Assembly (NCBI GenBank): GCA_021849595.1
Contig: JAJZSR010000001.1
Span: 6,004-70,003 of the forward strand
Direction of reading: 5' to 3'
DNA: 64,000 nucleotides
From: Pseudomonadota bacterium
GTDB lineage: Bacteria; Pseudomonadota; Gammaproteobacteria; Burkholderiales; Thiobacillaceae
Part shown: piece after piece, positions 1-64,000 of the stretch
Layout: the number at the start of each line of letters is the position of its first letter
Numbering within the stretch: position 1 is the stretch's first letter
Position numbers and translations under genes: made by a program
The notes under the pieces: generated by a model
Told to the model about the DNA's origin: nothing
The model's input: the letters and a program-made list of their open reading frames with translations, nothing else
The model's database searches: none

Positions 1-271
1 ACAGGCGCAGCAGCGTGGTGAGCAGAAGCGCCGTGGGAAAAGCGGCGAAATCCAGCGGCTTGGTCAGGTATAGCGTAACCAGCAAAATGACCAGCGCCAG
101 GGTGATGTTGAACGTGAACAGGATGTCCAGCACGAAGGTGGGCAGCGGCACCACCAGCATCATGAGAATCATGATGACCAGTAGCGGCGTGGCCAGGTTG
201 CGCCAGTCCAGGCGCTGCCACATGCGCACGGGAGCCGTGGCCTGGCCGGAGGCGGGAGTCGTGCCGTTCAT
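1..271 (-). CDS. flhA: Flagellar export apparatus protein FlhA, N-terminal fragment; the gene continues beyond the window edge
   Basis: Reverse translation from the ATG at 271..269 gives MNGTTPASGQATAPVRMWQRLDWRNLATPLLVIMILMMLVVPLPTFVLDILFTFNITLALVILLV...FAAFPTALLLTTLLRL, the conserved FlhA N-terminal TM region. The start overlaps the flhB stop as ATGA. Confidence 0.85.
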   Translation of the reverse strand, partial: MNGTTPASGQATAPVRMWQRLDWRNLATPLLVIMILMMLVVPLPTFVLDILFTFNITLALVILLVTLYLTKPLDFAAFPTALLLTTLLRL

Positions 272-1386
272 TGCGGGATGTCCATGTCCTCAGGAACCTG
301 CCACGCTTGCGGAGGTAGCGCCTCCGGCGCAACGCGCAACTGGTAGACGTAGGCCAGCAGTTCGGCCACGGCGCGATACAGGGCCACGGGGATTTCCCGC
401 TCCAGTTCGCTGTGGCGGTACAGGGCACGCGCCAGGGGCGGCGCTTCCACCACCGGCACGCCGTGCTCGCGGGCGGTGTCGCGAATTTTCTGCGCCAGCA
501 GGTCCATGCCCTTGGCCAGCACCACCGGAGCGCCGTGCCTGCCTTCCCGGTAGGCGATGGCAACGGCGTAGTGGGTCGGATTGGTGACCACGACATCGGC
601 CTTGGGCACTGCCGCCATCATGCGCTGGCGCGCACGCTCCTTCTGTAGGCTGCGGATGCGGGCCTTGAGCTGCGGGTTGCCTTCGGTTTCCCGCGCCTCG
701 TCCTGGACTTCCTGGCGCGACATCTTAAGCTTGCGGTTGAGCGAGAAGATTTGATAGGGCACGTCGAAGGCCGCCACCAGCAGCGAGGCCGCCGCCAGCC
801 ACAGAAAGGTGCGTGCGCTCAGCTCGGCCAACGCCACCGGGGCGGTGCGCGGGTCGGCCTGGATCAGGCCCAGCAGATGGCCGCGCAGCGCCCACAAAAT
901 AAGCAGGGCCGCCACGCCCACCACCAAGGCCTTGAGCAGGGCCTTGACGAGCTCCAGCGCCCCCGTCAGGGAAAACATGCGCTGCAAGCCCGTGAGCGGA
1001 TTGACACGCCCGAAATCCGGCACCAGAGCCTCGGTGCTGAACAGCCAGCCGCCCAAGGCCAGCCCGCCCGCGACGCTCGCCAGCATAGCCACCAGCAGCA
1101 CGGGCGCGAGCAGCATGGCGCCCTCGCCCAAAAGGCCGCCTGCCAGCGCGAGGGCCTGCTGCGGGTCCATGGCGGCGCCACGGTCGATCGCCAAACCACC
1201 GGTCAACAGCCGCTGCGCCGCACCGTATATGGCGCCGCCGCCCATGTAGAGCAGCCCCGCCACTCCCAGCAGCAGCAGGCTGGTGATGAGCTCGCGCGAG
1301 CGCGCCACCTGGCCTTTTTTGCGCGCTTCCTCGCGGCGCTTGAGCGTCGCCGGTAAGGATCTTTCCTGGCCCGTTTCTTCCGCCAT
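268..1386 (-). CDS. flhB: Flagellar export switch protein FlhB
   Basis: 372 aa with an N-terminal basic region, four TM segments and the autocleavage NPTH motif (VVVTNPTHYAVAI). Confidence 0.95.
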   Translation of the reverse strand: MAEETGQERSLPATLKRREEARKKGQVARSRELITSLLLLGVAGLLYMGGGAIYGAAQRLLTGGLAIDRGAAMDPQQALALAGGLLGEGAMLLAPVLLVAMLASVAGGLALGGWLFSTEALVPDFGRVNPLTGLQRMFSLTGALELVKALLKALVVGVAALLILWALRGHLLGLIQADPRTAPVALAELSARTFLWLAAASLLVAAFDVPYQIFSLNRKLKMSRQEVQDEARETEGNPQLKARIRSLQKERARQRMMAAVPKADVVVTNPTHYAVAIAYREGRHGAPVVLAKGMDLLAQKIRDTAREHGVPVVEAPPLARALYRHSELEREIPVALYRAVAELLAYVYQLRVAPEALPPQAWQVPEDMDIPQ

Positions 1387-1395
1387 GACGCCGTC

Positions 1396-2181
1396 TCAGG
1401 CCCGTTGTCGCAGGATGGCCCCACCCAGTTCCACGCTCATTTCCACCAGATGCCTCACCACCTGTGCCAGGAAAGGCATCAGGAAGTAGAGCGCGGCAAA
1501 ACCAAGCAGGAAGAACAAGGGGAAACCCACGGCGAAGATGTTGAGCTGGGGCGCCATTTTGCTCAGCACGCCCATACCGATGTTGGCGATCAGCAGGACG
1601 CCTACCACCGGCGCCGCCAGCGCCAGGCCGAGGCTGAAAATCACGCCGCCCTCCAGCACCAGCGTGTGCCAGGCGCTGCTGGCCAAGCCCATGCCCGGGC
1701 TCACCGGCAGTAGCGCGAAACTGCGCGCCAGCACGCCCAGCAGCAGGATGTGGCCGTCGAAACCCAAAAAAAGCAGGATGGCCAGGAGGTTCAGGAAGCT
1801 CGCCAGCGTGGTGATCTGTACGCCCTGCACCGGATCGAAGAAGGAGGAAAACCCCAGGCCCATCTGCAGCCCCATGACCGTGCCGGCGAACTGCACCGTG
1901 GTGAACACCAGCAGCACGGTCATACCCAAGGCCGCGCCGATGAGGATTTGCTGCAGCAAGAGAACTACCCCGGCGCCGGAGAGAAAATCCAGCGTCGGCA
2001 TGGCCGGCAGAGCGGGCGCGAGCGCCACGGCGATGGCCAGCGCCAGACCGGCGCGCACGCGCATGGGCACCTGGGGTGCCCCAAACACGGGGGCAGTGCT
2101 CAACAGCGCCAGGATGCGCACGAAGGGCCAGAAAAAGGCCCCCATCCAGGCCGCCAACTGCTGGCTGGTGAACGTGATCAT
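1396..2181 (-). CDS. fliR: Flagellar export apparatus protein FliR
   Basis: Internal start [34 protein letters not shown] inside ORF 1396..2511. Polytopic membrane protein. Its start overlaps the fliQ stop. Confidence 0.9.
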   Translation of the reverse strand: MITFTSQQLAAWMGAFFWPFVRILALLSTAPVFGAPQVPMRVRAGLALAIAVALAPALPAMPTLDFLSGAGVVLLLQQILIGAALGMTVLLVFTTVQFAGTVMGLQMGLGFSSFFDPVQGVQITTLASFLNLLAILLFLGFDGHILLLGVLARSFALLPVSPGMGLASSAWHTLVLEGGVIFSLGLALAAPVVGVLLIANIGMGVLSKMAPQLNIFAVGFPLFFLLGFAALYFLMPFLAQVVRHLVEMSVELGGAILRQRA

Positions 2182-2450
2182 CCGTTCAGCATCCCAGGGA
2201 TTTCCTGGAACAGGCGGATGGTGAAATCCATCATCAGATGCAGCATCCAGGGTCCAGCCAGCACCGCCGCCAAGCCGATGGCGATCATTTTGGGCACGAA
2301 GCTCAGGGTCATTTCGTTCAACTGGGTGGCGGCCTGCAGCAGGCTGATGATGAGACCCACCACCAGGGCGACGCCCAGCAGAGGCAGGGAAACCAGCAGC
2401 ATGACCCACAGGGCCTGCTGTCCTAGGGAGGTGATGAGTTCTGGGCTCAT
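2178..2450 (-). CDS. fliQ: Flagellar export apparatus protein FliQ
   Basis: 90 aa, two TM segments, sequence typical of FliQ ([18 protein letters not shown]). Confidence 0.93.
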
Positions 2451-3199
2451 GGGTGGGCGAAGCTCTGCACGAGGGAGCCGATGACCAGGTCCCAGCCGTT
2501 GACCAGGACAAAAAGCATCAGCTTGAAGGGAAAAGACACCGTCACCGGCGAAAGCATCATCATGCCCATGGACATGAGGACAGCGGCCACTACCATGTCG
2601 ATGATGAGGAAGGGGATGAAGATGATGAAACCGATCTGGAACGCCGTCTTCAACTCGGAGGTAACGAAGGCCGGAATGAGCAGGGTCATGGGCGTGGCTT
2701 GCGGCGACGCCAGGGTCTTACGCCCCGAGAGCTTGACGAACAGCGCAATGTCGTCGCTGCGCGTTTGACTCAGCATGAACTGCTTAAGCGGCGCCGAGCC
2801 GGTTTCCACTGCCTGCATGAGGGACATTTGGTTGTTCAGCAGGGGCGTCAGCGCGGTGTCGTTGATCTTCTGGAACACCGGCGCCATGACGAAGAAGGTG
2901 AGGAACAGCGAGAGGCCCACGAGTATCTGGTTGGGCGGCATTTGCGCCGTCCCGAGCGCCTGGCGCAGCAGGGAAAGGACGATGACGATGCGCGTGAAGG
3001 CCGTCATCATGAGCAGCATGGCGGGCAGGAACACCAGGGCCGTCATGAACAGCAACGTCTGGATACTGAGGCTGTATTGCGTGCCGCCGCCCGCTGCGGG
3101 CGTGGCCGTGAAGGCCGGCAGGCCGGCCGCCGGAGCCAGCACCGGCAGGGCCATCAGTATCAGGCCGGCGATGCAGCCGGCCGTCGTCGTTCTGCTCAT
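2447..3199 (-). CDS. fliP: Flagellar export apparatus protein FliP
   Basis: Signal peptide, then [27 protein letters not shown] and [22 protein letters not shown] chose the start at MSRTTT, which forms an ATGA overlap with the fliO stop. The ORF track start at 3238 remains possible. Confidence 0.92.
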
Positions 3200-3552
3200 G
3201 GACTCGAACCTCTCCTTTCCATCACTTTGCGCAACCATTCCGGGAAGCCGGCCGCCTCAGGCGCGGAAAACGCCAGGGGCTCCGGCAGCACGTGCAGGGT
3301 GCGCAGCCCCTGGGGGCCTGCACCCAGCAGCAATTGCTGCCCGCCCACCTGGATAAGCAAGAGGCGTTCCCGCGGCCCCAAAGGCAGCGTGGCGAGCACG
3401 CGCAAATGCTGCGTGCCGGCCGCCGTGCCAGGCTGGGCGCGGCGCAGCAGCCAAAGCGCCGCAACCATGAGGACGATGACCAGCAGCAGCCCTGCCAATA
3501 CTTTGAGCAGTTCGAGCCAGGAAAAGGGATCAGCAGCGGAGGGAGCAACCAT
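3196..3552 (-). CDS. fliO: Flagellar protein FliO
   Basis: 118 aa, single TM segment ([22 protein letters not shown]), conserved position between fliN and fliP. Confidence 0.8.
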
Positions 3553-3649
3553 GGCAGGCGACGTTTTTTTGACGAGGAAAAAAAGCGGCGACGGTTTTTT
3601 TACGCGACGCTGACGGGCCGCGTCGCGCGGGCGCCGCGGGTACTGCGCC

Positions 3650-4093
3650 TCAGGCGAGGCGCTTGGCGCGCTCCGTGGGGCTGATGATGTCGGTCAGGCG
3701 TATGCCGAACTTGTCGTTCACCAATACCACTTCACCGCGCGCGATGAGAAAACCGTTGACCAGCACGTCCATGGGCTCCCCGGCCAAACGGTCGAGATCG
3801 ACCACCGACCCCTGGGCCAGTTGCAGCAGCTCGCGTATCTGGATCTTGGTACGCCCCAGTTCGACCGACAGGGTCACCGGGATGTCCATCACCAGTTCCA
3901 GCTTCTCCTCCACCGGCCCCGGCGGCGTTTCGGCTTTCAGTTCCTGGAAGGAAGCCGGACGCGCCACCTCGGCAGGAGAAGCGCCCGGCCCCCCCTGCTC
4001 CGCCAGAGCGGCGGCCCAGTCGTCTGCCATCGCGGCGTCCGTGGAGCCGCCATCGGCCGGCGCACCGGCGCCGGACTGTTCTGTCTCAACCAT
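3650..4093 (-). CDS. fliN: Flagellar motor switch protein FliN
   Basis: C-terminal SpoA domain (IPVTLSVELGRTKIQIRELLQLAQGSVVDLDRLAGEPMDVLVNGFLIARGEVVLVNDKFGIRLTDI). Confidence 0.95.
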   Translation of the reverse strand: MVETEQSGAGAPADGGSTDAAMADDWAAALAEQGGPGASPAEVARPASFQELKAETPPGPVEEKLELVMDIPVTLSVELGRTKIQIRELLQLAQGSVVDLDRLAGEPMDVLVNGFLIARGEVVLVNDKFGIRLTDIISPTERAKRLA

Positions 4094-5093
4094 AGAATTT
4101 CCTTTGCAGTTGTGCCGCGTCGCCCTCCAGCATGAGGTGCTGTTTGACCTTCAAGGCGTAGCGGCCGTCGCGCACCCCGTAGGCAGCCTCCAAAATGGGG
4201 ATATGGTCGACCCGGGCCACCACGCTTTCCGGCATCTCCACGGGTATGACGTCCCCTACGCGCAGGGCGAGCAGATCCTTGACCAGGACCTCGCACTGCA
4301 ACAGTTCGACTTCGATTTCCACCTCCGCCTCGCGCATCTCGCCCTGCAAGGCTCGCATCCAGCGCTGATCGACTTCGGTACGGTCCGCAGTCATGCCGGT
4401 GGTGAGCTGGTCGCGTATCGGCTCCACCATGCTGTAAGGGATGCAGACATGGAAGCTGCCGCCGCCGCCCTCGATCTCCACATTGAAGGTCGAGACGATC
4501 ACCACCTCGGTGGGCGTCGCCACGTTGACGAACTGCGGATTCACCTCCGAGCGAGTCAATTCAGGCTCCAGTTCCAATACCGGCTTCCAGGCAGTTCGAT
4601 AATCGCGGAACACCATGTCGAGCATGCGGCGGATGATGCGCTGTTCCAGGGGCGTGAAGTCGCGCCCCTCGATGCGCGCATGGAAGCGCCCGTCGCCGCC
4701 GAAAAAATTGTCCACCACCGTGAACACCAGCCGAGGGTCGAGAATGAACAGCGAAGTTCCCCGCAGCGGCTTGATCTGCACCAGATTGAGATTGCTGGGC
4801 ACCACCAGATTACGGGTGAATTCGCCGTATTTCATGACGCGCACGCCGGACACGGAAATCTCAGCGGCGCGGCGCAGGAAGTTGAACAAACTCACCCGCC
4901 AGAGCCGCGCGAAGCGCTCGTTGATGACCTCCAGGGTCGGCATGCGCCCGCGCACGATGCGATCCTGGTTGGCCAAGTCATAAGGGCGCACTCCGCCCTC
5001 CTGAGACTGTTCCTCATGGGCCTGCTCGTCCTCGCCCTGCATCCCCTGGAACAGGGCATCGACCTCTTCCTGGGAGAGAACTTCCTTGACCAT
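4086..5093 (-). CDS. fliM: Flagellar motor switch protein FliM
   Basis: 335 aa with the N-terminal CheY-P binding motif (VLSQEEVDALF), a middle domain and a C-terminal SpoA-like domain. Confidence 0.95.
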   Translation of the reverse strand: MVKEVLSQEEVDALFQGMQGEDEQAHEEQSQEGGVRPYDLANQDRIVRGRMPTLEVINERFARLWRVSLFNFLRRAAEISVSGVRVMKYGEFTRNLVVPSNLNLVQIKPLRGTSLFILDPRLVFTVVDNFFGGDGRFHARIEGRDFTPLEQRIIRRMLDMVFRDYRTAWKPVLELEPELTRSEVNPQFVNVATPTEVVIVSTFNVEIEGGGGSFHVCIPYSMVEPIRDQLTTGMTADRTEVDQRWMRALQGEMREAEVEIEVELLQCEVLVKDLLALRVGDVIPVEMPESVVARVDHIPILEAAYGVRDGRYALKVKQHLMLEGDAAQLQRKFYG

Positions 5094-5617
5094 TACTGCA
5101 CCACGAATGCGGTGAAATAGACGCCCGCGATGGGCGGGGACTTGGCGGTCTTGGGATGGGAGAGAATGCCGCCGCGCGTTTCCAGCAATTCGTTCACCTC
5201 ATCCAGGATCTGCCGCCGCAACGCCTCACGGCCCGCGACCGTCCCGACCTGATTGGCCGCCTGGCCCGCCAGTATCTTGAGGATGGCATTGCGGATCTCC
5301 GGCATCATGGCATTCACTTGCTCGTCGGCCTTGGGATCAAAAGTCTTCAAATCGATCTTCACCTGCAAATAATGCGCGCTCCCGTCCTGGCTGGCCAGAT
5401 TCGTGACGAACGGCTCCAGGGAGATGAAGTGCATATGTTTTTCCTTTTCCGCAGCCAGCGCCTCCGGGCTGGGTGCCATCTGCGGGCGCAGCAGAAACCA
5501 CCACGCCGCACCGCCGCCCGTGGCGATCAGGAGCAGAAGAACCAGCAGAATGAATTTTTTCTTCCCGCCGCCCTTTTTCTCGACCACTTCTTCTTCAACC
5601 GCGACTTCTTCTTCCAT
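5093..5617 (-). CDS. fliL: Flagellar basal-body-associated protein FliL
   Basis: 174 aa, single N-terminal TM segment, FISLEPFVTNLA...YLQVKIDL motif, located upstream of fliM. Confidence 0.9.
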   Translation of the reverse strand: MEEEVAVEEEVVEKKGGGKKKFILLVLLLLIATGGGAAWWFLLRPQMAPSPEALAAEKEKHMHFISLEPFVTNLASQDGSAHYLQVKIDLKTFDPKADEQVNAMMPEIRNAILKILAGQAANQVGTVAGREALRRQILDEVNELLETRGGILSHPKTAKSPPIAGVYFTAFVVQ

Positions 5618-5666
5618 GCTCCTCTCCGCGGGCGCCGCTCAGGCAAGCACGCCTGGCCAGCGCCGC

Positions 5667-6869
5667 TCAGACATAGGTGTTGACGAACCCCGCCTGCCAA
5701 TAGGTGAAACTAGGGACATTTTCCTCCTCCCCGACCGGCAGCGCCGCGGCGGTGCGCCCGCCGTACTGGGGACGGTCGCGGCGCGCGCCGCCGCCGTCGG
5801 CGCTTACCTGCGTCTGCAAAAGTGCCATGCCGGCCTCGGCAAAAATATCCCTCAACTGCGGCATTGCGCCTTCCAGGGCCTGGCGTACCGCCAGGTGCGG
5901 CGAGACGAACAGCGCGCTGGCCTGGCCGTCGTTTACCTGCAGATGGACCTGCAGCGGTCCCAACTGAGGCGGATTAACGTGCAAGGTGAGCGTCTGGGCA
6001 TTGCCCTGTATGCCGATAAGCAGTTGTTGCCCGAGATCCTGCCCCCAGTGCGGCGAGGCCAGCGGCGTCGCCACCGCGCCCTGTTGGGCCGGAGCCTGCG
6101 CAGCAACCGCCGGTGGCAGCCAGGGAAGCTGGGCTGCACCCGGGGTCGGCAGCGCGCCCGGCGCGGCGTCCGCGCGCAAAGGCGCCGCAGCACCGTGCAC
6201 TCCACTGGACGGTGTCAGCGTTTGCTGCGCGGCGGGTTCCAGCGCTTGGCGCAACGCGACCGAAACAGGCGTGGGAACCAAGGGTTCACCGGCGCGGAAG
6301 GCCGGCGCCGGCATCTGCGGCAAGCCCGTGCCGACAGCCTCGGACCCGCTCTTACGGGTTGCACCCACTGCTTCCGACGCGGCCGGCAGCAGCACCTCCC
6401 CCAGGGGCTGCGGACGGACAGGCGGCTGCCCACTCCCAACAACCTGGGGCGGCGCCGTAGCGGCAGCTTGCGCGGTTACATCCACTTTTTGCAGGGGAAC
6501 GGAAAGAATCAGCGGGACGGCAAGAGGCGGCAAGCCGTTGCCGCTCTGCCCCGTCGGCACCGCCTTGTCCTTTTCCGGCGGACGGCCGTGGCCTGGCGCT
6601 TTGGCGAGACCCGACGGCGGGACAGCCTCGGGCAGCATGGCTGTCAGCAACGCTTCCAGCGGCGCCATGTTTTGCCCCGACCCCTCCTGCGGCTTGGCCG
6701 CGGCCGGGTCCGCAGCCTGCGCCTTCGCGGCGGAATTGCCTGTCCCCGCCGCCGCAGCCTTGGCCAGCACCTGGGCAAACGGGGCAGCCCCGGCCTCTTC
6801 CGGTATCGCGCCGGAGGCGGGGCCCGGTGAAGCTTCACCAGGAGTAGTTGGCACAGGGGTGACAGACAT
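5667..6869 (-). CDS. fliK: Flagellar hook-length control protein FliK
   Basis: 400 aa, Pro/Ala-rich. C-terminal FliK domain (LTLHVNPPQLGPLQVHLQVNDGQASALFVSPHLAVRQALEGAMPQLRDIF). Located between fliJ and fliL. Confidence 0.88.
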   Translation of the reverse strand: MSVTPVPTTPGEASPGPASGAIPEEAGAAPFAQVLAKAAAAGTGNSAAKAQAADPAAAKPQEGSGQNMAPLEALLTAMLPEAVPPSGLAKAPGHGRPPEKDKAVPTGQSGNGLPPLAVPLILSVPLQKVDVTAQAAATAPPQVVGSGQPPVRPQPLGEVLLPAASEAVGATRKSGSEAVGTGLPQMPAPAFRAGEPLVPTPVSVALRQALEPAAQQTLTPSSGVHGAAAPLRADAAPGALPTPGAAQLPWLPPAVAAQAPAQQGAVATPLASPHWGQDLGQQLLIGIQGNAQTLTLHVNPPQLGPLQVHLQVNDGQASALFVSPHLAVRQALEGAMPQLRDIFAEAGMALLQTQVSADGGGARRDRPQYGGRTAAALPVGEEENVPSFTYWQAGFVNTYV

Positions 6870-6913
6870 GATTGCCCTCGTCGCTATAGCTCACGCCCCT
6901 TGGTAAGCAAGAC

Positions 6914-7366
6914 TCAAGCCAGACTCGATGCAGCCGCCTGCGCGCGCAAGGTCCAGTCCTCGATTTCCTTCTGCAGGCGACGCGCCGCCTGCAACCTCGC
7001 TTCCATTTCGTGGCGGCCGGCCAACAACCCCAGCGCTTTTTCCCGTTGGTGCGCGTGCCGCCATTGAGCCACCAGGCCATTGCCGCTGCACTGCAAATTC
7101 CTCAGTTCGTTTTCCTGTACCGCAATGGTTTCGTCTATGCGCGCGATGAAAGCGCGCAAGTCATGGGCGCGGCGCCACTCCGTGCCGCCGCTTTCGGCGC
7201 GCCGCAGTTGCTCGCGGTATTGGTCGGCATAATCGCGCAACATCTTCAGCTTGCCCTCGGCTTCGGCCAGTTGGCGCTTAAGGCGCGCCAGCGCTTGGGC
7301 CAGCACGTGGCCCTCCTCGCCGGCCCGGCGCTGCAACTCTTTGATGACGGTCAAGCGATTCTTCAT
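6914..7366 (-). CDS. fliJ: Flagellar export chaperone/stalk protein FliJ
   Basis: 150 aa predicted coiled coil immediately downstream of fliI. Confidence 0.85.
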   Translation of the reverse strand: MKNRLTVIKELQRRAGEEGHVLAQALARLKRQLAEAEGKLKMLRDYADQYREQLRRAESGGTEWRRAHDLRAFIARIDETIAVQENELRNLQCSGNGLVAQWRHAHQREKALGLLAGRHEMEARLQAARRLQKEIEDWTLRAQAAASSLA

Positions 7367-7424
7367 GTTTTCAAGTCCTTACCAGTCCCCACCGCGCAGA
7401 TACCCGATCAACCGCCCCCTCGTT

Positions 7425-8804
7425 TCACCCCGGCTGTCCCTCGGCGAGATAAGGGTCGATCAGTTCGGCCAATAGTTTTTCGCTGTCGGGCAACGTCACA
7501 ACTTCGTGCATGTCCTGGCGCAGAAAGGCGCGGATGGCGGGATGAGCCTTCACGGCCAGATCCAGATTGGGATCTGCGCCGGGGTTGTACGCTCCCACCG
7601 CAATCAAATCCTGGTGGCTGCTGTAACGGCCTTCCAGTTCCTTGAGTTTATGCATGCGCCGCAAATGGGCCGGGGCGACCAGGTTCTGCATGACCCGGCT
7701 CACCGAGGCTTCCAGATCAATGGCCGGATAATGTCCCTGTTCGGCAAGACGCCGGCTGAGCACGATGTGGCCATCGAGGATGGCGCGCGTGTTGTCGGCG
7801 ATGGGATCCTGCTGATCGTCCCCTTCCATTAGGATGGTGTAGAAGGCCGTGATGCTGCCGGCGCCGTCGTGGCCGTTGCCGGCGCGCTCGACCAGTGCCG
7901 GGAGTCTGGCGAACACGGAAGGAGGAAAGCCGCGCGCGGCCGGCGGCTCGCCTACGGCCAGGGCCACTTCCCGCAGGGCCAAGGCATAGCGCGTGAGCGA
8001 GTCCATGAGCAGCAGCACATGGCGACCCTGATCGCGGAAATGTTCCGCGATCGCGGTCGCCACCTGGGCGCCGCGGATACGCGTCAGCGCGGAGGCATCG
8101 GCCGGCGCCGCCACCACCACGGCCCGGCGCAGCCCCTCCGGGCCCAGGATGTCTTCAATGAATTCGCGCACTTCGCGGCCGCGCTCGCCGATCAGCCCGA
8201 CGACGATGACGTCCGCTTCGGTGTTGCGCGCCATCATACCCAGCAGCACGCTCTTGCCCACGCCGCTGCCGGCGAACAAACCCATGCGCGCGCCGCGCCC
8301 CACGGCGAACAAAGCATTGATGGTGCGCACGCCGACGTCGAGCGGCTTGCGTATCAAGGCTCTTTGCAAGGGATTGATGGGGTGGGTGGCGAGCGACACA
8401 TAACTGCTGGGCAACAATGGGCCCAGCCCGTCGAGCGGTTTGCCGCTGCCGTCCAACACCCGCCCGAGCAAGCTGTCGCCCGCGGGTACGCGTATGTCCG
8501 CCGGCAACGGAGTGACCCGCGCGCCCGGCGCCAGGCCCTGGATGTCCCCGGCCGCCATGAGCTGCAGCAGATCGCCGTGAAAACCCACCACCTCCGCCTC
8601 GATGCCCCGTTGGTTGGGCATGTTGACGCGGCAGCGCGCACCGATGCTGGCGTCCAGACCGCGCGCTTCCAGGATCAGGCCGCGCATGCGTACCAGGCTG
8701 CCGCTCGGCGCCATGCTCACCGTGTCGCCATCCAGGCGCCGCCGGAGCGAATCCAGGCGGCACGCCCAATCCGGGGTGGCAGTTTCCGGCACGGCCGCGG
8801 TCAT
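7425..8804 (-). CDS. fliI: Flagellum-specific ATPase FliI
   Basis: Walker A GSGVGKS and F1/T3SS ATPase core. I chose the start at [13 protein letters not shown], which forms an ATGA overlap with the fliH stop. The ORF track extension to 8927 looks spurious. Confidence 0.95.
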
Positions 8805-9478
8805 GCTTCCGTACCTTCGAAAAGTTGGGCGATGATCTGGCGCCAGCGCTCTTCCAGCCGCAGATCGAGCCGGGTTTCGCCCTCTGGATGGCCGCGGCCG
8901 CGCCAGCGGCGATCCGGCCTGGCCCATTTTTCCTCGCTGTCGGCGGCCAGGATCAGATCGCCCCGCTCCAAGGTATCGTCGGCCAGCAGGCTGACGCCCG
9001 CGGCTTCGATCTCGGGGGCGAGCGCCCGCACCAGCGCGACATCTTCCGGATGCAGGCGCACCCAGGGCGTTCCACCGCGCAACGGGAAAGCGCCCAGCGC
9101 CTGGCGCAATACCGCCAGGATATGTTCCGGATGGATCCTGATCTCGTGGCGCAGCGCCTGGCGCGCAATCTCCAGCGCAAGCGCGGTGAGCGACTCTTCG
9201 GTCGCCTGATCGAGCCGATGCAGGCTGGCTGCCAAGGGAGTCAGCAGCGCGCGCAATTCATTCGCCTCGCACGCGGCCTGCGCCCGCCCGGCGGCCAGGC
9301 CTTCGGCATAACCCAGCTGATAGCCTTGAGCGCGACCTTCCGCCTCCGCCCGCGCGCGGGCCTGGCCGGCATCCTCCTCGGGCCGCGCGCCGGCTGCTTC
9401 CGGCCGCGCGCCTTGCACGGTCGGCGCGGGCCAGGGCGCGACGCCGGAGAGCTCTTCACGCCGCAGGATGGTAGTCAT
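8801..9478 (-). CDS. fliH: Flagellar assembly protein FliH
   Basis: 225 aa, Ala/Glu-rich helical N-terminus, located between fliG and fliI. Confidence 0.85.
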
Positions 9479-10488
9479 TCAACCAGCGCCTCCGCACCGC
9501 CGCCGCCAAGCTGTATCTGCCCGGCCGCCTCCAGGCGGGTGGCGATCTGCAGGATTTCCTTGTGCGCCGCTTCGACGTCGCTGAGCTTGACCGGGCCCTT
9601 GGCCTCCAGATCGTCGCGCAGCATTTCGGCGGCACGCTTGGACATGTTGCTGAAGAATTTTTCCTTGAGGCTGGGATTGACCCCCTTGAGGGCCAACAGC
9701 AGAGTCTCGGAAGACACTTCCCGCAGCAGCGTCTGGATGCTGCGGTCGTCGACGTTGATGAGATCCTCGAACACAAACATCTGATCCTGGATCTTGGCGG
9801 CGATTTCCTCGTCCTGGCCGCGCAAATCTTCCAGTATGGTATTGGCTTGGCCGGTTTCCATGCGGTTGAGGATGTTGGCCGCGGTCTTGGGCCCGCCCAC
9901 CGAGGACACCTGAATGCTGTGCGAATCGCCGGCCAGTTGCTCTTCCAGCATCTCGTTGAGCTCCTTGAGCGCGGAGGGCTGCAGGCTGTCCAGGTTGGCT
10001 AGGCGCAGCACCGCCTCCGAGGCCGTGCGCTGTGGCAAAAACTGCAGCACTTCGCTGGCCTGTTCGGCGTCGATATAGGCCAGAATGAGAGCGATGACCT
10101 GCGGATGCTCCAGCTTGATGAGGTCGGCCACCGCACGCGGCTCCATCCATTTCAGGTTCTCCAGGCCGCTCGATTCGCCCCCGTGCAGAATGCGCTCGAT
10201 GAGGGAAGTGGCGCGCTCGTGGCCGAGCGCCTTGGTCAGCGCGGCGCGCACGAACTGATCGGCACCCAGCCCAAGCACGGTCTGATGCTCCAAGCGCTGG
10301 CGGAAATCCTTCAGCACGGCATGGGCCTGATCGGCGCTCACCCGGCTCATGCGCGCCATGGCGGCCCCCAGCTTCTGCACCTCCCGGGGCGAGAGGTGCT
10401 GCATGACGGCGGCGGCCTGATCCTCCCCCAGGCTCAAGAGCAGGATGGCACCGCGCTCCAGGCCGGTGATGTCGCCTTCATTGGCCAT
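9475..10488 (-). CDS. fliG: Flagellar motor switch protein FliG
   Basis: 337 aa with the typical FliG N-terminus (GLERGAILLLSLGEDQAAAVMQHL), MFVFEDL motif and the C-terminal torque helix region. Confidence 0.96.
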   Translation of the reverse strand: MANEGDITGLERGAILLLSLGEDQAAAVMQHLSPREVQKLGAAMARMSRVSADQAHAVLKDFRQRLEHQTVLGLGADQFVRAALTKALGHERATSLIERILHGGESSGLENLKWMEPRAVADLIKLEHPQVIALILAYIDAEQASEVLQFLPQRTASEAVLRLANLDSLQPSALKELNEMLEEQLAGDSHSIQVSSVGGPKTAANILNRMETGQANTILEDLRGQDEEIAAKIQDQMFVFEDLINVDDRSIQTLLREVSSETLLLALKGVNPSLKEKFFSNMSKRAAEMLRDDLEAKGPVKLSDVEAAHKEILQIATRLEAAGQIQLGGGGAEALVE

Positions 10489-12142
10489 CGGTTAACCATT
10501 CCTTGACCACCTGGGCAGCGCGCCGCGGGTCCTGCTTGACCAGCTCGCGCGAGGCGGCGGCATCCTCGTCCAGGGAGCGCGCGCCGGCCTTCTGCTCGGG
10601 TGCCGCGACCTCGGCCTGAGGGGCACGCGGCGCGCCGGCCGCCGCAGCGGCCGCCTGGCGCGCGCCGGGGGCGGGACGCTTGGCACCGCTGCGCTTGACC
10701 GCACGGTAGATCATGAAACCAAGGATCAGCACCACGACATAGGGCACGGTGTTCCTGAGCAGATCGAAGAACCACTCGGAGCGCCACCACGGCGTGGCTT
10801 CGGCAGCCGCTTTCTGCGCCGCCGCGGTGAACGGCATGTTGACTACCGTCACAGTGTCGCCCCGCTGAGCGTTGAAGCCGATGGCATCCTTGGTCAACTG
10901 GGTGATCTGGGCGAGCTGCTGGGCATTAAGGGCCTGCATCTTCACGGCGCCGTTCTTGCCCGCAATCGCCTGGTTGTTGACCAGCACCGCGACGGACAGG
11001 CGCTTGACCACGCCCACCGGCTGCTCGGTGTGGCTGACCGTCTTGTCCAGATCGTAATTGGTGGTCTGCTCCGTGCTGCTGCTGCCCGGCGCCAGGGATT
11101 TGAGCGTCGGCGCAAGCTTGGTCAACTGCGCAGGCGTGAGGGGTGCCGAGAGCGGTACGCTCCCGGAAGAAACATTGTAGGGCGCGGACACGCCGCCGGG
11201 CGGCTGATTGCTGAGTGCCCCCGGCACCCCGGCGGCGGCGCCGGCATTGCCCTGGCTGGTGCTGCTGTTGGACTGCTGGCTCAGCATGTGGCTGTTGCCG
11301 TACTGCACCGAGCTGGACTCGGTCTTGGCGAAATCGACGTCGGCCGACACGGCCACGCGCACGCCTTCCGTGCCGACCAGGGGCGCCAGGATGGATTCGA
11401 TCTGGTGCCGGTATTGCTGTTCCACCGCGTTGCGGTAGGCTAACTGCGAAGGCCCGCCGTTGGATGGCTGGGATTGCGCCCCGGTCAGCAGGTTGCCGTC
11501 CTGATCGACGATGGTCACGTCCTTTTCGTTCAGGCCCGGAATGCTGGAAGCCACCAAATGGACGATACCGGCCACCTGGGCCGCGCTCAGCACGCGCCCC
11601 GGATAGAGCTTGAGCAGCACCGACGCGGAGGGCTTTTCCTCCTCGCTCACGAATACCGACGGCTTGGGAATGGCCAGGTGCACAGTGGCGGATTCCACCG
11701 CCGAGAGCGACTCCACCGTGTGGGCCAGCGAGCCTTCCAGCGCACGCTGGTAATTGACGCGCTCGACGAACTGGCTGGTGCCCAGGGGTTCGTGGTCCAG
11801 CAGTTCGAAACCCACCCCGGCGCCCTTGGGCAGGCCGTTGGCGGCGAGCTTCATGCGCGTGTCATAGACTTGGTTGCCGGGCACCTGGATCACCGCGCCG
11901 CCGTCGGTGATGCGATAAGGCACGTTGAGTTTTTGCAGTTGCGCGATGACCAGACCGCCGTCACGCTCGGACAGATTGGTGTAGAGCACCTGGTAGTTGG
12001 GCTGGCGCAGCCACATGAGCGTGACGAGGGCCAGGGTGATGAGCCCCGCCACGCCCAGCACCAGTCCCAACCGCTGGTTGGGGCCGAGGCTGCGGAACGC
12101 GCCCATGGGGTCGGACAACATCGCTGCGGGATTGGCGGCCAT
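10478..12142 (-). CDS. fliF: Flagellar MS-ring protein FliF
   Basis: 554 aa with N- and C-terminal TM segments and YscJ/FliF-type ring-building domains. Confidence 0.95.
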   Translation of the reverse strand: MAANPAAMLSDPMGAFRSLGPNQRLGLVLGVAGLITLALVTLMWLRQPNYQVLYTNLSERDGGLVIAQLQKLNVPYRITDGGAVIQVPGNQVYDTRMKLAANGLPKGAGVGFELLDHEPLGTSQFVERVNYQRALEGSLAHTVESLSAVESATVHLAIPKPSVFVSEEEKPSASVLLKLYPGRVLSAAQVAGIVHLVASSIPGLNEKDVTIVDQDGNLLTGAQSQPSNGGPSQLAYRNAVEQQYRHQIESILAPLVGTEGVRVAVSADVDFAKTESSSVQYGNSHMLSQQSNSSTSQGNAGAAAGVPGALSNQPPGGVSAPYNVSSGSVPLSAPLTPAQLTKLAPTLKSLAPGSSSTEQTTNYDLDKTVSHTEQPVGVVKRLSVAVLVNNQAIAGKNGAVKMQALNAQQLAQITQLTKDAIGFNAQRGDTVTVVNMPFTAAAQKAAAEATPWWRSEWFFDLLRNTVPYVVVLILGFMIYRAVKRSGAKRPAPGARQAAAAAAGAPRAPQAEVAAPEQKAGARSLDEDAAASRELVKQDPRRAAQVVKEWLTDGQ

Positions 12143-12246
12143 GGCTTTATCTGCTGCGGGCAGGCGTCAAGCGGAAGCGGACGGACGGGCGTAGCGGCAA
12201 GAGCATCCTGCCTGCGGCAACATCATGCCCCCTCGCCCCCGTCATC

Positions 12247-12567
12247 TCAGACCTGCAGGTTCATGATGTCCTGGTAGGCGCTGACCAGCTTGTTGCGCAC
12301 CTGCAGCATGGTTTGAAAGGACAAATTGGCTTTTTGCGCCGCCAGCATAACGTCGCTCAGGCTCATGTTGCCGGTGCCGGCGGAGAATTGCTGCTCCATG
12401 ACCGAGGCCTGATGCTGGCTCTGGTTCACGCCGTCGATGGCAGCCTTGAGCGCGCTGGCAAAATCCGCGGCCTGCCCCGCGCCGCCTGGCGCCGGGGGCT
12501 TGCTGCCGGCCTCTGCGGCCAGGGCGCGCATCTGCCCGATGAGGGCCTCCATTGCATCGATTTTCAT
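12247..12567 (-). CDS. fliE: Flagellar hook-basal body protein FliE
   Basis: 106 aa ending in the conserved FliE C-terminus (LSDVMLAAQKANLSFQTMLQVRNKLVSAYQDIMNLQV). Confidence 0.93.
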   Translation of the reverse strand: MKIDAMEALIGQMRALAAEAGSKPPAPGGAGQAADFASALKAAIDGVNQSQHQASVMEQQFSAGTGNMSLSDVMLAAQKANLSFQTMLQVRNKLVSAYQDIMNLQV

Positions 12568-12607
12568 GGCCTATCTCACTCCTTGCTGTACGCTCGGCCG
12601 AAACCCA

Positions 12608-12623
12608 AGCAATAGACATACCA
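12608..12623 (-). promoter_or_regulatory. Sigma54 (-24/-12) promoter upstream of fliE
   Basis: The minus strand reads TGGTATGTCTATTGCT against the consensus TGGCACG-N4-TTGCW, with correct GG-N10-GC spacing. It lies about 40 nt upstream of the fliE ATG. Confidence 0.7.
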
Positions 12624-12628
12624 GATAT

Positions 12629-13975
12629 TCATGCCCATTGGACCGCCATCCCCGCCTCGCGCAGGCGCTGCAGCTTGTGACGCAGCGTGCGTGGGCTGAT
12701 GCCCAGGCGTTCGGCAGCCCGTTTCTTGGAACCCTGGCTGTCCTTGAGGGCATCGGCGATCAGGCGCCGTTCGTTTTCCGCCTGAGCGCCCTCCAGGCCG
12801 CTGTCACCCTCGGGCTCGCCGGGCGGCAACTCCAGCCGGGCACCGTCTTCCAGCATCAGGTCATCGATGCCTATGTCCCGTCCGTCGCACAAGATCACCA
12901 TGCGCTGCACGACGTTTTCCAGTTCCCGGACGTTGCCCGGCCAGCGCCACTCCAGCATGGCGCGGCGCGCGCGCGCGTCCAGTTGCGGCGCGCGCCCTGA
13001 ACCATGGGTGGCAGCATAGCGTTGCAGGAACAGTTCGGTCAGCGGCAGGATGTCTTCCCTGCGCTCGCGCAAGGCGGGGATGCGGATGGGAAAGACATTC
13101 AGGCGATAGTACAAATCCTCGCGCAACACGCCTTGCGCCACCGCCTGGCGCAGGTCGCGGTTGCTCGTGGCGATCACGCGCAAATCCAGCGCCACGCGGC
13201 GCCGGCCGCCCACGCGCTCGACTTCGCGCTCCTGCAGCACGCGCAGAAGTTTGGCCTGCAGGCCGGGCGCCATTTCCGTGACCTCGTCCAGCAACAGGGT
13301 GCCGCCCTGAGCCTGCTCGAATTTTCCCGGACTGGCCTGGCTCGCGCCCGTGTATGCGCCCTTTTCGTGGCCGAACAAGGTCGCCTCCAGGAGCGTCTCC
13401 GGAATGGCTGCGCAATTCACCGCGACGAAAGGCCCCTGGGCGCGCGGCGATTTGGAATGGATGTAGCGCGCCATGACCTCCTTGCCCACGCCGCTTTCCC
13501 CCAGCAGCATGATACCCACGTCGGTCTGCGCCGCGCGCCGCGCAACCTGCAGCGCCGCGCCCATGGTCGGCGCGCGCGCCACCAGGCCGTCTTCGCTCTG
13601 GCGCTGCGGGGCGCGCAAATGGCGCTTGACCTTGTCCAGCAGCAGGGCGGCGTCGAAAGGCTTGACCAGATAATCCACTGCCCCCACCTGCAGCGCGGCC
13701 ACGGCGTCCTGGATGGTGCCCCAGGCCGTCATCAGCAGGATGGGCAATTCGGGATAGCCTTGGCGTGCCCGGCGCAGCAGGGTGTAGCCGTCCATGGGCG
13801 CCATCTTGACATCGCTCACCATGAGATGGAAGGTTTCGCCGGCCAGCAGTTGCAAGGCCTCTTCGCCATCGTGCGCGCGCACCGTCACATAGTCGGCGAG
13901 GTCCAAGGCATCCTGCAGCGCCTCCGCCAACGCCTCATCGTCCTCAACCAGCAGTATCCGCGCGGCATCCGTCAC
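12629..13975 (-). CDS. fleR: Sigma54-dependent two-component response regulator (FleR/FlrC type)
   Basis: REC domain (ILLVEDDEAL...DVKMAPMDG), AAA+ domain (GESGVGKE, GAYTGA loop) and a C-terminal Fis-type HTH. Located between fleS and fliE, as in Pseudomonas. Confidence 0.9.
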   Translation of the reverse strand: MTDAARILLVEDDEALAEALQDALDLADYVTVRAHDGEEALQLLAGETFHLMVSDVKMAPMDGYTLLRRARQGYPELPILLMTAWGTIQDAVAALQVGAVDYLVKPFDAALLLDKVKRHLRAPQRQSEDGLVARAPTMGAALQVARRAAQTDVGIMLLGESGVGKEVMARYIHSKSPRAQGPFVAVNCAAIPETLLEATLFGHEKGAYTGASQASPGKFEQAQGGTLLLDEVTEMAPGLQAKLLRVLQEREVERVGGRRRVALDLRVIATSNRDLRQAVAQGVLREDLYYRLNVFPIRIPALRERREDILPLTELFLQRYAATHGSGRAPQLDARARRAMLEWRWPGNVRELENVVQRMVILCDGRDIGIDDLMLEDGARLELPPGEPEGDSGLEGAQAENERRLIADALKDSQGSKKRAAERLGISPRTLRHKLQRLREAGMAVQWA

Positions 13976-15197
13976 GATTTTCTCCTTTTGCCTGTTCGTC
14001 CGGGTTTCTCAAAGGCCCGCTTTCCAGCGCCTGGGCGCCCTGCCACAAAGGCACGCTCAGCGCGATGCAGGCACCTGGGAGCGCTGCGGGCTCGGCCCAG
14101 CAGCGCCCGCCCATGCTGTTCACGAAATCGCGCACGATGGCCAGGCCCAGGCCCGTGCCCCCGCTGCGCGTGCTGTAAAACGGCGTGAACACCCGCTCGC
14201 AATCCTGGAGAGCAATTCCGGGGCCAGCATCGCGTATGCGCAAGAGTAGCGCCTGGCCGTCGCGTTGCGCGGCCACGAGGATCGCGCTGCCGGCGGGGCT
14301 GAATTGCAGGGCATTGTGCAAAATGTTGCCGATCACGCTGACCCAGGCGGGGCCGCCGCCGGGGAGGATGACCCCGGGCGGGAGTTCTCCGATCTGCAAG
14401 GCGACGTTTTTTTGACGCAACAAATCATCAAATTCCTGACGCAAATCCCATAGCACTTTTTCCAACGGCACCGTGCCGTCGCCGCCTTCGCCGCGCAGGA
14501 AGCGCAGCATTTCGTTGATCGAGCGCTCCAAGCTGCGCAACCGTTCGATGCCGCGGTCGCGCAGGCGGGCGAAACGCGCGGGTTCCGTCTGAGGCGTGAG
14601 CTGGGAGATGGACAAGAGAGCCGTGGCCAGCGGAGTGCGCAACTGATGGGCCAGCCCGGCCATGGTTTCGCCCAGGGCCGCCAAGCGCTCGCGGCGCTGG
14701 AAGGCCTCCTCGCGCTGGCGCGCCTCGGTGACGTCCTGCATCAGCAGTAGCCGCCCCTGACCGTCGGGAAGCTGATTGACGGACAGCGTCAAGCGCAGTT
14801 CGGCGTCCTCGCCGCGCCGCAAGCGCCAGTCGCTGCCGGCGCCGGAGAGCGATTCCTCCGCCACTGCCGCCCAAGGCCGGCCCACGGCTTGGAGTCCGAA
14901 CAGGCGCGCGGCTTCCGGGTTCATTTCCTGGATCGTCCCCTGCGGATCCAGACTCACCACCGCGCCGGGCAGGGCCTGCAGCAGCAAGGCCAGGCGCCGA
15001 TGCAGGCGCTCCTTTTCCAAAAGTTCGTCGCGCAGCTTGGCGTTGGTGCGGGCCAGTTCGTCGTTCAGGCGCGCTATCTCCACCTGCAGGGTGGCATAGG
15101 CCTCCGAGAGCGTGCGGGACGTTTCGTTGAAGACGGCAAAGGCCTGCGCCAGGCGCGCGGCCTCGGCCGAGTCGGCTTCAGGCTTCATGTACCGCAC
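13944..15197 (-). CDS. fleS: Cytoplasmic PAS sensor histidine kinase (FleS/FlrB type)
   Basis: No TM segment. N-terminal coiled coil, PAS region, H-box LAHQLRTPLA and HATPase motifs (GLGLAIV). Confidence 0.88.
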   Translation of the reverse strand: MRYMKPEADSAEAARLAQAFAVFNETSRTLSEAYATLQVEIARLNDELARTNAKLRDELLEKERLHRRLALLLQALPGAVVSLDPQGTIQEMNPEAARLFGLQAVGRPWAAVAEESLSGAGSDWRLRRGEDAELRLTLSVNQLPDGQGRLLLMQDVTEARQREEAFQRRERLAALGETMAGLAHQLRTPLATALLSISQLTPQTEPARFARLRDRGIERLRSLERSINEMLRFLRGEGGDGTVPLEKVLWDLRQEFDDLLRQKNVALQIGELPPGVILPGGGPAWVSVIGNILHNALQFSPAGSAILVAAQRDGQALLLRIRDAGPGIALQDCERVFTPFYSTRSGGTGLGLAIVRDFVNSMGGRCWAEPAALPGACIALSVPLWQGAQALESGPLRNPDEQAKGENRDGCRADTAG

Positions 15198-16281
15198 CGG
15201 CTGCGCGCATGACGCTGATGCCCAGTTTACGGATCTTCTCCACCAGGGTCGTCCGCCTCAGCCCCAGCCGGTTGGCGGCATGGGCGATCACGTAATCGTG
15301 CGCCGCCAGCGCCTGTTCGATGAGCGAGCGCTCGATGCCTTCGAGATAGGCTTTGAGATCTATGCCTTCGGGCGGTAGTGCCGGGCCGGGGTCCGCCACC
15401 AGGCGCATGAGTTCGTTCAGGCCGTCATCGGGCTCCGCCGGCGCCGGCATGCTGGGCAGTCCGGCGCACATCTTGGCCGGAAGGTCATCCAGGCCCACAG
15501 TGCCGCCGGCATGCAAGATGACCAGACGCTCGACCAGATTCTGCAACTCGCGCACATTGCCGGGCCAGGCATATTCCAGCAGCGCGTGACGCACCGCGGG
15601 GTCGAGCCGGATGCCGCCCATGCCGGCATCGCTCAGGCGCTTCAGAGTCTGCTCGGCCAGCAACAGGATGTCCTCGCCCCGTTCGCGCAAAGGCGGCACG
15701 CGGATGGGGAAAACATTGAGGCGATAGTAGAGGTCTTCGCGAAAGCTGCCCTGCTCCACATGCCGCTCCAAATCACGGTGCGTGGCCGCGACGATGCGCG
15801 CCTCGGCGCGCACGGCACTGCTGCTGCCCACCCGCTCGAAACTGCGCTCCTGCAGCACACGCAGCAGCTTGACCTGCAGCGCCGGACTCATTTCGGCGAT
15901 TTCGTCGAGGAACAAAGTACCCCTGCCGGCCAGCTCGAAGCGCCCCTTGCGCGCCGCGGTGGCGCCGGTGAAAGCGCCGCGTTCGTGGCCGAACAACTCG
16001 CTTTCCATGAGTTCTCCGGGAATGGCGCCGCAATTGATGGCCACATAAGGCTGGCCCCCTCGTGGCGACCAGGCGTGCAGGGTGCGCGCCACCAGTTCCT
16101 TGCCGGTGCCCGATTCGCCCAGGACCAGCACCGTGCTGTCGGTCGCCGCGACGCGGGCGATCATATTGCGCAAATCGCGCATGGCCGTACTGTCTCCGAG
16201 CAACGGGCAGTCGGCTTCGTTGTTTTTCTCCGCCATGGCGCGATTGTATTTTTGCCCGAGAGAGCTGTCCATCGGGCTCAT
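15178..16281 (-). CDS. Sigma54-dependent transcriptional activator (FleQ-position gene) with no N-terminal receiver/FleQ domain
   Basis: The AAA+ domain starts about 10 to 25 residues after any plausible start (LLGDSTAMRDLRNMIARVA, GESGTGKE, GAFTGA), followed by a C-terminal HTH. The start is uncertain: 16281, 16272 or 16236. The longer ORF to 16545 overlaps the real SPOR gene. Confidence 0.8.
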   Translation of the reverse strand: MSPMDSSLGQKYNRAMAEKNNEADCPLLGDSTAMRDLRNMIARVAATDSTVLVLGESGTGKELVARTLHAWSPRGGQPYVAINCGAIPGELMESELFGHERGAFTGATAARKGRFELAGRGTLFLDEIAEMSPALQVKLLRVLQERSFERVGSSSAVRAEARIVAATHRDLERHVEQGSFREDLYYRLNVFPIRVPPLRERGEDILLLAEQTLKRLSDAGMGGIRLDPAVRHALLEYAWPGNVRELQNLVERLVILHAGGTVGLDDLPAKMCAGLPSMPAPAEPDDGLNELMRLVADPGPALPPEGIDLKAYLEGIERSLIEQALAAHDYVIAHAANRLGLRRTTLVEKIRKLGISVMRAAGAVHEA

Positions 16282-16324
16282 CGAAGCCGTAGCAGCGTCG
16301 AGATATGCAGCCGCTGGGGGCATG

Positions 16325-17008
16325 TCAGTCGCGGCCTCCATCCTTGCGCAGGAAACCCCGGATGCCCACCGTCTGCTTGAGCCGATCGCGCGCGCGCAGG
16401 GCCTCCCGCCCATCGTGGTAAGGTCCCGCCAGCACCAGCGTGAGCCCGCGCGCGTCCGAGGTGCAGACAGGGAAGCCGTGCCCCCGGCCTTGCGCCACGA
16501 GATCGCGGACATGCGCCGCTCCGCGCAGCGCGCCCAACTGGACATACCAACCCCTGGCCGGGCAGGGCTGCGCCAACGAAAGCACGGCCGGACGTGCCGG
16601 CTCGGCAGGGGACGTGCTGGCCGCCGCCCGCGCAGGTGCGGCCTGCGCCGCAGTGCCGGTATCCGCCCTCCCCTGCACCACGGCTGGCTCGCCGGGAGCC
16701 GCCGTCTGGGGAACCGTTACCGGTGCCGCACTTTTGCCTGCAGTCGTCGGCTGGCCACCGGCTGGCGCGGTCAAAATAGTTTGCGGGCGCACCACCACCG
16801 GCTTGGGCGAAACTGTCGACGCAGGCAGACGTTCTTGCGCCACCGGCCGGCCGCCTTGCGACGTCACGGTTCGGCCAGCCTGCCCGGCCAAGTAAGCGAA
16901 AACCGCCAAGCCCAACGCCGCGGCCATGCTGGCCAGAATGGCGAGATTCAGGCCGGCGAAGCGCCGCCCCAGGCGCCCGAATTCGTCCGCTCTCACCCCT
17001 GCCGCCAT
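16325..17008 (-). CDS. SPOR-domain (peptidoglycan-binding) membrane-anchored protein
   Basis: One TM segment (LNLAILASMAAALGLAVFAYLAG), a Pro/Ala linker and a C-terminal SPOR-like module (GWYVQLGALRGAAHVRDLVAQ...LVLAGPYHDGREALRARDRL). Confidence 0.75.
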   Translation of the reverse strand: MAAGVRADEFGRLGRRFAGLNLAILASMAAALGLAVFAYLAGQAGRTVTSQGGRPVAQERLPASTVSPKPVVVRPQTILTAPAGGQPTTAGKSAAPVTVPQTAAPGEPAVVQGRADTGTAAQAAPARAAASTSPAEPARPAVLSLAQPCPARGWYVQLGALRGAAHVRDLVAQGRGHGFPVCTSDARGLTLVLAGPYHDGREALRARDRLKQTVGIRGFLRKDGGRD

Positions 17009-17010
17009 GA

Positions 17011-17847
17011 TCAGCCCCGCTCCTGGATGCCGCCGGACATCAAAGGGGTGTTCCCCACCTGCGTCGGATGCTGCGGGGCCACCACCACGATGGACACGCG
17101 GCGGTTCTTGGCCTGCCCCTGCGGATTGCCGTTGGAGGCGATGGGATGGTATTGGCCGTAGCCGGCCGCCACCAGTTGTTCGGGCGCCACGCCCTGGTCT
17201 ATGAAGATTTCCACCACAGTGACGGCGCGCTGCGCCGACAGCGCCCAGTTGGACTGGAATTGGGGCGTGTGGATAGGCACGTTGTCGGTAAAACCGTTCA
17301 CCTGGATCTGATAGGGAATGCTGCGTATGACATGCGCCACCCGGGTCAGCACGGCGTCAGCGCCGGGCGCGAGGCTAGCCTGGCCGGAAGCAAAAAGCAC
17401 CTTGGCGTTGATTTCGATCACCACGCCCAGTGGGGTGAGATTGATATTTACGTCACCCTTGTCGATCAGCGGCTTGAGCAGAGTTTTGATCTGCAAGGCG
17501 ATTTTTTCCAGCGCCTGCGAGGCATCCTTGGGCTCGGGCGTGGGGCGCTCGATGATGCTGACATGAGGAACCGGCTGGAGCGAGGTGGGTTGCGGAAGGG
17601 GGGGAAGCTTGACCGTCGAGGCGACGGTGTTGAACGGCTCGCCCTGCTGGATAGGCGCCGGCATTTTGGGCTGGCCGGTGAAAGCGGCGAACAGGGTGTC
17701 GGAAAGGACTTTGTATTTGCCCTCGTTGACCGAGGAGATCGAGTACATCACCACGAAAAAGGCAAACAGCAGGGTGATGAAATCGGCATAGGAAACCAGC
17801 CAGCGCTCGTGGTTTTCATGCTCTTCGTGGACAGGTTTGCGCGCCAT
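17011..17847 (-). CDS. motD: MotB/MotD-type flagellar stator B subunit (OmpA-like C-terminus). No adjacent MotA/MotC gene
   Basis: N-terminus HENHERWLVSYADFITLLFAFFVVMYSISSVNEGKYKVLSD, with the conserved Asp in the TM helix. C-terminal OmpA-like peptidoglycan-binding domain (NGFTDNVPI...SNWALSAQRA...NRRVSIVV). Confidence 0.85.
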   Translation of the reverse strand: MARKPVHEEHENHERWLVSYADFITLLFAFFVVMYSISSVNEGKYKVLSDTLFAAFTGQPKMPAPIQQGEPFNTVASTVKLPPLPQPTSLQPVPHVSIIERPTPEPKDASQALEKIALQIKTLLKPLIDKGDVNINLTPLGVVIEINAKVLFASGQASLAPGADAVLTRVAHVIRSIPYQIQVNGFTDNVPIHTPQFQSNWALSAQRAVTVVEIFIDQGVAPEQLVAAGYGQYHPIASNGNPQGQAKNRRVSIVVVAPQHPTQVGNTPLMSGGIQERG

Positions 17848-17871
17848 GCAGTAAGTTATTTATGGTCCGTT

Positions 17872-17898
17872 GGGTTGGCGGGGGCGGCCCCCCAACCC
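17872..17898 (-). other. GC-rich hairpin between the unknown gene and motD
   Basis: GGGTTGGCGGGGGC/GCCCCCCAACCC imperfect palindrome with no T-tract. It could be an attenuator or a REP-like structure. Confidence 0.35.
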
Positions 17899-17922
17899 AT
17901 TAACGGCAGGCGCGGCCGGGAT

Positions 17923-18489
17923 TTAAGGGGTGGTGCGCTGGCGCGCCACGTCGCGGCGGTGGTGGCGGAAAATCAGCCGCTCCAGGCCCCGCTGCACGGC
18001 GGGTTCCAGACCTCTGAATTCGAGGGTTCGGCAATATCCATGAGCCTGCAGGGCGTGTTCTTCCACCACGACGCCCGGCAAGACGAGCGGCATGACCACA
18101 CGCTGGCGCAGATAAACGCGCGTCCAGAAATGCTGGCCTACCCCGAGGGCCTCTGGGCTGGCCCAGCGCAGCGTATGCGCAGTGAGGATACAGGGAAACG
18201 GCGGCGGCACCTTCCCCATCCCGCGCAACGCGGCGCTGGCCATGAGCAACAACAAATCGACCCGACGTTCCAGCGACTGGATGCCGCTGTCCCGCGCGTG
18301 CTCCGTTTCGGCGGCGCCGGCCGCCTCATCCATGGCCAGCAGGGCGCGCAATAGGACGTGGTTGTCGGCCATGACATCCGAAAGCGCCGCAGGGTCTTCC
18401 GGTGGAGCCCCCCAGGCCAAGGGCAATTGGCCTTCCAGCCTGACGGCATCGCCGCCGGCCAGGCTGTTAAGTTCGTGGTAAGCAGTCAT
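17923..18489 (-). CDS. Hypothetical protein (about 188 aa), possibly a PilZ-like or other flagellar accessory protein
   Basis: GC3-rich ORF in operon position between fliS and motD, with a C-terminal RRDVAR (RRxxxR-like) motif. I recognise no family with certainty. I chose the start at MTAYHELNS. Confidence 0.55.
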   Translation of the reverse strand: MTAYHELNSLAGGDAVRLEGQLPLAWGAPPEDPAALSDVMADNHVLLRALLAMDEAAGAAETEHARDSGIQSLERRVDLLLLMASAALRGMGKVPPPFPCILTAHTLRWASPEALGVGQHFWTRVYLRQRVVMPLVLPGVVVEEHALQAHGYCRTLEFRGLEPAVQRGLERLIFRHHRRDVARQRTTP

Positions 18490-18637
18490 CGCAGGCTCCC
18501 AAAGCTCCAACTCGGCGCGACTTGGGCCGCGCTTCGGCTCCAATAGTATAGGAATTGCGCCGAAGAACTTTCAGCCGGGTTCGCCGGCGCTCAGCCCGTC
18601 CACCTTGCGGGAACCAACCGGCCTGGAGCCAGCGCCG

Positions 18638-19018
18638 CTACTCGCCGACGGCCAACCAGGCTTCCTTCAGACTGCCTACGGCGGCGCGGCACTGCGCCAG
18701 GGCATCGAGATCGTTGAAAATATTGGCTTGGGCAAGCTGCGCGAGCAAGGTGGTATATACCCGTTCGAGCCCGGTACTCAGGTTCGTTGTGTTCTGCACC
18801 GCCTCTGCGGGCAAGATGGCCAGCAAGTGCTCGACGATGCGGTAGGCCTTGTCCAGCGGAATCACCTTTTTGGCATTATCGGCGGCCTTGATGGCCTCCT
18901 CCGCGCGCTGCAGATATTCGAGGATGCCGTCCAGCCCCTGGAGGTAGAGCTGCTCCCCCGACACGCCCTGGTGTTCGATTTGGCGATAAGCGCGCAATGC
19001 TTGCTGAGCGGTGTACAT
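18638..19018 (-). CDS. fliS: Flagellin chaperone FliS
   Basis: 126 aa four-helix-type sequence (AYRQIEHQGVSGEQLYLQGLDGILEYLQRA...KAYRIVEHL) downstream of fliD. Confidence 0.9.
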   Translation of the reverse strand: MYTAQQALRAYRQIEHQGVSGEQLYLQGLDGILEYLQRAEEAIKAADNAKKVIPLDKAYRIVEHLLAILPAEAVQNTTNLSTGLERVYTTLLAQLAQANIFNDLDALAQCRAAVGSLKEAWLAVGE

Positions 19019-19026
19019 GGACGATC

Positions 19027-20964
19027 CTAACCCGAAGTGGTCGACGAATTCGATGAGGTAGTGCTGAAGAAGGCGTTGAGGTAATTGCCCACGGATTGCA
19101 ACTGGGCGAGCTGCGCCTGCATGGCCTGGAACTGCTGTGTAAGCAGGGCCGTCTGCGCCTGCGCCGACTGCTGCAACTGGGTGATCTGGTTATTGATGCC
19201 GTTGATGGTCTGGTTCAGGCCGTCCGCCGCCGCGGCAATGAAGCCGGTCTGGCTGTTGAGGGCGGAAGACAGGATGCTGGTCATCTGCTGGTACAGTCCC
19301 TGGCTGACCGTCACCGTCCCCAGGTTTCCGGTGACCTGCCCGGTGATCGTCAACTGCAGGCCCAGGGCATTGCCCGGCCCTGTGACCGTCAACTGCTGGC
19401 CGGAGCCGCTGCCCGCCTGGCCGTTGACGGTGCCGACGACATCGGTGCCCGTGCCCGTCAGCGTGGTCGTGCCTATACCCGTGCTGCCGCTGCCGGCCGC
19501 CACGTTGGACACCACGCTGAAGCTCTGCGCACTGCCGTAGCCGCTGGTCTGCAATTCCAAGCTACCGTTGTTGTCGAGCGCCGAAATGCCGCTCAAACCC
19601 TGCTGCGCCAAAGCGCTGTTGATGGTTGAAACGATGGCGCTGATGGTGCTGCCGGAGGTCAGATTGACGGCCACGCTGGTGCTGCCAGAGGTGATGGTCA
19701 GCGTCTCGTTGCTGGTAATTCCGCCGCTGGCGACGGGATTGGAGGCCGTGACGCTGGCTTGGGTCGCGGCGCTGGTGACGCCGACGGCATAGGTGCCTGC
19801 CTGGGTGGCGCTTCCGGCCGCGACATACTGCACGTTGCTGTTGGTAGTCGTGCCCACCTGGCCGAACAGGCCGGCCACCGCGTTGTAATTGCTCGACAAG
19901 GCCTGGTTGAGCGTGCCGGTGTCGAGCACCAGCGTGCCATCCTGGTTGAGGTTGACCCCTACACCTCCCAGCGAGGCATAAGGACTGTTGGGCACCGTGC
20001 CTATTCCTTGGCCGCTGATCAAATTGAGCAACTGGGTGCGCAGCGACGTCAGCGCGGCATTGCCGATGAGCGGCCCGCTCTGCCCGGAGGGTCCGCCGTA
20101 GGCGGTCAGTTGGTTCATGGTGCCCATGGCACTGTTGAAGGCGCTCACGAAACTCTGCACAGCGCTCACGAAAGCGCTGCTGTCGGTGCCCACGGTCAGC
20201 GTCGTCGAACCGGAGGCGGCAAGCAAGTTCAGGCTCACCCCAGGGATCGCCCCGCTCACCGAATTAGTCGCGCTGCTGATATTGAGCCCGTTGACCGTAA
20301 AGGACGCGTTTTGCGCCGCCTGCGACAGCGTCATGCCACTGCTGGTGCCGCTACTGTAGCTCAGACTGGACAGCGAGCCGGTGGCGCCGCTGGTGCTGAC
20401 CGTGAAGGCGCTGCCCGAGCCGGTGTTGGCCCCCGTGAGCGTCAAACGATAGCCGGCGCCGTCATAGATGACCGCGGCATCGACGCCCGCGTTGGCGCTG
20501 TTGATCGCGGCGGCAATACCGTTCAGGGTATTGTTGCTGCTGTCTATGGTAACGTTGGCCACCGTCCCGCTGCCGACCTGAATCTGCAAGGTACCGGTGC
20601 CGACCGCCGTATTGCTGGCCGAGCTGAAATCCTGCGAATAAACGCTCTGCGCCTGTGCCAGCACGATGTTGCTCAGGCTGTAGCTGCCCAAGGGCGCATT
20701 GGCTTGTACGGTGGCGGACGCGGCGCTCGAGTTGCTGAGCGTGACGGAGCGGTTGTTCAGGCTGCCGACGTTCTGCAGCCCCGCGAGTGCCGACTGTAGG
20801 CTGGACAGGCTGCCCTGCATCTGGCCCCAGGCGCTCAGCGTGGTCTGGTAAGACTGCCCCTGGGACTGCAATAAAGTGATGGGCTGCTGATAGGCGGCGC
20901 TGATGGTCGAGATCAACTGATTGATGTTGACCCCGCTCACCAGCCCGGACAAGGATACCGACAT
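19027..20964 (-). CDS. fliD: Flagellar filament cap protein FliD
   Basis: 645 aa with conserved N-terminal (SGLVSGVNINQLISTI) and C-terminal coiled-coil regions and a Ser/Thr/Gly-rich centre. Confidence 0.93.
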   Translation of the reverse strand: MSVSLSGLVSGVNINQLISTISAAYQQPITLLQSQGQSYQTTLSAWGQMQGSLSSLQSALAGLQNVGSLNNRSVTLSNSSAASATVQANAPLGSYSLSNIVLAQAQSVYSQDFSSASNTAVGTGTLQIQVGSGTVANVTIDSSNNTLNGIAAAINSANAGVDAAVIYDGAGYRLTLTGANTGSGSAFTVSTSGATGSLSSLSYSSGTSSGMTLSQAAQNASFTVNGLNISSATNSVSGAIPGVSLNLLAASGSTTLTVGTDSSAFVSAVQSFVSAFNSAMGTMNQLTAYGGPSGQSGPLIGNAALTSLRTQLLNLISGQGIGTVPNSPYASLGGVGVNLNQDGTLVLDTGTLNQALSSNYNAVAGLFGQVGTTTNSNVQYVAAGSATQAGTYAVGVTSAATQASVTASNPVASGGITSNETLTITSGSTSVAVNLTSGSTISAIVSTINSALAQQGLSGISALDNNGSLELQTSGYGSAQSFSVVSNVAAGSGSTGIGTTTLTGTGTDVVGTVNGQAGSGSGQQLTVTGPGNALGLQLTITGQVTGNLGTVTVSQGLYQQMTSILSSALNSQTGFIAAAADGLNQTINGINNQITQLQQSAQAQTALLTQQFQAMQAQLAQLQSVGNYLNAFFSTTSSNSSTTSG

Positions 20965-20990
20965 CGCGCCCCCGTAATCCTATAAAAACA

Positions 20991-21368
20991 CTATGCCTTG
21001 CCGCTCAGCAGGCTGCCCGGCGCAAGCCGGTCGGCGTTCTTGGCCGCCTGCAATGCCTGATCGGCAGGAATGTAATATTGATAAAACACTTGCTGCGTGG
21101 CTTTGTCCATCAGTTCAACCAAGACTTGGCCAGGATGGTCGCCGTTGGGATTCAGCCCGGCGCGCAAAGTGATGGAAGACGAATTTTGCGCCACCCGCTC
21201 CTGCAAATGCTGAAGCGCCTGCGCCAGATCCTGCGACGGCACCGAGGACACTCCGCTCCCTTGGGATGAACCCGGCGTTGCTGCGGATACCTTCGCATTG
21301 GGCTGGGTAGGCGTCCCCGAGGGCACGGTCTGCTGGGCTGCCAAACTGGAACTGGGATTTATCTCCAT
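20991..21368 (-). CDS. flaG: FlaG-family flagellar protein
   Basis: 125 aa with the C-terminal motif VLVELMDKATQQVFYQYYIP, located between fliC and fliD. Confidence 0.85.
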   Translation of the reverse strand: MEINPSSSLAAQQTVPSGTPTQPNAKVSAATPGSSQGSGVSSVPSQDLAQALQHLQERVAQNSSSITLRAGLNPNGDHPGQVLVELMDKATQQVFYQYYIPADQALQAAKNADRLAPGSLLSGKA

Positions 21369-21388
21369 GACTTATATCCCCCCGCAGA

Positions 21389-21410
21389 CCCCCCGGATCG
21401 CTCCGGGGGG
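21389..21410 (-). terminator. Strong GC hairpin immediately after the fliC stop (terminator or attenuator)
   Basis: CCCCCCGGA-tcgc-TCCGGGGGG: 9-bp perfect stem with a 4-nt loop, 13 nt downstream of the fliC stop. The U-tract is weak. Confidence 0.6.
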
Positions 21411-21422
21411 TTGCCCTTTGGA

Positions 21423-22898
21423 TTACGGCAACAGCTTGAGGTAGCTCTGCTGCAGGGCGTTGGCTTGCGCCAGGGTGGAGATGCCGGCCTGCTGCAGGAT
21501 CTGGTACTTGGTCAGTTGCGAGGTCGCCTCGGCGATGTTCGCATCCTGCACCACGGAGCGCGCGGACTGCAGATTGGTCGCGGTGGTCTGCAAGTTCTGC
21601 ACCGATGCCTGTACCCGATTCTGGATCGCGCCGAGCGCGCCGCCTTGCTGGTTCAAGGCATTGATGGCGTTGTCGATGATCGAGATGGCCTGGTTGGCGC
21701 CCTGCACCGTGGACACGCTGACCGTTGACGCGGCATTGAGCGAGCTGATGTTGGACAGCCCGATGTTGGTGCCATTGCTCAGCGAGTAGCCTTGCGTCGA
21801 TTGCAATTGGACGTAGCCCTGGACCAGCGCCGTGCCCGCCGCGCTCGTAATTGCGGAAGCACTGCCTGCCTGCAACGTTCCGCTGCCGCCGAAGCCGGAA
21901 ATCAGGACGTTGTGGCCCTGATTCTGCGTCAGCACCAGTTGGTTGCTGGAGTTGACGCTGGCCGCCACGCCGGTCTGCGCCGTGCTGTTGTTGATCGCCG
22001 CGACCAGGCCGCTCAAGCCGGTGGGATCGACGCTAGTGACGTTGGCCGAGATGTTGACCGTGTTGGTCGGGCTGCCCGAGGTTCCGTTGGAGATGGAGAA
22101 GGAAAACGAGCCGCTCGTCACGGAAAACGCCACGCTGGTGTTGGCCGTTGCGCTTACCCCGGTCTGCTGCGTAATGGCGTTGAACGACGCCGCAATGTTG
22201 GCCGCCGATTCGCTCGCAGTCACCGCTACACCGCTGGCGCCGGCGGAGCCGGATACGTTTACCGTGCCGGCCGTGAAATTGCCCGCGCCGGTGCTGATGG
22301 TATAGGCGGAACCGTAGCCGTTGGAGGTGACTGAACCGCTGCCGGCAGCGTAGACACTGCCGCTGGTGGCGACGGTATTCACGCCGATGGCATTGGCCTG
22401 CGCATTGGAGATGGAGACGTTGATAACCTGGTTGGCGTTCGCGCCCACCTGGAACTGCTGGCCGGAAAAGCTGCCGTCCAGGATGTTCTGGCCGTTGAAC
22501 TGGGTCTGGGTGGCAACGGTTTGCACCTGGGCCAGCAGTTGTGACACGACTCCCTGCAGGGAAGCCCGGTCGGCCGAGGTGTTGGAGCCGTTGGCTGCCT
22601 GCACGGCGATGGTGCGGATCTGCTGCAGCAGATTGGTTTCGTTCTGCAGCGCGCCCGTGGCCGTCTGCACCAAGGACACCGCCTGGTTGCCGTTGGACAC
22701 CGCCTGGTTCAAGCCATTGATCTGCGTGGTGAAGCGCTGGGCGATGGCGTAACCGGCAGGGTTGTCCGCCGGGCTGTTGATCGCCTTGCCCGTGGAAAGC
22801 TGCTGGATATAGGTAGAAAGATTGCTGGAAGTATCGTTGAGCGCGTTGAGCGTGCTCAGGGAATTGATGTTGGTGTTGATGATCCCTGTAATTGCCAT
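21423..22898 (-). CDS. fliC: Flagellin
   Basis: 491 aa with conserved D0/D1 N-terminus (INTNINSLSTLNALN...LSTGKAINSPADNPAGYAIAQRF) and C-terminus (QILQQAGISTLAQANALQQSYLKLLP). The Ser/Thr-rich central domain carries two flagellin-IN-like motifs. Confidence 0.97.
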   Translation of the reverse strand: MAITGIINTNINSLSTLNALNDTSSNLSTYIQQLSTGKAINSPADNPAGYAIAQRFTTQINGLNQAVSNGNQAVSLVQTATGALQNETNLLQQIRTIAVQAANGSNTSADRASLQGVVSQLLAQVQTVATQTQFNGQNILDGSFSGQQFQVGANANQVINVSISNAQANAIGVNTVATSGSVYAAGSGSVTSNGYGSAYTISTGAGNFTAGTVNVSGSAGASGVAVTASESAANIAASFNAITQQTGVSATANTSVAFSVTSGSFSFSISNGTSGSPTNTVNISANVTSVDPTGLSGLVAAINNSTAQTGVAASVNSSNQLVLTQNQGHNVLISGFGGSGTLQAGSASAITSAAGTALVQGYVQLQSTQGYSLSNGTNIGLSNISSLNAASTVSVSTVQGANQAISIIDNAINALNQQGGALGAIQNRVQASVQNLQTTATNLQSARSVVQDANIAEATSQLTKYQILQQAGISTLAQANALQQSYLKLLP

Positions 22899-22904
22899 GT
22901 TGAA

Positions 22905-22939
22905 GCTCCTTTCATAAGCCTAGTTCGGCATCCTTGCCG
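22905..22939 (-). promoter_or_regulatory. fliC 5' leader with two GGA motifs: one in a hairpin loop and one in the Shine-Dalgarno sequence (putative CsrA sites)
   Basis: The minus strand reads CGGCA-AGGA-TGCCG (22939..22926), a 5-bp stem presenting AGGA in the loop, and AAAGGAGC (SD, about 22912..22905) 7 nt before the ATG. Confidence 0.55.
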
Positions 22940-22951
22940 TCTTGCGGGCTT

Positions 22952-24457
22952 TCAGCCTGCAACAGGCTTATCGTCACGTCCCCTGAAAACTTTAGCGTGC
23001 ATATTCTGTGGCGACGCTGGGTGTTGATGCGGCTCTTCGCGCAAAGCCTGCAGGCGCCGATGCAACTCCCCGATTTTGGCAACGAGTTCATCGACACGCG
23101 GGGCAGCACCTGCGGGCGCCGGGGCATTTGCCGCGCCCGGGGCGCATAACCGGCCGCAGAACGCCGCAATGGTCTGAGCGGCCTGCGCTTGGCGCGCCAG
23201 CCCCTCGCGCAAGCTGGCCAGGGCTGGCCGCACATCGGCCCGTAGTGCCTCTACCGGCTCCGCGTCGGCCGCAGCCTCCCCAGCCTGCAGCGCTAGGCCG
23301 GCTTGCGCGATGTCGCGCGCCAAATCCATGCCTTCGGCGCACAGGGGGTCGAGCTGTTCGCCCAAAGCGGCGAGCTGGGCGGGTTCGGCTTGGCCCTGCA
23401 GTAGGGCCAGACGCAGATTCAGGCATAGCAGTAGCAGCTGCTCGACTTTTTCCCCCGCTGCTTGCAGAGCCGGGGCCAGGCCATCGGGCTGCGCGTGGCC
23501 GCGCCTGCGCTCGGGCAGCTCCCGCGCCAACGCGTCCTGGATTTCCTGCGCCCGCTCGCTGCCCGAGCGCAAGCCGGCGGCGAGCCCCTGCAGGCCGCGC
23601 AGCAATTTATCGAAATGCTCGGCCCCCGCAAGCTGTGGACCGGTCTGGACCGCGGCGCAGACCTTGGCCAGTTGACCGGCCAGTGTCTCCAACTCTGCCG
23701 CCGCTTGTTCCGCCTGCGCCAGCTTGCCCACGGCGGCTTCCCGCATGTTGGCGCTGCGGCCCTCCAGTTCCTCCAGGTCTGCCGCCAGCGCGCGCAAGCC
23801 GCGCCCGACGGGCAAGGCTGCCACCGACAAACCGGCCGCCATGGCCCGTAACCGATCGCGCAGGGCAGCGTGCTGGCGGCGCCAGCCCCAGGCCAGATAG
23901 GCGGCCGCCAGCCCCAGCAGCGTGACGCTGCCCAGGGCGAACAGCGCCAGGTTGTGCTCCACCATGACGCGCAGTCGGGCGCTGCGCGCGGCCTGCGCCA
24001 GTCCCTGGCGCCCCAGGCGGGCAGCATATCGGCCCAGCGCCTGCTGCAGCCGCGCCAGTTGCGCCGTCGAAGCGGCGGTAAGCACCGCACCGCTGGCGAG
24101 CGGGTGGCTCAACTCCACCAGTGCGGCCAACGCTTGCCGGTCGGCCCCGTCGAAGGGCAGCGCAGCCGCCTGGCCGTAGAGACCCTGCAAGACCCCATCG
24201 GCAAACTGCATGCGGTTGCCGGCGACCGCCGCCGCGCCGTTGGTCCCCGATGCGGCCTGGTTCGCCAGTTGGCGCGCCGCCGCCACCTCGTTCTGCACCA
24301 CTTGCAGTTGCATGGTCATCCGGCCCAGCCGCGCCCGCGCTTCCATGCCCTGCTCGACGCCCCGCAACTGCCAATAGGCCCAGGCCGCCCCGCCAGCCAG
24401 CAAAGCGGCGGCGACCAGGGCCAGAAAGAGTAACGCGTAGCCGGGGGTAAGCTTCAC
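22952..24457 (-). CDS. MCP-like membrane protein: TM1, periplasmic region, TM2 and a long Ala/Leu-rich coiled coil, without a canonical MCP signalling tip
   Basis: 501 aa with TM segments at the N-terminus and around residues 170-195, followed by about 300 aa of heptad-like Ala/Leu/Gln sequence. There is only a weak tip-like stretch (EQLLLLCLNLRLALLQG). Its start overlaps the upstream cheW-like stop. Confidence 0.6.
   Translation of the reverse strand: MKLTPGYALLFLALVAAALLAGGAAWAYWQLRGVEQGMEARARLGRMTMQLQVVQNEVAAARQLANQAASGTNGAAAVAGNRMQFADGVLQGLYGQAAALPFDGADRQALAALVELSHPLASGAVLTAASTAQLARLQQALGRYAARLGRQGLAQAARSARLRVMVEHNLALFALGSVTLLGLAAAYLAWGWRRQHAALRDRLRAMAAGLSVAALPVGRGLRALAADLEELEGRSANMREAAVGKLAQAEQAAAELETLAGQLAKVCAAVQTGPQLAGAEHFDKLLRGLQGLAAGLRSGSERAQEIQDALARELPERRRGHAQPDGLAPALQAAGEKVEQLLLLCLNLRLALLQGQAEPAQLAALGEQLDPLCAEGMDLARDIAQAGLALQAGEAAADAEPVEALRADVRPALASLREGLARQAQAAQTIAAFCGRLCAPGAANAPAPAGAAPRVDELVAKIGELHRRLQALREEPHQHPASPQNMHAKVFRGRDDKPVAG
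22968..22994 (-). promoter_or_regulatory. Sigma28 (FliA) promoter of fliC
   Basis: The minus strand reads TAAAGTTT-N11-GACGATAA against the consensus TAAAGTTT-N11-GCCGATAA (one mismatch), about 70 nt upstream of the fliC ATG. Confidence 0.85.
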
Positions 24458-24897
24458 GGCGCCGCCCCGCCCCCCGCAGCCAACAGCACGGCGGGTTCCA
24501 GGATGGGATCGATGTCATCGCCTTGGCGCACCAGCCCGGCGATGGCATTCCACGGCGGCGGCAGCACAGCCTGCAATGGCAGCACGGCAGAAGGCGGCAA
24601 GCGCCGCAGACCCAGCACGGCGTCCACCCGCAAACCCAGCGCCTGGCCATCCCGTGCCCAGATCACCAAGCGCTCCTGCTGAGCCTCCCGTACCGTCCCC
24701 TGCGCCAGCCAAAGGGCGGCATCCAGCACCGTGACCGGACGCCCCTGCCAGGCGATGACGCCCAGGCAGGACGGGCAGGCGCCGGGCACGCAGGCCAAGG
24801 GCGGCATGCGCATCACCTGGCGCACGCCGCCGGCCGCCAAAGCCCAGCGCTGCTCTCCAAGACGGAATACCAGCCAGTCTGTCGCGGTGCCGTTCAC
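24454..24897 (-). CDS. CheW-like coupling protein
   Basis: 147 aa with the typical CheW pattern (WLVFRLGEQRWALAAGGVRQVMRMPPLACVPGACPSCLGVIAWQGRPVTVLDAALWL...LGLRVDAVLGL). Confidence 0.8.
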   Translation of the reverse strand: MNGTATDWLVFRLGEQRWALAAGGVRQVMRMPPLACVPGACPSCLGVIAWQGRPVTVLDAALWLAQGTVREAQQERLVIWARDGQALGLRVDAVLGLRRLPPSAVLPLQAVLPPPWNAIAGLVRQGDDIDPILEPAVLLAAGGGAAP

Positions 24898-26093
24898 GCT
24901 GCATTCTCCGGCGTGACAATGACTTCCGGCCGCAACAACAGCACCACCTCGCCTTGCGCGCTCACTGCCGCACCGCCTAACTCAGCGGGATATAGGGCGG
25001 CTGGAAGCAACGGCTGGATGCGCAGGCTTTCCGTGCCGTGCACCCGATCGGCCCAGAGCCCGATGCGATGCCGTCCGCTCTCGACCAGGACGATGCGGGC
25101 ATCCACCGGGCGCTCTCCGAGCTTCCAACGCCCGCGCACATCCAGCACCGGCACTGCCGCGCCGTTGACGGCCGCCAGGGCTTTCTCGCCGGACAGGGCC
25201 CTGACGTCGCGTGTGGGTTCCACAAAACCGAGAACATTGGCCGCCGGCAGCCCGAACAGGGCGGGCCCTATGGCCAGCTTAAGCACGGCCATCGTTTCCG
25301 CCTCGGGAAATTCGGCAGGAAGTGGCGGCCGAAGCCGCGGTGGCGTGGCAGCAGTGTGCCCGCCGGCATCGAGCGCCGCCGGCTCCGGTAGGCTTTCCGT
25401 CTGTAATGGGGCCGCATATTGCACCGCCGCCTCCATTTGCAGGTCGGGCGGATTGACGGGCAACTCGGGGACCACCCCCAGATAAAGGCGTTCGATCTGT
25501 TCCCGGAAAGCACGCCATTCGAGCATCCACTCCTGGAACATTTCGGCCACCGGCGCCCCTGTAACGCCAGGCGGTTCCGGGGGTGTGGGACTAGGCATGG
25601 GCTGATCCGGCGGCAGGGCATCTTGGCTCCGCGGCGGTTCCGGCGCGGCCTTGGCCACATCATCCCCTGTATCGACAGGCAAGCCCCCATCGCAAATTTC
25701 TGCGCGGACATCAGCTTGCGCCGCCGCAGTAGCCGCAACGCCCAGCACCGCCAGATGCCGGCCGATCTCCCGGCCGGCTCCCAGCAGGTTTTCTCTCGTT
25801 TCATCGGACGGCGCGCCGGCAGTCTTCGCCAGGCGAATCTCCTGTTGCCGGCAAAGCTCGGCCAGCGGTGCGATTTCCAGAAACTCGGCGCCTATCCTGA
25901 TGCCCCGCAGGGCTTCCAACGCGGCATCCACCGGCGCTTGCGCGGACGGTGCGAGCGCCTCCAGGAATTCCTCCAGATAGCGCTGCGCATCGGCCAAAAA
26001 AGCCTGCAACAAGGCGCGATTGCCGGCGAGCTGCGTCATGCCGAGCGGCTGCGGGACGGCAACGCCCCGCGGGGGGCGACGGAATTGCGCCAA
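24894..26093 (-). CDS. Pseudo-HPt / CheW-domain hybrid (CheA-like scaffold with no dimerisation or kinase domains)
   Basis: The N-terminal four-helix HPt-like segment aligns to the CheA P1 domain in this window, with Arg in place of the phospho-His (ALEALRGIRIGAEFL versus IFRAFHTLKGGAGFL). A Pro-rich linker follows, then a C-terminal CheW-like domain (AVLKLAIGPALFGLPAANVLGFVEP...IGLWADRVHG). An alternative start lies at 26039. Confidence 0.7.
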   Translation of the reverse strand: MAQFRRPPRGVAVPQPLGMTQLAGNRALLQAFLADAQRYLEEFLEALAPSAQAPVDAALEALRGIRIGAEFLEIAPLAELCRQQEIRLAKTAGAPSDETRENLLGAGREIGRHLAVLGVAATAAAQADVRAEICDGGLPVDTGDDVAKAAPEPPRSQDALPPDQPMPSPTPPEPPGVTGAPVAEMFQEWMLEWRAFREQIERLYLGVVPELPVNPPDLQMEAAVQYAAPLQTESLPEPAALDAGGHTAATPPRLRPPLPAEFPEAETMAVLKLAIGPALFGLPAANVLGFVEPTRDVRALSGEKALAAVNGAAVPVLDVRGRWKLGERPVDARIVLVESGRHRIGLWADRVHGTESLRIQPLLPAALYPAELGGAAVSAQGEVVLLLRPEVIVTPENAA

Positions 26094-26111
26094 CGGCGGC
26101 CCGACATGGTT

Positions 26112-27080
26112 TTATCCCGCCGGCTGCTCGGATTGCGCCGCGGCAGCCGCAAGATAGACCCGGTTGCGCCCCTCCGCCTTGGCCCGATAAAGCGCGCCGT
26201 CGGCGAACTCCAGGGTCTGCGTGGGCGAGGCAGCGGCCGCCAGTTCGGCCACTCCGGCAGAGAAGCTTATGCGCAGCGGTTTGCCTGTAGCCGTAGCGAA
26301 GGCGGCGCGGCCCGCCGCCTCCCGTATGCGGTCGACCAGGCGCTTGGCCACGGGTGCATGGACGCCCGGCAGGCACAACACGAACTCCTCGCCGCCGTAG
26401 CGGAAAACGCCGTCATAAGAGCGCAGATTCGCCCGCAACAGGGCGGCGAAACGTGTCAGCACCTGGTCGCCGCTCAAATGGCCGTGCCGGTCGTTGATTT
26501 CCTTGAAGCGGTCGATGTCCAGCAGTGCCACGGCGCAGGGTCGGCCTTCCCGCTGCATGCGCGACCACTCTTGCTGCAGGCAATCCTCCAGGGCACGCCG
26601 CCCCCCCAGGCCGGTGAGTGGGTCGAGCGCGGCCATGAGCGCTGCGCGCTCCGCCTCCAGGGCGCTGAAAAGCGACAGGATTTCGAGCGCCGCGTCCACC
26701 ACGCGGTTGCGCAAGTCGCCAAACGCCGCGCTTGGCCGGCGCCTTGTGCCCGCGAGGGCGTCCAGCCGCGCCAAATGATAGGCAAGTTCGCCATACAGCG
26801 GACGCGCCTCGATGCCGGCGGCGCCAAACTGGCTGCCAGCCAACTCGGCCTCGATGGCCGCACGCGGAAAATCCAGGCCGCCGGCACCCCACGCCCCGTC
26901 GCCCGCCAGCCGCAGGGTGTTGCGCAGCCAGGATTCGAATGCACTGCGCGCCCGGCGCAAGGCATCCCCGGCCGTGGGCCGCGATGATTCCGCGCGGCGG
27001 GCGCCCAGCCCTTTTTCGGCTTGGGCAAGTCTGGAGTTTTTCGGCCGTTCGGCCAGCGGCAGCGCTATCACCAGGGACAT
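26112..27080 (-). CDS. GGDEF diguanylate cyclase with an uncharacterised N-terminal domain of about 150 aa
   Basis: Intact active site RYGGEEF with an upstream I-site (RSYD), DPLTGLGGRRAL and LLDIDRFKEINDRHGH motifs. The N-terminus contains neither a REC nor a PAS signature. Confidence 0.85.
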   Translation of the reverse strand: MSLVIALPLAERPKNSRLAQAEKGLGARRAESSRPTAGDALRRARSAFESWLRNTLRLAGDGAWGAGGLDFPRAAIEAELAGSQFGAAGIEARPLYGELAYHLARLDALAGTRRRPSAAFGDLRNRVVDAALEILSLFSALEAERAALMAALDPLTGLGGRRALEDCLQQEWSRMQREGRPCAVALLDIDRFKEINDRHGHLSGDQVLTRFAALLRANLRSYDGVFRYGGEEFVLCLPGVHAPVAKRLVDRIREAAGRAAFATATGKPLRISFSAGVAELAAAASPTQTLEFADGALYRAKAEGRNRVYLAAAAAQSEQPAG

Positions 27081-27117
27081 GCCAGTTTCCTCGACAAAAA
27101 GTCACTGGCAAGCCTCT

Positions 27118-27133
27118 AGCAAACCTGATGCCA
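27118..27133 (-). promoter_or_regulatory. Sigma54 (-24/-12) promoter of the GGDEF/CheW-like operon
   Basis: The minus strand reads TGGCATCAGGTTTGCT against TGGCAC-N5-TTGCW, with exact GG-N10-GC spacing, about 40 nt upstream of the ATG at 27080. Confidence 0.7.
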
Positions 27134-27161
27134 ACCAAAAACGCCAATAATGTATTTTATT

Positions 27162-27174
27162 TATCAATAGGTTG
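27162..27174 (+). promoter_or_regulatory. IHF-like site upstream of the sigma54 promoter
   Basis: TATCAATAGGTTG matches WATCAANNNNTTR. It sits in an AT-rich tract about 30 to 55 nt upstream of the -24 element. Confidence 0.45.
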
Positions 27175-27256
27175 TCTGATTTCCTGGCGGCAACCGCGAG
27201 GGGCGGCTTGCCGCCGGCCCGGACGCGTCAATATTTTGGCTGGCGCTAAGGCCTTA

Positions 27257-27961
27257 TCAATTGAACGGCACGACGACTTCGCCGGCGGCATCTACCAGAC
27301 CTCGCACCACCTTGCCCGACTGGACGTTGCGCACTAGGATGTTTTGCCCCGTGCGGCCATTTTCCATGGCAGAACCCAGGGCCGTGAGCCGCACGCCCCG
27401 GCCTTCGGCCACCAGCGTGACCGCTTGGCCGTAACGGATGACTTCCGGCTGCAGCAGCATGTTCTCCAAGATGGGTTGGCCAGCGGCGACGTTGTAGCGC
27501 AACACCTTACCCAGAATGCCATCGGGGGACAGTACGGCATTCGCGGCCATCTGCCCGGTGTTGCGCCTGACCATAGCCAAGTCCTCGGCCGTCAACATCC
27601 TGCCGGCCTCCAGCGGACGCGCCGCCACCACCACGCGCTGCTCCACGATCACTCGCGCCGGCAGATACACACTCCAGGCCTGCGGCGCGGCGCAGCGTAC
27701 AAGAACGGTCAAGCTGCCGAAAGGATTGGCCTCGCCAAAAAACGCCGCCTGCATATCGGCGCAACGCGGGAAGCGGATTTCCTCCGCCGGCGCCTGCACT
27801 TCGATACGCGCCGCCTGCGCCGCCAGCGGCTCATGCGCGCGGATGTAAGCCTCGGCCGCCGCGCGTATGCGGGCAGGCGATTCCCAGGGCTGCGCGCTGG
27901 CCCAAGCCCAAGCGGGCAGCAACAGCAGGACCAGGGCTGTCCACCCATAGGGGTGACGCAT
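27257..27961 (-). CDS. flgA: Flagellar P-ring chaperone FlgA
   Basis: 234 aa with a signal peptide (WTALVLLLLPAWAWASA) and a C-terminal SAF/FlgA domain (GQPILENMLLQPEVIRYGQAVTLVAEG...GRTGQNILVRN). An alternative start lies at 28018. The 450-aa ORF track entry is over-extended. Confidence 0.88.
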   Translation of the reverse strand: MRHPYGWTALVLLLLPAWAWASAQPWESPARIRAAAEAYIRAHEPLAAQAARIEVQAPAEEIRFPRCADMQAAFFGEANPFGSLTVLVRCAAPQAWSVYLPARVIVEQRVVVAARPLEAGRMLTAEDLAMVRRNTGQMAANAVLSPDGILGKVLRYNVAAGQPILENMLLQPEVIRYGQAVTLVAEGRGVRLTALGSAMENGRTGQNILVRNVQSGKVVRGLVDAAGEVVVPFN

Positions 27962-28222
27962 CCCTGTCGCCCGACCGCGCCGAGAGAGGGATGTTGCGCG
28001 AAATTTGGGTGCAGCCATGGAGAGCCTCCTGCGGAGATACCGCGGGTGCCACATGCAATAGGCGTGCCTTGGCACGGCCCGGCACCGTACCATGCTCGCG
28101 TCGCACCCGACTCGCGCGCGCTTGCCGCGTGCGGCAAGACATTGCCGCCCAGCCCGTTTATGGACTTGCGCATTCGGGGGCGGTACCCGCATCAAGGCGG
28201 CCTTACGGGCGCCGCCGACTTC

Positions 28223-28238
28223 TGGCACAGCTTCTGCT
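28223..28238 (+). promoter_or_regulatory. Sigma54 (-24/-12) promoter of flgB
   Basis: TGGCACAGCTTCTGCT against TGGCAC-N5-TTGCW, with correct GG-N10-GC spacing, 33 nt upstream of the flgB ATG. Confidence 0.75.
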
Positions 28239-28270
28239 TCAAGCTGGGCAGACATAAACCGGAGATCGGA

Positions 28271-28678
28271 ATGGCCAATGCCCTGGACAGCTATCTTGCG
28301 CCCCTGCAGCGCGCCATGGATTTGCATGCCTATCGCCAGCAGCTCCTGGCCGCCAATATCGCCAACGCCGACACGCCCAACTATCACGCCGTCGATCTCA
28401 ATTTCGCCAAGGCCTATAAAGCGGCCATGGAAGGCGCCGCCGGAAATCTGACGCTGCACCGCAACGACCCGCGCCAACTGTCCCCCGCGGGCAACGCGAC
28501 AGGGCTGGCCGCCTATGTGGCCTATCAGGCCGGCAACCAGGTGGGGCTGAACGGCAACAGCGTGAACATGGACCGGGAGCAATCCGCCTTCCTCAAGAAC
28601 AGCGTGCACTACGAGGCGGATCTGACCTTTCTCACCGGCAAGATCAAGACCATGCTGTCGGCCATCACCGGCAGTTGA
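28271..28678 (+). CDS. flgB: Flagellar proximal rod protein FlgB
   Basis: 135 aa ([26 protein letters not shown]...) with a GGAG ribosome-binding site at 28261. Confidence 0.93.
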
Positions 28679-28692
28679 AACAGGAGTACGCG

Positions 28693-29109
28693 ATGTCCCT
28701 CTTCTCCGCTCTCGACGTAGCCAGCTCGGCGCTCAACGCGCAAAGCTACCGGCTCAACGTCGTCGCCAGCAACCTGGCCAACGCCAATTCCGCCACCAGC
28801 TCCGACGGCCAGCCCTATCAGGCACGCGAAGTGGTCTTTGCCGCGCAGCCCCTGCAAGGCCCCGGGGCGCCGGTGGGCGTCAACGGCGTGCGCGTGGCCG
28901 CGGTGGTGCAAAGCGATGCACCAGCCAAAAAAGTCTACGAGCCGGGCAACCCTCTGGCCGACAAGGAAGGTTATGTCACGATGCCCAACGTCAATCCGGT
29001 GGATGAAATGGTGAACATGATCTCTGCCTCGCGTGCTTACCAGGCCAACGTCAACGTCATGAACACCACCAAGAACCTGCTGCTCAAGACCCTTACCTTG
29101 GGTCAATAA
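28693..29109 (+). CDS. flgC: Flagellar proximal rod protein FlgC
   Basis: Starts [33 protein letters not shown], preceded by an AGGAG ribosome-binding site. Conserved C-terminus [24 protein letters not shown]. Confidence 0.94.
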
Positions 29110-29124
29110 GCCGAGGAATATCAC

Positions 29125-29814
29125 ATGAGCACATCGCCTGTTTCCGCCAATGCCTTCCTGGCCTCCCTGCAAGGCAGCACCGGTTCGTCGAGCAGTTCGG
29201 GGGCCAGCGGCCTGGCCGGCATCGGCAGCGTGGATACTTTCTATAAGCTGCTGGTGACCCAGTTGACCAACCAGGATCCGCTCAACCCCCTGAGCAACCA
29301 GGATCTGTCCGCGCAGATGGCGCAGTTCAGCATCGCCTCGGGCGTGCAGCAGATGCAGTCCTCCATGAGTTCCATGCTGCAGCAACTGGCACAGACCCAG
29401 GGGCTGCAAGCGGCCTCGCTGGTGGGCAAGAACGTCGCCCTCACCGGCAACCAACTCACCCTGAACAACGGCGCGGCCAGCGGCGGCTTCACCCTCGCGG
29501 CGCCTGCACAGGATGTGCAGGTGCTGGTGCAGGACAGCTCGGGCCAAGCCGTGGCAGGCATGGATCTCGGGCCCATGAATTCCGGCACTCAGACCTTTTC
29601 CTGGAACGGCCAGGATGTGCAGGGCCAGGCGCTGCCGCCGGGCAATTATCAGTTTTCCGTGCAGGCCGTCGACAGCAGCGGCCAGCCGGTCGCTGCCATT
29701 CCCTTCAGCATCGGCCAGGTGAGCGCCGTCAATCTGGGCAGCGGCGGCCCCACTCTGCAAATTCAAGGCAATCCTGCCAGCGTGCCGCTGAGCGCCGTAC
29801 AAGCCCTTATCTAA
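29125..29814 (+). CDS. flgD: Flagellar hook cap/scaffold protein FlgD
   Basis: 229 aa with the [18 protein letters not shown] motif and a C-terminal FlgD Ig-like region. Confidence 0.92.
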
Positions 29815-29824
29815 CGAGGAAACC

Positions 29825-31063
29825 ATGGCTACTTTCGACACCGCCCTGAGCGGCCTGCAAGCCGCCTCCACCAGCCTCCAGGTGCTGGGCAACAACATCT
29901 CCAACGCCAATACCGTGGGCTTCAAGAGCTCGAACGCGCAGTTCGCCGACGCCTATGCCTCGGCCCTGGCCAATACTGCGACCACCACCGGCCAGATCGG
30001 CATCGGCGTTCAGGTTCAGCAGATCGCCCAGCAGTTCATCCAAGGCAACATCCAGACGACGAGCAATCCGCTGGACGTGGCGATCAACGGCAACGGCTTC
30101 TTCAAACTGGACTACAACGGCTCCCTGGTCTACAGCCGCAACGGCCAGTTCAACATCGACGCCAACGGCTATGTGGTGGACGGCGCCGGCGGCCAGGTGC
30201 AGGGCACGCTGGCCTCCAACGGCGTGCTGACCGGCGCTCAAGGCGCGTTGCAGATCAGCCAGGCCAGCCTGCCGCCCCAGGCTACTTCCGGCCTGGGCCT
30301 GAGCCTCAACCTGTCGTCCGCGAGCACGCCCCCCAGCGGCGCGTTCAATATGAACGACGCCACCTCCTACAACTACTCCACCAGCACCACTGTTTATGAC
30401 AGCCTGGGCTCGCCGCATCTGCTGACCACCTACTACCAGCTCGCCAGCGGCACGCCCGGCAATCCGGAAACCTGGAACGTCTATTTTTCCGCCAACGGCA
30501 CCACGGGGTCAGGGGGCATCACTTCGGGCAGTCTGGTCACCCTCAATTTCACGTCAACCGGCATCATCAGCGGCTCCGCAGCGGGCAATACCTCCAGCCT
30601 GACCTGGGCCGACGGGGCAAGCCCCAGCACCATCAACGTCAATTACGCCGGTTCCACCAACTACGACGCGCCCTCGGCCGTGACCAGCGCCACCAACAAC
30701 GGCTACGGCCCCGGCCAGTTGAGCAATTTGTCCATCGACCCCAGCGGCATCATCTTCGGGCGCTACAGCAACGGCCAGTCGCAGATCCTGGGCCAGATCA
30801 CGCTCACCAGCTTCCCGGACAACCAGGGTCTGCAGCGCATCGGCAACAACTATTTCGTCGAAACCTACAAGTCTGGTTCCGCGCTGACCGGCTCGCCGGG
30901 CAGCTCCGACCTAGGCGTGCTGCAATCCGGTGCCGTCGAGCAATCCAACGTCGATCTGTCATCGCAACTGGTCAACCTCATCGTCGCGCAGCAGGCCTAC
31001 CAGGCCAACGCCCAGACCATCAAGACCGAGAACCAGGTCGTGCAGACCCTGCTCACCCTGTAA
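29825..31063 (+). CDS. flgE: Flagellar hook protein FlgE
   Basis: 412 aa with N-terminal FDTALSGLQAASTSLQVLGNNISNANTVGFK and C-terminal LVNLIVAQQAYQANAQTIKTENQVVQTLL. Confidence 0.95.
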   Translation: MATFDTALSGLQAASTSLQVLGNNISNANTVGFKSSNAQFADAYASALANTATTTGQIGIGVQVQQIAQQFIQGNIQTTSNPLDVAINGNGFFKLDYNGSLVYSRNGQFNIDANGYVVDGAGGQVQGTLASNGVLTGAQGALQISQASLPPQATSGLGLSLNLSSASTPPSGAFNMNDATSYNYSTSTTVYDSLGSPHLLTTYYQLASGTPGNPETWNVYFSANGTTGSGGITSGSLVTLNFTSTGIISGSAAGNTSSLTWADGASPSTINVNYAGSTNYDAPSAVTSATNNGYGPGQLSNLSIDPSGIIFGRYSNGQSQILGQITLTSFPDNQGLQRIGNNYFVETYKSGSALTGSPGSSDLGVLQSGAVEQSNVDLSSQLVNLIVAQQAYQANAQTIKTENQVVQTLLTL

Positions 31064-31072
31064 GGAAGCGGC

Positions 31073-31810
31073 ATGGATACCTTATGGATTGCCGCGACCG
31101 GCGCCCGCGCCATCCTGCACCGGCAGGCGGTCACGGCCAATAACCTGGCCAACGTCAACACCACCGGCTACCGTGCGGAGGAGGCCAACTTCCGTGCCCT
31201 GCCGGTGTACGGCGAGTCCCTGCCCAGCAATGTCTACACGACCGGCCAGGGCAACTCGGCCGACCTGCGCGAAGGCCCCATCGTCCATACCGGGCGCAAT
31301 CTGGACGTCGCCATCCAGGGCCCGGGCTGGATCGCCGTGCAAGGCGCCGACGGCAAGCCCGCCTACACGCGCAACGGCGACCTGGTGGTCAATGGCTCGG
31401 GCATCCTCACCACAGCCGACGGCCATCCCGTGCTGGGCAGCAGCGGCACGCCCATCTCCCTACCCCAGCTCGAATCCGTGATGATAGGCGCCGACGGCAC
31501 CATCTCCGGCGTGCCGGCCGGCAGCCAGCCCAACGCGCTGGTGGCCGTCAACCGCATCATGCTGGTCAACCCGCCGCCGCAGGATTTGCAGCGCGGAGCG
31601 GACGGCCTGTTCCGCAGCACCCAGGGCATCCCGGCGCCGGACGGCAACGTCCAACTGGCAAGCGGCGCGCTGGAAGGCAGCAACGTCAATCCCGTGGCGG
31701 CCATGATCCGCATGCTGGAGGATTCGCGCATGTTCGAAATGCAGACCAAGCTCGTGCAGACGGTCAGCCAGAACCAACAGGCCGCCAGCCAACTGCTCAA
31801 CGTGAGCTGA
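31073..31810 (+). CDS. flgF: Flagellar rod protein FlgF
   Basis: 245 aa with rod-family N-terminal ([13 protein letters not shown]) and C-terminal motifs. Confidence 0.92.
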
Positions 31811-31856
31811 TGCAGACACTGCCTCACGCCAACAAATCCACTCGACGGAGACCCTC

Positions 31857-32642
31857 ATGATCCGCTCCCTCTACATCGCACAGACCGGCTTGGAAGCGCA
31901 GCAGACGCAAATGGACGTCATCGCCAACAACCTGGCCAACGTCAACACCACGGGCTTCAAGAAGTCCCGCGCCGTCTTCCAGGATCTGCTCTACCAGAAC
32001 CTGCGCCAGCCGGGCGCGCAGTCGTCGCAGAACACCCAATATCCCTCCGGATTGCAGTTGGGCACCGGGGTGCGCCCGGTGGCAACCGAGCGCATCATGA
32101 CCCAGGGCAACCTGACCCAGACCGGCAACTCGCTGGACGTCGCCATCAACGGCCAGGGCTTCTTCCAGATACTGAAACCCGACGGTACCATCGCCTACAC
32201 GCGCGACGGCACTTTCCAGCTCAACAACCAGGGCCAGTTGGTAACCTCCAGCGGCTATGTGCTGCAGCCCCCCGTCACCATCCCGCCGGGCGCGCAGACC
32301 ATCACCATAGGCAACGACGGCACGGTATCCGTCACTCTGGCCGGGCAATCCGCCCCCCAGCAGGTAGGCAGCATCCAGCTCGCCAACTTCCTCAACCCCA
32401 CGGGTTTGCAAAGCATAGGCGACAACCTCTATCTGCAAACCGCGTCTTCCGGCGCCCCCACCACCGGGCAGCCCACCTTCAACGGCCTGGGCTCGCTGCA
32501 GCAGGGCTATCTGGAAACCTCCAACGTCAACGTCGTCGCGGAACTGGTGAACATGATCTCCACCCAGCGCGCCTACGAAATCAACAGCAAGGCCGTGCAG
32601 ACCTCCGACCAGATGCTGCAATACGTCAACAACAATCTGTGA
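31857..32642 (+). CDS. flgG: Flagellar distal rod protein FlgG
   Basis: 261 aa ([47 protein letters not shown] ... [26 protein letters not shown]). Confidence 0.96.
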
Positions 32643-32673
32643 TCGTCGCGGCGGGCTGCATGAGCATCAAGGC

Positions 32674-32880
32674 AATTATTGATCCGGCATTATTGAACCT
32701 GAAAATATACGGCGGCACGAAAGCCTACGTGTCTCGATTTTTGGCAAGGGAATGCCGGATCAATAACATTCAACCTCGGCTGTTTATTGAGGCGGCCCAG
32801 CGGCCGTATTCAACGCTTCTGCCGCACTGGGGTCGTTTCACGTTTCAAGTTTATAGGTGCCGCCTCAATAATCGGATCCC
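32674..32880 (+). repeat. AT-rich double-hairpin intergenic repeat, copy A (between flgG and flgH)
   Basis: Perfect inverted repeats TTATTGATCCGGCATT (32676-32691) / AATGCCGGATCAATAA (32751-32766) and TTATTGAGGCGGC (32784-32796) / GCCGCCTCAATAA (32859-32871). It shares conserved blocks with copy B at 61794-61950. Confidence 0.8.
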
Positions 32881-32899
32881 TCGGCGCGGCCTGCGCCTA

Positions 32900-33574
32900 A
32901 TGCTCGCCCTGTTCCCGGTGTTGCTGCTGGCCGCTTGCGCCGGCAGCGCGCCGCCCAAGGGCCCGCTCGCCACCCTGCCCATCCCGGCCGAACCGGCCAA
33001 CGTGGACGCCCACGCCGCCAACGGCGCCATCTGGCAACCGGACACCAACGTCGCTTTATTCGAGGACAGCCGCGCCCACCGCGTAGGCGATCTCATCACC
33101 ATCCTGATTCAGGAAAACGCCAACGCGACGAAATCCACCAACACCACCATCAACAAGTCCGACTCCATCAACGCCGGCATCACCAGCCTGTTCGGCATCG
33201 CGCCGACTTTCGGCCTGCATAACGGCACACCCTTCAGCCCCAGCCTGGACGCCAGCTCGGCGCAGAAATTCGGCGGCAACGGCGCCACCGCGCAGAGCAA
33301 CACCTTCACCACCACCTTGCAGGCCACGGTCGTGCGCGTGATGAGCAACGGCAACCTGGAAATCTCCGGGCAGAAGGAAGTGATGCTCAACGGCGGACAC
33401 GAATACATCCGTGTCGCCGGCGTGGTGCGCGCCGCCGACATCAGCCCGCAAAACACCGTGTCGTCCACCCAGATCGCCGATGCGCGCGTCGAGTACAGCG
33501 GCAATGGCAGCGTTTACGACGCCGCGCGGGTGCCCTGGCTGGCGCGCTTCTTCCTTTCCCTGTGGCCATTCTGA
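32900..33574 (+). CDS. flgH: Flagellar L-ring lipoprotein FlgH
   Basis: Lipobox LLLAAC after the start MLALFPV, then conserved HRVGDLITILIQENANATKS and a C-terminus ending GNGSVYDAARVPWLARFF. Confidence 0.93.
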   Translation: MLALFPVLLLAACAGSAPPKGPLATLPIPAEPANVDAHAANGAIWQPDTNVALFEDSRAHRVGDLITILIQENANATKSTNTTINKSDSINAGITSLFGIAPTFGLHNGTPFSPSLDASSAQKFGGNGATAQSNTFTTTLQATVVRVMSNGNLEISGQKEVMLNGGHEYIRVAGVVRAADISPQNTVSSTQIADARVEYSGNGSVYDAARVPWLARFFLSLWPF

Positions 33575-33587
33575 CTCGCGGCTCGCC

Positions 33588-34733
33588 ATGATTACCCCCC
33601 TGCGTCATCTCCCCCGCCCGGCCCGCTTGCGTTACGCTGCCCTCGCGCTGCTGCTCGCGCTTTGCGCTCTGGCGCTGCCGGCGCGCGCCGCCGCGGTGCG
33701 CGATCTCACCACGGTCCAGGGTGTGCGCAGCAACCAGTTGGTGGGCTACGGCCTGGTAGTAGGCCTGAACGGTACCGGCGACCAAGCCACCCAGGTGCCC
33801 TTCACCACCCAGTCGCTCATCAACATGTTCCAGCGCCTGGGCATCAATCTGCCCCCCAGCGTGGCCACCAACCTGCAGCCCAAGGATGTCGCCGCCGTCA
33901 TGGTGACCGCCCAACTGCCGGCATTCGCCCAACCCGGCCAGACCATCAACGTCACCGTTTCCGCCGCCGGCAATGCTTCCAGCCTAGCCGGCGGCACCCT
34001 GCTGATGACCCCGCTCAAGGGCGCCGACGGCCAGACCTACGCAGTGGCGCAGGGCAACATCGTGGTAAGCGGCTACGGCGCCAGCGCGGGTGCCAGCAGC
34101 ACGCAGACCAATTTCCTCACCGCCGGCACCATCGCCAACGGCGCCAGCGTCGAGCGTGCGGTGGCGAGCAACTTCGACAACGGCGGCCCGCTGCTGCTGG
34201 CCCTCAACACGCCCAGCTTCAGCACCGCCAGCCGCGTGGCGGAGCAAATCAACCGCCATTTCGGCGCCGGCACGGCGGTGGCGCTCAACGCCGGGGCCGT
34301 ACAGGTACAGGCCCCGGCCAATCCCGGTGCCCGTACTACTTTCCTGGGCGACGTGGAAAGCCTGGAGGTGACGCCGCAAACGCCCGTCGCCAAGGTGGTG
34401 ATCGACGCCCGCAGCGGCACCGTGGTGCTGGGCCAGAACGTCACTCTGGGGCCCTGCGCGGTGGCGCACGGTAATCTCTCGGTGACCATCAGCACCCAGT
34501 ATCTGGTAAGCCAGCCCAACCCTCTGGGCGCCGGACAGACCGCCGTGGTGCCGCAAACCGAAGTGCAGGCGGCCCAGCAAAAGGCCAACCTGCTGATGTT
34601 CCAGCCCGGGGTCACGCTCGAAGCCGTGGTGCGCGCGCTCAACGCTGTCGGCGCCACCCCCAACGATCTCATCGCCATCCTGCAGGCCATGAAGGCCGCC
34701 GGCGCCCTGCACGCGCAGATGGAAGTGATATGA
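33588..34733 (+). CDS. flgI: Flagellar P-ring protein FlgI
   Basis: Signal peptide, then VRDLTTVQGVRSNQLVGYGLVVGLNGTGDQ, ending in LIAILQAMKAAGALHAQMEVI. Confidence 0.96.
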   Translation: MITPLRHLPRPARLRYAALALLLALCALALPARAAAVRDLTTVQGVRSNQLVGYGLVVGLNGTGDQATQVPFTTQSLINMFQRLGINLPPSVATNLQPKDVAAVMVTAQLPAFAQPGQTINVTVSAAGNASSLAGGTLLMTPLKGADGQTYAVAQGNIVVSGYGASAGASSTQTNFLTAGTIANGASVERAVASNFDNGGPLLLALNTPSFSTASRVAEQINRHFGAGTAVALNAGAVQVQAPANPGARTTFLGDVESLEVTPQTPVAKVVIDARSGTVVLGQNVTLGPCAVAHGNLSVTISTQYLVSQPNPLGAGQTAVVPQTEVQAAQQKANLLMFQPGVTLEAVVRALNAVGATPNDLIAILQAMKAAGALHAQMEVI

Positions 34734-35704
34734 ACGCGCCCTCCGCCGCAACTGCCTCTGCCGCCGCGGCAGACAGCCTGAGCTTCCAGGGGCTGGCCCA
34801 GCTCAAGGCTGCCGCGCAGGCCAACGATCCCAAGGCGGTCATGGCGGTGGCACGCCAGTTCGAGGCCATGCTACTGCAGCAGATGCTCTCGGTAATGGAC
34901 GCCACTTCTTTCGGGCCCGACCTCATGGGCCAGAATTCCGGGGCGTTGTATCGCTCGCTGTTCAACCAGCAGATCGCCACCACTGTCAGTCAGGGCCGGG
35001 GTATCGGTCTGGCGAGCTTTCTGGCGCGCGAGCTTTCCGGGCGTTATGGGCTGCAAGCGCCCAAGCCTCCTACACCGGGCACCTCCGCCTCCTCTGCTGC
35101 CCCCGCTCCAGCGGCCGCTACCATGGCTGCACCCCGCGCCCTGTCCGCCGCAGTACCAAGCACGGGGCTTACCACCCCCCCCGAGACGGGACATGCCGCG
35201 CCGGCCAATGCGGGGCTTGCCGCCACCCTGGAACAAGCCCGCCGCTTCGCCGCGGTCATCCTGCCCAGCATCCGCGCCGCCGCCGCGCGCTTGGGCGTCG
35301 CCCCGCGCGCGCTCCTGGCCCAGGCCGCCCTGGAAACCGGTTGGGGGCGCCACATGCCCGGCAACAACCTGTTCGGCATCAAGGCCCAGACCGTGGCACA
35401 GGGCAGCTTCACCGCCCTGACCCAGGAATTCCGCCACGGCGTCGCCCGCGCGGAAACCGCCGTGTTTCGCGCCTATGACCGCGTGAGCGCCAGCGTGCAC
35501 GACTATGCCAATTTGCTCCTGGGCGACGGCCGCTACCGCGGCGTGCGTGGACTGGGCAACGATATCCCTGCCTTCGCCCAAGCTCTGCAGCACGCCGGCT
35601 ACGCCACCGATCCGCAGTACGCCAGCAAGCTGGTCGCGGTGGCCAACAGCCCGGAGATGCGCGCCGCCCTGGCCGGCAACAACTCAAGTTTTCCGCAGAC
35701 GTGA
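34730..35704 (+). CDS. flgJ: Flagellar rod assembly protein / peptidoglycan hydrolase FlgJ
   Basis: N-terminal rod-binding domain (AVARQFEAMLLQQMLSVM) and C-terminal glucosaminidase domain (LLAQAALETGWGRHMPGNNLFGIKA...YATDPQYASKL). Confidence 0.93.
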   Translation: MNAPSAATASAAAADSLSFQGLAQLKAAAQANDPKAVMAVARQFEAMLLQQMLSVMDATSFGPDLMGQNSGALYRSLFNQQIATTVSQGRGIGLASFLARELSGRYGLQAPKPPTPGTSASSAAPAPAAATMAAPRALSAAVPSTGLTTPPETGHAAPANAGLAATLEQARRFAAVILPSIRAAAARLGVAPRALLAQAALETGWGRHMPGNNLFGIKAQTVAQGSFTALTQEFRHGVARAETAVFRAYDRVSASVHDYANLLLGDGRYRGVRGLGNDIPAFAQALQHAGYATDPQYASKLVAVANSPEMRAALAGNNSSFPQT

Positions 35705-35771
35705 CGTTTTGTAATCAGCCTCCCGCGGCCCGAGCACGGCCGGCACTATCCACCCGCAAAGGCCGCACGCC

Positions 35772-36143
35772 ATGTCCCGAACCGCTCCCCTGCAAGATGA
35801 AAAGCAAGTCGTAGCGGCCCTGGCGCGGCTGCTGCGCGAGGAAAAAGAACGCCTGGGCCAAGGCGGACAGCCGCGCACCGAAAGCCCGGCAGAATGGCAA
35901 ACCCTGCTGGAGGATTTGCGCCTGTACGCAGCGCAGCGCCGGACAATATCCAACGGCCAGGGCAACTCAGCCGAGCTGGCCGAATCGGTCCTCGGCCTGC
36001 AGCAGGAATATCAGGAATTGCAGCATGTGCTGATGGTATGGAGCGCGGCGTTGAAACAAGCCCTCGACCGCCTGAACGAAAACAAAGCCGCCCTGACCTA
36101 CGGGCCTGCCAAGTCGCGCGGCCGCACCTTGGGGAGGGTCTGA
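35772..36143 (+). CDS. Hypothetical 123-aa helical protein, translationally coupled to flgK (possible FlgN-like chaperone)
   Basis: GC3-rich ORF whose stop lies 1 nt before the flgK ATG. Predicted coiled coil (LARLLREEKERL..., LGLQQEYQELQHVLMVW). I recognise no family. Confidence 0.55.
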   Translation: MSRTAPLQDEKQVVAALARLLREEKERLGQGGQPRTESPAEWQTLLEDLRLYAAQRRTISNGQGNSAELAESVLGLQQEYQELQHVLMVWSAALKQALDRLNENKAALTYGPAKSRGRTLGRV

Positions 36144-36144
36144 G

Positions 36145-38163
36145 ATGTCCGGCATCAGCGGCCTCATCAACAATGCCTTAAGCGGCCTGCAGGTCAGCCA
36201 GGTGGCGCTGCAAACCACGGGCAACAACATCGCCAACGTCAATACGCCCGGCTACAGCCGGCAGACGGCAGTGCCCACCACCCTGCCGCCCAGCTACATC
36301 GGCGGTCAGTACCTGGGCAACGGCGCGCAAATCCAGACCATCACGCGCGCCTATGACAGCTATCTGCAGAACCAGGTCTGGAGCAGCACGGCGACCACCA
36401 GTGCCTCCAGCGCTCTCAACACCCAGTTGCAGCAGATCTCCAATCTCATCGCCAGCCCGCAGGGGGGACTGACATCGCAACTCAACCAGTTCTTCTCCGG
36501 CGTGGCCCAGGTGGCGGCCAATCCGGCCGACCTGCCCTCGCGCCAGAGCATGATTTCCCAGGCGCAAAGCCTGGCGCAGACCTTCCAGAGCCTAGGCGGA
36601 CAGTTGCAGACGCTGTCCGACGGCGTAAACCAGCAGATCGGCCAGAGCGTCACCAGCATCAACGCGCTGACCCAGCAGATCGCCGACCTCAACCGGCAGA
36701 TCAACGCCCTGGGCGGTGCCGGCAACGGCAACCCAAACGACCTCCTGGATCAGCGCGACCAGCTCATCACCCAGCTCAATGCCCAGGTTGGTGTCTCGGT
36801 GCTGCCGCAGTCCAACGGGCAGGTGAACGTGTTCACCGGCAACGGCCAAGTGCTGGTCGCCGGCACCCAGGCCTATGCCCTGAAAACCGCCCCCGGCACC
36901 TACGACCCCAGCCAACTGGAAGTGGCCTATGCCAGCAATGGCGCCATCATTTCCCAGGGCCTGAGCGGCGGCACGCTGGGCGGCCTGCTGCAGTTTCGCG
37001 CCACCTCGCTGGCGCCGGCGCAGAACGCGCTGGGCCAGATCGCCGACGGCATCGCGGCGGAATTCAACCTGCAGCAATCCAAAGGCATCGACCTCAACGG
37101 CAACTTCGGCCAGCCGCTGTTCCAGGGCGGGCCTGTGCAAGTGCTGGCGAGCCAGTACAACACCGGCAGCGGTACCATCAGCGGCAGTATCACCGACGTC
37201 ACCCAACTGACCACGGCCGACTACAAGCTGCAGAACAACAGCGGCACCTGGTCGGTCACCAACCTGTCCACCGGCCAGGCCTTGTCGGGCAGCGCCTTGA
37301 GCGTGTCCACCTCGGGCGGCGTCACCACCCTCGCCTTCGACGGCGTGCAGGTCAACGTGAGCGGCGCCGCCAGCGGCGACAGCTTCATGGTCGAACCCAC
37401 GCGCCTGGGTGCCTCTGCCTTTCAATCCGTGCTCAGCGATCCGCGCGCCATTGCCGCGGCCGCGCCTTATGCATCCAGCGCGGGCGTGCTGCAGAGCAAC
37501 GGCAGCATCATCAACAATAACCTGGGCAATCTGGTGCTTTCCGCAGGCAGTTGGAGCGCGACCAGCGGCGGCGCTACCCTGGTCAGCGGCGCCACAGTCA
37601 ACACACCCCTCACATCCCTGCAAGTCACGTTGACCAGCGGCGGTAGCAGCGGCCAGAGCGTAGGCTTTCAGATTACCGCGGCCGGCTCCGCCACCGTTCT
37701 GGCGAGCGGCAGCGTGCCGCTGGGCAGCAGCGGCACGACGCTGGCCATACCCTATGCCAACAATCCGCCTGGAGGGTATTGGGAGGCCACCTTGAGCGGC
37801 AGCCTGGCCGCCTCCGGCGATGCCTTCGCCCTCACTGCCGCCGGCCCGGGCAACAATGCCAACGGCCAGGCCTTGAGCGCGCTGCAGACGGGCAAATTTC
37901 TCAACAACGGCACGGCCTCCTTCCAGGACGGCTACGCCCAGTTGGTAAGCCAGGTCGCCACCGCGGCCAACCAATCGCAAACGTCGCTGGCCGCCAACCA
38001 GGCCGTGGCGCAGCAGGCCACGGCCGCGCAGCAATCGGTGTCCGGCGTCAACCTCGACCAGGAAGCGGCCAACCTGGTGCAATACCAGCAGGCCTACCAG
38101 GCCGCGGCCAAGGCCATTTCAGTCGGCGCGAGCCTGTTCCAGTCGCTGCTGCAAGCCTTGTAA
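36145..38163 (+). CDS. flgK: Hook-filament junction protein FlgK
   Basis: 672 aa with N-terminal LINNALSGLQVSQVALQTTGNNIANVNTPGYSRQ and C-terminal VNLDQEAANLVQYQQAYQAAAKAI. Confidence 0.95.
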   Translation: MSGISGLINNALSGLQVSQVALQTTGNNIANVNTPGYSRQTAVPTTLPPSYIGGQYLGNGAQIQTITRAYDSYLQNQVWSSTATTSASSALNTQLQQISNLIASPQGGLTSQLNQFFSGVAQVAANPADLPSRQSMISQAQSLAQTFQSLGGQLQTLSDGVNQQIGQSVTSINALTQQIADLNRQINALGGAGNGNPNDLLDQRDQLITQLNAQVGVSVLPQSNGQVNVFTGNGQVLVAGTQAYALKTAPGTYDPSQLEVAYASNGAIISQGLSGGTLGGLLQFRATSLAPAQNALGQIADGIAAEFNLQQSKGIDLNGNFGQPLFQGGPVQVLASQYNTGSGTISGSITDVTQLTTADYKLQNNSGTWSVTNLSTGQALSGSALSVSTSGGVTTLAFDGVQVNVSGAASGDSFMVEPTRLGASAFQSVLSDPRAIAAAAPYASSAGVLQSNGSIINNNLGNLVLSAGSWSATSGGATLVSGATVNTPLTSLQVTLTSGGSSGQSVGFQITAAGSATVLASGSVPLGSSGTTLAIPYANNPPGGYWEATLSGSLAASGDAFALTAAGPGNNANGQALSALQTGKFLNNGTASFQDGYAQLVSQVATAANQSQTSLAANQAVAQQATAAQQSVSGVNLDQEAANLVQYQQAYQAAAKAISVGASLFQSLLQAL

Positions 38164-38172
38164 GGAAACACC

Positions 38173-39441
38173 ATGCGCATCAGCACGCCGCAGTTCTACA
38201 CCGCCAGCCTCGCAGGCATGCTCAACCAGCAAGCCACCATCGGCAATCTGAGCCAGCAGCTTTCCACCGGTAACCGCCTCACCAATCCGGCCGATTATCC
38301 GGTGGATTCCGCCCAGGTGGTCGGCCTTGCCGGCCAGCTCAACCGCCTGGCGAGCTACCAGCAAAACGGCCAAAACGCCCAGAACTCGCTGCAACTGGAA
38401 TCCTCCACGCTGCAAAGCGCCGGCACCCTGCTCAACCAGGTTCGCAGCCTGGCTCTGCAGATGAACAACGCCACCGTAAGCAGCCAGGATCTCAACAACG
38501 CCGCCAGCGCCATGGGCGGCTATCTGCAGCAATTGCTGCAATACGCCAACACCCAGGACGGCCAGGGCAACTATCTGTTCGCCGGCAGCAAGAACCAGAC
38601 CCAGCCCTTCTCCTTGCTGCCCAACGGCCAAGTGCAATATTCCGGCGACGGCGCGCAGAACCAGCTGTCCATCGGTTCTTCACTGCAGACTGCAGTAAGC
38701 GACCCGGGCAATGCGATCTTCATGGACATCCCTGCCGGCAACGGCAGCTTTACCGTCGCGGCTTCCGGCAGCAACTCCGGTGGCGCGGTGGCAGGTCCCG
38801 GCAGCGTCGCCAACACCTCGCTTGCCCAGCAGCTGCTCGTAGTCAACCAGACCGAATACCAGATCAGCTTCAGCGGCAGCACGGCCAGCGGCGGAACGCA
38901 GACCTACACGGTCACCAGCGGCACGGGCAGCGGCATGAGCGCCTCGGGCGTGGTCGCCTCGGGCACCTTCACACCCGGCATGAGCATCAGCATTCCCTCC
39001 AGCGGGGGTACCACCGTACTGAACGTGCCCGTGCAGGGCACCCCTGCCTCGGGCGACACTTTCACCATCGCCGCCGCAGGCCATCAAAGCCTGTTCACGA
39101 TATTCCAGAATCTGCAGCAGGCCTTTTCCATGAGCGCCTCCGCGCCCGGCGCCAACGCCCAGCGCGCCCAGGCCATAGGCAACGCCATCGCCGGACTGGA
39201 TCAGGCGCAGACAACGCTCTTGAACACCCAGGCAGCGATCGGCACGCGCCTGCAACAGGTGCAGGCGGTGCAGAACATGAATTCCAACCTCACCCTGCAA
39301 CTGCAGACCCAGCAGTCGCAGCTCACCGACATCAACTATCCGCAGGTAATCACCGCTTACCAGCAGGGCCTTACCGCCTTGCAGGCATCGGAGGCGGCTT
39401 ATGCTAAGGTGCAGGGGCTGAGCTTATTCAACTATCTCTGA
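38173..39441 (+). CDS. flgL: Hook-filament junction protein FlgL
   Basis: 422 aa with flagellin-like termini (MRISTPQFYTASLAGMLNQQ ... DINYPQVITAYQQGLTALQASEAAYAKVQGLSLFNYL). Confidence 0.93.
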   Translation: MRISTPQFYTASLAGMLNQQATIGNLSQQLSTGNRLTNPADYPVDSAQVVGLAGQLNRLASYQQNGQNAQNSLQLESSTLQSAGTLLNQVRSLALQMNNATVSSQDLNNAASAMGGYLQQLLQYANTQDGQGNYLFAGSKNQTQPFSLLPNGQVQYSGDGAQNQLSIGSSLQTAVSDPGNAIFMDIPAGNGSFTVAASGSNSGGAVAGPGSVANTSLAQQLLVVNQTEYQISFSGSTASGGTQTYTVTSGTGSGMSASGVVASGTFTPGMSISIPSSGGTTVLNVPVQGTPASGDTFTIAAAGHQSLFTIFQNLQQAFSMSASAPGANAQRAQAIGNAIAGLDQAQTTLLNTQAAIGTRLQQVQAVQNMNSNLTLQLQTQQSQLTDINYPQVITAYQQGLTALQASEAAYAKVQGLSLFNYL

Positions 39442-39496
39442 ACCCCCACAGGGTAATACCAGAGATGACCTCCAATCTTTGTGACCAGAAAACAAG

Positions 39497-40783
39497 ATGC
39501 GTCATTCTCGTGAAAAGGAGTGGCTAAAAAATTCCGGCCTCTTCGATGCGGCATGGTATCTCCAACATAACCCTGATGTCGCCGCATCAACGTTCGATCC
39601 ACTCGACCACTGGTGCGATTTCGGACACAAAGAAGGTCGTGACCCAAATGCCGGTTTCTCCGTCAACGAGTACCGCCGCGCGCATCCGGATTGCTTCATC
39701 GGCCAGAATCCTTTGTTCCACGCCGCAAGAGCTCAAGCACATCGTGGTATCGCGGATCACCGTCTGCGTGTGCAAAGCCTACGTGGGCGGCCATTGCCAG
39801 CCGTAAGCCCAAGTGGCGCCCGACTCGTCGCCTCGGAAATTATTGAAGCCGACTCGGTGCGCAGGATCGCAGTCATAAAACTCGACCATATCGGTGATGT
39901 GTATCTTTCCTTGTCGGCGCTTGAGCGATTACAGCAGAAATTCCCTAACGCCGAATTCACTATCTTTTGTGCATCTTTCACCCGTGAAATTTTTGAGAGC
40001 GCTGGATTTGGACATTGTGTAACACTGGATGTCTTCCCTTATGGCGGCGTCGGCCATAATGGGGTCCGCCCGCGTGTCGCGTTACCCGCCAGCCAATTCG
40101 ATCTCGCAATCGATTTCCGGGTCGAACGCGACGCGCGCGAAATTATGTTCGCAGTTGGCGGCTTCTTAACCGTCGCTTACGATCCGATGGCAGACTATCG
40201 CTTGCCATATCCTGGCGCCGACATTCCCCATGAAAAGCAGCTACACCTGCTTGTGGAAAGAATTTCCAGTACCGGGCGCGCGACCGTGCCCGTACCTTTG
40301 TCCCGCCCGCTACGCGTGGTCCTTTGCCCTAGCGGATCGGTACAGGCCAAGCAATGGCCGAAGGCGAATTGGATCGAACTCGCCCGTCTGCTCAGACAGG
40401 CAGGCCATACGCCAATCTTTCTGGGCGCCCCCGCCGATCTCGAAGAGACCCAACGGCTGGCACGTGAGGCCGGCTCTGCACTGCAATCTCCCCTTGCATT
40501 GCAGCACTACCCGACTTGGGTAAGCGAGTCTTCCGACGTTTATGTTGGTTGCGATACCGGCCCCACCCATGCAGTGGCCTTGCAGGGGCATCGGGTCGTC
40601 GAGATTATCGGCGGCTACACCAATGTCGAGGAATGGATTGCGCCCGGGCCCAATGTCCTTGGCCTACATCGGCCCACACCTTGCTCTCCTTGCTTTTCGC
40701 CCCGATACTGCCCTAGCGCTTGGTATTGCCTGTCGATCCCCGCCAGCGACGTGTTTTGGGCTATTGAGCTGCTGTCCACGTAA
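39497..40783 (+). CDS. Glycosyltransferase family 9 (heptosyltransferase-like) with an N-terminal DxxWYLxxNPDV/EGRxPN motif
   Basis: RIAVIKLDHIGDVYLSLSALERL, VVLCPSGSVQAKQWPKANWIELARLL and YVGCDTGPTHAVAL are GT9 hallmarks. The gene sits in a lower-GC stretch directly after flgL. Confidence 0.75.
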   Translation: MRHSREKEWLKNSGLFDAAWYLQHNPDVAASTFDPLDHWCDFGHKEGRDPNAGFSVNEYRRAHPDCFIGQNPLFHAARAQAHRGIADHRLRVQSLRGRPLPAVSPSGARLVASEIIEADSVRRIAVIKLDHIGDVYLSLSALERLQQKFPNAEFTIFCASFTREIFESAGFGHCVTLDVFPYGGVGHNGVRPRVALPASQFDLAIDFRVERDAREIMFAVGGFLTVAYDPMADYRLPYPGADIPHEKQLHLLVERISSTGRATVPVPLSRPLRVVLCPSGSVQAKQWPKANWIELARLLRQAGHTPIFLGAPADLEETQRLAREAGSALQSPLALQHYPTWVSESSDVYVGCDTGPTHAVALQGHRVVEIIGGYTNVEEWIAPGPNVLGLHRPTPCSPCFSPRYCPSAWYCLSIPASDVFWAIELLST

Positions 40784-40799
40784 GCCAAACGTCAAAATC

Positions 40800-43700
40800 A
40801 TGAACGCTAATGCCGCTAATCCCTCCTCGGTGTCGCAATGGACTATTTGCACCCCCACGCGCTCCGGGAATCTGCGTGTTTTTAGAAACGATATCGGTGC
40901 TGCTACTCGCTCATTATTGGAATACGGCGAGTGGGCTTGGAACGAGATTACCTTTATGTTCCAGTTCGCCGATCAAGGCTCGACCATAATCGATGTTGGC
41001 GCCTACGTCGGAACCCACACTTTGGCTTTTGCCGGCCATGTCGGGCCAAGCGGCCATGTGTATTCGATAGAAGCCCAGCCCGCCTCCGTAAGTGTTCTGA
41101 AGCACAACGTTGCAGAAAGCGGGTTTGCGCACGTCGATGTAATCCATGCCGCCGCATCAGCCTCGCCTGGAATCATTCAACTTAGCGCAATCGACATTAC
41201 CGCGGCGCACAGTTTTGGCAGCGCAGCAATCGAGGAGCAACGATATATCGAAACTGGCCAGGTAGATGGAGCGATCATCCAGGTCCCAGCGATCACCCTC
41301 GATAGCCTGCGGCTCGCCGGTGCGCCAGCGCTTATCAAGATCGATGTCGAAGGGATGGAAAGCACGGTGCTTCAGGGAGCAAGAGAGCTCTTGTTTAAGT
41401 ACCGACCAGTGATCTATGCCGAATGTAATTCCATAGACGCCGGCGCGCAGACGCTCAATCGCCTGCACGAGTTCGGTTATGCGGCGTTTGCTCATGTCGT
41501 CGATGCCTTCAATCCCGACAATTGGAGAAAGGCCACACACAATATGTTCGGTGCCGCCCGTGAGGTAGCCATCGTCGGTATCCCTCTTGAGCGCCGAGCC
41601 AACGCTCTGCAGATTACGCAACGCCCTGTTGAGGATTTCTTCGAACTGCGCTCTCTCGACGATTTGTGCGGCGCCCTGCTGCTTAAGCCACAATATCCGT
41701 CCGAGGTGCTCCAGCACACTACCGCCGCAGCTAGTTCACGTTTTCAGCAACTACTGGGACGACTGACTCTCGGCCCGACAGCCCCCAAGGCTGATCCGCC
41801 GGTAGAGTTGAGGATACTGCACGGAGGCCGCATCACTGGCGCAGAAGTTGCTGTCTTGCTGCATTTGCACTACCCGGATCTCTGGCAAGAATTTGCAGAG
41901 CTTATCCGCCAAATTGAGACTGAATGCGATCTCTATATTTCGCTGACCGACAACAGCATACAAGTGCTGCCGGCAATAATCGAGGTCTTTCCGCACGCAT
42001 ACGTTGTTCTGGCGGGAAACCGTGGTCGAGACATTGCGCCACGACTCGCCCTCCTGCGTCAGATACGACGGCATTCATATGAACGCATTCTCTTTCTCCA
42101 TGGAAAAAAATCTCCCCATTTAAGGAATATCGAGCGTATCGACATCCCCTTTCTTCAACACCGCGATGGCGATCGCTGGCGCCGAGAACTGCTTCAGGGA
42201 CTTACTACAGATATGCCCCGTGTCGTCGAGGTATTTAAACGTAATCCCAAGCTCGGATTGCTGGGACCGCAAGGATTCTGGCTGAGCCTGAATCGCGACT
42301 CCAATCTCTCCCGGGTTGCTGCGCTCGGCAACCGAATGGGCGTTGCAGTGGATCCTAACCGTCATGGCTACTTCGGCGGTTCCATGTTTTGGTGTCGCCC
42401 GCAGGCGCTCGACCCATTGCTTGCGCTCGGCCTTGGCACGACGGATTTTGAGAACGAATCCGGCCAAACCGACGGTACGCTGGCCCACGCGGTGGAACGA
42501 CTGTTCACTCTCAGTACGGAAAAAGCAGGATTGCAGGTGGCAGACACCGCCGGCAACACTCTTGGCGAACCGCCACACCCCCTTCTTCCCTGGCTCCCCG
42601 AACACCGTTGGTCCCTGGCAGAAAAATCCTGGGCGGAAGAAGTGCTGGCCAAGTGGCCGCAGCCGCCGCGCTTCCGCATCGCCATCGTCCCATCGTCGCA
42701 GAGCCTGCCGCCGCAACCCACTCTCACCAGCGTCCAGGGCCAATGGCTGGCCTGCGAAACCAGGGAAATCGAAGCCGCCCAAGGGGGCGATCTGCTCGGC
42801 AATATCAACAGTGCTCTGCTGGCATCCACCACAGATTGGGTTGCCATAATGGACGCCGGCGACCAGCTCGCCCCCGACGCCCTTTTCCGAGTAGCCCTGG
42901 CGATCAAACAGCATCCCGAATGGCAAGTCATCTACACGGACGAGGACAGCCTCACCGCCGACGGCCAGCATGTCAATCCGCACTGCAAACCCGATTTCAA
43001 TCCGGACTATTTGAGAAGCTTGCCCTACACGGGCGGGCTGCTGCTCATCCGGCGCGATCTGTTCGCGGATTTGGGTGGCTTCGACCCAGAGTGCGAGGGT
43101 GCCGAGGATTACGACCTGGTGCTGCGCGCCTGGGAGCAGGCGGGCGATGCCGCCATCGGCCATGTGCCCGAGGTGCTGTATCACCGCCTGCAGGGTTCCG
43201 GCCACAGCTGTAAATCGGTACCAGAAATCCTTGCTGCCGGCCAGGCGACGCTGGAAGCACATCTGCGTCGCTGCAACATCGATGCGGAAGTTCAGCCCGG
43301 CCCCTTCCCGCCCTCGTTCCGCGTGCGCTATCGCACTGTTCAGCAGCCGCTGGTATCCATCCTCATTCCCACGCGCGACCAACTGCCCATGCTGCAGCGC
43401 TGCGTGGAATCGATCATCGAGAAGACGAAATATCCGGCCTACGAAATCCTCGTCATCGACAATGACAGCCAAAGCGAGGAGGCGCGCAACTATCTCGCCG
43501 CGATAGAAAGCAAGGAAGCCGAACTCGGCGGCCGCCTGCGCGTGATTCGCCAGCCCGGCCCGTTCAATTTCTCCGCCATGAACAATACCGCGGCGCGCGC
43601 GGCGCGGGGCGAGTTTCTGCTGCTGCTCAACAACGACACTGCTGCATTGCACGACGACTGGCTGGACGAGATGATGTCCCACGCCTTGCGCCCGGAGGTG

Positions 43701-45209
43701 GGCATCGTCGGCGCCAAGCTGCTTTATCCGGACGGACGCATCCAGCATGCGGGCGTCATCCTGGGCATGAAAGGCCCGGCCGAACATCCCTTCATCACGC
43801 GCCCGCCGGAGGATCGCGGCTATTTCGGGCGCCTGCAGCTCACGCAGAATTATTCAGCGGTAACGGGCGCCTGCCTGCTAATCCGCAAATCGCTGTATGA
43901 GGAAGTCGGCGGACTGGACGAGCAGGCCTTCGCGGTTTCCTACAACGACATCGACTTGTGCCTGAAAGTCGGCGCGACGGGAAAACACATCGTCTGGACG
44001 CCTTATACCATCCTCATGCACGAAGGGTCCGCCAGCCAGAAGGGACAGGTGGAGGCCAAGCCGGACGAAGCCAAGCTCAAGCGCTTCGCCGCCGAGAAGG
44101 ATGCCATGTACACGCGCTGGCTCCCCAAGATGGCCTACGACCCTGCTTATAACCGCCATCTGAGCCTCGCTACCACCGACTTCCTGCTCGACGACCAGGC
44201 AGCGCTGGCCTGGGATCCGGACTGGCGCCCGCGCCCACGCATCCTCGTGCACGCCGCCGACCGCGAAGGCTGCGGCGAGTACCGCATCATCGCGCCCATG
44301 CGCGCCCTCAATCGCGCCGGGCACACTCAGGGCTGGGAATCCATGCGCATCTTCGAGCCGGCGGAAATGGAGCGCATGAACCCGGACAGCCTGGTGGTGC
44401 AGCGCCAGATGGAATGGCCGCAGATCGAGGCGCTGGAACGCCACAAGAAATACAGCAAGGCCTTTCGCGTGTTCGAGATCGACGACCTCATCACCAACCT
44501 GCCGCTCAAGAGCACGCACCGCTCCGGCATCCACAAGGACATTTACAAGCGCTTCCGCCGCTCGGCCGGACTGTGCCAGCGCCTGGTGGTGGCCACCCAG
44601 CCGCTGGCGCAAGCCTACCGCGACCTGAGCGACGAGGTCGTCGTGGTGCCCAATTACCTCGAAACGCACCGCTGGGGCAGCCTGACCCCACAGCGCCGTG
44701 AGGGCGCCAAACCGCGCGTGGGCTGGGCAGGCGGCATCGGCCATCAGGGCGATCTGGAAATGATTGCAGACGTGGTGCGCGATCTGGCGGAAGAAGTCGA
44801 TTGGGTGTTTTTCGGCATGTGCCCGGATGCCCTGCGGCCTTATATCAAAGAGTTCTATCCCGGCGTGCCGCTCGATCAATATGCGCCAAAACTCGCCAGT
44901 CTCGACTTGGATCTGGCCGTCGCGCCGCTGGAGGACAACCCTTTCAACGAGGCCAAAAGCCACCTGCGCCTGCTGGAGTACGGCATCCTGGGCTACCCGG
45001 TGGTGTGCTCCGACTTGGCGCCCTATCAAGGCGATTTCCCCGTCTGGCGCGTTCCCAACAAATATGCCGCCTGGATGAAGGCCATTCGCGAAGCGCTCAG
45101 CGACCGAGAGGCGCTGGCGGCACGTGGGGACGAACTGCGCCAACACATCCGCCGGCATTGGATGCTGGAAGACCATCTGGATGTCTGGCTCAAGGCCTGG
45201 CTGCACTGA
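40800..45209 (+). CDS. 1469-aa multidomain fusion: FkbM methyltransferase, RgpF-like (rhamnan synthesis F) domain, degenerate GT2, GT2 and a GT1/GT4-like C-terminal domain
   Basis: FkbM domain at about 40932-41444 (IIDVGAYVGTHT...LIKIDVEGMES). RgpF-like domain at about 41832-42524 (AVLLHLHYPDLW...GNRGRDIAP...GGSMFWCRPQAL). Degenerate GT2 at about 42672-43199 (WVAIMDAGDQL...IYTDED). GT2 at about 43353-44024 (VSILIPTRD...ILVIDNDS...LNNDT...GACLLIRK). GT-B-like C-terminal domain at about 44238-45206. I chose the start at MNANAANP (40800). The upstream part of the ORF track entry overlaps the GT9 gene. Confidence 0.8.
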   Translation: MNANAANPSSVSQWTICTPTRSGNLRVFRNDIGAATRSLLEYGEWAWNEITFMFQFADQGSTIIDVGAYVGTHTLAFAGHVGPSGHVYSIEAQPASVSVLKHNVAESGFAHVDVIHAAASASPGIIQLSAIDITAAHSFGSAAIEEQRYIETGQVDGAIIQVPAITLDSLRLAGAPALIKIDVEGMESTVLQGARELLFKYRPVIYAECNSIDAGAQTLNRLHEFGYAAFAHVVDAFNPDNWRKATHNMFGAAREVAIVGIPLERRANALQITQRPVEDFFELRSLDDLCGALLLKPQYPSEVLQHTTAAASSRFQQLLGRLTLGPTAPKADPPVELRILHGGRITGAEVAVLLHLHYPDLWQEFAELIRQIETECDLYISLTDNSIQVLPAIIEVFPHAYVVLAGNRGRDIAPRLALLRQIRRHSYERILFLHGKKSPHLRNIERIDIPFLQHRDGDRWRRELLQGLTTDMPRVVEVFKRNPKLGLLGPQGFWLSLNRDSNLSRVAALGNRMGVAVDPNRHGYFGGSMFWCRPQALDPLLALGLGTTDFENESGQTDGTLAHAVERLFTLSTEKAGLQVADTAGNTLGEPPHPLLPWLPEHRWSLAEKSWAEEVLAKWPQPPRFRIAIVPSSQSLPPQPTLTSVQGQWLACETREIEAAQGGDLLGNINSALLASTTDWVAIMDAGDQLAPDALFRVALAIKQHPEWQVIYTDEDSLTADGQHVNPHCKPDFNPDYLRSLPYTGGLLLIRRDLFADLGGFDPECEGAEDYDLVLRAWEQAGDAAIGHVPEVLYHRLQGSGHSCKSVPEILAAGQATLEAHLRRCNIDAEVQPGPFPPSFRVRYRTVQQPLVSILIPTRDQLPMLQRCVESIIEKTKYPAYEILVIDNDSQSEEARNYLAAIESKEAELGGRLRVIRQPGPFNFSAMNNTAARAARGEFLLLLNNDTAALHDDWLDEMMSHALRPEVGIVGAKLLYPDGRIQHAGVILGMKGPAEHPFITRPPEDRGYFGRLQLTQNYSAVTGACLLIRKSLYEEVGGLDEQAFAVSYNDIDLCLKVGATGKHIVWTPYTILMHEGSASQKGQVEAKPDEAKLKRFAAEKDAMYTRWLPKMAYDPAYNRHLSLATTDFLLDDQAALAWDPDWRPRPRILVHAADREGCGEYRIIAPMRALNRAGHTQGWESMRIFEPAEMERMNPDSLVVQRQMEWPQIEALERHKKYSKAFRVFEIDDLITNLPLKSTHRSGIHKDIYKRFRRSAGLCQRLVVATQPLAQAYRDLSDEVVVVPNYLETHRWGSLTPQRREGAKPRVGWAGGIGHQGDLEMIADVVRDLAEEVDWVFFGMCPDALRPYIKEFYPGVPLDQYAPKLASLDLDLAVAPLEDNPFNEAKSHLRLLEYGILGYPVVCSDLAPYQGDFPVWRVPNKYAAWMKAIREALSDREALAARGDELRQHIRRHWMLEDHLDVWLKAWLH

Positions 45210-45277
45210 GCCGTAAACATGATCGAGGCCCTGCAATCCTGCGGGTGCCCGGCTTTTTGGCATCCAAGGTTTACCGC

Positions 45278-46558
45278 ATGCAGCCCACCCAACCCGCCGA
45301 CCCCACCCAAAACCCCGAAACGACCGAGAGCGCCTCCGGCCAGTCGGTCTACATCGCCCGCCAGCCCATCCTGGACCGCAAACAAAACATTTTCGGCTAT
45401 GAATTGCTGGCGCGTGCCGATGCCACCAGCCAGTCGGCCCCCGCCAGGCATACGATCGAGTCGGATACCGCATTTCTCTTCAATGCCCTGTCGAACTTCG
45501 CCACCGAGCAGTTGTTCGGCGACAAGCTGGCCTTCGTCAACTGCATACTGGAAGACCTCAGCGGCGAACATCTGGAAATCGTGTTTCCCGAGCGCATCGC
45601 CCTGGAAGTGCCGCGCGTGCCCGAGGACGACCCGGCCGCCATCGGCGCCGTCGCCGAGAAGCTGGCGTGCCTGCGCGGGCGCGGCTTCCGCATTGCCGCA
45701 GGGGCTTTCGTCGCCACCGGGCCGTATGCGCCCTGGCTGCCGCACGTCAGTTTCGTCAAATTCGACGTTCAGTCCGGCAATCCGGCCCTGGCCCAGTTTC
45801 TCGCAAAAAAAGCGCAGCGCCAGTTTCAGTTGGTCGCCGAAAAAGTGGAAATGCCCGACCAGTTCAAAACCCACTTCGATCTGGGTTTCGATTATTTCCA
45901 GGGCTATTACTTTGCCAAGCCCCAGACCGTGACCGCCAAGGTGGTCAACCCGGCCTTCTCCAACGTTCTGCAGCTCATCAACCTGGTCGCCAAGGAGGCC
46001 GAGCTGCGCGAAATCGACGAGGTCATCAAGCGCGATCCGGCGCTGTCGTTCAAGCTTTTGCGCTACATCAATTCGTCCGGCTTCGGCCTCATGTCGGAAG
46101 TGACTTCCTTCCGCCATGCCGTCACTCTGCTGGGTTATCGCAAGCTTTTCCGCTGGCTCACGCTGCTGCTCGCCACCATCGACAAATCCGGCATGCCACC
46201 TGCGGTGTTCCGCACGGCGGTGACCCGGGGGCGCATGATGGAACTGCTGGCCGGCAATCTCATGTCGCCGGAGGAATGCGACAACGCCTTCGTGACCGGG
46301 GTGTTCTCCCTGCTAGACACCATGCTGGGGGTCCCCATGGATAAAGCGCTCGCCAGCATCACGCTGCCGGAGGCCGTGGGCGATGCGCTGCTGCACCACC
46401 AGGGTACCTACGGGCCCTTCCTGAAGATCGTCGAGGCCTGCGAAAAAGGGGCATTCGCCGACATCGAACTGGAGGCGATGCTGTTGAATCTGGATGCGGC
46501 CAAAGTGTCTTCCGCCCATCTCCAGGCGCTGGCCTGGACCGAAAGCTTCGGCCTCTGA
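45278..46558 (+). CDS. Degenerate EAL domain + HDOD domain signalling protein
   Basis: N-terminal YIARQPILDRKQNIFGYELLAR (ELL in place of EAL), with DDFG replaced by AGAF and FQGYYFAKP retained. C-terminal HDOD domain (DPALSFKLLRYINSSGFGL...AVTLLGYRKL). Confidence 0.8.
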   Translation: MQPTQPADPTQNPETTESASGQSVYIARQPILDRKQNIFGYELLARADATSQSAPARHTIESDTAFLFNALSNFATEQLFGDKLAFVNCILEDLSGEHLEIVFPERIALEVPRVPEDDPAAIGAVAEKLACLRGRGFRIAAGAFVATGPYAPWLPHVSFVKFDVQSGNPALAQFLAKKAQRQFQLVAEKVEMPDQFKTHFDLGFDYFQGYYFAKPQTVTAKVVNPAFSNVLQLINLVAKEAELREIDEVIKRDPALSFKLLRYINSSGFGLMSEVTSFRHAVTLLGYRKLFRWLTLLLATIDKSGMPPAVFRTAVTRGRMMELLAGNLMSPEECDNAFVTGVFSLLDTMLGVPMDKALASITLPEAVGDALLHHQGTYGPFLKIVEACEKGAFADIELEAMLLNLDAAKVSSAHLQALAWTESFGL

Positions 46559-46597
46559 GCCCCGGCTGGTACGCTCCCGGGACGCGCCGGGTCTTCG

Positions 46598-47632
46598 CTA
46601 TGCCGCGCCCAGCGCCTGCAGCCGCTGCGCGATCTCGGGGAGTGCGGCGGTCGCGCCCGCTATGCCGTGCCGGATGGGCTGCACCGCTTCGAGCGCCCCG
46701 GCTGCGCCCTGCACCTGCGCCTCGGCGATGTCGCGCACTTTCTGCAGGGTTCCGCTGGTCGCGCCGAGAAATTCGCAGGCCTCGCCGACCAGGTTGTCCA
46801 CGCGGCCGATGTGTTCCACGGCGCGCTGCATTTCCTCGCCCACCTGCTGCGAACCGCCGCGGATGCTGTGCGTGAGATTCTCGATCTCTTGGGTGATGGA
46901 GGCGGTGCGGCGCGCCAGATTGCGCACTTCGTCGGCCACTACGGCAAAGCCCCGGCCGTGCTCACCCGCGCGCGCCGCCTCAATGGCGGCATTGAGCGCA
47001 AGCAGATTGGTCTGCTGGGCGATCTCGCGTATGCCCGCGGTTAACCGCTCCACGGAACGAACGGAGTCCACGAATCCCACCAGCTTCTCTTCCGTACCCT
47101 GGACGAAGCCCATGACCTCGGACACCTCCCCCAGTACGGTGGCCATGGCCTCGTTGCCGGCCTGGATGGACGACTGGGTTTCGCCCAGATTGTCTTCCAG
47201 CAGGCGCAATTGCGACTGCATGCCCTCTACCCGTTCGATCGCCTGGCTCACGCCGGCGGCCCCCTCGGTCATGCGTTCCAGCAGATGATCGAGGTCATTG
47301 CTTGCCTGCCCCAAGGATTCCAGATCCAACGCGGCCACCTGCGGAACATCCGCGCGTTGGCTGAGCAGTGCCGCGCGCGCGGATGCGAGCTTCTCAGCCC
47401 AGGCCGGCTCCAGCTCGCGCAATGGCGCGTCGTCGCCCTCGGCGAGCACCGCCAGAACCGCGGCCAGGAGTTTTTCTCTATCCTCCCGCAATCTTTCCAC
47501 CAATCCGCCGGGACGCCCGCTTTCCCGGGCATCCCGCTCGCGTGCGCCTTCGTTCTGCGGCATCGCCTGCTTGTCTTCCACGGCCAACTCAGCACCCATC
47601 ACCGCCTCCGTTTTACGCTGTTTCCCAGCCAT
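46598..47632 (-). CDS. Soluble methyl-accepting chemotaxis protein (signalling domain only, no TM segments)
   Basis: Canonical tip [42 protein letters not shown] chose the start at MAGKQRK, 3 nt after the upstream stop. Confidence 0.88.
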
Positions 47633-47634
47633 CG

Positions 47635-48399
47635 TTAGTGCCCCTGTTGCCAGTTGCCGAATCCCACGGGCAGGTCCGCAAACCAGTCGATGAATCTCTC
47701 GACATTTTTCCCCGTGTAAATGGCCCCGTGCTGGGGGCATAGAAAATCGATATCCAGCTTGGATACCCGTTCGCACCAATCGCGCTTCGCCTCCATGGAG
47801 GGCATCCAGCGCCGGTGGAAATATTCCGCGTGCTGGATATGGGCATCGAAGGCGCGCGGGCTGTCATCGTCCCGTCGATCTATGAACGCATCATGGCCGG
47901 GAGGCAGCAGCGCGGCCCCGACATCCCCGGAAAAATAGACTTTGGCGGCGGGGTCATAAAGATGGAAATTGGCCGGCGAATGTAAATAGTGGGCCGGCAC
48001 CAGGGTCAGGCGCCGTCCGGCGAAATCAATGTCGCCGCCCTCATCCGGGATCTCGTGGAAATACGCCTCCAGCGCGCCGTAATGACGGATGAATCCCGCC
48101 CATAATTTCGGCACATGCCAGAGGATGCGCGGATTGCATGCATTCCAAAGCGGCAGGCTGGAAGCAATGTCGGGGTCCTGATGGCTGACCAGGGCAGCCT
48201 TCACCGAGCCGGGCGGCAGCACGCCCATGAGCGCGCCGAACACCTGATTGAAGACTTCGGCCCCGCCCGGGTCCATGAGCATGGTCTGGTCTCCTACCGC
48301 CAGCGCGTAAACGTTGGCGTCGATCACGCGCTGCTCGCCCTGATCGAAAAGCACGAACCAGTGATGCTCACCCTGGCTGTAGAAGCGCTGCCCCTTCAT
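47635..48399 (-). CDS. Metallo-beta-lactamase-fold, flavodiiron-core-like protein (ODP-like candidate sensor)
   Basis: 254 aa with MBL-type motifs VSHQDPD, AHYLHSP, YFSGD and CPQHG. There is no flavodoxin domain. The gene is coupled to the soluble MCP downstream. Confidence 0.65.
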
Positions 48400-49022
48400 C
48401 TCAGGCTCCCTTCGATCTGCTCGCGGTAGCCGCGCAGCACCTCCCGCACGCTGGAAACCGCCCGGTGCATGTCCATGGAAACCTGCGCCAGCGGCGCCGT
48501 CGAGCCGCTTTTCAGCGCCGCCTCGATACGACCGTTGACCACCACGTAATCGAGTTCGGTGACGACTTCTTCGAAACGCTCCAGCGCCTTCAACAGGCTG
48601 GACCCGATTTCGCGATACTGCCTCTCGTTGATATCGCGTTCTTCCTCCAGGCGATTGCGATACGATTCCAGGCCGCCGCAGCGCCCCGCCACCTCGCTTT
48701 GCATGCCGTCCTGTACGCGCTCCAGCGTCTCCAGTTGCAGCGCAGCGCGCAGGTCGTCCAGGCGCCCGGTCATGAACGGAGCGATGATTTCCTGGACCGC
48801 GTCCACTGCTGCCTGCATGGCACCGGCGCCTTCCCGGAAAGACTGCGCCACTACGCCGTAGCCGGACAAATCCTTGCCGTGGCGCTTGACGAGTACCTGG
48901 GCGTTCAGCGCCTTGCGGTCAATCTCACGCAGACGCCGCTTGATTTCGAGCTGAAACTGACAGGTGGCATCGGCCATGTCGATAAAGTCCTGGCGCGCCC
49001 GTTTTTCCTTTTCTGTGGTCAT
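48396..49022 (-). CDS. 208-aa helical protein with a divergent MCP hairpin-tip-like motif (mini-MCP-like)
   Basis: ALNAQVLVKRHGKDLSGYGVVAQSFREGA aligns with the MCP tip [29 protein letters not shown] at about 13 of 29 identical positions. A second weaker IEAA-like motif is present (VVNGRIEAALKSG). It occupies the position right after cheA. Confidence 0.55.
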   Translation of the reverse strand: MTTEKEKRARQDFIDMADATCQFQLEIKRRLREIDRKALNAQVLVKRHGKDLSGYGVVAQSFREGAGAMQAAVDAVQEIIAPFMTGRLDDLRAALQLETLERVQDGMQSEVAGRCGGLESYRNRLEEERDINERQYREIGSSLLKALERFEEVVTELDYVVVNGRIEAALKSGSTAPLAQVSMDMHRAVSSVREVLRGYREQIEGSLR

Positions 49023-49026
49023 GATG

Positions 49027-50946
49027 TCAAACCCTGCGCTGCGCCCTGCTCACGGAAGTGCCGTCGAGAATCAGCACGACATCCCCGCCGCCGGAAATCG
49101 TGGCGCCCTGATACCAAGTCTTTTCCATGCCGATGTCCAAGGGCTTGACCACGGAATCCTCCGTTCCCAGCGCTTCGGATACCACCAGCAGGCCATGCTC
49201 GGTCAAGATGCCCTCGCTCGCCTCGTGCGCAGTGCTGATGGGTGAGGACTGCAGCACATGGCCCAAATCGACGTAAGGAACGACGCGATCGCGGCCCACC
49301 TGGTACATCGGTTTGCCGGAAATTGTGTGCAAACAGGGTGTGTCGATCTCGATGAGATTTTCGATCGCGGCCACCGGCAGGGCATAGGTTTCGCGCCGCA
49401 GGCGGAAATAAAGCACGGGCAGCACCGCGAGGGTCAAAGGCAGTTCGAGCACGATGGTAGTGCCCTGATTGAGCCGGGTCTGCACGTCGATGCGCCCGCG
49501 CAGGCCGCGTACGGTTTCGCGCACGACGTCCATGCCGACGCCACGGCCCGACATGTCGGTGACCGCCTCTTTGGTGGAAAAGCCGGGCAAAAAAATCAGA
49601 TCCAGCATGTCGCGCTCGGACAGGCGCGCACCCTCTTCGGCGCTGACCACCCCTTTAGCGATCGCCGACTTGAGAATGGCCTGCGGGTTCATGCCGCGCC
49701 CGTCGTCGGACACCTGGATTTGCACCTTGTCGCCCAGATGCACGGCAGCGACTCTTAACACCGCCTTTTCCGGCTTGCCGAATTTCTGGCGTTCGGCCGG
49801 GCTTTCTATGCCGTGGTCCAGGGCGTTGCGCACGAGGTGGATGAGCGGCGGCGACAAGGCATCGACCACCGTCTTGTCGATTTCCACGTCCTCGCCTTCC
49901 AGCTCCAACTGCACGTTCTTGCCCAGGCTGCGCGAGGTGTCGCGCACCACGCGCGGCAGCGCCTGGAATAAGCGCTTGCAGGGCTGCATGCGCAGGCGCA
50001 TGACCGTGCCCTGTAAATCGTTCACCGCCAGGTCCGCCTCGCGTGCGATGCGGGTGAGGTTTTCGTCCTCCTGGTTCAGGTTGGCCAGCGCCGCATTGAG
50101 GCGATTGCGCAGCAGGACCAGTTCCCCCACCTGGTTCATCACCGCGTCCAGGCGGCTGGAGTCGACGCGTATGGTGCTCTCTTCCCGGCTCTCGCCGCCC
50201 ATGGCCTGCGTCTGCCCGCCGGGGCGGCCGGTCTTGAGCGCGGGCGCCGCCGCGGCGGAGCCAGCCTCGGGCTCCTTGCCAAGAGCGGCAGGCGGCGCCG
50301 CGGCGGGCGCCTCCGGGCCGCCCATGCCGGGCGCTCCGCCGGCTCCGTACATCTGGTCCAGATAGCGCTCGAACTCGTCCTGGGTAATCTCGTCACCGCC
50401 CGAACCTGCTGCCGGTGCCTCAGCCGGCGCGGCGCCCCGCTGTTCGACAAAGACGCCTTCCGTGCCTTGCTCCGTCGGCCGCCGCGACACCCAAAGCGAG
50501 TTTTCGGAAGCGGTTTGCGGCTCTTGCGCCGCCGCAGGCTCCACAGCCGATTCGGCGGTAGCCCCTGGCGTGCCGCTGGCAAGGGCATGGATCATATCCC
50601 TGAGTTCGACCGGACCGGGCTCGGGGTATTCGCCCGTGGCCATGGCATCGAGCATGGATTCGATGATGTCCGTGCCGCGCAGAATCACGTCCACCATCTG
50701 GCTGGTCACCGGGATTTCGCCGTGGCGGGCCTTGTCCAGCAAATCCTCCAGACCATGGCACCACTCCACCAAACTCTGCGCATCGAGAAACCCAGCGCCG
50801 CCCTTGAGGGTATGGAAGGCGCGAAATATGGACCCCAGAATTTCGGCGTTCTCGGGATCGTTCTCCAGCCCCAGCAAATCGGCCTGGGCCTGACTCAACA
50901 TCTCGCGGGATTCGGCGAGAAATTCCTGGAGAATATCGTTATCCAT
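49027..50946 (-). CDS. cheA: Chemotaxis histidine kinase CheA
   Basis: P1 HPt domain (FRAFHTLKGGAGFL), HATPase motifs (HLVRNALDHGIE, DDGRGM, GRGVGMDVV) and a C-terminal CheW-like P5 domain. Confidence 0.95.
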   Translation of the reverse strand: MDNDILQEFLAESREMLSQAQADLLGLENDPENAEILGSIFRAFHTLKGGAGFLDAQSLVEWCHGLEDLLDKARHGEIPVTSQMVDVILRGTDIIESMLDAMATGEYPEPGPVELRDMIHALASGTPGATAESAVEPAAAQEPQTASENSLWVSRRPTEQGTEGVFVEQRGAAPAEAPAAGSGGDEITQDEFERYLDQMYGAGGAPGMGGPEAPAAAPPAALGKEPEAGSAAAAPALKTGRPGGQTQAMGGESREESTIRVDSSRLDAVMNQVGELVLLRNRLNAALANLNQEDENLTRIAREADLAVNDLQGTVMRLRMQPCKRLFQALPRVVRDTSRSLGKNVQLELEGEDVEIDKTVVDALSPPLIHLVRNALDHGIESPAERQKFGKPEKAVLRVAAVHLGDKVQIQVSDDGRGMNPQAILKSAIAKGVVSAEEGARLSERDMLDLIFLPGFSTKEAVTDMSGRGVGMDVVRETVRGLRGRIDVQTRLNQGTTIVLELPLTLAVLPVLYFRLRRETYALPVAAIENLIEIDTPCLHTISGKPMYQVGRDRVVPYVDLGHVLQSSPISTAHEASEGILTEHGLLVVSEALGTEDSVVKPLDIGMEKTWYQGATISGGGDVVLILDGTSVSRAQRRV

Positions 50947-51434
50947 CAGATCCCCAGCTCCTTCAGCAAGGCATCGACGTCATCCTGGCCGATCGGCCCG
51001 CCGTCGTCCTCCAGCACACAAGCGCTCGCCAGGGGAAGCTCGACGTCTATACCCAGCTCGCCGAGCGCGCCGCCGATGCGATCCTCCACTGCCTGCAGCA
51101 GGCTGATGGCTTTCTTTAGGCGCTGGCCCGCCAGATCCTGGCCTTGCTGGCTCGCCAAAATCATGTGCAACTGGCTTTCCAGGACATCGAGATGGCCGTC
51201 TATGAAGCCGCCGCGCGTGGCGCGGATCGCTTCCAGTTCGACGAAGGCGCCTTCCACCGCTTCCAGTGTGGCCATGGCCTGTTTCTCCGTAAGCCTGAGG
51301 GCCTCCTCCAGCGGATGGCTGGCGGTGGGGAGATCGGACGACGCGGACATGATGCGCCTCACCCCTTCCCGCAGCATGGCCTCGGCCTCCTGCAACTGGC
51401 GCAGGGCATCCTCCTGAGTGCAAGAAAGCGTCAT
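50946..51434 (-). CDS. cheZ: CheY-P phosphatase CheZ (short form)
   Basis: 162 aa with an active-site-like [10 protein letters not shown] motif and a C-terminal CheY-binding peptide ([13 protein letters not shown]). Located between cheY and cheA. Confidence 0.8.
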
Positions 51435-51823
51435 TTGCCGTGTCCCAATCTTTCCATGATTGCGTCGAGTTTTTCTTTGAGCGTTTGTGCATTGAACGGC
51501 TTGACGATATAGCCGTTGACGCCCGCCTGAGCGGCCGCCAAGATGTTTTCCTTCTTGGCTTCCGCGGTAATGAGCAAAACCGGCAGACTGCGGATGGCCG
51601 GGTTGTCCGAAGCGCGGATATGGCGCAGCAAATCGATGCCCTGCATCTGCGGCATGTTCCAGTCGGTCACGACGAACTCTATGCCGCCGGCCTGGATCCG
51701 GCGCAGGGCTTCTTCGCCGTTCTCGGCCTCGTCGATGGTCCCGGTGACATAGCCGGTCTGCATCAGCAGGCCGCGCACGATGCGCCGCATGGTGGGGAAA
51801 TCATCGACAACCAAAAATTTCAA
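51431..51823 (-). CDS. cheY: Chemotaxis response regulator CheY
   Basis: 130 aa single REC domain ([14 protein letters not shown]...[16 protein letters not shown]...[10 protein letters not shown]...GYIVKPF). Confidence 0.95.
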
Positions 51824-51893
51824 GATGCCCTCGCTTGCTTGATGCCTGAGTTGCGGCCGGAGGCCGGATTTGTTGTTGGTCTCGCCGAAAAGC

Positions 51894-51920
51894 TATACGG
51901 CGCGGGCCGGCAAAACTTGA
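51894..51920 (-). promoter_or_regulatory. Weak sigma28-like promoter candidate upstream of cheY
   Basis: The minus strand reads TCAAGTTT-N11-GCCGTATA against TAAAGTTT-N11-GCCGATAA. The -10 element has three mismatches. Confidence 0.3.
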
Positions 51921-52056
51921 GCGGCGCGGGCCCGTCCTGCCAAGGTGATGCCGCTGCCCAACTGCCTTGCCGCAAGGCGTGGAAAATAAAGGCAACAGGC
52001 CTACAATTTCATTTACATGTGACGTTACTGCTCATGCAGCCATTAACCCCCGAGCG

Positions 52057-52380
52057 ATGGATCCTTTGAAAAGCAGTTCCCCCGTGGCCCCGACGGAACC
52101 CGTCGCGAAAAACCGCGGCCAGGCGGCCGCCGCGTCGCCGTCCTCCCCTGCGAAGGTGGCGGCGGAGTCGGCCCCGGCACGCGATAGCGTCACCTTGTCC
52201 CAGGCGGCGCGCCTGCTGGCGGCCGGCGGCGCCGCGCCGGAGGCGAGCGCCGCCCGCCTGGCCGCGCTCAAGAAAAGCATCGCCCAGGGCACTTATGGCG
52301 TCGACCAGAAGCTCATCGCCCGTTCTCTAATCCGGGACAACCTGGATCTGTTGGCAGCCACCCCACCGTCCGGCGACTGA
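52057..52380 (+). CDS. flgM: Anti-sigma28 factor FlgM
   Basis: 107 aa, disordered N-terminus, C-terminal motif LAALKKSIAQGTYGVDQKLIARSLIRDNL. I chose the start at MDPLKSS. Confidence 0.85.
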   Translation: MDPLKSSSPVAPTEPVAKNRGQAAAASPSSPAKVAAESAPARDSVTLSQAARLLAAGGAAPEASAARLAALKKSIAQGTYGVDQKLIARSLIRDNLDLLAATPPSGD

Positions 52381-52387
52381 GGCCATC

Positions 52388-52804
52388 ATGACCACTTCCG
52401 GCAAAACCACTCTGGCGCAAATCCTGGAAGAAGAAACCAGCCTATTGCAACGCTTCCTGGACATCCTGGCGCAGGAGCGCGAACAGCTCCTGGCAGGCAA
52501 GACCGAGTGCCTCGCGGCGCTGGCGGCGGCGAAGACGGATCTGGCCGCGGCCTTGGAGCGCGCCGAGGCCGACCGCCGCGCCCGTGCCACAGCAATCCCC
52601 GGCACATCCGCCGCCTGGCGGGAAATACGCGAGTTGGGCGCAAGGGCTGCGCACGCCAATCTGGAAAACGGCGTCATCCTGGCCGCCCTGACGCGCCACG
52701 TGGAAGGCGCCCTGCGCATTTTCACCGGCGCCGAGGAGCCCATCTACGGACCCGCGGGCAGCCAAGCCAGAAGCACGGGCTCGCGTCCACTGGCCAGCGC
52801 CTGA
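52388..52804 (+). CDS. flgN: Flagellar chaperone FlgN
   Basis: 138 aa with an N-terminus typical of FlgN (LAQILEEETSLLQRFLDILAQEREQLLAGK), directly after flgM. Confidence 0.8.
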   Translation: MTTSGKTTLAQILEEETSLLQRFLDILAQEREQLLAGKTECLAALAAAKTDLAAALERAEADRRARATAIPGTSAAWREIRELGARAAHANLENGVILAALTRHVEGALRIFTGAEEPIYGPAGSQARSTGSRPLASA

Positions 52805-52806
52805 GC

Positions 52807-53043
52807 ATGCTGATCCTCACGCGCCGGCCCGGAGAAGCCATCCGCATCGGCGACAAGATCCGCATCGTGGTGGTGCAGGCCGAGGCCGGCAAGATACGCA
52901 TCGGCATCGAAGGGCCGCGCGAACTGCCCATCCTCAGGGAAGAGCTTTATACCCTCATACGCGAAGGCAATCAGCAGGCCAACGCCCCCGCCGACCTGGC
53001 GCTGGAGCATTGGCTGGCGGAAGGAAAGAAGGAAAAACCATGA
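52807..53043 (+). CDS. csrA: Carbon storage regulator / translational repressor CsrA (flagellar-locus type)
   Basis: Starts MLILTRRPGEAIRIGDKIRIVVVQAEAGKIRIGIEGPRELPILREELY. 78 aa with a C-terminal extension. ATGA overlap with fliW. Confidence 0.92.
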   Translation: MLILTRRPGEAIRIGDKIRIVVVQAEAGKIRIGIEGPRELPILREELYTLIREGNQQANAPADLALEHWLAEGKKEKP

Positions 53044-53555
53044 CCATTTATGCCAGCCGTTTCGGCCCCGTCGAGGTCCCCGCCAATGGCCTCTGGCAAT
53101 GCCGGCAGCCGCTTGCCGGCTTCGAGGAACTGCGCGACTTCGCGCTCATACAAGTCGCCGGGCAGAGCCCCTTTGTCTGGCTACAGTCGCTGGAACTGCA
53201 ACCCATCGCCTTTCTCCTGGCGGAACCGCGCCATTTCGGCCTGCAGTATCCCCGCCCCGCCGACGCCGAAGTATCCGGCTTGGCCGGGGCAGCCTGTCAG
53301 TTCCTGGTCATGGTGACCATCCCCGAGAACAAGGACGAGCCGCTGCGCCCGCACCACCTCGGACCCTTGTGCCTCGACCCCGGCAGCGGGGAATTCGTGC
53401 AATGGGTGTTGGAGCCGGGCCGCGTCGCCGTCAGTGCCGGTTTTCGCCCGCAAACCGAGGATCTGGGTCTGGCCCCCGCCCTGCTCCCACGACTGGTGCG
53501 CTGGCCGGACGGCAGCGCCAGCCCCGATTCCAGATCCGCCTCCATTGCCGCATAA
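53040..53555 (+). CDS. fliW: Flagellar assembly factor FliW (CsrA antagonist)
   Basis: Starts MTIYASRFGPVEVPANGLWQCRQPLAGFEELRDFALIQ...PFVWLQSLELQPIAFLLAEP, a typical FliW beta-barrel N-terminal pattern. Confidence 0.85.
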   Translation: MTIYASRFGPVEVPANGLWQCRQPLAGFEELRDFALIQVAGQSPFVWLQSLELQPIAFLLAEPRHFGLQYPRPADAEVSGLAGAACQFLVMVTIPENKDEPLRPHHLGPLCLDPGSGEFVQWVLEPGRVAVSAGFRPQTEDLGLAPALLPRLVRWPDGSASPDSRSASIAA

Positions 53556-53725
53556 GAAAGACAACGCGTAGCGTTTCCCCGCCCCCCACGCCCTGGGGGA
53601 GAGCAGAGGCGAGGGACACGGGCAGGGCGCGCACCTTCAGGATGGGAGCGACAATTCGCCTTCTCCGGCGGCGCGGGAGCAATGCGCGAGCGGCGTGCAG
53701 CGCAAGGCACCGCGCCGCGATTCGT

Positions 53726-54457
53726 TCAGTGTTTCCGCAGCAGCTCGCGGTCGCGGCGCTGCACGTACTGAAGGATGCGTTCGCGCAGCCGGGGTGCCAG
53801 CCCGAGGAAACGCAACCCGACCTGGCGCAAGCGGCGCTGCGGGAGCCGGCCCGGCGCTTCGACGTAGCGCACCTCGGCTTCCGGCTCCATGTAAACCTCC
53901 TGGAGCGTGAAACGGGCTGCCTGCAGGCGTTCTCCGACATGCAGAGCGATACTCTCATCCAGCGGCAGAGTCACGCGCATGCCGCTGGCGCTGATGTCCA
54001 GGCAACTCGCGCGCAGCGCCGCCGCGCCATGGCGCGCGAGTTCCACGGAACTGACGTCCCCCAGCGACACCGGCACGCGAAAAAACTCGCGCCGTTGCAA
54101 ATAAAACACCGCTCGCGGAAAGGCGATGCGCAGGGCGCCGTAGCCCTGCCAGGATAGACGTTCCAGCAGTTCCCCCTGGAAAGCGGCATAAATCTTCTCG
54201 GCCCGGCCGATGGCAAAAAAAGGCAGCCCCTCTTCCAGACGTCGATTGCCCAGGTCGGGCTGAAGTTCGTCGATGATCAGCCAGCCTTCCCGGCGGTTCA
54301 CCGACAACACCAGGGAGCGGTACTCCTCGCTATGCCCGCCGGGGATCACTATCAGCGTCTCCCGGTCCCGCCGCATGCGTTGCAGGACCAGATCCGCATG
54401 GGCATCTGAACTGAGCCGGAATTCCTCTTTGAAAAGCCTGGGAGTGATCTCGCTCAT
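53726..54457 (-). CDS. ycgR: YcgR-type flagellar brake protein (PilZN + PilZ)
   Basis: 243 aa with PilZ motifs RREFFR (RxxxR) and DISASG (D/NxSxxG), plus an N-terminal YcgR-like domain. Confidence 0.85.
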   Translation of the reverse strand: MSEITPRLFKEEFRLSSDAHADLVLQRMRRDRETLIVIPGGHSEEYRSLVLSVNRREGWLIIDELQPDLGNRRLEEGLPFFAIGRAEKIYAAFQGELLERLSWQGYGALRIAFPRAVFYLQRREFFRVPVSLGDVSSVELARHGAAALRASCLDISASGMRVTLPLDESIALHVGERLQAARFTLQEVYMEPEAEVRYVEAPGRLPQRRLRQVGLRFLGLAPRLRERILQYVQRRDRELLRKH

Positions 54458-54542
54458 GCGCAGCCGGGAAGCGGTGCAAGGATTCGTTCAGGATGCGCCC
54501 CCGGAAAACGCGCCGCCGGGCAAAAGATATCGTTTTGCTCCA

Positions 54543-54992
54543 TCAACGCCAACGCCGGGCCGCTTCTTCGTCGCTTGCCCGCGCCTCCACCCAGCGCTCG
54601 CCGGCGGGCGTCTGTTCTTTTTTCCAGAAAGGCGCCCGGGTCTTGAGATAGTCCATGATGAACTCGCAGGCGGCAAAGGCGTCCCCGCGATGGACGCTGG
54701 CAACCGCCACCAGGACGATGCGCTCGCCGGGCTTGAGCGCCCCGACGCGGTGGATCACCACGGCGTCGCGCAGCACCCAGCGCGCGGCGGCCTGCGCGAC
54801 GATGTCCTCCAGGGCTTTCCGGGTCATTGCGGGATAGTGTTCGAGCGTCATGCCGGCCACCGTGCCGCCCTCGTTCTCTGCCCTGACCAGCCCCACGAAA
54901 CTGGCGATCCCGCCTACGCCCGGATCGCCGGCAGCCAGGCCGGAAATCTCATCTCCAACATCAAATTCTTGCTCTTGTACAATGATTTTCAT
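54543..54992 (-). CDS. moaE: Molybdopterin synthase catalytic subunit MoaE
   Basis: 149 aa (GGIASFVGLVR...LEHYPAMTRKALEDI...HRVGALKPGERIVLVAVASVHRGDAF). Confidence 0.9.
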   Translation of the reverse strand: MKIIVQEQEFDVGDEISGLAAGDPGVGGIASFVGLVRAENEGGTVAGMTLEHYPAMTRKALEDIVAQAAARWVLRDAVVIHRVGALKPGERIVLVAVASVHRGDAFAACEFIMDYLKTRAPFWKKEQTPAGERWVEARASDEEAARRWR

Positions 54993-54997
54993 GGAGT

Positions 54998-55255
54998 TTA
55001 TCCGCCCGTCACCGGCGGAAAAATCGCCACTTCGTCACCGTCACTCAATGGGGAAACGAGCCCGGCCAGTTGCTGGTTGACCGCCACCCGATAGGGATAA
55101 TCCGTGGCAAAAAATTCCGTCCAGGGGCCGCCGCGTCCACGCAGCACGTCTATCAGCGCCGCCACGCGGCTTTGCTCGCCGGGCAGTTCCAGAGTTTCCT
55201 CCGCCGTGCCGAAACGTTCGCGCAGGGCCGCGAAATAAAGCAGCTTCACTTTCAT
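54998..55255 (-). CDS. moaD: Molybdopterin synthase sulfur carrier MoaD
   Basis: 85 aa ubiquitin-like protein ending in VAIFPPVTGG. Confidence 0.9.
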   Translation of the reverse strand: MKVKLLYFAALRERFGTAEETLELPGEQSRVAALIDVLRGRGGPWTEFFATDYPYRVAVNQQLAGLVSPLSDGDEVAIFPPVTGG

Positions 55256-56457
55256 CCCATCACCTCGGAAAAAGGGATATATCTGAGCCAGTCGCCGCGC
55301 TCCACGGACGTGCCGGCGGGCAAATCGACCAAGCCGTCCGCCCAGACCACCGAGGTCAGCACACCGGAGCCTTGATTGGGGAAAAGCCGCACCTCGCCTT
55401 GGCCGTCACTGCCGGGCACCAAAAGGGCACGCAGGAACTCGCGCCGCGAGCCGGTCCGCGGCCAGGCGTGCGCCGCGCGCACGGGAAACGCACGGTACAG
55501 CACCCGCGACGCTCCCATGCGTTTGAGCAGGAAAGGCCGCGCGAACAGGCAGAAAGTGGCAAGAGCGGACACCGGATTGCCCGGCAGGCCCAGAAAGTCC
55601 GCGGCACCGATGGCACCATAGGCGACGGGTTTGCCAGGCTTCATGGCCACCTTCCACAAATCCAAGTGGCCAAGACTTTGCACCGCGGCCTTGACATGAT
55701 CCTCCTCGCCCACCGACACCCCGCCGGTACTGAGGATCACGTCGGCCTCGGCAGCCGCTTTTTCCAGGGCTGCCCGGGTGCCCGCCGGATCATCGGCCAG
55801 AATGCCGAGATCCCGCACTTCCACCGGCAGGCCGGCGAGCAGGGCCTTGAGCGAGACGCGGTTGGAATTGTAGATCTGGCCGGGCGCGAGCGGCCGGCCC
55901 GGCTCGACAAGCTCGTCGCCCGTGCTCAACAGCGCCACCCGCAACGGCCTCGCCACCTCGACCTCGGCGGCGCCGGCGGCCGCGGCCAGGCCCAGTTCGG
56001 CGGCCCCCAGCCGCGTGCCGGGCGCCAGAATTTCTTCCCGGGCCCGCATGTCCTCGCCCGCGCAGCGTATGTGCTGGCCCGGCCTGGGAACGGATCGCAA
56101 CAGCACGCCGCCGGCCGCGGCTTCCGTGTCCTCCTGCATGACCACGGCATCGGCCCCCGGCGGGATGGGCGCTCCGGTGAAAATGCGCGCCGCCGTGCCC
56201 GCCGGCAAAGGCTGGCCGACCTGCCCGGCGGCGATGCGCTGCACGATCTTGAGGATCACTCCGGGCGCCGCGCAATCCGCCATACGCACGGCATAACCGT
56301 CCATGGCCGAATTATCCAGGGGTGGCACGGCCACCCGGCTCACTACGCCCCGAGCCACAATCCTGCCCCGCGCCTGTTCCAAGGGGATTGTTTCGCTGTC
56401 GGCGAGCGGACGTGCCCGCGCAAGCAATTCCTGCAATAGATCAGCAGCGGTCAGCAA
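55252..56457 (-). CDS. moeA: Molybdopterin molybdenumtransferase MoeA
   Basis: 401 aa (VPPLDNSAMDGYAV...ILSTGDELV...STGGVSVGEEDH...GLPGNPVSA). Confidence 0.92.
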   Translation of the reverse strand: MLTAADLLQELLARARPLADSETIPLEQARGRIVARGVVSRVAVPPLDNSAMDGYAVRMADCAAPGVILKIVQRIAAGQVGQPLPAGTAARIFTGAPIPPGADAVVMQEDTEAAAGGVLLRSVPRPGQHIRCAGEDMRAREEILAPGTRLGAAELGLAAAAGAAEVEVARPLRVALLSTGDELVEPGRPLAPGQIYNSNRVSLKALLAGLPVEVRDLGILADDPAGTRAALEKAAAEADVILSTGGVSVGEEDHVKAAVQSLGHLDLWKVAMKPGKPVAYGAIGAADFLGLPGNPVSALATFCLFARPFLLKRMGASRVLYRAFPVRAAHAWPRTGSRREFLRALLVPGSDGQGEVRLFPNQGSGVLTSVVWADGLVDLPAGTSVERGDWLRYIPFSEVMG

Positions 56458-56954
56458 GGTATCTCCTTTGAATTTTCAATAATATAAACAGCAAGTTGTT
56501 CTACATCATTAATGTCAAATCTAGTAAAAGCTTCCGGCGGCGTCACGTCCGAGGCCACCGCAAGAATATGGCAATCTTGCGGGTAGAGCCACCCCTTTTC
56601 CAGGGCGGCGCGATGCACTTCCAGCTTGGGAATGGGTTCGCGCTTGTAGCCTTCCACCAGCACCAAGTCGCAAGGCGCCAGGCGCCCCAATATCTGATCC
56701 AGGCCGGGCGGCGCTTCGCCACTTCGGATCTCGTGCAGCAAAGCCCAGCGCCGTCCGCCGCTCAGCAGTACTTCGTGTGCGCCGGCCTCGCGCTGGCGCC
56801 AGGAATCCTTGCCGGGCCGGTCCAGTTCGAAGTCGTGATGCGTGTGCTTGATCACCGAAACGATCAGGCCGCGCGAGCGCAGTACCGGCAACAGCCGCTC
56901 GATGAGCGTGGTCTTACCGCTGCCGCTATAACCCGCAATGCCGAAAACCTTCAT
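56451..56954 (-). CDS. mobB: Molybdopterin-guanine dinucleotide biosynthesis adapter MobB
   Basis: Starts MKVFGIAGYSGSGKTTLIERLLP (P-loop). I chose the start at 56954, so the AT-rich operator region is not coding. Confidence 0.88.
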   Translation of the reverse strand: MKVFGIAGYSGSGKTTLIERLLPVLRSRGLIVSVIKHTHHDFELDRPGKDSWRQREAGAHEVLLSGGRRWALLHEIRSGEAPPGLDQILGRLAPCDLVLVEGYKREPIPKLEVHRAALEKGWLYPQDCHILAVASDVTPPEAFTRFDINDVEQLAVYIIENSKEIPC

Positions 56955-56983
56955 GAGTCCTTGCTTTGTCCTGGCGTGCACGT

Positions 56984-57006
56984 GCTATATTTTTGCATAT
57001 ATAACG
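56984..57006. promoter_or_regulatory. ModE-type operator candidate (TATAT-N7-TATAT) in the mobB/moaA divergent promoter
   Basis: GCTATAT-TTTTGCA-TATATAACG ends 11 nt upstream of the moaA ATG and is the only AT-rich patch in the local sequence. Confidence 0.45.
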
Positions 57007-57016
57007 CCTAGCGCCC

Positions 57017-58000
57017 ATGACGCCCGCTCCCCTCATCGACCGCTTCGGCCGCACCATCGAATACGTCCGCGTCTCGGTCACGGACCGCTGCGACCTGCGC
57101 TGCAGCTATTGCATGCCCAAAGGATTCACGGGTTACGAAGAGCCCGAGCACTGGCTCAGCTTCGCCGAATGGGAACGGCTTTTGGGCATCATGGCGCGGC
57201 TGGGAACGCGCCGCATCCGCCTCACCGGGGGCGAGCCGCTGCTGCGCCGCAACCTGCCGGAATTGGCCGCGCAGATCGCCCGCCTGCCGGGCGTCGAAGA
57301 CGTGTCGCTTTCGACCAATGGTACGCAACTGGCCAAACATGCCCGGGCCTTGTTCGATGCGGGCGTGCGGCGCCTGAACGTCAGCCTGGATTCCCTGCGC
57401 CCCGAACGCGTGGCCAAAATCAATGGGCGCGACGTCCTCGGGCAGGTGCTGGAAGGGCTGGCGGCGGCCGGGGCGGCGGGCTTCGCGCCGATCAAGATCA
57501 ATACCGTGGCCATGGCCGGGGTGAACGATGACGAGATCGACGACCTGGTGGCCTACTGCCTGGAGCGGGGCTATGTGCTGCGCCTGATCGAAACCATGCC
57601 CCTGGGCGACACCGGGCGCCGGGCGGGCTTTCTCGATCTTCAGCCCGTCAAGACGCGCCTACGCCAGCAGTTCGGCCTGGTGGATGCCGTCCTGCCCGGA
57701 GGCGGCCCAGCGCGCTATCTCGCTGCGCCGGACGGGCGTTTCACCGTGGGCTTCATCACCCCACTGTCGCAACACTTCTGCGCCACCTGCAACCGCGTGC
57801 GCCTGGCCGTGGACGGCACCATGTATCTGTGCCTGGGCCAGGAAGAGAAATTCGAGTTCCGTCCGTTGCTGCGCGGCGGCGCCGACGATGACGACATCGT
57901 CGCCGCCCTGCGCCTGGCCATCGAACGCAAGCCCGAGCGCCATGAATTCCGCGAGAAGCCGGAAAAGCTCATCCGCTTCATGTCCATGACCGGCGGTTGA
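57017..58000 (+). CDS. moaA: GTP 3',8-cyclase MoaA (radical SAM)
   Basis: CDLRCSYCMP radical-SAM cluster motif, a C-terminal second cluster (CATCNRVRL) and a GG tail. Confidence 0.95.
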   Translation: MTPAPLIDRFGRTIEYVRVSVTDRCDLRCSYCMPKGFTGYEEPEHWLSFAEWERLLGIMARLGTRRIRLTGGEPLLRRNLPELAAQIARLPGVEDVSLSTNGTQLAKHARALFDAGVRRLNVSLDSLRPERVAKINGRDVLGQVLEGLAAAGAAGFAPIKINTVAMAGVNDDEIDDLVAYCLERGYVLRLIETMPLGDTGRRAGFLDLQPVKTRLRQQFGLVDAVLPGGGPARYLAAPDGRFTVGFITPLSQHFCATCNRVRLAVDGTMYLCLGQEEKFEFRPLLRGGADDDDIVAALRLAIERKPERHEFREKPEKLIRFMSMTGG

Positions 58001-58024
58001 CCGCGCGATTCGGCGCTGGCTACA

Positions 58025-58295
58025 CTAGGGCCTGTTAGCGCTAATTTCACGCCTGCGACCAGGCCGATTCGGGATGCAGCCCGCGAAGCGAGGCGCGCCG
58101 CAGTGCGGGCCACTGCAAGCGGCTCGCGACAAAGGGATGCGCCCGAACCGGCCCGTCCCGAAGGGTTGCTGCGAGCAAGCGCGTCTGCGGCGTTGCGCCG
58201 CTTGGCAAGGGATCGCCCTTGCCAGCGCGCCGCGCCTTGCATCCATCGCTTGCTCGCAGCAACGCAGGTGCGAAATTAGCGCTAACAGGCCCTAG
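58025..58295. mobile_element. 271-bp non-coding element with 24-bp perfect terminal inverted repeats (MITE-like)
   Basis: CTAGGGCCTGTTAGCGCTAATTTC (58025-58048) and its exact reverse complement (58272-58295). Internally there is a 17-bp inverted repeat (58165-58181 / 58247-58263) and an 8-bp hairpin (58204-58223). There is no credible ORF. Confidence 0.7.
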
Positions 58296-58316
58296 CTCGC
58301 GCCTCACCTTTACGCC

Positions 58317-58682
58317 ATGCGCAGACACCTGATCCTTTGGCTCTTGATCCTCGCCCTGCCCGTGCAGGGCTGGGCCGCGCTCGCTCACGCCGGCTGCCAA
58401 AGCGCGCCGCAAGCGCTCGCAGCCATGGCGGCTATGCCGCATGACACCGCCGGCCATGCGCAGCCGGCCGACCACCACGCCCATGGCACCCCCGCCCAGG
58501 ATTCCTCCTGTTCCGGCGCCTGCCATGCCTGCTGCCTGGCGCCATCCATGACACCGCCCCAGGCGCGAGTACCCGGTGCGCCTGCCGCCGGACAAGTCCT
58601 CGCCGCCTGGCGTCCCTCCGCTCTCCCCGAAGCCCCTGCGGCGCGCCTGGAACGGCCGCCGCGTCCCACCCTCGCCGCCTGA
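58317..58682 (+). CDS. Secreted His/Cys-rich small protein (putative metal-binding)
   Basis: Signal peptide MRRHLILWLLILALPVQGWAALAHA, then HDTAGHAQPADHHAHG and CSGACHACC. It leads the copper cluster. Confidence 0.55.
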   Translation: MRRHLILWLLILALPVQGWAALAHAGCQSAPQALAAMAAMPHDTAGHAQPADHHAHGTPAQDSSCSGACHACCLAPSMTPPQARVPGAPAAGQVLAAWRPSALPEAPAARLERPPRPTLAA

Positions 58683-58736
58683 TCGCCCCGCGGGCCGCCG
58701 GCCATGCGGGTTTTCCGTCATGTCAGCGAGGTTGCC

Positions 58737-58985
58737 ATGCGCATCAGTTTATTCCTGGCCGTCGGCCTGGCCTTAGGCCTGCCCGCCGCGGCCGACACCC
58801 TGCCGCCCGAATTGAACCGGCTGCTGGATCCCGGCACTGCCGTGCCGGCACCGCAGTATCACTCATCGGACGCCATCACTACGCCGACCGACCCGGCCGC
58901 GCCCGCCTGGCCGGGTGCGCGCGGCCGTCCGACCACTCCGGCGCCGCCCATGCCGCGGATGGACATGAGCAGCCACCACCACTGA
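58737..58985 (+). CDS. Secreted small Pro-rich protein with a Met/His tail (putative copper-related)
   Basis: Signal peptide MRISLFLAVGLALGLPAAA and C-terminus PPMPRMDMSSHHH. Confidence 0.45.
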   Translation: MRISLFLAVGLALGLPAAADTLPPELNRLLDPGTAVPAPQYHSSDAITTPTDPAAPAWPGARGRPTTPAPPMPRMDMSSHHH

Positions 58986-58995
58986 AGGAGGAAGC

Positions 58996-60408
58996 ATGCT
59001 TACCGCCACCCGCACCCTCCTCGCCCTGAGCCTGCCTCTGGCCTTTGCAGGCTGCGCCCAACTGCAACCCGACGCCGGCCTGGGCCAGGTGCAACAGGAA
59101 ATGCAGACGCGCCTACCGGCCGCCGCCTTGCCCGCGCTCGCCTGGGACAAGGGATCGGCAACCGCCGAACAGCGCCGCGCTCAGGTTCAGGCGCTGCTCG
59201 ATGAACCGCTCACAGCCGACACGGCCGTGCGCATCGCGCTGCTCAACAACGGCGAGCTGCAGGCACGCTTTGCCGAACTGGGCCTGGCCGACGCCGATCG
59301 TGTCATCGCCTCGCGTCTGCCGAATCCCGCCCTCATCCTGGCCCGCCAGGTGCAGGGCGCCAGCGTGGAGATAGATCGCAGTTTTCTGTTCGATCTGCTT
59401 TCCCTCTTCACCCTGCCGGCACGACGCGACATCGCCACGCGCCGCTACCAGGAGAGCCAGCTCGCTACTGCGGCGGCCGTCATGGCCTTGGCCACCGAAA
59501 CCCGCAAGGCCTGGTACGACGCCGTGGCCGCAGCACAAACCAGCCGCTATCTGACGCAGGTCAAAGAAGCCGCGGATGCCGCCGCGGAGCTTGCCCGAAA
59601 CATGGCCAACGTGGGCAACATGAGCCGGCGCGACGCCCTCCAGGAGCAAGCGTTCTACGCGGAAGCCGCCGCGCAACGGGAGGAGGCACAAGCCGCCGAA
59701 ACCGCCGCGCGCGAACGCCTCATCCGCCTGATGGGCCTGTGGGGGCAACAAACCGCATTTCAGTTGCCGGAGCGCCTGCCCGACTTGCCGCGCCATCCCG
59801 AGCAGCGCTCCGAGGTAGAAGCCATCGCGATGCGAGATCGGCTGGACGTGCTCATGGCCAAGCGGGAGATCGAAGGCCTCGCCAAATCCCTGGGACTCAC
59901 GCGCGCCACGCGTTACGTCAACGTGCTGGAGGTGGGTTATCTCAATAACAGCTTCAACGACCAGCCGCGCCAGACCGGCGCCGAGGTGGGATTGTTGCTG
60001 CCCTTGTTCGACTGGGGCGAGGCCAGGAATGCCCGGGCCGAAGCGCTTTATCTGCAGGCCCTGGCGCGTACCCGCGACCTGGCCTCGCGCGCCCGTTCGC
60101 AGGCGCGCGAGGCCTATGTGCGCTACCGCACAGCCTACGACCTGGCAGAAGCCTATCGCAAGGTCATCGTACCGCTGAGAAAACAGATAGGCGAGGAAAA
60201 CCTGCTGCGCTACAACGGCATGCTAATCAGCGTGTTTGAGTTGTTGAGCGATAGCCGGGCGCAGATCCTGAGCGTCAATGCCGCCATCCAGGCGCAACGC
60301 GATTACTGGAAGGCCGACGCCGACCTGCAAAACGCTTTGGCCGGCGCCTCACCCCGTTTTGATGCCTTGTCCCTTGCCCGCCCCGCGCAGAGCGCGTCCA
60401 GCCATTGA
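58996..60408 (+). CDS. TolC/OprM-family outer-membrane efflux protein
   Basis: 470 aa with a lipoprotein-like signal (LALSLPLAFAGC) and two outer-membrane-factor repeats (LTADTAVRIALLNNGELQA...). Confidence 0.8.
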   Translation: MLTATRTLLALSLPLAFAGCAQLQPDAGLGQVQQEMQTRLPAAALPALAWDKGSATAEQRRAQVQALLDEPLTADTAVRIALLNNGELQARFAELGLADADRVIASRLPNPALILARQVQGASVEIDRSFLFDLLSLFTLPARRDIATRRYQESQLATAAAVMALATETRKAWYDAVAAAQTSRYLTQVKEAADAAAELARNMANVGNMSRRDALQEQAFYAEAAAQREEAQAAETAARERLIRLMGLWGQQTAFQLPERLPDLPRHPEQRSEVEAIAMRDRLDVLMAKREIEGLAKSLGLTRATRYVNVLEVGYLNNSFNDQPRQTGAEVGLLLPLFDWGEARNARAEALYLQALARTRDLASRARSQAREAYVRYRTAYDLAEAYRKVIVPLRKQIGEENLLRYNGMLISVFELLSDSRAQILSVNAAIQAQRDYWKADADLQNALAGASPRFDALSLARPAQSASSH

Positions 60409-60419
60409 GGAAATATCCT

Positions 60420-61787
60420 ATGAACCGCCGTCAATTTTTCACCCACTCCGGCGTGGGGCTGCTGGGGGCCGGCCTGATCTCCCGCGCCGCGGCCGCCGCT
60501 TTGCCGGAAGCGGCCAGCGCCGATTCCGCGGCTACCCAGATTCCAGTTGCGCCGCCCAACGGTCGCCCCTTCCACCCCGTGATCACCCTGAATGGCTGGA
60601 GCCTACCCTGGCGCATGAAAAATAGCGTCAAGGAGTTTCATTTGATAGCCGAACCGGTGGTGCGCGAAATCGCCCCCGGCATGGTGGCGCATCTGTGGGG
60701 CTACAACGGCCAAAGCCCGGGCCCCACCATCGAGGTGGTGGAAGGCGACCGGGTCCGCGTGTTCGTCACCAACAAACTCCCCGAGCCCACCACGATCCAC
60801 TGGCACGGCCAAATCCTGCCCAACGGCATGGATGGCGTGGGCGGCCTTACCCAGCCCCAGATTCCGCCCGGCAAGACCTATGTTTACGAGTTCATTGCCC
60901 GCCACGCGGGTACCTACATGTACCACCCCCATGCCGACGAGATGGTGCAGATGGCCATGGGCATGATGGGCTTCTGGGTCACCCATCCCAAGGACCCTAA
61001 TACTATGCGCGTGGACCGCGATTTCGTTTTTCTCACCAATGCCTACGACATCGAGCCGGGTGCATATACGCCCAAGGTCAACACCATGCTGGACTTCAAC
61101 CTGTGGACTTGGAATTCGCGCGCCTTCCCTGGCATCGATCCGCTGGTCTGCCGCCTGGGCGACAAGGTACGGATCCGCATGGGCAATCTGACCATGACCA
61201 ACCACCCCATCCATCTGCACGGCCACCGCTTCGTGGTGGCCGGGACCGACGGCGGCTGGATCGCGCCGGCCGCGCGCTGGCCGGAGGTGACCGTGGATAT
61301 CGCAGTGGGGCAGATGCGCGCCATCGAATTCACCGCCGACAATCCGGGCGACTGGGCCTTCCATTGCCACAAGGCCCACCACACCATGAACGCCATGGGC
61401 CACCAGGTGCCCACGATGATCGGCGTCGACCAGCAAAAAGTCGCGGAAAAAATTTCCCGGCTCATTCCCGGCTACATGACCATGGGTTCCACGGGCATGT
61501 CGGAAATGAGCCAGATGCAAATGCCCCTGCCGCCAAACACCCTGCCCATGATGACCGGCGAAGGTCCCTACGGGCCCATCGAAATGGGCGGCATGTTCAG
61601 CGTGGTGAAGGTGCGCCGCGACCAGAAGCCGGGCGACTATTCCGACCCTGGCTGGTATCAGCAACCGCCCGGCACCCAGGCCTACGAATGGCTAGGAGAG
61701 CTGCAACCTGCCCCGCGCGCCGCTGCGGGCCGCGCCAGGCCTGGCGACATGGAAATGAGAGTAAAGCGAAACGGCCATGCCCACTGA
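60420..61787 (+). CDS. copA: Multicopper oxidase (CopA-like) with a Tat signal
   Basis: Tat motif NRRQFF, copper sites HWHG, HPHADEM, HPIHLHGH and HCHKAHHTMNAM, and a Met-rich segment (MTMGSTGMSEMSQMQMP). Confidence 0.88.
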   Translation: MNRRQFFTHSGVGLLGAGLISRAAAAALPEAASADSAATQIPVAPPNGRPFHPVITLNGWSLPWRMKNSVKEFHLIAEPVVREIAPGMVAHLWGYNGQSPGPTIEVVEGDRVRVFVTNKLPEPTTIHWHGQILPNGMDGVGGLTQPQIPPGKTYVYEFIARHAGTYMYHPHADEMVQMAMGMMGFWVTHPKDPNTMRVDRDFVFLTNAYDIEPGAYTPKVNTMLDFNLWTWNSRAFPGIDPLVCRLGDKVRIRMGNLTMTNHPIHLHGHRFVVAGTDGGWIAPAARWPEVTVDIAVGQMRAIEFTADNPGDWAFHCHKAHHTMNAMGHQVPTMIGVDQQKVAEKISRLIPGYMTMGSTGMSEMSQMQMPLPPNTLPMMTGEGPYGPIEMGGMFSVVKVRRDQKPGDYSDPGWYQQPPGTQAYEWLGELQPAPRAAAGRARPGDMEMRVKRNGHAH

Positions 61788-61793
61788 TCCGCC

Positions 61794-61950
61794 ATTTATT
61801 GATCCGAAACTTATGAATCCGAAAAAACAGCCGTCGCCAATAAAACCGGATTGGCGGGAAAGCCGCGCCCAGTTTCGGATCAATAACAATTGAACCTCGG
61901 CGGGTTATTGAAGGGAAATTCAAGTTCTTGAATTTCCCTTCAATAACTAC
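61794..61950 (+). repeat. AT-rich double-hairpin intergenic repeat, copy B (between the multicopper oxidase and cytochrome c genes)
   Basis: Perfect inverted repeats TTATTGATCCGAAAC (61796-61810) / GTTTCGGATCAATAA (61872-61886) and GTTATTGAAGGGAAATTCAAG (61904-61924) / CTTGAATTTCCCTTCAATAAC (61927-61947). The linker block CAATAACAATTGAACCTCGGCGGGTTATTGA is shared with copy A. Confidence 0.8.
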
Positions 61951-61961
61951 GGAGAACTTCC

Positions 61962-62534
61962 ATGAGGAAATGTTTTCTTGCCCTGATCGCCCTGTTTCTT
62001 GCGCTGCTTGCGGGCAGTGCGGCGTTCGTCTATTCCGGCGTCTACAACGTGGCGGCCGACGACCCTCACTGGCGTCCCGTCTTCTGGCTCATGCAGGAAA
62101 CGCGGGCTCGCTCCATCGCTGTGCGCAGCGCGGATGTGACGCCACCCCCGCTCGACGATCCCAAGTTGGTCCTCAAAGGGGCCGGCCAATATGCCGCCAT
62201 GTGCGTGTCGTGCCATCTGGCACCGGGCCGGACCAGCTCGGAGTTGCGCCAAGGGCTCTATCCTTTGCCGCCCGATCTCACGGTCGAAAAAGTCGATCCG
62301 CGCCGCGCCTTCTGGGTCATCAAGCATGGCGTCAAGATGAGCGCCATGCCGGCCTGGGGTGCGACCCATGACGACGCCACGATCTGGAGCATGGTGGCCT
62401 TCCTGCAGACCTTGCCCAAACTCAGCCCGGAGCAATACCGGGACATGGTGAGCCAGGCGCCGCCTGATGAGGACATGGACATGGCGCCGACACCCGGGAA
62501 GCCGCCGCACCATGTTCATAGTCACCCGCACTGA
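61962..62534 (+). CDS. Membrane-anchored c-type cytochrome
   Basis: N-terminal TM segment, a single haem site CVSCH and a distal Met region (KHGVKMSAMPAWG). Confidence 0.8.
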   Translation: MRKCFLALIALFLALLAGSAAFVYSGVYNVAADDPHWRPVFWLMQETRARSIAVRSADVTPPPLDDPKLVLKGAGQYAAMCVSCHLAPGRTSSELRQGLYPLPPDLTVEKVDPRRAFWVIKHGVKMSAMPAWGATHDDATIWSMVAFLQTLPKLSPEQYRDMVSQAPPDEDMDMAPTPGKPPHHVHSHPH

Positions 62535-62542
62535 ACGCAAGC

Positions 62543-63391
62543 CTAGTGCGGTGGGCCCCGCCGGCTCCAATAGCGCCACTGGCTCACCAAGGTGGTGATG
62601 CCTATGCCAACCACCACCAGCATGAGCAGGACGAAGTCCAGGTCCAGGTGTGCCAGGTTGTGCACGTGCAGACCGGTGTCGACATGCCAGTCTTCTATGG
62701 CCGGGAACACCAGACCCAGCAAGCCGAAGACAAAAAAGGCCACACCGCCCCAACCCAGGGTACGGGCGGCGGTGACCAGCGCAATGCTGCGGACGACCTC
62801 GGGAGGAAAGCGGCGGCGCGCCATGAACCAGCCGAACAGGCCGCCGGCCAGCGCCTGCACGACGGTGGTGCCCAGGCCGAACAAGGCACCGGGCAGCCAG
62901 GCCCAGGCGGCGCTGGGCATGGCCGGCGCCAGCACGGTGTAGAGGATCATGGCGAACGCCCCCACCCCCCAGCCCGCAATGAAGCCGTGCACGGCAGGCA
63001 TCCAGGGCCGCGGGTCCTGCAGATCGGCGCCCCGGCCGTGCGCGCCCAGGTGCAGCAGCCGGCCTCGCGCCAAGTAGCGTCCGGCCAGCCACATCACCAG
63101 CCCCACCACGAGAAATATCACGTGGTTCACGGCTTCCATGGCAAACCAGCGGTACAAGGCAAAATAGGCGAGTTCCGAGGCCAGGGCCCGCTGCACGGTG
63201 AATGCCAGCGAGAACGTCAGGCCCGCCAGCAGCCCGCGGCGCGAAGAGTAGCCGCCGATGGCATAGCTGAAGGTGATGGGCCAGGTATGCTCGTCGGGGG
63301 TGGCGCCATGCACCATGCCCAGCAGAAAGGCGGTCAACAACGCCATGCCGACAGGCAGGCCGGGGCCGGGATTCCAGAGATTGATGTCCAT
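62543..63391 (-). CDS. Polytopic membrane protein of unknown function (putative metal transporter)
   Basis: 282 aa with about 6 to 7 TM segments and an HGATPDEH motif in TM1. The family is not confidently recognised. Confidence 0.55.
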   Translation of the reverse strand: MDINLWNPGPGLPVGMALLTAFLLGMVHGATPDEHTWPITFSYAIGGYSSRRGLLAGLTFSLAFTVQRALASELAYFALYRWFAMEAVNHVIFLVVGLVMWLAGRYLARGRLLHLGAHGRGADLQDPRPWMPAVHGFIAGWGVGAFAMILYTVLAPAMPSAAWAWLPGALFGLGTTVVQALAGGLFGWFMARRRFPPEVVRSIALVTAARTLGWGGVAFFVFGLLGLVFPAIEDWHVDTGLHVHNLAHLDLDFVLLMLVVVGIGITTLVSQWRYWSRRGPPH

Positions 63392-63442
63392 GAGGACGCA
63401 AGCCGTCGATCAATGGATCATCATAACAGCCTGCGAAATGCG

Positions 63443-63973
63443 TCAGGCCCTGACCGGCCGCTTGGCGAGCTTTCTTTGCAACGTCCGGCGATGCATTTTC
63501 AGCGCCCGGGCGGTGGCCGAGATGTTGCCGCCGTGTTCCGCCAACACGCGCTGGATGTGCTCCCATTCCAGTCTCGGCAAGCTCAGAGGCTGGACGGATT
63601 CTGTGGCGAGGCTCGTCAGCGCCTGGGCCTCCAGGGCACGCAGGATTTCTGCCGTGCCGGCGGGCTTGGCCAAGTAATTGGCGGCGCCGCGTTTCACCGC
63701 CTCCACCGCAGTAGCGATGCTGGCATAGCCGGTAAGCATGAGGATGCGCGAAGCCGGCGCGGCCTCGCGCAGTTTGGGAATGAGGTCGAGCCCGCTCGCG
63801 CCCGCCAGTTTCAGATCCACCACGGCATAGTCGGGACCATGCGCGCCGGCCAAGGCCAAGGCCGCTTCCGCACTGGCTGCGGTCAGTACGACGTAGCCAC
63901 GCAGGCTGAGCCCGCGAGCCAGGGCGGCCAGGAAATCCGCATCGTCGTCCACCAGCAGTATCCGTTCAGGCAT
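63443..63973 (-). CDS. regA: RegA/ActR/PrrA-type response regulator (REC + Fis-type HTH)
   Basis: ILLVDDDADF...VVDLKLAGASG...MLTGYASIATAVEAVKRGAANYLAKP and a C-terminal NISATARALKMHRRTLQRKL. Confidence 0.85.
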   Translation of the reverse strand: MPERILLVDDDADFLAALARGLSLRGYVVLTAASAEAALALAGAHGPDYAVVDLKLAGASGLDLIPKLREAAPASRILMLTGYASIATAVEAVKRGAANYLAKPAGTAEILRALEAQALTSLATESVQPLSLPRLEWEHIQRVLAEHGGNISATARALKMHRRTLQRKLAKRPVRA

Positions 63974-64000
63974 GGCGCCAATTCAAATTGTTCAAGGGCA

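Follow-up and report, generated by a model that had tools for sequence, protein, structure and literature searches.

What is the AT-rich double hairpin that separates flgG from flgH? In the window, that is, the whole 64-kb stretch of DNA analyzed here (located on contig C151 of the host genome), these two Pfam-confirmed genes are separated by a spacer of 257 bp, from the flgG stop codon at 32640-32642 to the flgH ATG at 32900. The spacer carries a double hairpin (copy A), and a similar one (copy B) is located between a multicopper oxidase gene and a c-type cytochrome gene, both identified by Pfam. The GC content is 49% in copy A and 43% in copy B, and 64% in the genome. The sequence-only reading of this DNA described a novel repeat with compensatory changes in its stems, representing either a DNA element of the REP or MITE kind, recognized through a conserved site at its stem base, or a structured RNA. 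As detailed below, the double hairpin is very probably a non-autonomous MITE derived from a clade of 1.1-kb IS elements of the IS630 family (Tc1/mariner-type, DDE).

Structure of the element

The perfect hairpins with TTATTGA and TCAATAA at their bases, as originally described, were confirmed in both copies. In copy A, these words are located at 32676, 32760, 32784, and 32865. Hairpin 1 has perfect arms of 16 bp at 32676-32691 and 32751-32766 with 59 nt in between, and hairpin 2 has perfect arms of 13 bp at 32784-32796 and 32859-32871 with 62 nt in between. In copy B, hairpin 1 has the same dimensions (61796-61811 and 61871-61886; 16 bp, perfect, 59 nt in between), and hairpin 2 consists of perfect 21-bp arms at 61904-61924 and 61927-61947 around a 2-nt loop. 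Each of the four stems opens with TTATTGA and closes with TCAATAA. The two copies also have a 17-nt linker in common; in copy A it joins both modules at 32767-32783 (CATTCAACCTCGGCTGT, forward strand), and it is kept among betaproteobacterial copies. In the 64-kb window, TTATTGA occurs 14 times with 1.5 occurrences expected, and CGGATCAATAAC, with at most one mismatch, occurs four times with 0.08 expected. The predicted RNA folds have energies of -74.2 kcal/mol for copy A (z -4.9) and -63.5 kcal/mol for copy B (z -7.7), and none of 200 dinucleotide shuffles was as stable in either case.

The outer end of the element is a 27-nt two-part terminal repeat, comprised of TA-TTGA-NN-CGGCA and the box ACTTGAA starting from position 21. 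In subfamily II (see below), CGAAAC replaces the CGGCA of subfamily I. In both, five variable bases follow, and then ACTTGAA. Of 48 distinct oriented variants, 44 have the box beginning at position 21. Module 2, on the opposite strand, is laid out in the same way, again with the box at position 21, as read from copies A and B. Hence, the whole element contains two complete outward 27-nt ends and two truncated inverted copies of 13-16 nt facing them. The truncated copy is found ∼60 nt inside each end, except in module 2 of subfamily II, where the two abut directly.

In copy A, the element proper spans 32679-32868 on the forward strand (190 bp). Its left outer repeat (32677-32703, forward strand) reads TA-TTGATCCGGCA... 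and contains the box variant ACCTGAA at 32697-32703, beginning at position 21. Its right outer repeat (32844-32870, reverse strand) comprises the TTCAAGT box at 32844-32850 followed by GCCGCCTCAA-TA. The inner arm of module 1 (32751-32766, forward strand) is a truncated inverted copy of the left end, fully complementary to 32676-32691, and the inner arm of module 2 (32784-32796, forward strand) is a truncated inverted copy of the right end, with all 13 bp complementary to 32859-32871. In copy B, the element proper is shorter (61799-61943, forward strand, 145 bp), with TA at 61797-61798 and 61944-61945. Its module 2 (61904-61947, forward strand) is formed by two complete two-part ends placed back to back, with the TTCAAGT box at 61919-61925.

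Read backwards, the flgH frame remains open through all of copy A up to a GTG at 32639, yielding a 311-aa ORF (32639-33574), while the 224-aa protein starting from the ATG at 32900 matches the full FlgH Pfam model. Since the frame is open through copy A, gene callers may over-extend flgH.

Copies in the host genome

The host genome (G000) is a 2.63-Mb draft of 229 contigs with 64% GC and 91% completeness. Counting loci by word clustering and by an nhmmer search with a seed alignment, we found ∼27 loci of the element instead of the two known from the window, so that the proposed check of copy number had a positive outcome. All loci are intergenic and lie between long ORFs with high GC3, and the element length varies from 145 to 197 bp across the family. 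The copies form two subfamilies, and there are also solo modules as well as decayed copies. The arms of subfamily I are TTGATCCGGCA.. and TTGAGGCGGC.., and its module-1 copies are 81-97% identical to each other. Copy A belongs here and shares 89-93% identity with the full-length members on contigs C92 and C29. In subfamily II, to which copy B belongs, the arms are TTGATCCGAAAC and TTGA[TAG]GGGAAATTCAAG; copy B shares 93% identity with a copy on contig C12.

Both copies in the window have the orientation of the next gene, as had been observed. Among copies located between genes of the same direction, eight are co-oriented with the flanking pair and six are opposed; therefore, the co-orientation holds for copies A and B and is not a property of the family.

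Insertion sites

To characterize the insertion sites, we used two genomes of the host genus, G001 and G002. G001 has an empty site between flgG and flgH: its flanks on the flgG and flgH sides are 97% and 95% identical, respectively, and two bases replace the element, with ggcaat-CG-atcgg in G001 corresponding to the filled ggcaat-TA[TTGA..TCAA]TA-atcgg in the host. Copy A represents an insertion into the flagellar rod/ring operon that is specific to the host lineage. For other copies, the flanks were joined and searched in G001, and eight further sites yielded a contiguous match across the junction, that is, were empty. The orthologous spacer of copy B in G002 does not contain the element. Altogether, at least ten sites are empty in the congeners, and two sites are filled in both the host and G001. 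As filled and empty sites differ between congeners, the copies can be used as strain markers.

Six empty sites in G001 could be cleanly aligned. Five of them contain a single TA (corresponding to the copies on contigs C63, C79, C65, C125, and C228), and their filled counterparts in the host read TA[TTGA...TCAA]TA. The bases beside the target TA tend to be T and A. The sole exception is the flgG-flgH site with its CG in G001; in copy A, the left TA is at 32677-32678, where the empty site has CG, and the right TA, read from the sequence and the empty site in G001, is at 32869-32870. Target-site duplication of TA is a feature of the element family.

The flgG-flgH region itself (window positions 31900-33600) is 95-97% identical between the host and G001. 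Most other flanks compared between these two genomes are only 72-91% identical, with two at 94-96%. The flagellar cluster may have been recently exchanged between the two lineages, or it may be unusually conserved.

Parent IS elements

A 37-nt query representing the end of the element produced 21 matches on one Ralstonia syzygii megaplasmid when searched against plasmids. In the same set, blastn with the whole element yielded no match, and an end query of the Nevskia type yielded chance matches only. In one of these matches, locus L208 on a Ralstonia megaplasmid (NZ_CP115942.1), a gene comes after the end, and the unit is a complete IS of ∼1.1 kb, TA-TTGATTCGGTATGAATGAACTTGAA ... TTCAAGTTCATTGGTGCCGAATCAA-TA. 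Its single 344-aa ORF scores as an IS630 family transposase (NF033545, 238 bits at a cut-off of 100) and contains DDE_3 and two helix-turn-helix (HTH) domains. This transposase has ∼8000 homologs at E <= 1e-30, many of them on contigs of ∼1.1 kb, as expected, because a repeated IS assembles on its own. We inspected eight further homologous IS loci, from Xanthomonas oryzae (CP018089.1, L210), a Rubrivivax genome, Azohydromonas lata, and metagenome contigs, and all eight have TA-flanked ends with the same design as the element.

The IS630 clade found on megaplasmids of R. syzygii and R. pseudosolanacearum and elsewhere has the same TA-flanked 27-nt two-part ends as the element, with TTGA-NN-CGG.. 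followed by ACTTGAA at position 21. In copy A, the left end shares 25 of 27 positions with the right end of L212 and 24 of 27 with either end of L215, and the right end shares 24 of 27 with the right end of the IS630-family IS L214. The starts of L215 and copy A read TA-TTGATCCGGCATTAATGATCTTGAAAAT and TA-TTGATCCGGCATTATTGAACCTGAAAAT, respectively. Even the asymmetry of NN is common to the ISs and the MITE: L215 has TTGA-TC at the left end and TTGA-GC at the right end, and modules 1 and 2 differ likewise. On the other hand, the element lacks a transposase gene, is 145-190 bp long compared to ∼1114 bp, and has extra truncated inverted copies of its ends that are absent from the ISs. Among the nine IS loci inspected, none has the subfamily II arm (TTGATCCGAAAC). 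The fold-back inner arms have no counterpart in the parent ISs examined, and a simple internal deletion of the parent IS does not explain them.

Thus, the element has terminal repeats matching those of the IS630 family, duplicates TA, and is short, non-coding, and multi-copy with filled and empty sites; on every defining feature tested, it is a MITE derived from the IS630 family. Of the two alternatives offered by the sequence-only reading, the MITE-like one, with a recognition site conserved at the base of the stem, was right in kind, the ends being of the IS630 type. The claim of novelty is not supported: as the ends match IS630-family terminal inverted repeats, they match a known IS end, and the element is absent from the orthologous spacer of the congener.

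Search for a transposase

The host genome (91% complete, 229 contigs) and the complete single-contig genome G005, from the same family but another genus, contain no hit to PF13358. The IS630-like genes of G001, G002, and the Nevskia genome have ends unrelated to the element, and the Ralstonia transposase used as a query had no hit in five more element-bearing genomes. Apart from the complete G005, the genomes checked are mostly metagenome drafts, which often lose IS copies. In addition, tblastn searches with an IS630 transposase and the RAYT against all loci yielded nothing relevant. Since no matching transposase was found in the host and nine other element-bearing genomes, the copies in the host genome look orphaned. 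In the Nevskia genome, all 20 arms initially seen as single (20 of 20) have a degenerate partner nearby, and the 113 fetched loci contain no long-range arm pair and no solo two-part end.

We also considered a MITE of the IS5 type (IS427/IS1031) and rejected it. PF13586 has no hits in G000, G001, G002, or G005; the Nevskia genome contains a single one, whose ends are unrelated to the element, and the ends of the element match IS630.

Distribution

An exact-arm pattern scan across 185,579 species genomes matched at least 113 stretches. Among the matches listed, convincing members come from Nevskia, Thiobacillus, Hydrogenophilales, Sulfuricaulis, Hydrocarboniphaga, Solimonas, Methylococcus, Chromatiales, and Herminiimonas, as well as a few from Acidobacteriota and Bacteroidota genomes assembled from metagenomes. 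The linker and module 2 are also present in most members among these listed matches, and a few of the latter, e.g., in Chitinophaga and Alistipes, look like chance. In one Nevskia genome, there are ∼115 copies. An exact match was found in only three of 401 sampled genomes of the window's own order and in only two of 40 close relatives, and the viral contigs searched contain no match to the element. This patchy distribution fits horizontal spread followed by bursts of copying. The family is widespread and apparently undescribed, and literature searches for the arm sequence strings returned only unrelated primers.

In the complete genome G005, a subfamily-II copy (C1:1213568-1213717; L018/L003) lies ∼6 kb downstream of flgG. 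It is in or beside the flagellar cluster of that genome, at a site that differs from flgG-flgH.

Stem covariation and alternative explanations

The compensatory changes in the stems are real. To measure them, we used a script counting pairs inward from the ends in 79 distinct module-1 variants from many genomes, with kinship ignored. Stem positions 1-10 are fixed, in part through the design of the search. Positions 11-15 are paired in 94, 95, 84, 84, and 77% of these variants, respectively, compared to 75, 54, 46, 45, and 41% after shuffling of the partners, and from position 16 onward pairing is at the chance level. The inner-stem code of module 2 tracks that of module 1, GGCA occurring with GGCA, GAAAC with GGAAA, and GGCC with GGCC. 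An IS often has different bases at positions 11-15 of its two ends, whereas the arm pairs of the MITE are near-perfect. The covariation tracks the variable part of the putative transposase-binding end together with the fold-back inner arms. It is best read as element-level selection or as copying of the arms at the origin of each subfamily. Selection at the RNA level is not the best reading, as there is no strand bias and no Rfam match, and the loops are unconstrained beyond the DNA box.

Could the hairpins nevertheless be maintained by selection on RNA structure, as in a family of structured non-coding or cis-regulatory RNAs? The excess of pairing at positions 11-15 of the 79 variants (77-95% compared to 41-75% in shuffled pairs) and the strongly negative folding z-scores are in line with this. 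However, relative to their flanking genes, copies are found on both strands (8 to 6), the pairing ends exactly with position 15, and the only constrained part of the loops is the DNA box common to the IS ends. The Rfam searches gave no match either: Rfam 15 at the gathering score had none in the whole window, and with copy A at E-values up to 10 there were only chance-level miRNA hits (E-values 2-7). Insertion polymorphism with TA duplication, ends matching IS630-family terminal repeats at up to 25 of 27 positions, and the patchy distribution that looks like horizontal spread all speak against a structured RNA, making it highly improbable. The arrangement of two conserved arms around a variable spacer of ∼60 nt resembles a REPIN, i.e., a REP-derived element moved by a RAYT (Y1 HUH transposase), or a palindromic element derived from IS200/IS605 and recognized as a single-stranded DNA hairpin, and the host genome does contain one PF01797 (Y1_Tnp) gene, on contig C10. 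Yet the inverted repeats on either side of this sole Y1 transposase gene, aaaatggggtcaaac and gtctgaccccgtttt, are its own, unrelated to the element and without TTATTGA; the arms of the element have no GTAG-type head; and its ends match a DDE-type IS630 element instead. Moreover, the element is strand-symmetric, and it duplicates TA, while REPs make no such duplication. The suggested link to REP and RAYT is not supported, and mobilization by a Y1-type enzyme is extremely improbable.

A different question is whether a MITE by origin has been co-opted at flgG-flgH, as well as at other sites in operons, as an mRNA stabilizer, an RNase processing site, or an attenuator. Co-opted hairpins would set the ratio of flgG to flgH expression, as shown for REP and Correia elements. 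Transcripts of bacterial MITEs form long stem-loops with such effects on mRNA (PMC2229807). Both copies in the window lie inside apparent operons and are co-oriented with the genes, the predicted RNA hairpins are very stable, and 10 nt separate the end of copy B from the GGAG of the cytochrome c gene. Copy A also has a weak terminator-like hairpin with a T-run at 32714-32743 and one promoter-like site at 32741-32769. Against this, the family has no orientation bias, and the congener G001 lacks the insertion in flagellar genes that are 95-97% identical to those of the host; hence, the flagellar operon does not need the element. We consider co-option improbable, although an effect of copy A on flgH expression, e.g., via a hairpin-mediated change of mRNA stability or processing, is possible. 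With its ends of the IS630 type, the element is ordinary selfish DNA and not a new regulatory RNA.

Comparison with known repeats

Bacterial MITEs are shorter than 200 bp, have terminal inverted repeats and terminal TA, are AT-rich, duplicate the target, and form stable stem-loops, and the element shows all of these standard properties (PMC2229807). The element works like RUP from Streptococcus pneumoniae, a MITE of 107 bp for which movement by IS630-Spn1 has been proposed, and like the Correia elements. RUP is similar in being short, gene-less, intergenic, and multi-copy, and in having IS630-like ends and inserting into TA (PMC2229807). It differs in its unrelated host lineage and in being a single unit, not a double fold-back. 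To our knowledge, the RUP sequence is unrelated to that of the element. The Correia elements, or NEMIS, of Neisseria are also AT-rich, have TA termini with duplication, and form long stem-loops when transcribed; their length of 100-155 bp and terminal repeats of ∼24-26 bp place them beside the element by general properties only (PMC2229807). Unlike the element with its two independent hairpins and a parent IS clade that can be named, a Correia element is one long hairpin. We know of no cognate transposase of Correia elements. The CIR repeats of Caulobacter and Brucella resemble the element in that the 5' and 3' halves form separate long stem-loops and the termini are TA (Chen and Shapiro, 2003, as tabulated in PMC2229807). 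By contrast, they have no terminal inverted repeats, no demonstrated duplication, and no link to IS630, and they are tied to GANTC methylation sites.

Possible mechanism and implications

Given the two-part terminal repeat and the domains of the IS630 transposase, mobilization of the MITE may be pictured as follows. The two HTH domains of the transposase would bind the two-part terminal repeat, and the transposase, supplied in trans, would cut the element out and paste it into TA, preferably T-TA-A, duplicating the TA. Each half of the element, unlike the parent IS, folds into a hairpin through the truncated inverted copy of its own end. The seemingly compensatory changes correspond to the inner, variable bases of the putative transposase-binding end and to their mirror image in the fold-back copy, and the lineages with still-matching arms would be those that kept multiplying.

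The double fold-back design, that is, a complete IS630-type end and a truncated inverted copy at a near-fixed distance of ∼60 nt, is kept from Thiobacillus-like bacteria to Nevskia and Sulfuricaulis. It is conceivable, if rather unlikely, that the design is functional. In that case, four transposase-binding sites or hairpin/cruciform ends could make the MITE a better substrate than the parent IS, which would explain why the stems pair perfectly while the ends of the parent IS may differ, and would represent an undescribed strategy among bacterial MITEs derived from IS630. More generally, the fold-back inner arms pose a small question of how MITEs out-compete their parent elements.

The identification of the MITE exposes the supposed new regulatory RNA in a flagellar operon as a false lead, explains AT-rich islands in the intergenic spacers of these high-GC genomes of sulfur oxidizers, and ties a widespread MITE family to a specific and very abundant IS630 clade. 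In practical terms, the copies break assemblies and can alter the expression of neighboring genes.

Other repeats and derivatives

Several individual loci in the host genome deserve mention. In the subfamily-I copy at C168:8893-9319, the module-2 loop is interrupted by an unrelated insertion of ∼230 bp. With inverted ends ccagattgtccattaga ... tctaatggataatctgg and an apparent duplication of TTCAAC, this insertion seems to be a second MITE nested inside the first. At C144:2841-2890, we found a miniature relative of module 1, missed by nhmmer, with a loop of only ∼20 nt (TATTGATCCGGTGATTCGGTGTGCCTGTTTCGATAAGGCCGGATCAAC). The Y1_Tnp or RAYT-like gene (MARLPRYVIPGQPQHIIQRGNNRQPIF...) is at C10 ∼2003-2710 (L006 1459-2166) and is single in the genome. 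Finally, to the right of the copy at C29:27510-27704, there is a different repeat of ∼110 bp (CGCAGCGACACTCCGTCCCCCTCGCCCTGTGGGAGAGGGCCGGGGTGAGGG...), belonging to a separate high-GC interspersed family, which is found in more than 30 places in G001 with ∼81% identity.

Follow-up and report, generated by a model that had tools for sequence, protein, structure and literature searches.

A candidate flagellin glycosylation island downstream of flgL, built from an exchangeable 5' cassette and a conserved glycosyltransferase core

Directly downstream of flgL, in the 64-kb window (the whole stretch of DNA analysed here), lie a GT9-like glycosyltransferase gene and a single giant open reading frame, as the preliminary description had correctly placed them. 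The two genes probably form a flagellin glycosylation island, whose enzymes would O-glycosylate flagellin in the cytoplasm with a strain-variable, probably methylated short oligosaccharide. That this flgL-downstream slot is a flagellin glycosylation locus is strongly supported by its comparative context, and the island is a further example of a type known from Pseudomonas. The features on which the argument turns are the following.

38173–39441, + strand: flgL, hook-filament junction protein (TIGR02550, 272 bits), left conserved boundary of the island
39442–42587, no strand: replaceable low-GC cassette, made of a 55-nt intergenic stretch, the GT9 gene and the first 596 codons of the giant frame (its FkbM and RgpF modules)
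39497–40783, + strand: GT9-like glycosyltransferase gene, 428 aa (PF01075, 50.4 bits)
40800–45209, + strand: giant methyltransferase/glycosyltransferase fusion, 1469 aa, continuous open reading frame
45278–46558, + strand: EAL-HDOD protein gene (Pfam EAL and HDOD), right conserved neighbour
21423–22898, − strand: fliC flagellin, 491 aa, with flagellin N- and C-terminal regions, putative acceptor

Anatomy of the locus and of the giant fusion protein

The giant frame runs unbroken from an ATG at 40800 to its end at 45209, and the full-length homologues P0003 and P0004 align with the protein from residue 1, which supports this ATG as the start. The five domains originally read from the sequence were all confirmed by Pfam, TIGRFAM and AF2 combined with Foldseek, in this order:

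40800–41759, + strand: FkbM-type SAM methyltransferase module (aa 1–320; Pfam core 62–227; PF05050 E = 7.5e-17, TIGR01444 E = 3e-26)
41838–42518, + strand: RgpF-like domain of GT-A-type fold (aa 347–573; PF05045 E = 1.3e-30)
42777–43334, + strand: GT2a, N-terminally truncated atypical GT2, first part of the conserved core (aa 660–845; Pfam GT2 models)
43335–44081, + strand: GT2b, intact GT2 (aa 846–1094; PF00535 E = 4.6e-28, PF13641 E = 3e-24)
44082–45206, + strand: C-terminal GT-B domain, GT4-like (aa 1095–1469; AF2 pLDDT 85, pTM 0.86)

The edge of the FkbM module falls at about residues 310–320 in blastp comparisons with unrelated FkbM fusions. In the RgpF-like domain, the PF05045 match spans only model positions 269–498; the family motifs NRGRD, HxKKSPH, DGDRWR and GQxDGTLAHAxER are kept, and the AF2 model (pLDDT 82 overall, above 90 across the domain) is recognised by Foldseek as a distant GT-A fold, with matches to GT-A enzymes at E ~1e-4. 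From its family, this domain is probably a rhamnosyl transferase. GT2a had been called degenerate; it is indeed truncated and atypical, with GT2 models matching its C-terminal two thirds only (positions 63–167 of 168) and the canonical DxD reduced to xGD, but it is one of the best-conserved parts of the family, in which xGD, YxDED and KPDFNxDxLRSxPY are invariant. The PF00535 match of GT2b covers approximately residues 850–1080. Residues 1095–1469 have no significant match in Pfam (PF13692 is weak only), and their fold was recognised by Foldseek through ManT (7qsg), GlgM (6tvp), PglA, MshA and BshA, at E ~1e-11 and TM ~0.6. Both the giant and the GT9-like protein are predicted to be soluble, with no transmembrane helix; the maximal 19-residue Kyte-Doolittle mean, 1.65, lies within a Rossmann-type strand.

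The GT9-like protein carries an N-terminal extension of about 110 residues with an 'NPDV' repeat motif, and of the GT9 models only the Pfam family-level one passes. An identity as LPS core heptosyltransferase (WaaC/WaaF/WaaQ) was considered and rejected, all equivalog models scoring far under cutoff (47.5 against 185 for TIGR02193, 28.6 against 134.6 for TIGR02195 and 18 against 437 for NF008204). Four clusters with full-length relatives of this protein were found, three of them directly after flgL; the contig of the fourth, P0205, is too short to judge its neighbours. Since L008 and L022 each encode a core protein with a fused GT9 domain, GT9 is likely to act in the same pathway as the core.

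The GT9 gene starts 55 nt past the flgL stop codon and is separated from the giant frame by 16 nt, and neither gap contains a terminator-like site on the plus strand. No sigma28 promoter was found ahead of the glycosyltransferase genes, so we infer rather than observe their co-expression with late flagellar genes. fliC, by comparison, lies 17 kb from the island on the opposite strand and is thus not adjacent to it in this window; a sigma28-like promoter is located about 96 nt upstream of it, and flaG, fliD and fliS follow. The Ser/Thr-rich domain noticed earlier in the flagellin corresponds to a central region with 29% Ser+Thr. The EAL-HDOD protein, which is the right-hand neighbour also in L001, L008, L009, L011 and L028 (Thiomonas-type genomes), is outside the glycosylation function.

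By Pfam, no transporter, flippase or oligosaccharyltransferase stands beside the island, whose immediate flanks are flgL and the EAL-HDOD gene. Neither an initiating phosphoglycosyltransferase nor an ABC exporter is encoded between these two or among the public gene calls surrounding the locus, and the related loci L001, L003 and L007 also lack both. The locus likewise contains no lipid-carrier or export genes, polymerase or ligase, and the island contains no sugar-nucleotide synthesis genes. Glycosylation of the Maf/nonulosonic-acid kind was rejected as a candidate: a domain scan of the island and of the ORFs around fliC returned no Maf-type transferase and no pse/leg genes.

The 5' cassette and the 3' core family

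A GC drop after flgL had been reported at 40 to 50%. The drop is real, this being the lowest-GC 1–3 kb stretch of the window; typical values are, however, 52–59%, with 42–49% reached only at some 100-bp spots, and the drop is confined to 39.25–42.5 kb (~55% GC). It coincides with the cassette at 39442–42587, where GC3 is 0.56–0.60 (~0.57) against 0.79–0.87 (~0.83) in the flanks, while the giant gene is of near-native composition in its 3' 2.7 kb (GC3 0.74–0.82). The cassette boundaries are established by DNA homology: in blastn, similarity to the closest relative, L008, stops at 39441, the flgL stop codon, and resumes at 42588, placing the right-hand junction inside the giant gene. Relative to L088, dS is 1.4–1.8 in the cassette and 0.56–0.73 in the flanks, and the cassette dN/dS of 0.09–0.12 demonstrates purifying selection. 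Three close relatives, L008 and L088 among them, have different or strongly diverged cassettes. Judged by composition and homology, the 5' half alone is foreign, a horizontally acquired and swappable cassette. Strain polymorphism and atypical composition, both traits of islands of the flgL-fliC type, are thus present here. The preliminary description mentioned neither this restriction of foreign DNA to the 5' half, nor the junction within the giant gene, nor the nature of the 3' core as a widespread flagellum-linked enzyme. Because of the foreign composition, gene callers mis-split the giant gene, and such fusions may be under-counted in metagenomes as a consequence.

The 3' core (GT2-GT2-GT-B; aa 660–1469, 810 aa) is found at no fewer than 577 species-level loci. 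When the flgL-downstream locus was compared between genomes, as had been suggested at the outset, flagellar synteny was confirmed and exclusivity was not. Among the best 80 of these at least 577 loci, counting flagellar genes within the fetched flank, 61 stand beside flagellar genes (flgK-flgL and/or fliC-flaG-fliD), and 36 of these have such genes on both sides. A core homologue occurs with no flagellar genes within 10 kb at about 11 loci whose flanks are ample (Ferrovum-like, Thiobacillus and others), so the family may be not exclusively flagellar. The flgL/fliC slot is kept across Beta-, Gamma- and Alphaproteobacteria and Acidithiobacillia, and fliC directly follows the core gene in most other lineages. 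The order flgK-flgL-(accessory genes)-giant-fliC-flaG-fliD-fliS occurs in L003, L005 and L007, adjacency to fliC is found in orthologous loci that include L003, L007, L013, L014 and L017, and L053 and L055 have core-only proteins, ~970 aa long, immediately flanked by flgL and fliC. The expectation of a flagellin glycosylation island after flgL was thereby strongly supported, with relatives between flgL and fliC in many lineages, soluble proteins and no lipid-carrier or export machinery.

In Pseudomonas, the core gene is the final gene of the variable flgL-fliC island in at least 7 species; the gene just upstream of fliC in L068, L070, L073, L075, L079, L081 and L087 is 50–54% identical to the core over ~800 aa. 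Pseudomonas islands with the core carry deoxysugar synthesis genes, DegT, Hexapep, a C-methyltransferase and a stand-alone FkbM, and are similar to the islands published for P. aeruginosa PAK and P. syringae (PMC3927599); the Pseudomonas core matches are all named generically 'glycosyltransferase' in their source records. Upstream modules (FkbM, class-I methyltransferases, RgpF, GT2, GT4 and GT9, sometimes with DegT/Hexapep genes) are shuffled between lineages, and most cassette variants hold a methyltransferase module of some family, while the relatives at L014, L019 and L021 are devoid of any. In Acidithiobacillus, core homologues are ~73–76% identical and their N-terminal modules vary by species (GT2, GT2+RgpF, FkbM+GT4, MT11+GT9). 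A locus variant in T. intermedia combines DegT, Hexapep and a methyltransferase-fused giant.

Proposed function and competing readings

In the mechanism we favour, the GT9 and giant genes are probably transcribed by read-through from flgK-flgL, and both soluble enzymes would O-glycosylate Ser/Thr residues of the exposed central domain of flagellin in the cytoplasm, before its export via the flagellar type III system. The conserved core (aa 660–1469) would most likely recognise flagellin and add the proximal sugar or sugars, and the 5' cassette (GT9, FkbM and RgpF-like) would extend and decorate the glycan laid down by the core. Substrates would be SAM and housekeeping nucleotide sugars, plausibly dTDP-rhamnose and ADP-heptose, which are guessed from family names, as sugar specificity is not settled by belonging to the Pfam RgpF and GT9 families. 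With up to five glycosyltransferase domains at hand, a multi-sugar glycan is likely; a short hetero-oligosaccharide with O-methyl groups, at most about five or six residues long, would be the expected product, and methylated and multi-residue flagellin glycans are on record (PMC3927599, PMC11833859, PMC3958885). Homologous recombination between flgL and the core, by exchanging the cassette, would change the glycan, and with it the filament surface, between strains. The acceptor, donor sugars, step order and glycan size of this scheme we infer from gene content and position.

The domain set had first been likened to O-antigen or rhamnan synthases making a methyl-capped polymer, a comparison for which no support emerged. 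In that reading, the giant enzyme would be polymerase and terminator in one, building on flagellin a rhamnan-like repeat polymer whose length is set by an FkbM methyl cap, which we consider unlikely. Its models, WbdA/WbdD and Geobacillus WsaE, are reportedly ABC-transporter-dependent synthases with terminal modification, uniting multiple glycosyltransferase domains and a methyltransferase in one system. The giant protein resembles them in joining several glycosyltransferase domains and a methyltransferase within one polypeptide, a methyltransferase module of one kind or another recurs in most cassette variants, and its RgpF-family domain is shared with ABC-transporter-dependent rhamnan/O-antigen synthases (RgpB/RgpF). 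Those synthases, however, use undecaprenyl-linked acceptors and depend on both an initiating transferase and an exporter; this locus encodes soluble proteins and has neither an initiating phosphoglycosyltransferase nor an ABC transporter, and the giant protein contains no WbdD-type module, neither a ruler nor a coiled-coil/kinase terminator. We know of no precedent for the passage of long polymers through the narrow flagellar export channel, the relatives at L014, L019 and L021 do without a methyltransferase, and five distinct glycosyltransferase domains equally fit a defined oligosaccharide. RgpF does elongate polyrhamnose (PMC9574508) and repetitive flagellin glycans exist, with n = 3–4 repeats in A. 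brasilense and up to 11 residues in PAK (PMC11833859, PMC3958885), but the known methyltransferases of flagellin systems modify the sugar or precursor and not the chain end, as seen for VioM (PMC3927599) and PA1088 (PMC11833859). We give the same slight credence to the giant and GT9 enzymes forming a lipid-independent assembly line, on which a rhamnose-rich repeat would be polymerised on flagellin in the cytoplasm and capped by FkbM methylation, in-gene cassette exchange acting as a flagellar serotype switch; such switching would be analogous to that of O-antigens, but at the level of protein domains.

The acceptors might instead, or in addition, be other exported flagellar proteins (FlgK, FlgL, FliD or hook), for which we see little probability. 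Here and in Thiomonas the genes are tied physically, and probably transcriptionally, to flgK-flgL and not to fliC, and synteny alone does not distinguish between acceptors among flagellar proteins; the core gene is, however, directly upstream of fliC in most other lineages, and the characterised islands at this position all modify flagellin (PMC3927599, PMC4622738, PMC11833859). Finally, a cell-envelope polysaccharide module (LPS core/O-antigen or EPS) brought beside flgL by horizontal transfer and devoid of a flagellar role would agree with the foreign composition, with GT9, RgpF, GT2, GT4 and FkbM being families typical of LPS/polysaccharide loci, with the database names of relatives ('O-antigen biosynthesis protein', 'rhamnan synthesis F family protein'), with P0048, a GT2-GT2-GT9 fusion in a non-flagellar GT-rich cluster, and with the core homologues that have no flagellar neighbours, but it is very improbable given a flgL/fliC position kept from Alphaproteobacteria to Acidithiobacillia, proteins without membrane segments, a locus without initiating transferase, flippase, ABC transporter, polymerase or ligase, and a GT9 protein so far under the WaaC/WaaF/WaaQ cutoffs.

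Relation to characterised islands

Like the locus described here, the Pseudomonas islands (orfA-orfN of PAK; fgt1/fgt2 with the viosamine genes vioA/B/M/R/S/T of P. syringae) begin after flgL and are polymorphic between strains (PMC3927599). They too are built around a very large soluble glycosyltransferase, the giant protein being likened to OrfN, Fgt1 and VioT by description; VioT has 1,173 aa and is ~40% identical to OrfN (PMC3927599). Accessory aminotransferase, acetyltransferase and methyltransferase functions accompany them (PMC3927599), and Pseudomonas flagellin glycans are built on rhamnose and can be methylated (PMC3927599, PMC3958885). In contrast to these islands, the one studied here has its methyltransferase and an extra RgpF-type transferase fused to the core, includes a GT9-like enzyme, lacks sugar-nucleotide genes and is separated from fliC. 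In b-type P. aeruginosa PAO1, FgtA (PA1091), a multi-domain flagellin glycosyltransferase that contains a GT2, is encoded between flgL and fliC and has PA1088 as partner methyltransferase; the GT2 of PA1091 is combined with a phosphotransferase adding N,N-dimethylthreonine-phosphate (PMC11833859), a domain not found in the giant protein.

Closer in taxonomy, Acidovorax avenae K1 is likewise of the order Burkholderiales, and its island (Fgt, Fmt, Fcs, Fst) lies within the flagellar operon; it comprises glycosyltransferase, methyltransferase and sugar transaminase, and Fgt deletion yields unglycosylated flagellin (PMC4622738). Compared by description, it resembles the T. intermedia locus variant in functional content. 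Its functions reside in separate genes, whereas in the present island the methyltransferase forms a domain of the glycosyltransferase and the cassette has no transaminase. In Acidithiobacillus caldus, whose lineage has flagellar genes close to the Thiomonas ones, 'gta' occupies the same flgL-fliC slot and was already proposed, on annotation only, to be associated with flagellin glycosylation (PMC6543871).

If confirmed, the proposed function would add the Thiomonas/Acidithiobacillus community of acidic mine waters to the known range of flagellin glycosylation; host immunity is excluded there as a selective force, and phage pressure, predation or low-pH filament stability would be likelier drivers. 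The locus also points to a route to glycan diversity in which an acceptor-directed core stays while N-terminal methyltransferase and glycosyltransferase modules recombine at a junction within the gene. The family is thus naturally suited to testing which of the domains recognises flagellin and which ones set the structure of the glycan.

Layout of the locus and domains of its two proteins

The window, with 64.7% GC overall, covers a flagellar/chemotaxis region; its putative glycosylation genes directly follow flgL:

Genes and giant-protein domains from flgK to the end of the giant gene
36145-38163: flgK, by curated models; GC3 of flgK and flgL 0.83-0.87
38173-39441: flgL, by curated models
39497-40783: GT9-like ORF, 428 aa, beginning 55 nt past flgL and passing the Pfam GT9 model; GC3 0.58
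40800-45209, plus strand: giant ORF, 1469 aa, uninterrupted from its ATG at 40800, 16 nt past the GT9 gene
aa 62-227: FkbM, clear Pfam/NCBIfam match; GC3 0.60
aa 347-573: RgpF, clear Pfam/NCBIfam match; GC3 0.56
about aa 660-845: first GT2 (GT2a), to which GT2 models match in their C-terminal two thirds only; GC3 0.74
aa 850-1080: second GT2 (GT2b), clear Pfam/NCBIfam match; GC3 0.80
C-terminal domain: GT-B-like; GC3 0.82

Full-length homologues of the giant protein can be aligned from residue 1, and in a close relative the giant gene likewise begins 17 nt after the GT9 stop codon; an in-frame ATG at 40542, which would impose a 242-nt overlap with the GT9 gene, is therefore ruled out as the start. 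The public gene call for the same contig (ENA ERZ27237442, k141_758240; locus L004) cuts the gene to 998 aa by starting at codon 472 (42213-45209), and the public annotation puts three small minus-strand ORFs (40914-42074) in its low-GC 5' part. These ORFs are spurious, since the plus frame has strong FkbM and RgpF matches, full-length homologues and a dN/dS of ~0.1.

The matches bear out the preliminary description, which had an FkbM methyltransferase, an RgpF-like domain and an intact GT2 in a single ORF. Its proposal of a GT-B-like C-terminal domain also stands: the last 375 aa give no significant Pfam match, and the AlphaFold2 model of the domain (pLDDT 85, pTM 0.86) resembles GT4-type GT-B enzymes (Foldseek E ~1e-11, TM ~0.6). 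The “degenerate” GT2 was described correctly insofar as GT2a matches its models partially and has its DxD reduced to xGD; however, the motifs YxDED and KPDFNxDxLRSxPY, chosen by a locus scan as the most conserved patterns, are invariant family-wide, which points to an atypical rather than a decaying domain. The RgpF segment has a confident predicted fold, that of a distant GT-A-like domain, and a sequence search of the PDB with the giant protein returned only a marginal GT2 match to chondroitin synthase. The GT9-like protein falls far under the curated cutoffs of the LPS heptosyltransferases WaaC, WaaF and WaaQ. Its N-terminal extension (aa 1-110; window 39497-39830) carries a ~60-aa motif, WYLxxNPDV...DPLxHWxxxGxxEGRxPN, which has no Pfam model and recurs at 40-60% identity in over 100 proteins that are otherwise unrelated (RTX/serralysin-like, GT2, GT4, RgpF).

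A replaceable cassette ending inside the giant gene

In the closest species-level relative (L008), flgL is 88.6% and the core, the 3' part of the giant gene encoding GT2a, GT2b and GT-B, 84% identical in nucleotide sequence; DNA homology runs as far as the stop codon of flgL (39441), breaks off exactly there and restarts at 42588, near codon 596 of the giant gene. In place of the intervening cassette, L008 has a class-I methyltransferase and a GT9 domain joined to the same core. The window's own cassette type recurs in another close relative, L088; its protein identity to the window is 91-92% in the flanks and only 75-80% in the cassette, and synonymous divergence is 0.56-0.73 and 1.4-1.8, respectively, while dN/dS is 0.06-0.12 in both. 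Elevated synonymous divergence together with low dN/dS throughout shows that the cassette is functional and has a separate and deeper history than its flanks; positive selection as the cause of its divergence is unsupported, as dS is also raised and dN/dS stays near 0.1. The GT9 and FkbM part is ~74% nucleotide-identical to an Acidithiobacillus-like MAG (L003, L018) and the RgpF part is nearer to the Thiomonas type, which makes the giant gene a mosaic with seams along domain boundaries. The cassette edges have no more repeats or tRNA genes than expected by chance, so a mobile-element or integrase mechanism was rejected; the simplest means of exchange is homologous recombination in the conserved flanking sequences, flgL and the core.

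The drop in GC reported after flgL is real but milder than described: the 39.25-42.5 kb segment is the lowest-GC stretch of 1-3 kb in the window, with a mean of ~55% and values of 42-49% in some 100-bp spots only. Lower than anything in the cassette are brief, sharp dips in GC at 56426-56575, 61751-62000 and 27076-27175, to 34-45% when measured over 100-200 bp. The contrast is stronger in an Acidithiobacillus MAG (L017, 7859-10000), whose variable N-terminal part (FkbM and GT4) has 40% GC and a GC3 of 0.33 between flanks of 51-53%; in L022, the variable part is GC-richer than its flanks.

The core family and its shuffled N-terminal modules

In a one-genome-per-species collection, the 810-aa core was found in at least 577 places, the best 80 of which were examined; these share 48-92% identity across the entire core and come from Thiomonas, Acidithiobacillus, Ferrovum, Thiobacillus, Stellaceae, Pseudomonas, Rhodanobacter, Dyella, Chitiniphilus and others. 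Flagellar genes occur in the fetched flank of 61 of the 80 loci, on both sides in 36; about seven of the remaining 19 lie on contigs too short to judge. The usual order is flgK-flgL-(accessory genes)-giant-fliC-flaG-fliD-fliS; in Thiomonas-type genomes and the window it is flgK-flgL-...-giant-EAL/HDOD, with fliC elsewhere. In Pseudomonas species, the interval from flgL to fliC is occupied by a 5-9 kb island with deoxysugar synthesis, DegT, Hexapep, C-methyltransferase and stand-alone FkbM genes and with the core gene as its last member, the layout published for P. aeruginosa a-type strains and P. syringae (PMC3927599). The proposed Pseudomonas-like island in the flgL-downstream slot is thus upheld by the 61 flagellar-flanked loci and by the Pseudomonas core gene before fliC.

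The stretch preceding the core is 166-1250 aa long and combinatorial in make-up:

Modules ahead of the core in relatives' loci
L009: MT23 + RgpF
L014: GT2
L017: FkbM + GT4
L019, L073: GT2 + GT2
L021: GT2 + RgpF
L008, L022: MT11 + GT9
L045: MT24
L005: FkbM + GT4 + GT2...
L001: DegT + Hexapep genes, then N-terminal extension MT11-GT2-RgpF
L007: DegT + Hexapep genes, then N-terminal extension GT2-RgpF, with no methyltransferase match on record

The GT9, FkbM and RgpF combination is rare: besides the window, L088, L003/L018 and the P0004/P0204 contig have it. In L005, a metagenomic relative, an IS200/IS605 element (Y1 transposase and OrfB/TnpB; 16625-18338) lies between a 2060-aa giant glycosyltransferase and fliC. 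The closest core homologues (L008-L087) are largely from acidophilic or acid-tolerant organisms (Thiomonas, Acidithiobacillus, Ferrovum, Rhodanobacter aciditrophus, Dyella acidisoli, acidic-soil Stellaceae), a bias that could have arisen through gene transfer among members of acid-mine communities, or because the glycan helps to keep the filament stable at low pH.

The locus occupies the same slot as the flagellin glycosylation islands of Pseudomonas and Acidovorax and would work alike; flagellin glycosylation has already been put forward as the role of the gene at this position in A. caldus (PMC6543871). Homology to Pseudomonas island glycosyltransferases was demonstrated with uncharacterised species rather than with the experimentally studied OrfN, Fgt1 and VioT, and when the P. 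pseudonitroreducens core homologue was used to search for a named flagellin glycosyltransferase, the matches bore no name more specific than “glycosyltransferase”. What the locus adds are the cassette boundary inside a gene, the shuffling of N-terminal modules at domain level, and the carriers, which are free-living organisms from acidic environments.

Proposed glycosylation route and alternative readings

The evidence as a whole agrees with stepwise O-glycosylation of flagellin in the cytoplasm, ahead of export: flagellar synteny is conserved, the enzymes appear soluble (neither the GT9-like nor the giant protein has membrane-spanning segments), the locus holds no lipid-carrier, flippase, transporter or oligosaccharyltransferase genes, the spacing behind flgL is tight, with no terminator-like site there or between the island genes, and Ser+Thr make up 29% of the flagellin central domain. 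Acceptor recognition and the addition of the proximal sugar(s) most likely fall to the conserved core, after which the cassette enzymes would extend and methylate the glycan. The cassette has no sugar-nucleotide synthesis genes, so donors would have to be drawn from housekeeping pools. The RgpF-like domain may use dTDP-rhamnose and the GT9-like enzyme ADP-heptose, which are reasonable but no more than guesses based on family names. Both methylation and multi-residue structures are well established for flagellin glycans (PMC3927599, PMC11833859, PMC3958885).

Hook-associated or cap proteins could conceivably be the glycosylated substrates instead of flagellin. The suggestion of a methyl-capped polymeric glycan, a repeating polymer with chain-length capping on flagellin, is not without precedent, given the repetitive flagellin glycan of three to four units in Azospirillum (PMC3958885), but it gains nothing specific from the sequence, which has no feature particular to polymerisation or capping. 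An envelope-polysaccharide role is unlikely in view of the flagellar synteny and the missing export machinery, although a GT2-GT2-GT9 relative sits in a non-flagellar glycosyltransferase cluster and about 11 well-flanked loci (L027, L030, L031, L033 (Ferrovum-like), L037, L038, L046, L069 (Thiobacillus), L042, L060, L062) carry a core homologue (51-66% identity, some with a DegT gene upstream) with no flgK, flgL, fliC or fliD within up to 10 kb either side; at these, either flagellar genes lie farther off or the enzyme family also has a non-flagellar use.

As for the expression of a flagellin-modifying island, a scan for sigma70-type promoters and terminators gave counts not above shuffles. 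A good sigma28/FliA-type motif, TAAA-N15-GACGATAA, lies at 22994 (minus strand), ~96 nt upstream of fliC, with no comparable site ahead of flgK or the glycosyltransferase genes, which leaves the short gaps and the lack of terminator-like sites as the argument for co-regulation. Directly upstream of fliC, a 501-aa ORF (22952-24457, minus strand) with no Pfam match could be either an uncharacterised gene or one of the spurious long ORFs that GC-rich genomes produce. Three cyclic-di-GMP-related genes also lie inside the flagellar region of the window:

45278-46558, plus strand: EAL-HDOD protein, directly after the island
26112-27080, minus strand: GGDEF protein
17923-18543, minus strand: atypical PilZ (tPilZ) protein, after fliS

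Follow-up and report, generated by a model that had tools for sequence, protein, structure and literature searches.

Organization of the chemotaxis operon

The window analysed herein (the whole 64 000 nt stretch of DNA, from a member of the Thiobacillaceae) harbours a large flagellar gene cluster, inside which lies an operon encoded entirely on the reverse strand. Its gene order is cheY–cheZ–cheA, a 208 aa gene, an ODP (oxygen-binding di-iron protein) and a soluble MCP (Table 1). The operon is preceded by a sigma-28 (FliA)-like promoter, which we take to resemble the sigma-28 consensus. The pattern AAGTTT-N10–12-GCCGWWWA, which was derived from this very site, has a single match in the window and none in 100 shuffles. 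In an rpoF deletion strain of A. caldus, cheY, cheZ, cheA and cheW are down-regulated (PMC6543871).

Table 1. Features of the che operon and of associated genes within the window
Feature	Coordinates	Strand	Description
cheW	24454..24897	(−)	147 aa; PF01584 E=4.4e-22; 22 kb off, same flagellar cluster
399 aa protein with C-terminal CheW-like domain	24894..26093	(−)	PF01584 E=4.6e-13, aa 273–393
Soluble MCP	46598..47632	(−)	344 aa; MCPsignal PF00015 E=2.4e-31, 109 bits (cut-off 34.6)
Conserved N-terminal helical segment of MCP	47333..47509	(−)	aa 42–100; preceded by a variable, low-complexity N-terminus
ODP	47635..48399	(−)	254 aa; PF19583; PDB 6qrq, 6qnm
ODP motif P-Q223-H224-G	47725..47736	(−)	aa 222–225; Gln is the ODP-specific replacement ligand
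ODP motif F-S-G-D159	47923..47934	(−)	aa 156–159; bridging Asp by alignment
ODP motif A-H137-Y-L-H140-S	47977..47994	(−)	aa 136–141; H140 aligns with FDP ligand His
ODP metal motif 2, H73-Q-D75-P-D77	48169..48183	(−)	aa 73–77; third His of MBL/FDP motif absent
Mini-receptor	48396..49022	(−)	208 aa; two tandem chemoreceptor-tip hairpins; upstream partner of ODP
Mini-receptor hairpin 2	48447..48560	(−)	aa 155–192, TELDYVVVNGRIEAALKSGSTAPLAQVSMDMHRAVSSV; degenerate second tip
Mini-receptor hairpin 1	48825..48932	(−)	aa 31–66, LREIDRKALNAQVLVKRHGKDLSGYGVVAQSFREGA; keeps CheW/CheA-P5 contact residues
cheA	49027..50946	(−)	639 aa; Hpt, dimerisation, HATPase and CheW-like P5 domains
cheZ	50946..51434	(−)	162 aa; Pfam CheZ PF04344 E=1.3e-8, above gathering score
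cheY	51431..51823	(−)	130 aa, TTG start; Response_reg E=2.9e-28
Sigma-28 (FliA)-like promoter	51894..51918	(−)	TCAAGTTT-N11-GCCGTATA; ~70 nt 5′ of cheY

With regard to the core signalling genes, the cheY product matches the NCBIfam CheY model NF007901 at E=3.5e-50, with 169 bits, which is under the model's 189-bit cut-off, and a Pfam domain scan recognised no P2 domain in the cheA product. Neither cheW nor cheV is present in the che operon of the window; because of this, the distant cheW gene, for which tblastn searches with the CheW genes of related loci were also performed, is the likely coupling protein for the operon. The 399 aa protein bearing a C-terminal CheW-like domain presumably has a ParP-like architecture. 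Among the window ORFs scanned, which were a subset of all ORFs, neither cheR nor cheB turned up.

At the 3′ end of the operon the stop codon of the 208 aa gene, referred to below as the mini-receptor, overlaps the ODP start (ATGA), and the ODP stop is separated from the MCP start by 2 nt (TAA-CG-ATG). The first-pass annotation had described the ODP and MCP as a pair, 3 nt apart, at the end of the cheYZA operon. Their close proximity and shared operon hold true, but the spacer is one of 2 nt and the mini-receptor gene intervenes between cheA and the ODP. We lean towards regarding the 3′ end of this sigma-28-type cheY–cheZ–cheA operon as a translationally coupled three-gene input module, composed of mini-receptor, ODP and soluble MCP.

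Identity and metal site of the ODP

The 254 aa protein had initially been described as a flavodiiron-core protein with HQDPD, AHYLHS, FSGD and PQHG motifs and no flavodoxin domain, and as ODP-like, all of which is upheld. It aligns with Pfam PF19583 over the full profile (positions 1–194 of 194) at E=2e-61, and its 207.7 bits (cut-off 27.2) surpass its score for Lactamase_B (E=2.5e-13) by 157 bits. The best matches amongst solved structures are both ODPs, 6qrq (E=1.3e-51, with aa 6–246 aligned) and 6qnm (E=2.3e-39), with flavodiiron proteins reaching only ~1e-5 in the same PDB search.

Motif 2 aligns with the H-x-E-x-D-H of FprA 1ycf, and its H73, D75 and D77 are invariant in all 123 sequences, both solved ODPs included. 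Similarly, H137, H140 and D159 are invariant across eight diverse ODPs, those of Treponema denticola and Thermotoga maritima among them, whilst Q223 and H224 are each conserved in 122 of 123 sequences. Ligand roles were assigned not from coordinates but by alignment to FprA 1ycf, together with the statement that, in the T. maritima ODP, a Gln at motif 5 replaces the third His of motif 2 (PMC7785958). In alignments the ligand positions coincide with those of the solved ODPs as well as of flavodiiron cores, as the first-pass annotation had anticipated, and a hydrolase profile, which it had entertained as a competing outcome, does not prevail: a glyoxalase II or Zn-hydrolase reading is ruled out by the profile scores and the ligand pattern. 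By sequence, the flagged gene is confirmed as a full-length ODP-type di-iron protein.

It is very improbable that this protein is instead an enzyme, either a flavodiiron-type O2/NO scavenger or an MBL-fold hydrolase, whose place in the che operon is incidental. The MBL fold, together with the distant similarity to NO/O2 reductases (E ~1e-5), would suit such a role, and one source calls homologues ‘flavorubredoxin’. It is, however, a single-domain protein by Pfam scan, with neither a flavodoxin nor a rubredoxin domain and with no redox partner gene, and its ligand set is ODP-specific rather than the H-x-H-x-D-H of Zn-hydrolases. The 157-bit margin over Lactamase_B likewise speaks against an enzyme, as does its strict, translational coupling to receptor-derived proteins across three phyla. 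Within the che operon the ODP is adjoined on both sides by receptor-type genes, and this arrangement is conserved.

ODPs have reportedly been described by Muok et al. in 2019 from T. denticola (TDE2498, PDB 6qrq/6qwo) and T. maritima (PDB 6qnm/6r9n), and in the literature searched Treponema and Thermotoga are the only genera in which ODP-based sensing has been characterised experimentally. The window ODP resembles these proteins in matching PF19583, in its size of ~250 aa and single domain, in its motifs H-Q-D-P-D, H-x-x-H, S-G-D and P-Q-H-G, which are identical, and in the location of its gene beside chemoreceptor-type genes. It differs from them in sharing only ~37–40 % identity, and in being placed opposite them by an NJ tree rooted at its midpoint, where ODPs with a mini-receptor partner fall on one side and the Treponema and Thermotoga ODPs on the other. 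As judged from sequence, the mini-receptor-partnered ODPs are thus a branch separate from those characterised. Whilst the ODP is a known kind of protein, its tandem-tip partner is a barely documented variant.

A mini-receptor with two tandem tips

The 208 aa mini-receptor has no match in Pfam (PF00015 gives no hit at E ≤ 0.01), and its relatives score 19–40 bits on PF00015 (cut-off 34.6), with two of ten passing. No NCBIfam model is applicable to it, and genes of this type are annotated today as ‘hypothetical’ or ‘chemotaxis protein’, with no family model. It has 196 close homologues, and BLASTP against the neighbouring MCP yields an alignment of tip on tip. Although a PDB search with the single sequence returned nothing meaningful (best Bcl-X, E=0.7), the family profile finds Tm14 as its best PDB hit (E=5e-4), with both conserved blocks of the mini-receptor placed on one and the same tip.

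The duplication is significant only via a wider family of mini-receptors, as direct comparison of the N- and C-terminal halves with hhalign within the window's own subfamily gives E=0.1 and the wrong register. In the wider family the N-terminal half matches the canonical tip at P=2.6e-19, the C-terminal half matches it at 2.8e-8, and the N-terminal half matches the C-terminal half at 2.2e-5; the connection of these halves with the window family has values of 6e-13 and 5e-15. Hairpin 2 aligns with the canonical tip profile in the same register for both the window family (P=0.017) and the wider family (2.8e-8). By these sequence comparisons the mini-receptor is a protein of two tandem chemoreceptor-tip hairpins, derived from a receptor tip, and is not a canonical MCP. 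The latter comprises one long symmetric hairpin, with an adaptation region of at least ~12 heptads per arm; the mini-receptor possesses two tip-like blocks per chain and, if tip 1 turns, predicted helices of ~33–55 residues.

One of the closest known comparisons is with Tm14 (TM0014; PDB 3g67/3g6b), presumably the ODP-coupled receptor in T. maritima. Both proteins are soluble, lack a sensor domain and are roughly 200 aa in size (the crystallised chain of Tm14 has 213 residues). According to its published structure, Tm14 forms one conventional hairpin per chain and is a homodimer; in keeping with this, both blocks of the mini-receptor align on one Tm14 tip, and the helices of the mini-receptor are therefore about half as long (~7 heptads). 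The mini-receptor is further distinguished from Tm14 by having two non-equivalent tips, and the window protein lies below the Pfam MCPsignal threshold.

Conservation of the mini-receptor and ODP partnership

The order mini-receptor then ODP is found in all 78 genome loci retrieved through the mini-receptor gene (Burkholderiales, Acidithiobacillia and Acidobacteriota), and the mini-receptor lies directly 5′ of the ODP in all three loci retrieved through the ODP. The same holds for the wider mini-receptor family, whose members make up no fewer than 1377 protein clusters and belong to Rhodocyclales, Burkholderiales, Acidithiobacillia and Acidobacteriota: in ten of ten loci examined (eight members, Dechloromonas and Zoogloea included) the mini-receptor gene is directly 5′ of an ODP, with the full ODP gene in view in seven and cut within the ODP in three. 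These wider-family pairs adjoin hemerythrin, FNR/Crp, HemN and cbb3 assembly genes; in the fully read loci there are no che genes nearby, nor is there an adjacent MCP. Two lone mini-receptor paralogues occur without an ODP (loci L034 and L036), and the neighbours of that in L036 yield no informative Pfam hits. In the loci examined, the constant partner of the ODP is the upstream mini-receptor and not the downstream MCP.

The first-pass annotation had viewed the ODP and MCP as mirroring the Treponema and Thermotoga pairs, with the MCP as the receptor. Such a scheme, in which the cognate receptor of the ODP is the downstream 344 aa MCP, as for TDE2498 and TDE2496, and the mini-receptor does something else, for instance in array assembly or in localisation, is considered possible but rather unlikely. 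TDE2496 is the ODP-coupled, sensor-less cytoplasmic receptor of T. denticola (PMC7666581), and the window MCP is comparable to it in having no recognisable sensor domain and no transmembrane segment (maximum Kyte–Doolittle 19-residue mean 0.89). The 2 nt spacer also favours this pairing, as does the presence of an MCP within 200 nt downstream of the ODP in 57 of the 78 related loci; in this respect the proposed co-conservation of the two genes is borne out in part, the invariant neighbour being the mini-receptor gene. In addition, the N-terminal helical segment of the MCP (column identity of 0.66–0.81 over aa 41–60 in 27 orthologues) could be a docking site.

Against this, in five Acidithiobacillus-type loci (L040, L042, L044, L047 and L059) a CheW-like gene directly follows the ODP; in A. 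caldus the gene matching this CheW-like one is cheV, located after the MCP. The downstream MCP is optional in relatives and, where present, usually carries its own CZB sensor domain, as in Thiomonas, A. ferrianus, A. caldus and two MAGs (one of these MCPs adds a weak PAS_9 hit), so that these receptors have an input of their own. This MCPsignal and C-terminal CZB architecture, that of TlpD-type soluble receptors, is found in the Thiomonas orthologues of the window MCP and in the ODP-adjacent MCPs of A. ferrianus and A. caldus, for which we assume a likeness to H. pylori TlpD. The window MCP and the copies of loci L001 and L012, on the other hand, end shortly after the signalling domain without a CZB; 3′ of the window MCP there is no room for a CZB remnant, as a convergent EAL-HDOD gene ends 39 nt away. 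As its orthologues carry a CZB domain, the 344 aa receptor did not arise as a client of the ODP devoid of a sensor. Moreover, the wider family maintains the mini-receptor and ODP without any adjacent MCP or che operon, and amongst 82 ODPs of the Treponema/Thermotoga type 42 have a downstream MCP and four an upstream mini-like gene, with none having both. The receptor downstream of ODPs of the latter type is a canonical one of ~285 aa and in no case occurs together with an upstream mini-like gene, whilst those of the window branch have the tandem-tip mini-receptor upstream, a gene that had been overlooked. The mirroring, as put forward, is not supported.

The first-pass description of the MCP itself, as a TM-less receptor with a canonical signalling tip, is accurate. 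The tip lies at E224, its block being 96–100 % conserved in 27 orthologues, and the C-terminal arm extends for ~17 heptads. The receptor has no match to a simple methylation-site consensus, and the C-terminal pentapeptide is absent.

A predicted docking face of the mini-receptor

Comparison with the Tsr contact residues listed in a table of the CheA-P5/CheW interface (PMC13098124) reveals that hairpin 1 has the identical residue at the equivalents of L380, N381, V384, R388 and R404, with next to no variation in 39 homologues. In hairpin 2 the Tsr contact set is not kept, with Leu at the equivalent of R388 and Asp or His at that of R404. As hairpin 1 retains the CheW/CheA-P5 contacts and hairpin 2 has lost them, the mini-receptor would have one docking face. 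Within the window subfamily the positions of Tsr F373, Q374 and I377, which belong to or adjoin the CheA-P5/CheW interface, are occupied in hairpin 1 by Arg, Glu and Arg, respectively, and this may alter the usual packing with other receptors, with CheW or with P5; the F373 and I377 positions of Tsr also take part in trimer-of-dimers packing.

These features could also be those of a decoy: instead of activating the kinase as a receptor, such a protein would imitate the tip and compete with full-length receptors for CheW or CheA-P5, which it would sequester or release according to the state of the ODP, leaving the pathway as a whole gated by O2/Fe(II). Contacts kept in one hairpin only, the two Arg residues at the F373 and I377 positions, the absence of an adaptation region, with helices of only ~45–55 residues each in the AlphaFold model, and the position of the gene immediately after cheA in the che-operon clade would all accord with this. 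Hairpin 1 of the wider family, however, is hydrophobic at the I377 position and mostly also at the F373 position, making receptor-like packing possible there, and an inhibitor would not need a strongly conserved second hairpin. A decoy is accordingly judged improbable.

Predicted structure of the mini-receptor

An AlphaFold model of the mini-receptor is all-helical (pLDDT 90.5, pTM 0.84), with a turn at aa 171–174 that coincides with the homologous tip position of hairpin 2. DSSP assigns an unbroken helix through tip 1 in both this model and a second one built on the wider family. In Foldseek the first model matches single-chain four-helix bundles with TM 0.52–0.63 and RMSD 5–6 Å, whilst the second, at TM 0.27–0.49 and RMSD 9–15 Å, is not a compact four-helix bundle. 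Neither model has a hit of E ≤ 0.001 in the PDB, receptor structures appearing only with very large RMSD. Mean-field DCA of 229 members, which is underpowered (effective number 143), gives weak peaks (z ~1.8) at the antiparallel registers expected for helices 2–3 and 3–4; for hairpin 1 the same underpowered set displays only a secondary peak at the expected sum (z=1.2). In view of the unbroken tip 1 helix and the poor second model, a single-chain pseudo-dimer is a tentative topology, and the protein may instead be a homodimer built on a long helix.

If the four-helix model is right, the topology is the same as that of engineered single-chain receptor ‘dimers’, made from Tar/Tsr-type fragments, which reconstitute core signalling units (bioRxiv 10.1101/2020.03.27.011866): the C-terminal arm is linked to the next N-terminal arm, with both tips at one end. 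The mini-receptor differs from these constructs in being natural, shorter and asymmetric, its topology being a predicted one.

Proposed signalling and its distribution

Drawing on gene content, homology, the conservation of ligand and interface residues, and strict synteny, the best reading of the locus, and one we hold to be marginally favoured, is that the ODP would signal O2/Fe(II) status to CheA through the mini-receptor. By analogy with Treponema and Thermotoga, the cytoplasmic ODP (ligands His/Asp/Asp, His, Asp and Gln/His) would load Fe(II) and bind O2 as a stabilised peroxo adduct, and its conformation, as homology suggests, would report iron and oxygen status. The transducer that belongs to the ODP is most likely the mini-receptor encoded upstream, a predicted all-helical bundle that may be the single-chain equivalent of a receptor-dimer tip. 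In such an arrangement hairpin 1 would provide the single docking face for the kinase/coupling-protein layer, leaving the mini-receptor free to bind the ODP elsewhere. We infer both this binding and that of the mini-receptor to CheW or CheA, through which the complex would change CheA activity with O2/Fe(II), without a methylation-based adaptation region. The O2/Fe(II) taxis input put forward in the first-pass annotation thus stands, from sequence, as the best functional reading, with the proposed route via the downstream MCP less favoured than that via the mini-receptor.

The 344 aa MCP would, alongside the mini-receptor route, be a co-operonic soluble receptor of CZB-type ancestry whose CZB was lost in this lineage, and which may serve as scaffold for the array or as a second target of the ODP. 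Since this MCP, like TDE2496, has no sensor of its own, it could just as well be a client of the ODP.

Somewhat more tentatively, and with slightly less confidence than we attach to the signalling route, the ~200 aa mini-receptor may represent an undescribed architecture. This would be a natural, single-chain, asymmetric tip pseudo-dimer, smaller than any other known receptor and devoid of an adaptation region, with an ODP sensor in trans and CheW/CheA-P5 docking by one hairpin, and incorporated, in acid-environment lineages, into the core che operon alongside a second soluble receptor. In a Fig. S1 legend, a TREND case study notes two ODP/MCP gene orders, the MCP of one having a distinct sequence pattern (PMC7319448). 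That MCP and the mini-receptor are probably of the same family; the one-line remark, as given in the legend, is without mention of size, tandem tip duplication, asymmetric interface conservation, the joint presence of the two orders within a single che operon, or distribution.

The locus therefore reveals a second, widespread ODP branch with an invariable, miniature tandem-tip receptor as its partner. If the mini-receptor is indeed a single-chain mimic of the dimer tip, it would offer a minimal system, provided by nature, in which to study the control of CheA by a receptor tip, consisting of ~200 residues with no membrane and no methylation region, and with a soluble sensor switching with O2/Fe(II).

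With regard to its hosts, loci of the che-operon form come chiefly from Thiomonas, Acidithiobacillus, mine-drainage MAGs and acid-soil Acidobacteriota. Organisms of these groups generally inhabit Fe(II)/O2 or sulfur/O2 gradients, and a combined Fe(II)/O2 taxis input would therefore make ecological sense.

An oxygen-binding di-iron protein and its neighbours in the che operon

The che genes of the window form a compact series on the reverse strand, in which the stop of the 208-aa ORF and the start of the 254-aa ORF overlap (ATGA), and from the end of which 39 nt remain to a convergent EAL-HDOD gene. The first-pass annotation had described the 254- and 344-aa ORFs as a pair comprising an oxygen-binding di-iron protein, or ODP, and a soluble receptor (MCP), separated by 3 nt; the actual spacer is 2 nt, and the 208-aa ORF between cheA and the ODP gene, termed here the mini-receptor, had been overlooked.

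Features of the che operon and associated regions of the window
Feature	Position	Strand	Remark
Sigma-28-like promoter TCAAGTTT-N11-GCCGTATA	51894-51918	-	~70 nt upstream of cheY
cheY	51823-51431	-	first gene of compact series
cheZ	51434-50946	-	second gene of series
cheA	50946-49027	-	third gene of series
208-aa ORF (mini-receptor)	49022-48396	-	after cheA
254-aa ORF (ODP)	48399-47635	-	after 208-aa ORF
344-aa ORF (MCP)	47632-46598	-	last gene of series
EAL-HDOD gene	44801-46558	+	convergent; EAL fragment and HDOD domain
1555-aa ORF	40542-45209	+	between family-9 glycosyltransferase and EAL-HDOD genes; adjoins flgK, flgL
cheW (147 aa), 399-aa protein, GGDEF protein	24454-27080	-	in a row
501-aa ORF	22952-24457	-	directly downstream of cheW

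The 254-aa protein is almost certainly an ODP. The Pfam ODP family (PF19583) matches it over the whole model with E=2e-61, versus 2.5e-13 for the general Lactamase_B profile, and amongst solved structures the ODPs of Treponema denticola and Thermotoga maritima rank first (6qrq, E=1.3e-51; 6qnm, E=2.3e-39), followed by flavodiiron proteins at ~1e-5. Across 123 sequences, both solved ODPs among them, the motifs HQDPD (73-77) and PQHG (222-225) vary hardly or not at all, and AHYLHS (136-141) and FSGD (156-159), with H137, H140 and D159, are invariant in eight diverse ODPs, again including both. Alignment with FprA places H73, D75 and D77 at the H-x-E-x-D motif, with Ile at its final His position, and H140, D159 and H224 at the remaining ligands. 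In the T. maritima ODP the His missing from motif 2 is replaced by Gln at motif 5 (PMC7785958), a replacement that Q223 fits. No flavodoxin domain is present. The first-pass identification thus stands, a hydrolase (or glyoxalase) or reductase identity being excluded by profile, structure ranking, ligand pattern and the missing flavodoxin domain; close homologues are already labelled 'oxygen-binding di-iron domain-containing protein' at NCBI. Homology and context make it probable that the protein senses O2/Fe(II) for chemotaxis in the source organism.

Tandem receptor tips in the mini-receptor

The mini-receptor has no Pfam or NCBIfam match, and BLASTP aligns it with the neighbouring MCP on the tip motif, with an ALNA-VVA spacing of 15 residues in both. 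Its 196 close homologues, from Thiomonas, Tibeticola, Acidithiobacillus and related MAGs, display two nearly invariant blocks (aa 31-66, hairpin 1; aa 155-192, hairpin 2), and a PDB-wide search with the family profile puts the soluble receptor Tm14 first, both blocks falling on a single tip of it. An exhaustive profile search yielded >100 further representatives, nearly all of 188-236 aa and matching end to end. This wider family comprises at least 1377 protein clusters, named 'chemotaxis protein' or 'hypothetical' by their sources, for which no curated family model was found. Its N- and C-halves match the canonical tip profile (P=2.6e-19 and P=2.8e-8), each other (P=2.2e-5) and the respective halves of the window family (P=6e-13 and P=5e-15), and the comparisons of the halves with the tip and with each other share a common register. 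On these values and the shared register, the protein consists of the receptor's hairpin tip duplicated in tandem.

The CheA-P5 and CheW contact residues of Tsr (Table 1 of a 2026 review, PMC13098124) were mapped onto both hairpins. In hairpin 1, L380, N381, V384, R388 and R404 (Tsr numbering throughout) are identical and almost invariant, and G390, G395, F396 (as Tyr), V398 and A400 are also retained. Hairpin 2 retains only N381, E385 and A387; V384 is replaced by Ile, R388 by Leu and R404 by Asp/His. This makes the tips non-equivalent, and hairpin 1 alone looks capable of docking on the kinase/coupling layer.

AlphaFold modelling of the window protein with 39 homologues gave an all-helical structure (pLDDT 90.5, pTM 0.84) with a turn at aa 171-174, coinciding exactly with the position in hairpin 2 homologous to the receptor U-turn. 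The top Foldseek matches of this model are single-chain four-helix bundles (TM 0.52-0.63, RMSD 5-6 Å, ~205 columns), the predicted topology being that of a receptor-dimer tip with both subunits joined. Three results tell against regarding this topology as established: by DSSP, neither this model nor a second, wider-family one (pLDDT 91) is broken at tip 1, the second matches four-helix bundles poorly, and the DCA signal of the mini-receptor family is too weak for a decision. The hairpin is argued for by conserved Gly residues at the homologous turn and by the homology itself. A single-chain four-helix pseudo-dimer is thus the favoured, albeit unproven, reading, with a modest lean towards it. 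Engineered single-chain receptors exist, but no natural counterpart was found described in the literature searched. In one 331-aa metagenomic protein (P0255) the CheA C-terminus is fused with a mini-receptor's N-terminal half, probably through a frameshift or faulty gene calling where cheA meets the mini gene.

Conservation of the mini-receptor and ODP pairing

Amongst 80 genome loci retrieved via the mini gene (Burkholderiales, Acidithiobacillia and Acidobacteriota), ODP lies directly downstream in 78, the other two being lone paralogues, and cheA lies directly upstream wherever the locus includes that flank. In 57 of these loci an MCP follows ODP within 200 nt or less, and then a gene with a CheW-like domain (cheV in all three loci with domains checked), whilst five proceed from ODP to the CheW-like gene without an MCP between. 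Each of three ODP-anchored loci comprises cheA, a 199-206-aa gene without Pfam match, ODP, MCP and cheV, with a CZB domain in two of the MCPs and a weak CZB match in the third. Within the wider family ODP is directly downstream in 10/10 loci from eight members, seven of which show the ODP gene complete whilst three are cut within it. The two lone paralogues, at L034:478-1074 and L036:2192-2755, are second mini-receptor copies without adjacent ODP, in MAGs that both also have the che-operon copy; the neighbours of the L036 copy gave no informative Pfam match.

Dechloromonas, Zoogloea and related contigs carry the pair away from che genes. Its neighbours there are hemerythrin, TusA/DUF2249, SirB, FNR/Crp regulators, HemN and genes for cbb3 assembly, a setting suggestive of low oxygen. 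At the Rhodocyclales loci (L081, L166, L167-L170), hemerythrin, a TusA/DUF2249 protein and SirB come after the pair, with FNR/Crp, HemN and cbb3-oxidase assembly genes alongside, in what looks like a conserved low-oxygen island.

The comparison set of 82 metagenomic ODPs of the T. denticola/T. maritima type is organised differently: a canonical MCP of ~285 aa lies downstream in 42, a mini-like gene upstream in four and neither partner in 36, and none has both. The midpoint root of a neighbour-joining tree separates mini-partnered ODPs, including that of the window, from the T. denticola, T. maritima and stand-alone ODPs. Together, locus counts and tree make the mini-receptor the invariant partner of the window's ODP branch; the downstream MCP is an optional extra, confined to the che-operon clade. 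Accordingly, the proposed co-conservation of ODP and MCP holds for those 57 loci, but the mini gene is the constant neighbour; the proposed likeness to the T. denticola and T. maritima pairs extends to an ODP with a downstream MCP, but not to the branch or the upstream gene. Two loci of the T. denticola/T. maritima-type branch (L120:4968-6617 and L126:3822-5511, metagenomic) each contain two tandem ODP genes. The ODP signal may, by a slight preference, pass mainly via the mini-receptor; the latter may activate CheA, inhibit it as a decoy or act jointly with the 344-aa MCP.

Muok et al. (2019) reportedly described the ODP family and how it was recruited to chemotaxis. The TREND case study presents two ODP/MCP operon types of opposite gene order, and its Fig. 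S1 legend ascribes 'a distinct sequence pattern' to the MCP of one of them (PMC7319448); this is very probably the mini-receptor family. The literature searched yielded no description of the mini-receptor's size, tandem-tip architecture or asymmetric interface conservation, nor of a core che operon that combines the two gene orders. Alone, the window's ODP is a further member of a known family; what is added is a strictly co-conserved, tandem-tip mini-receptor, and an ODP branch arranged unlike the characterised one.

The downstream MCP

The 344-aa MCP has a textbook tip (MCPsignal E=2.4e-31) and no hydrophobic segment, in agreement with its first-pass description as a TM-less receptor. The tip lies at E224, the C-arm spans ~17 heptads, and ahead of the signalling domain the N-terminus has ~100 extra residues, of which aa 42-60 are conserved in 27 orthologues. 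Searches for a methylation consensus and a C-terminal pentapeptide found neither. Comparison of ODP-adjacent MCPs (L002:9394-12251, L040:10477-11820 and L171-L173) revealed a C-terminal CZB in the Thiomonas orthologue, in the MCPs of A. ferrianus and A. caldus, and at one MAG locus of two, the other (L172) displaying weak CZB and PAS_9 matches. CZB is absent from the window's MCP and from the L001 and L012 copies. As its relatives carry CZB, the window's MCP descends from receptors with their own sensor, the loss of which is confined to its lineage.

Promoter-like site and flagellar surroundings

The site upstream of cheY resembles a sigma-28 promoter; it is the sole window match, with none in 100 shuffles, to a pattern derived from the site itself. 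It fits the RpoF-dependent expression of cheY, cheZ, cheA and cheW in Acidithiobacillus caldus (PMC6543871). Within CheA, the CheY-binding P2 domain is not recognisable, and aa 104-255, rich in Ala, Pro and Gly, are without Pfam match.

The whole window is a flagellar cluster, harbouring flhB, fliP, fliM, fliK, fliI, fliG, fliF, motB, fliD, fliC, fliS, flgA, flgD, flgK, flgL, flgN and fliW, as well as a FleQ/FleS/FleR-like regulator set and a YcgR-type PilZ gene. cheW and the gene for the 399-aa protein, which has a C-terminal CheW-like domain in a ParP-like architecture, lie 22 kb from the che operon, unlike the relatives examined in detail, where cheV (CheW+REC) follows the MCP. The 501-aa ORF has high GC3 and no Pfam match at E<=1e-4, and may represent either a genuine gene whose family is unknown or an incorrect frame. 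With its listed start, TTG at 44801, the EAL-HDOD ORF overlaps the 1555-aa ORF before it, and the true start is thus probably further downstream.
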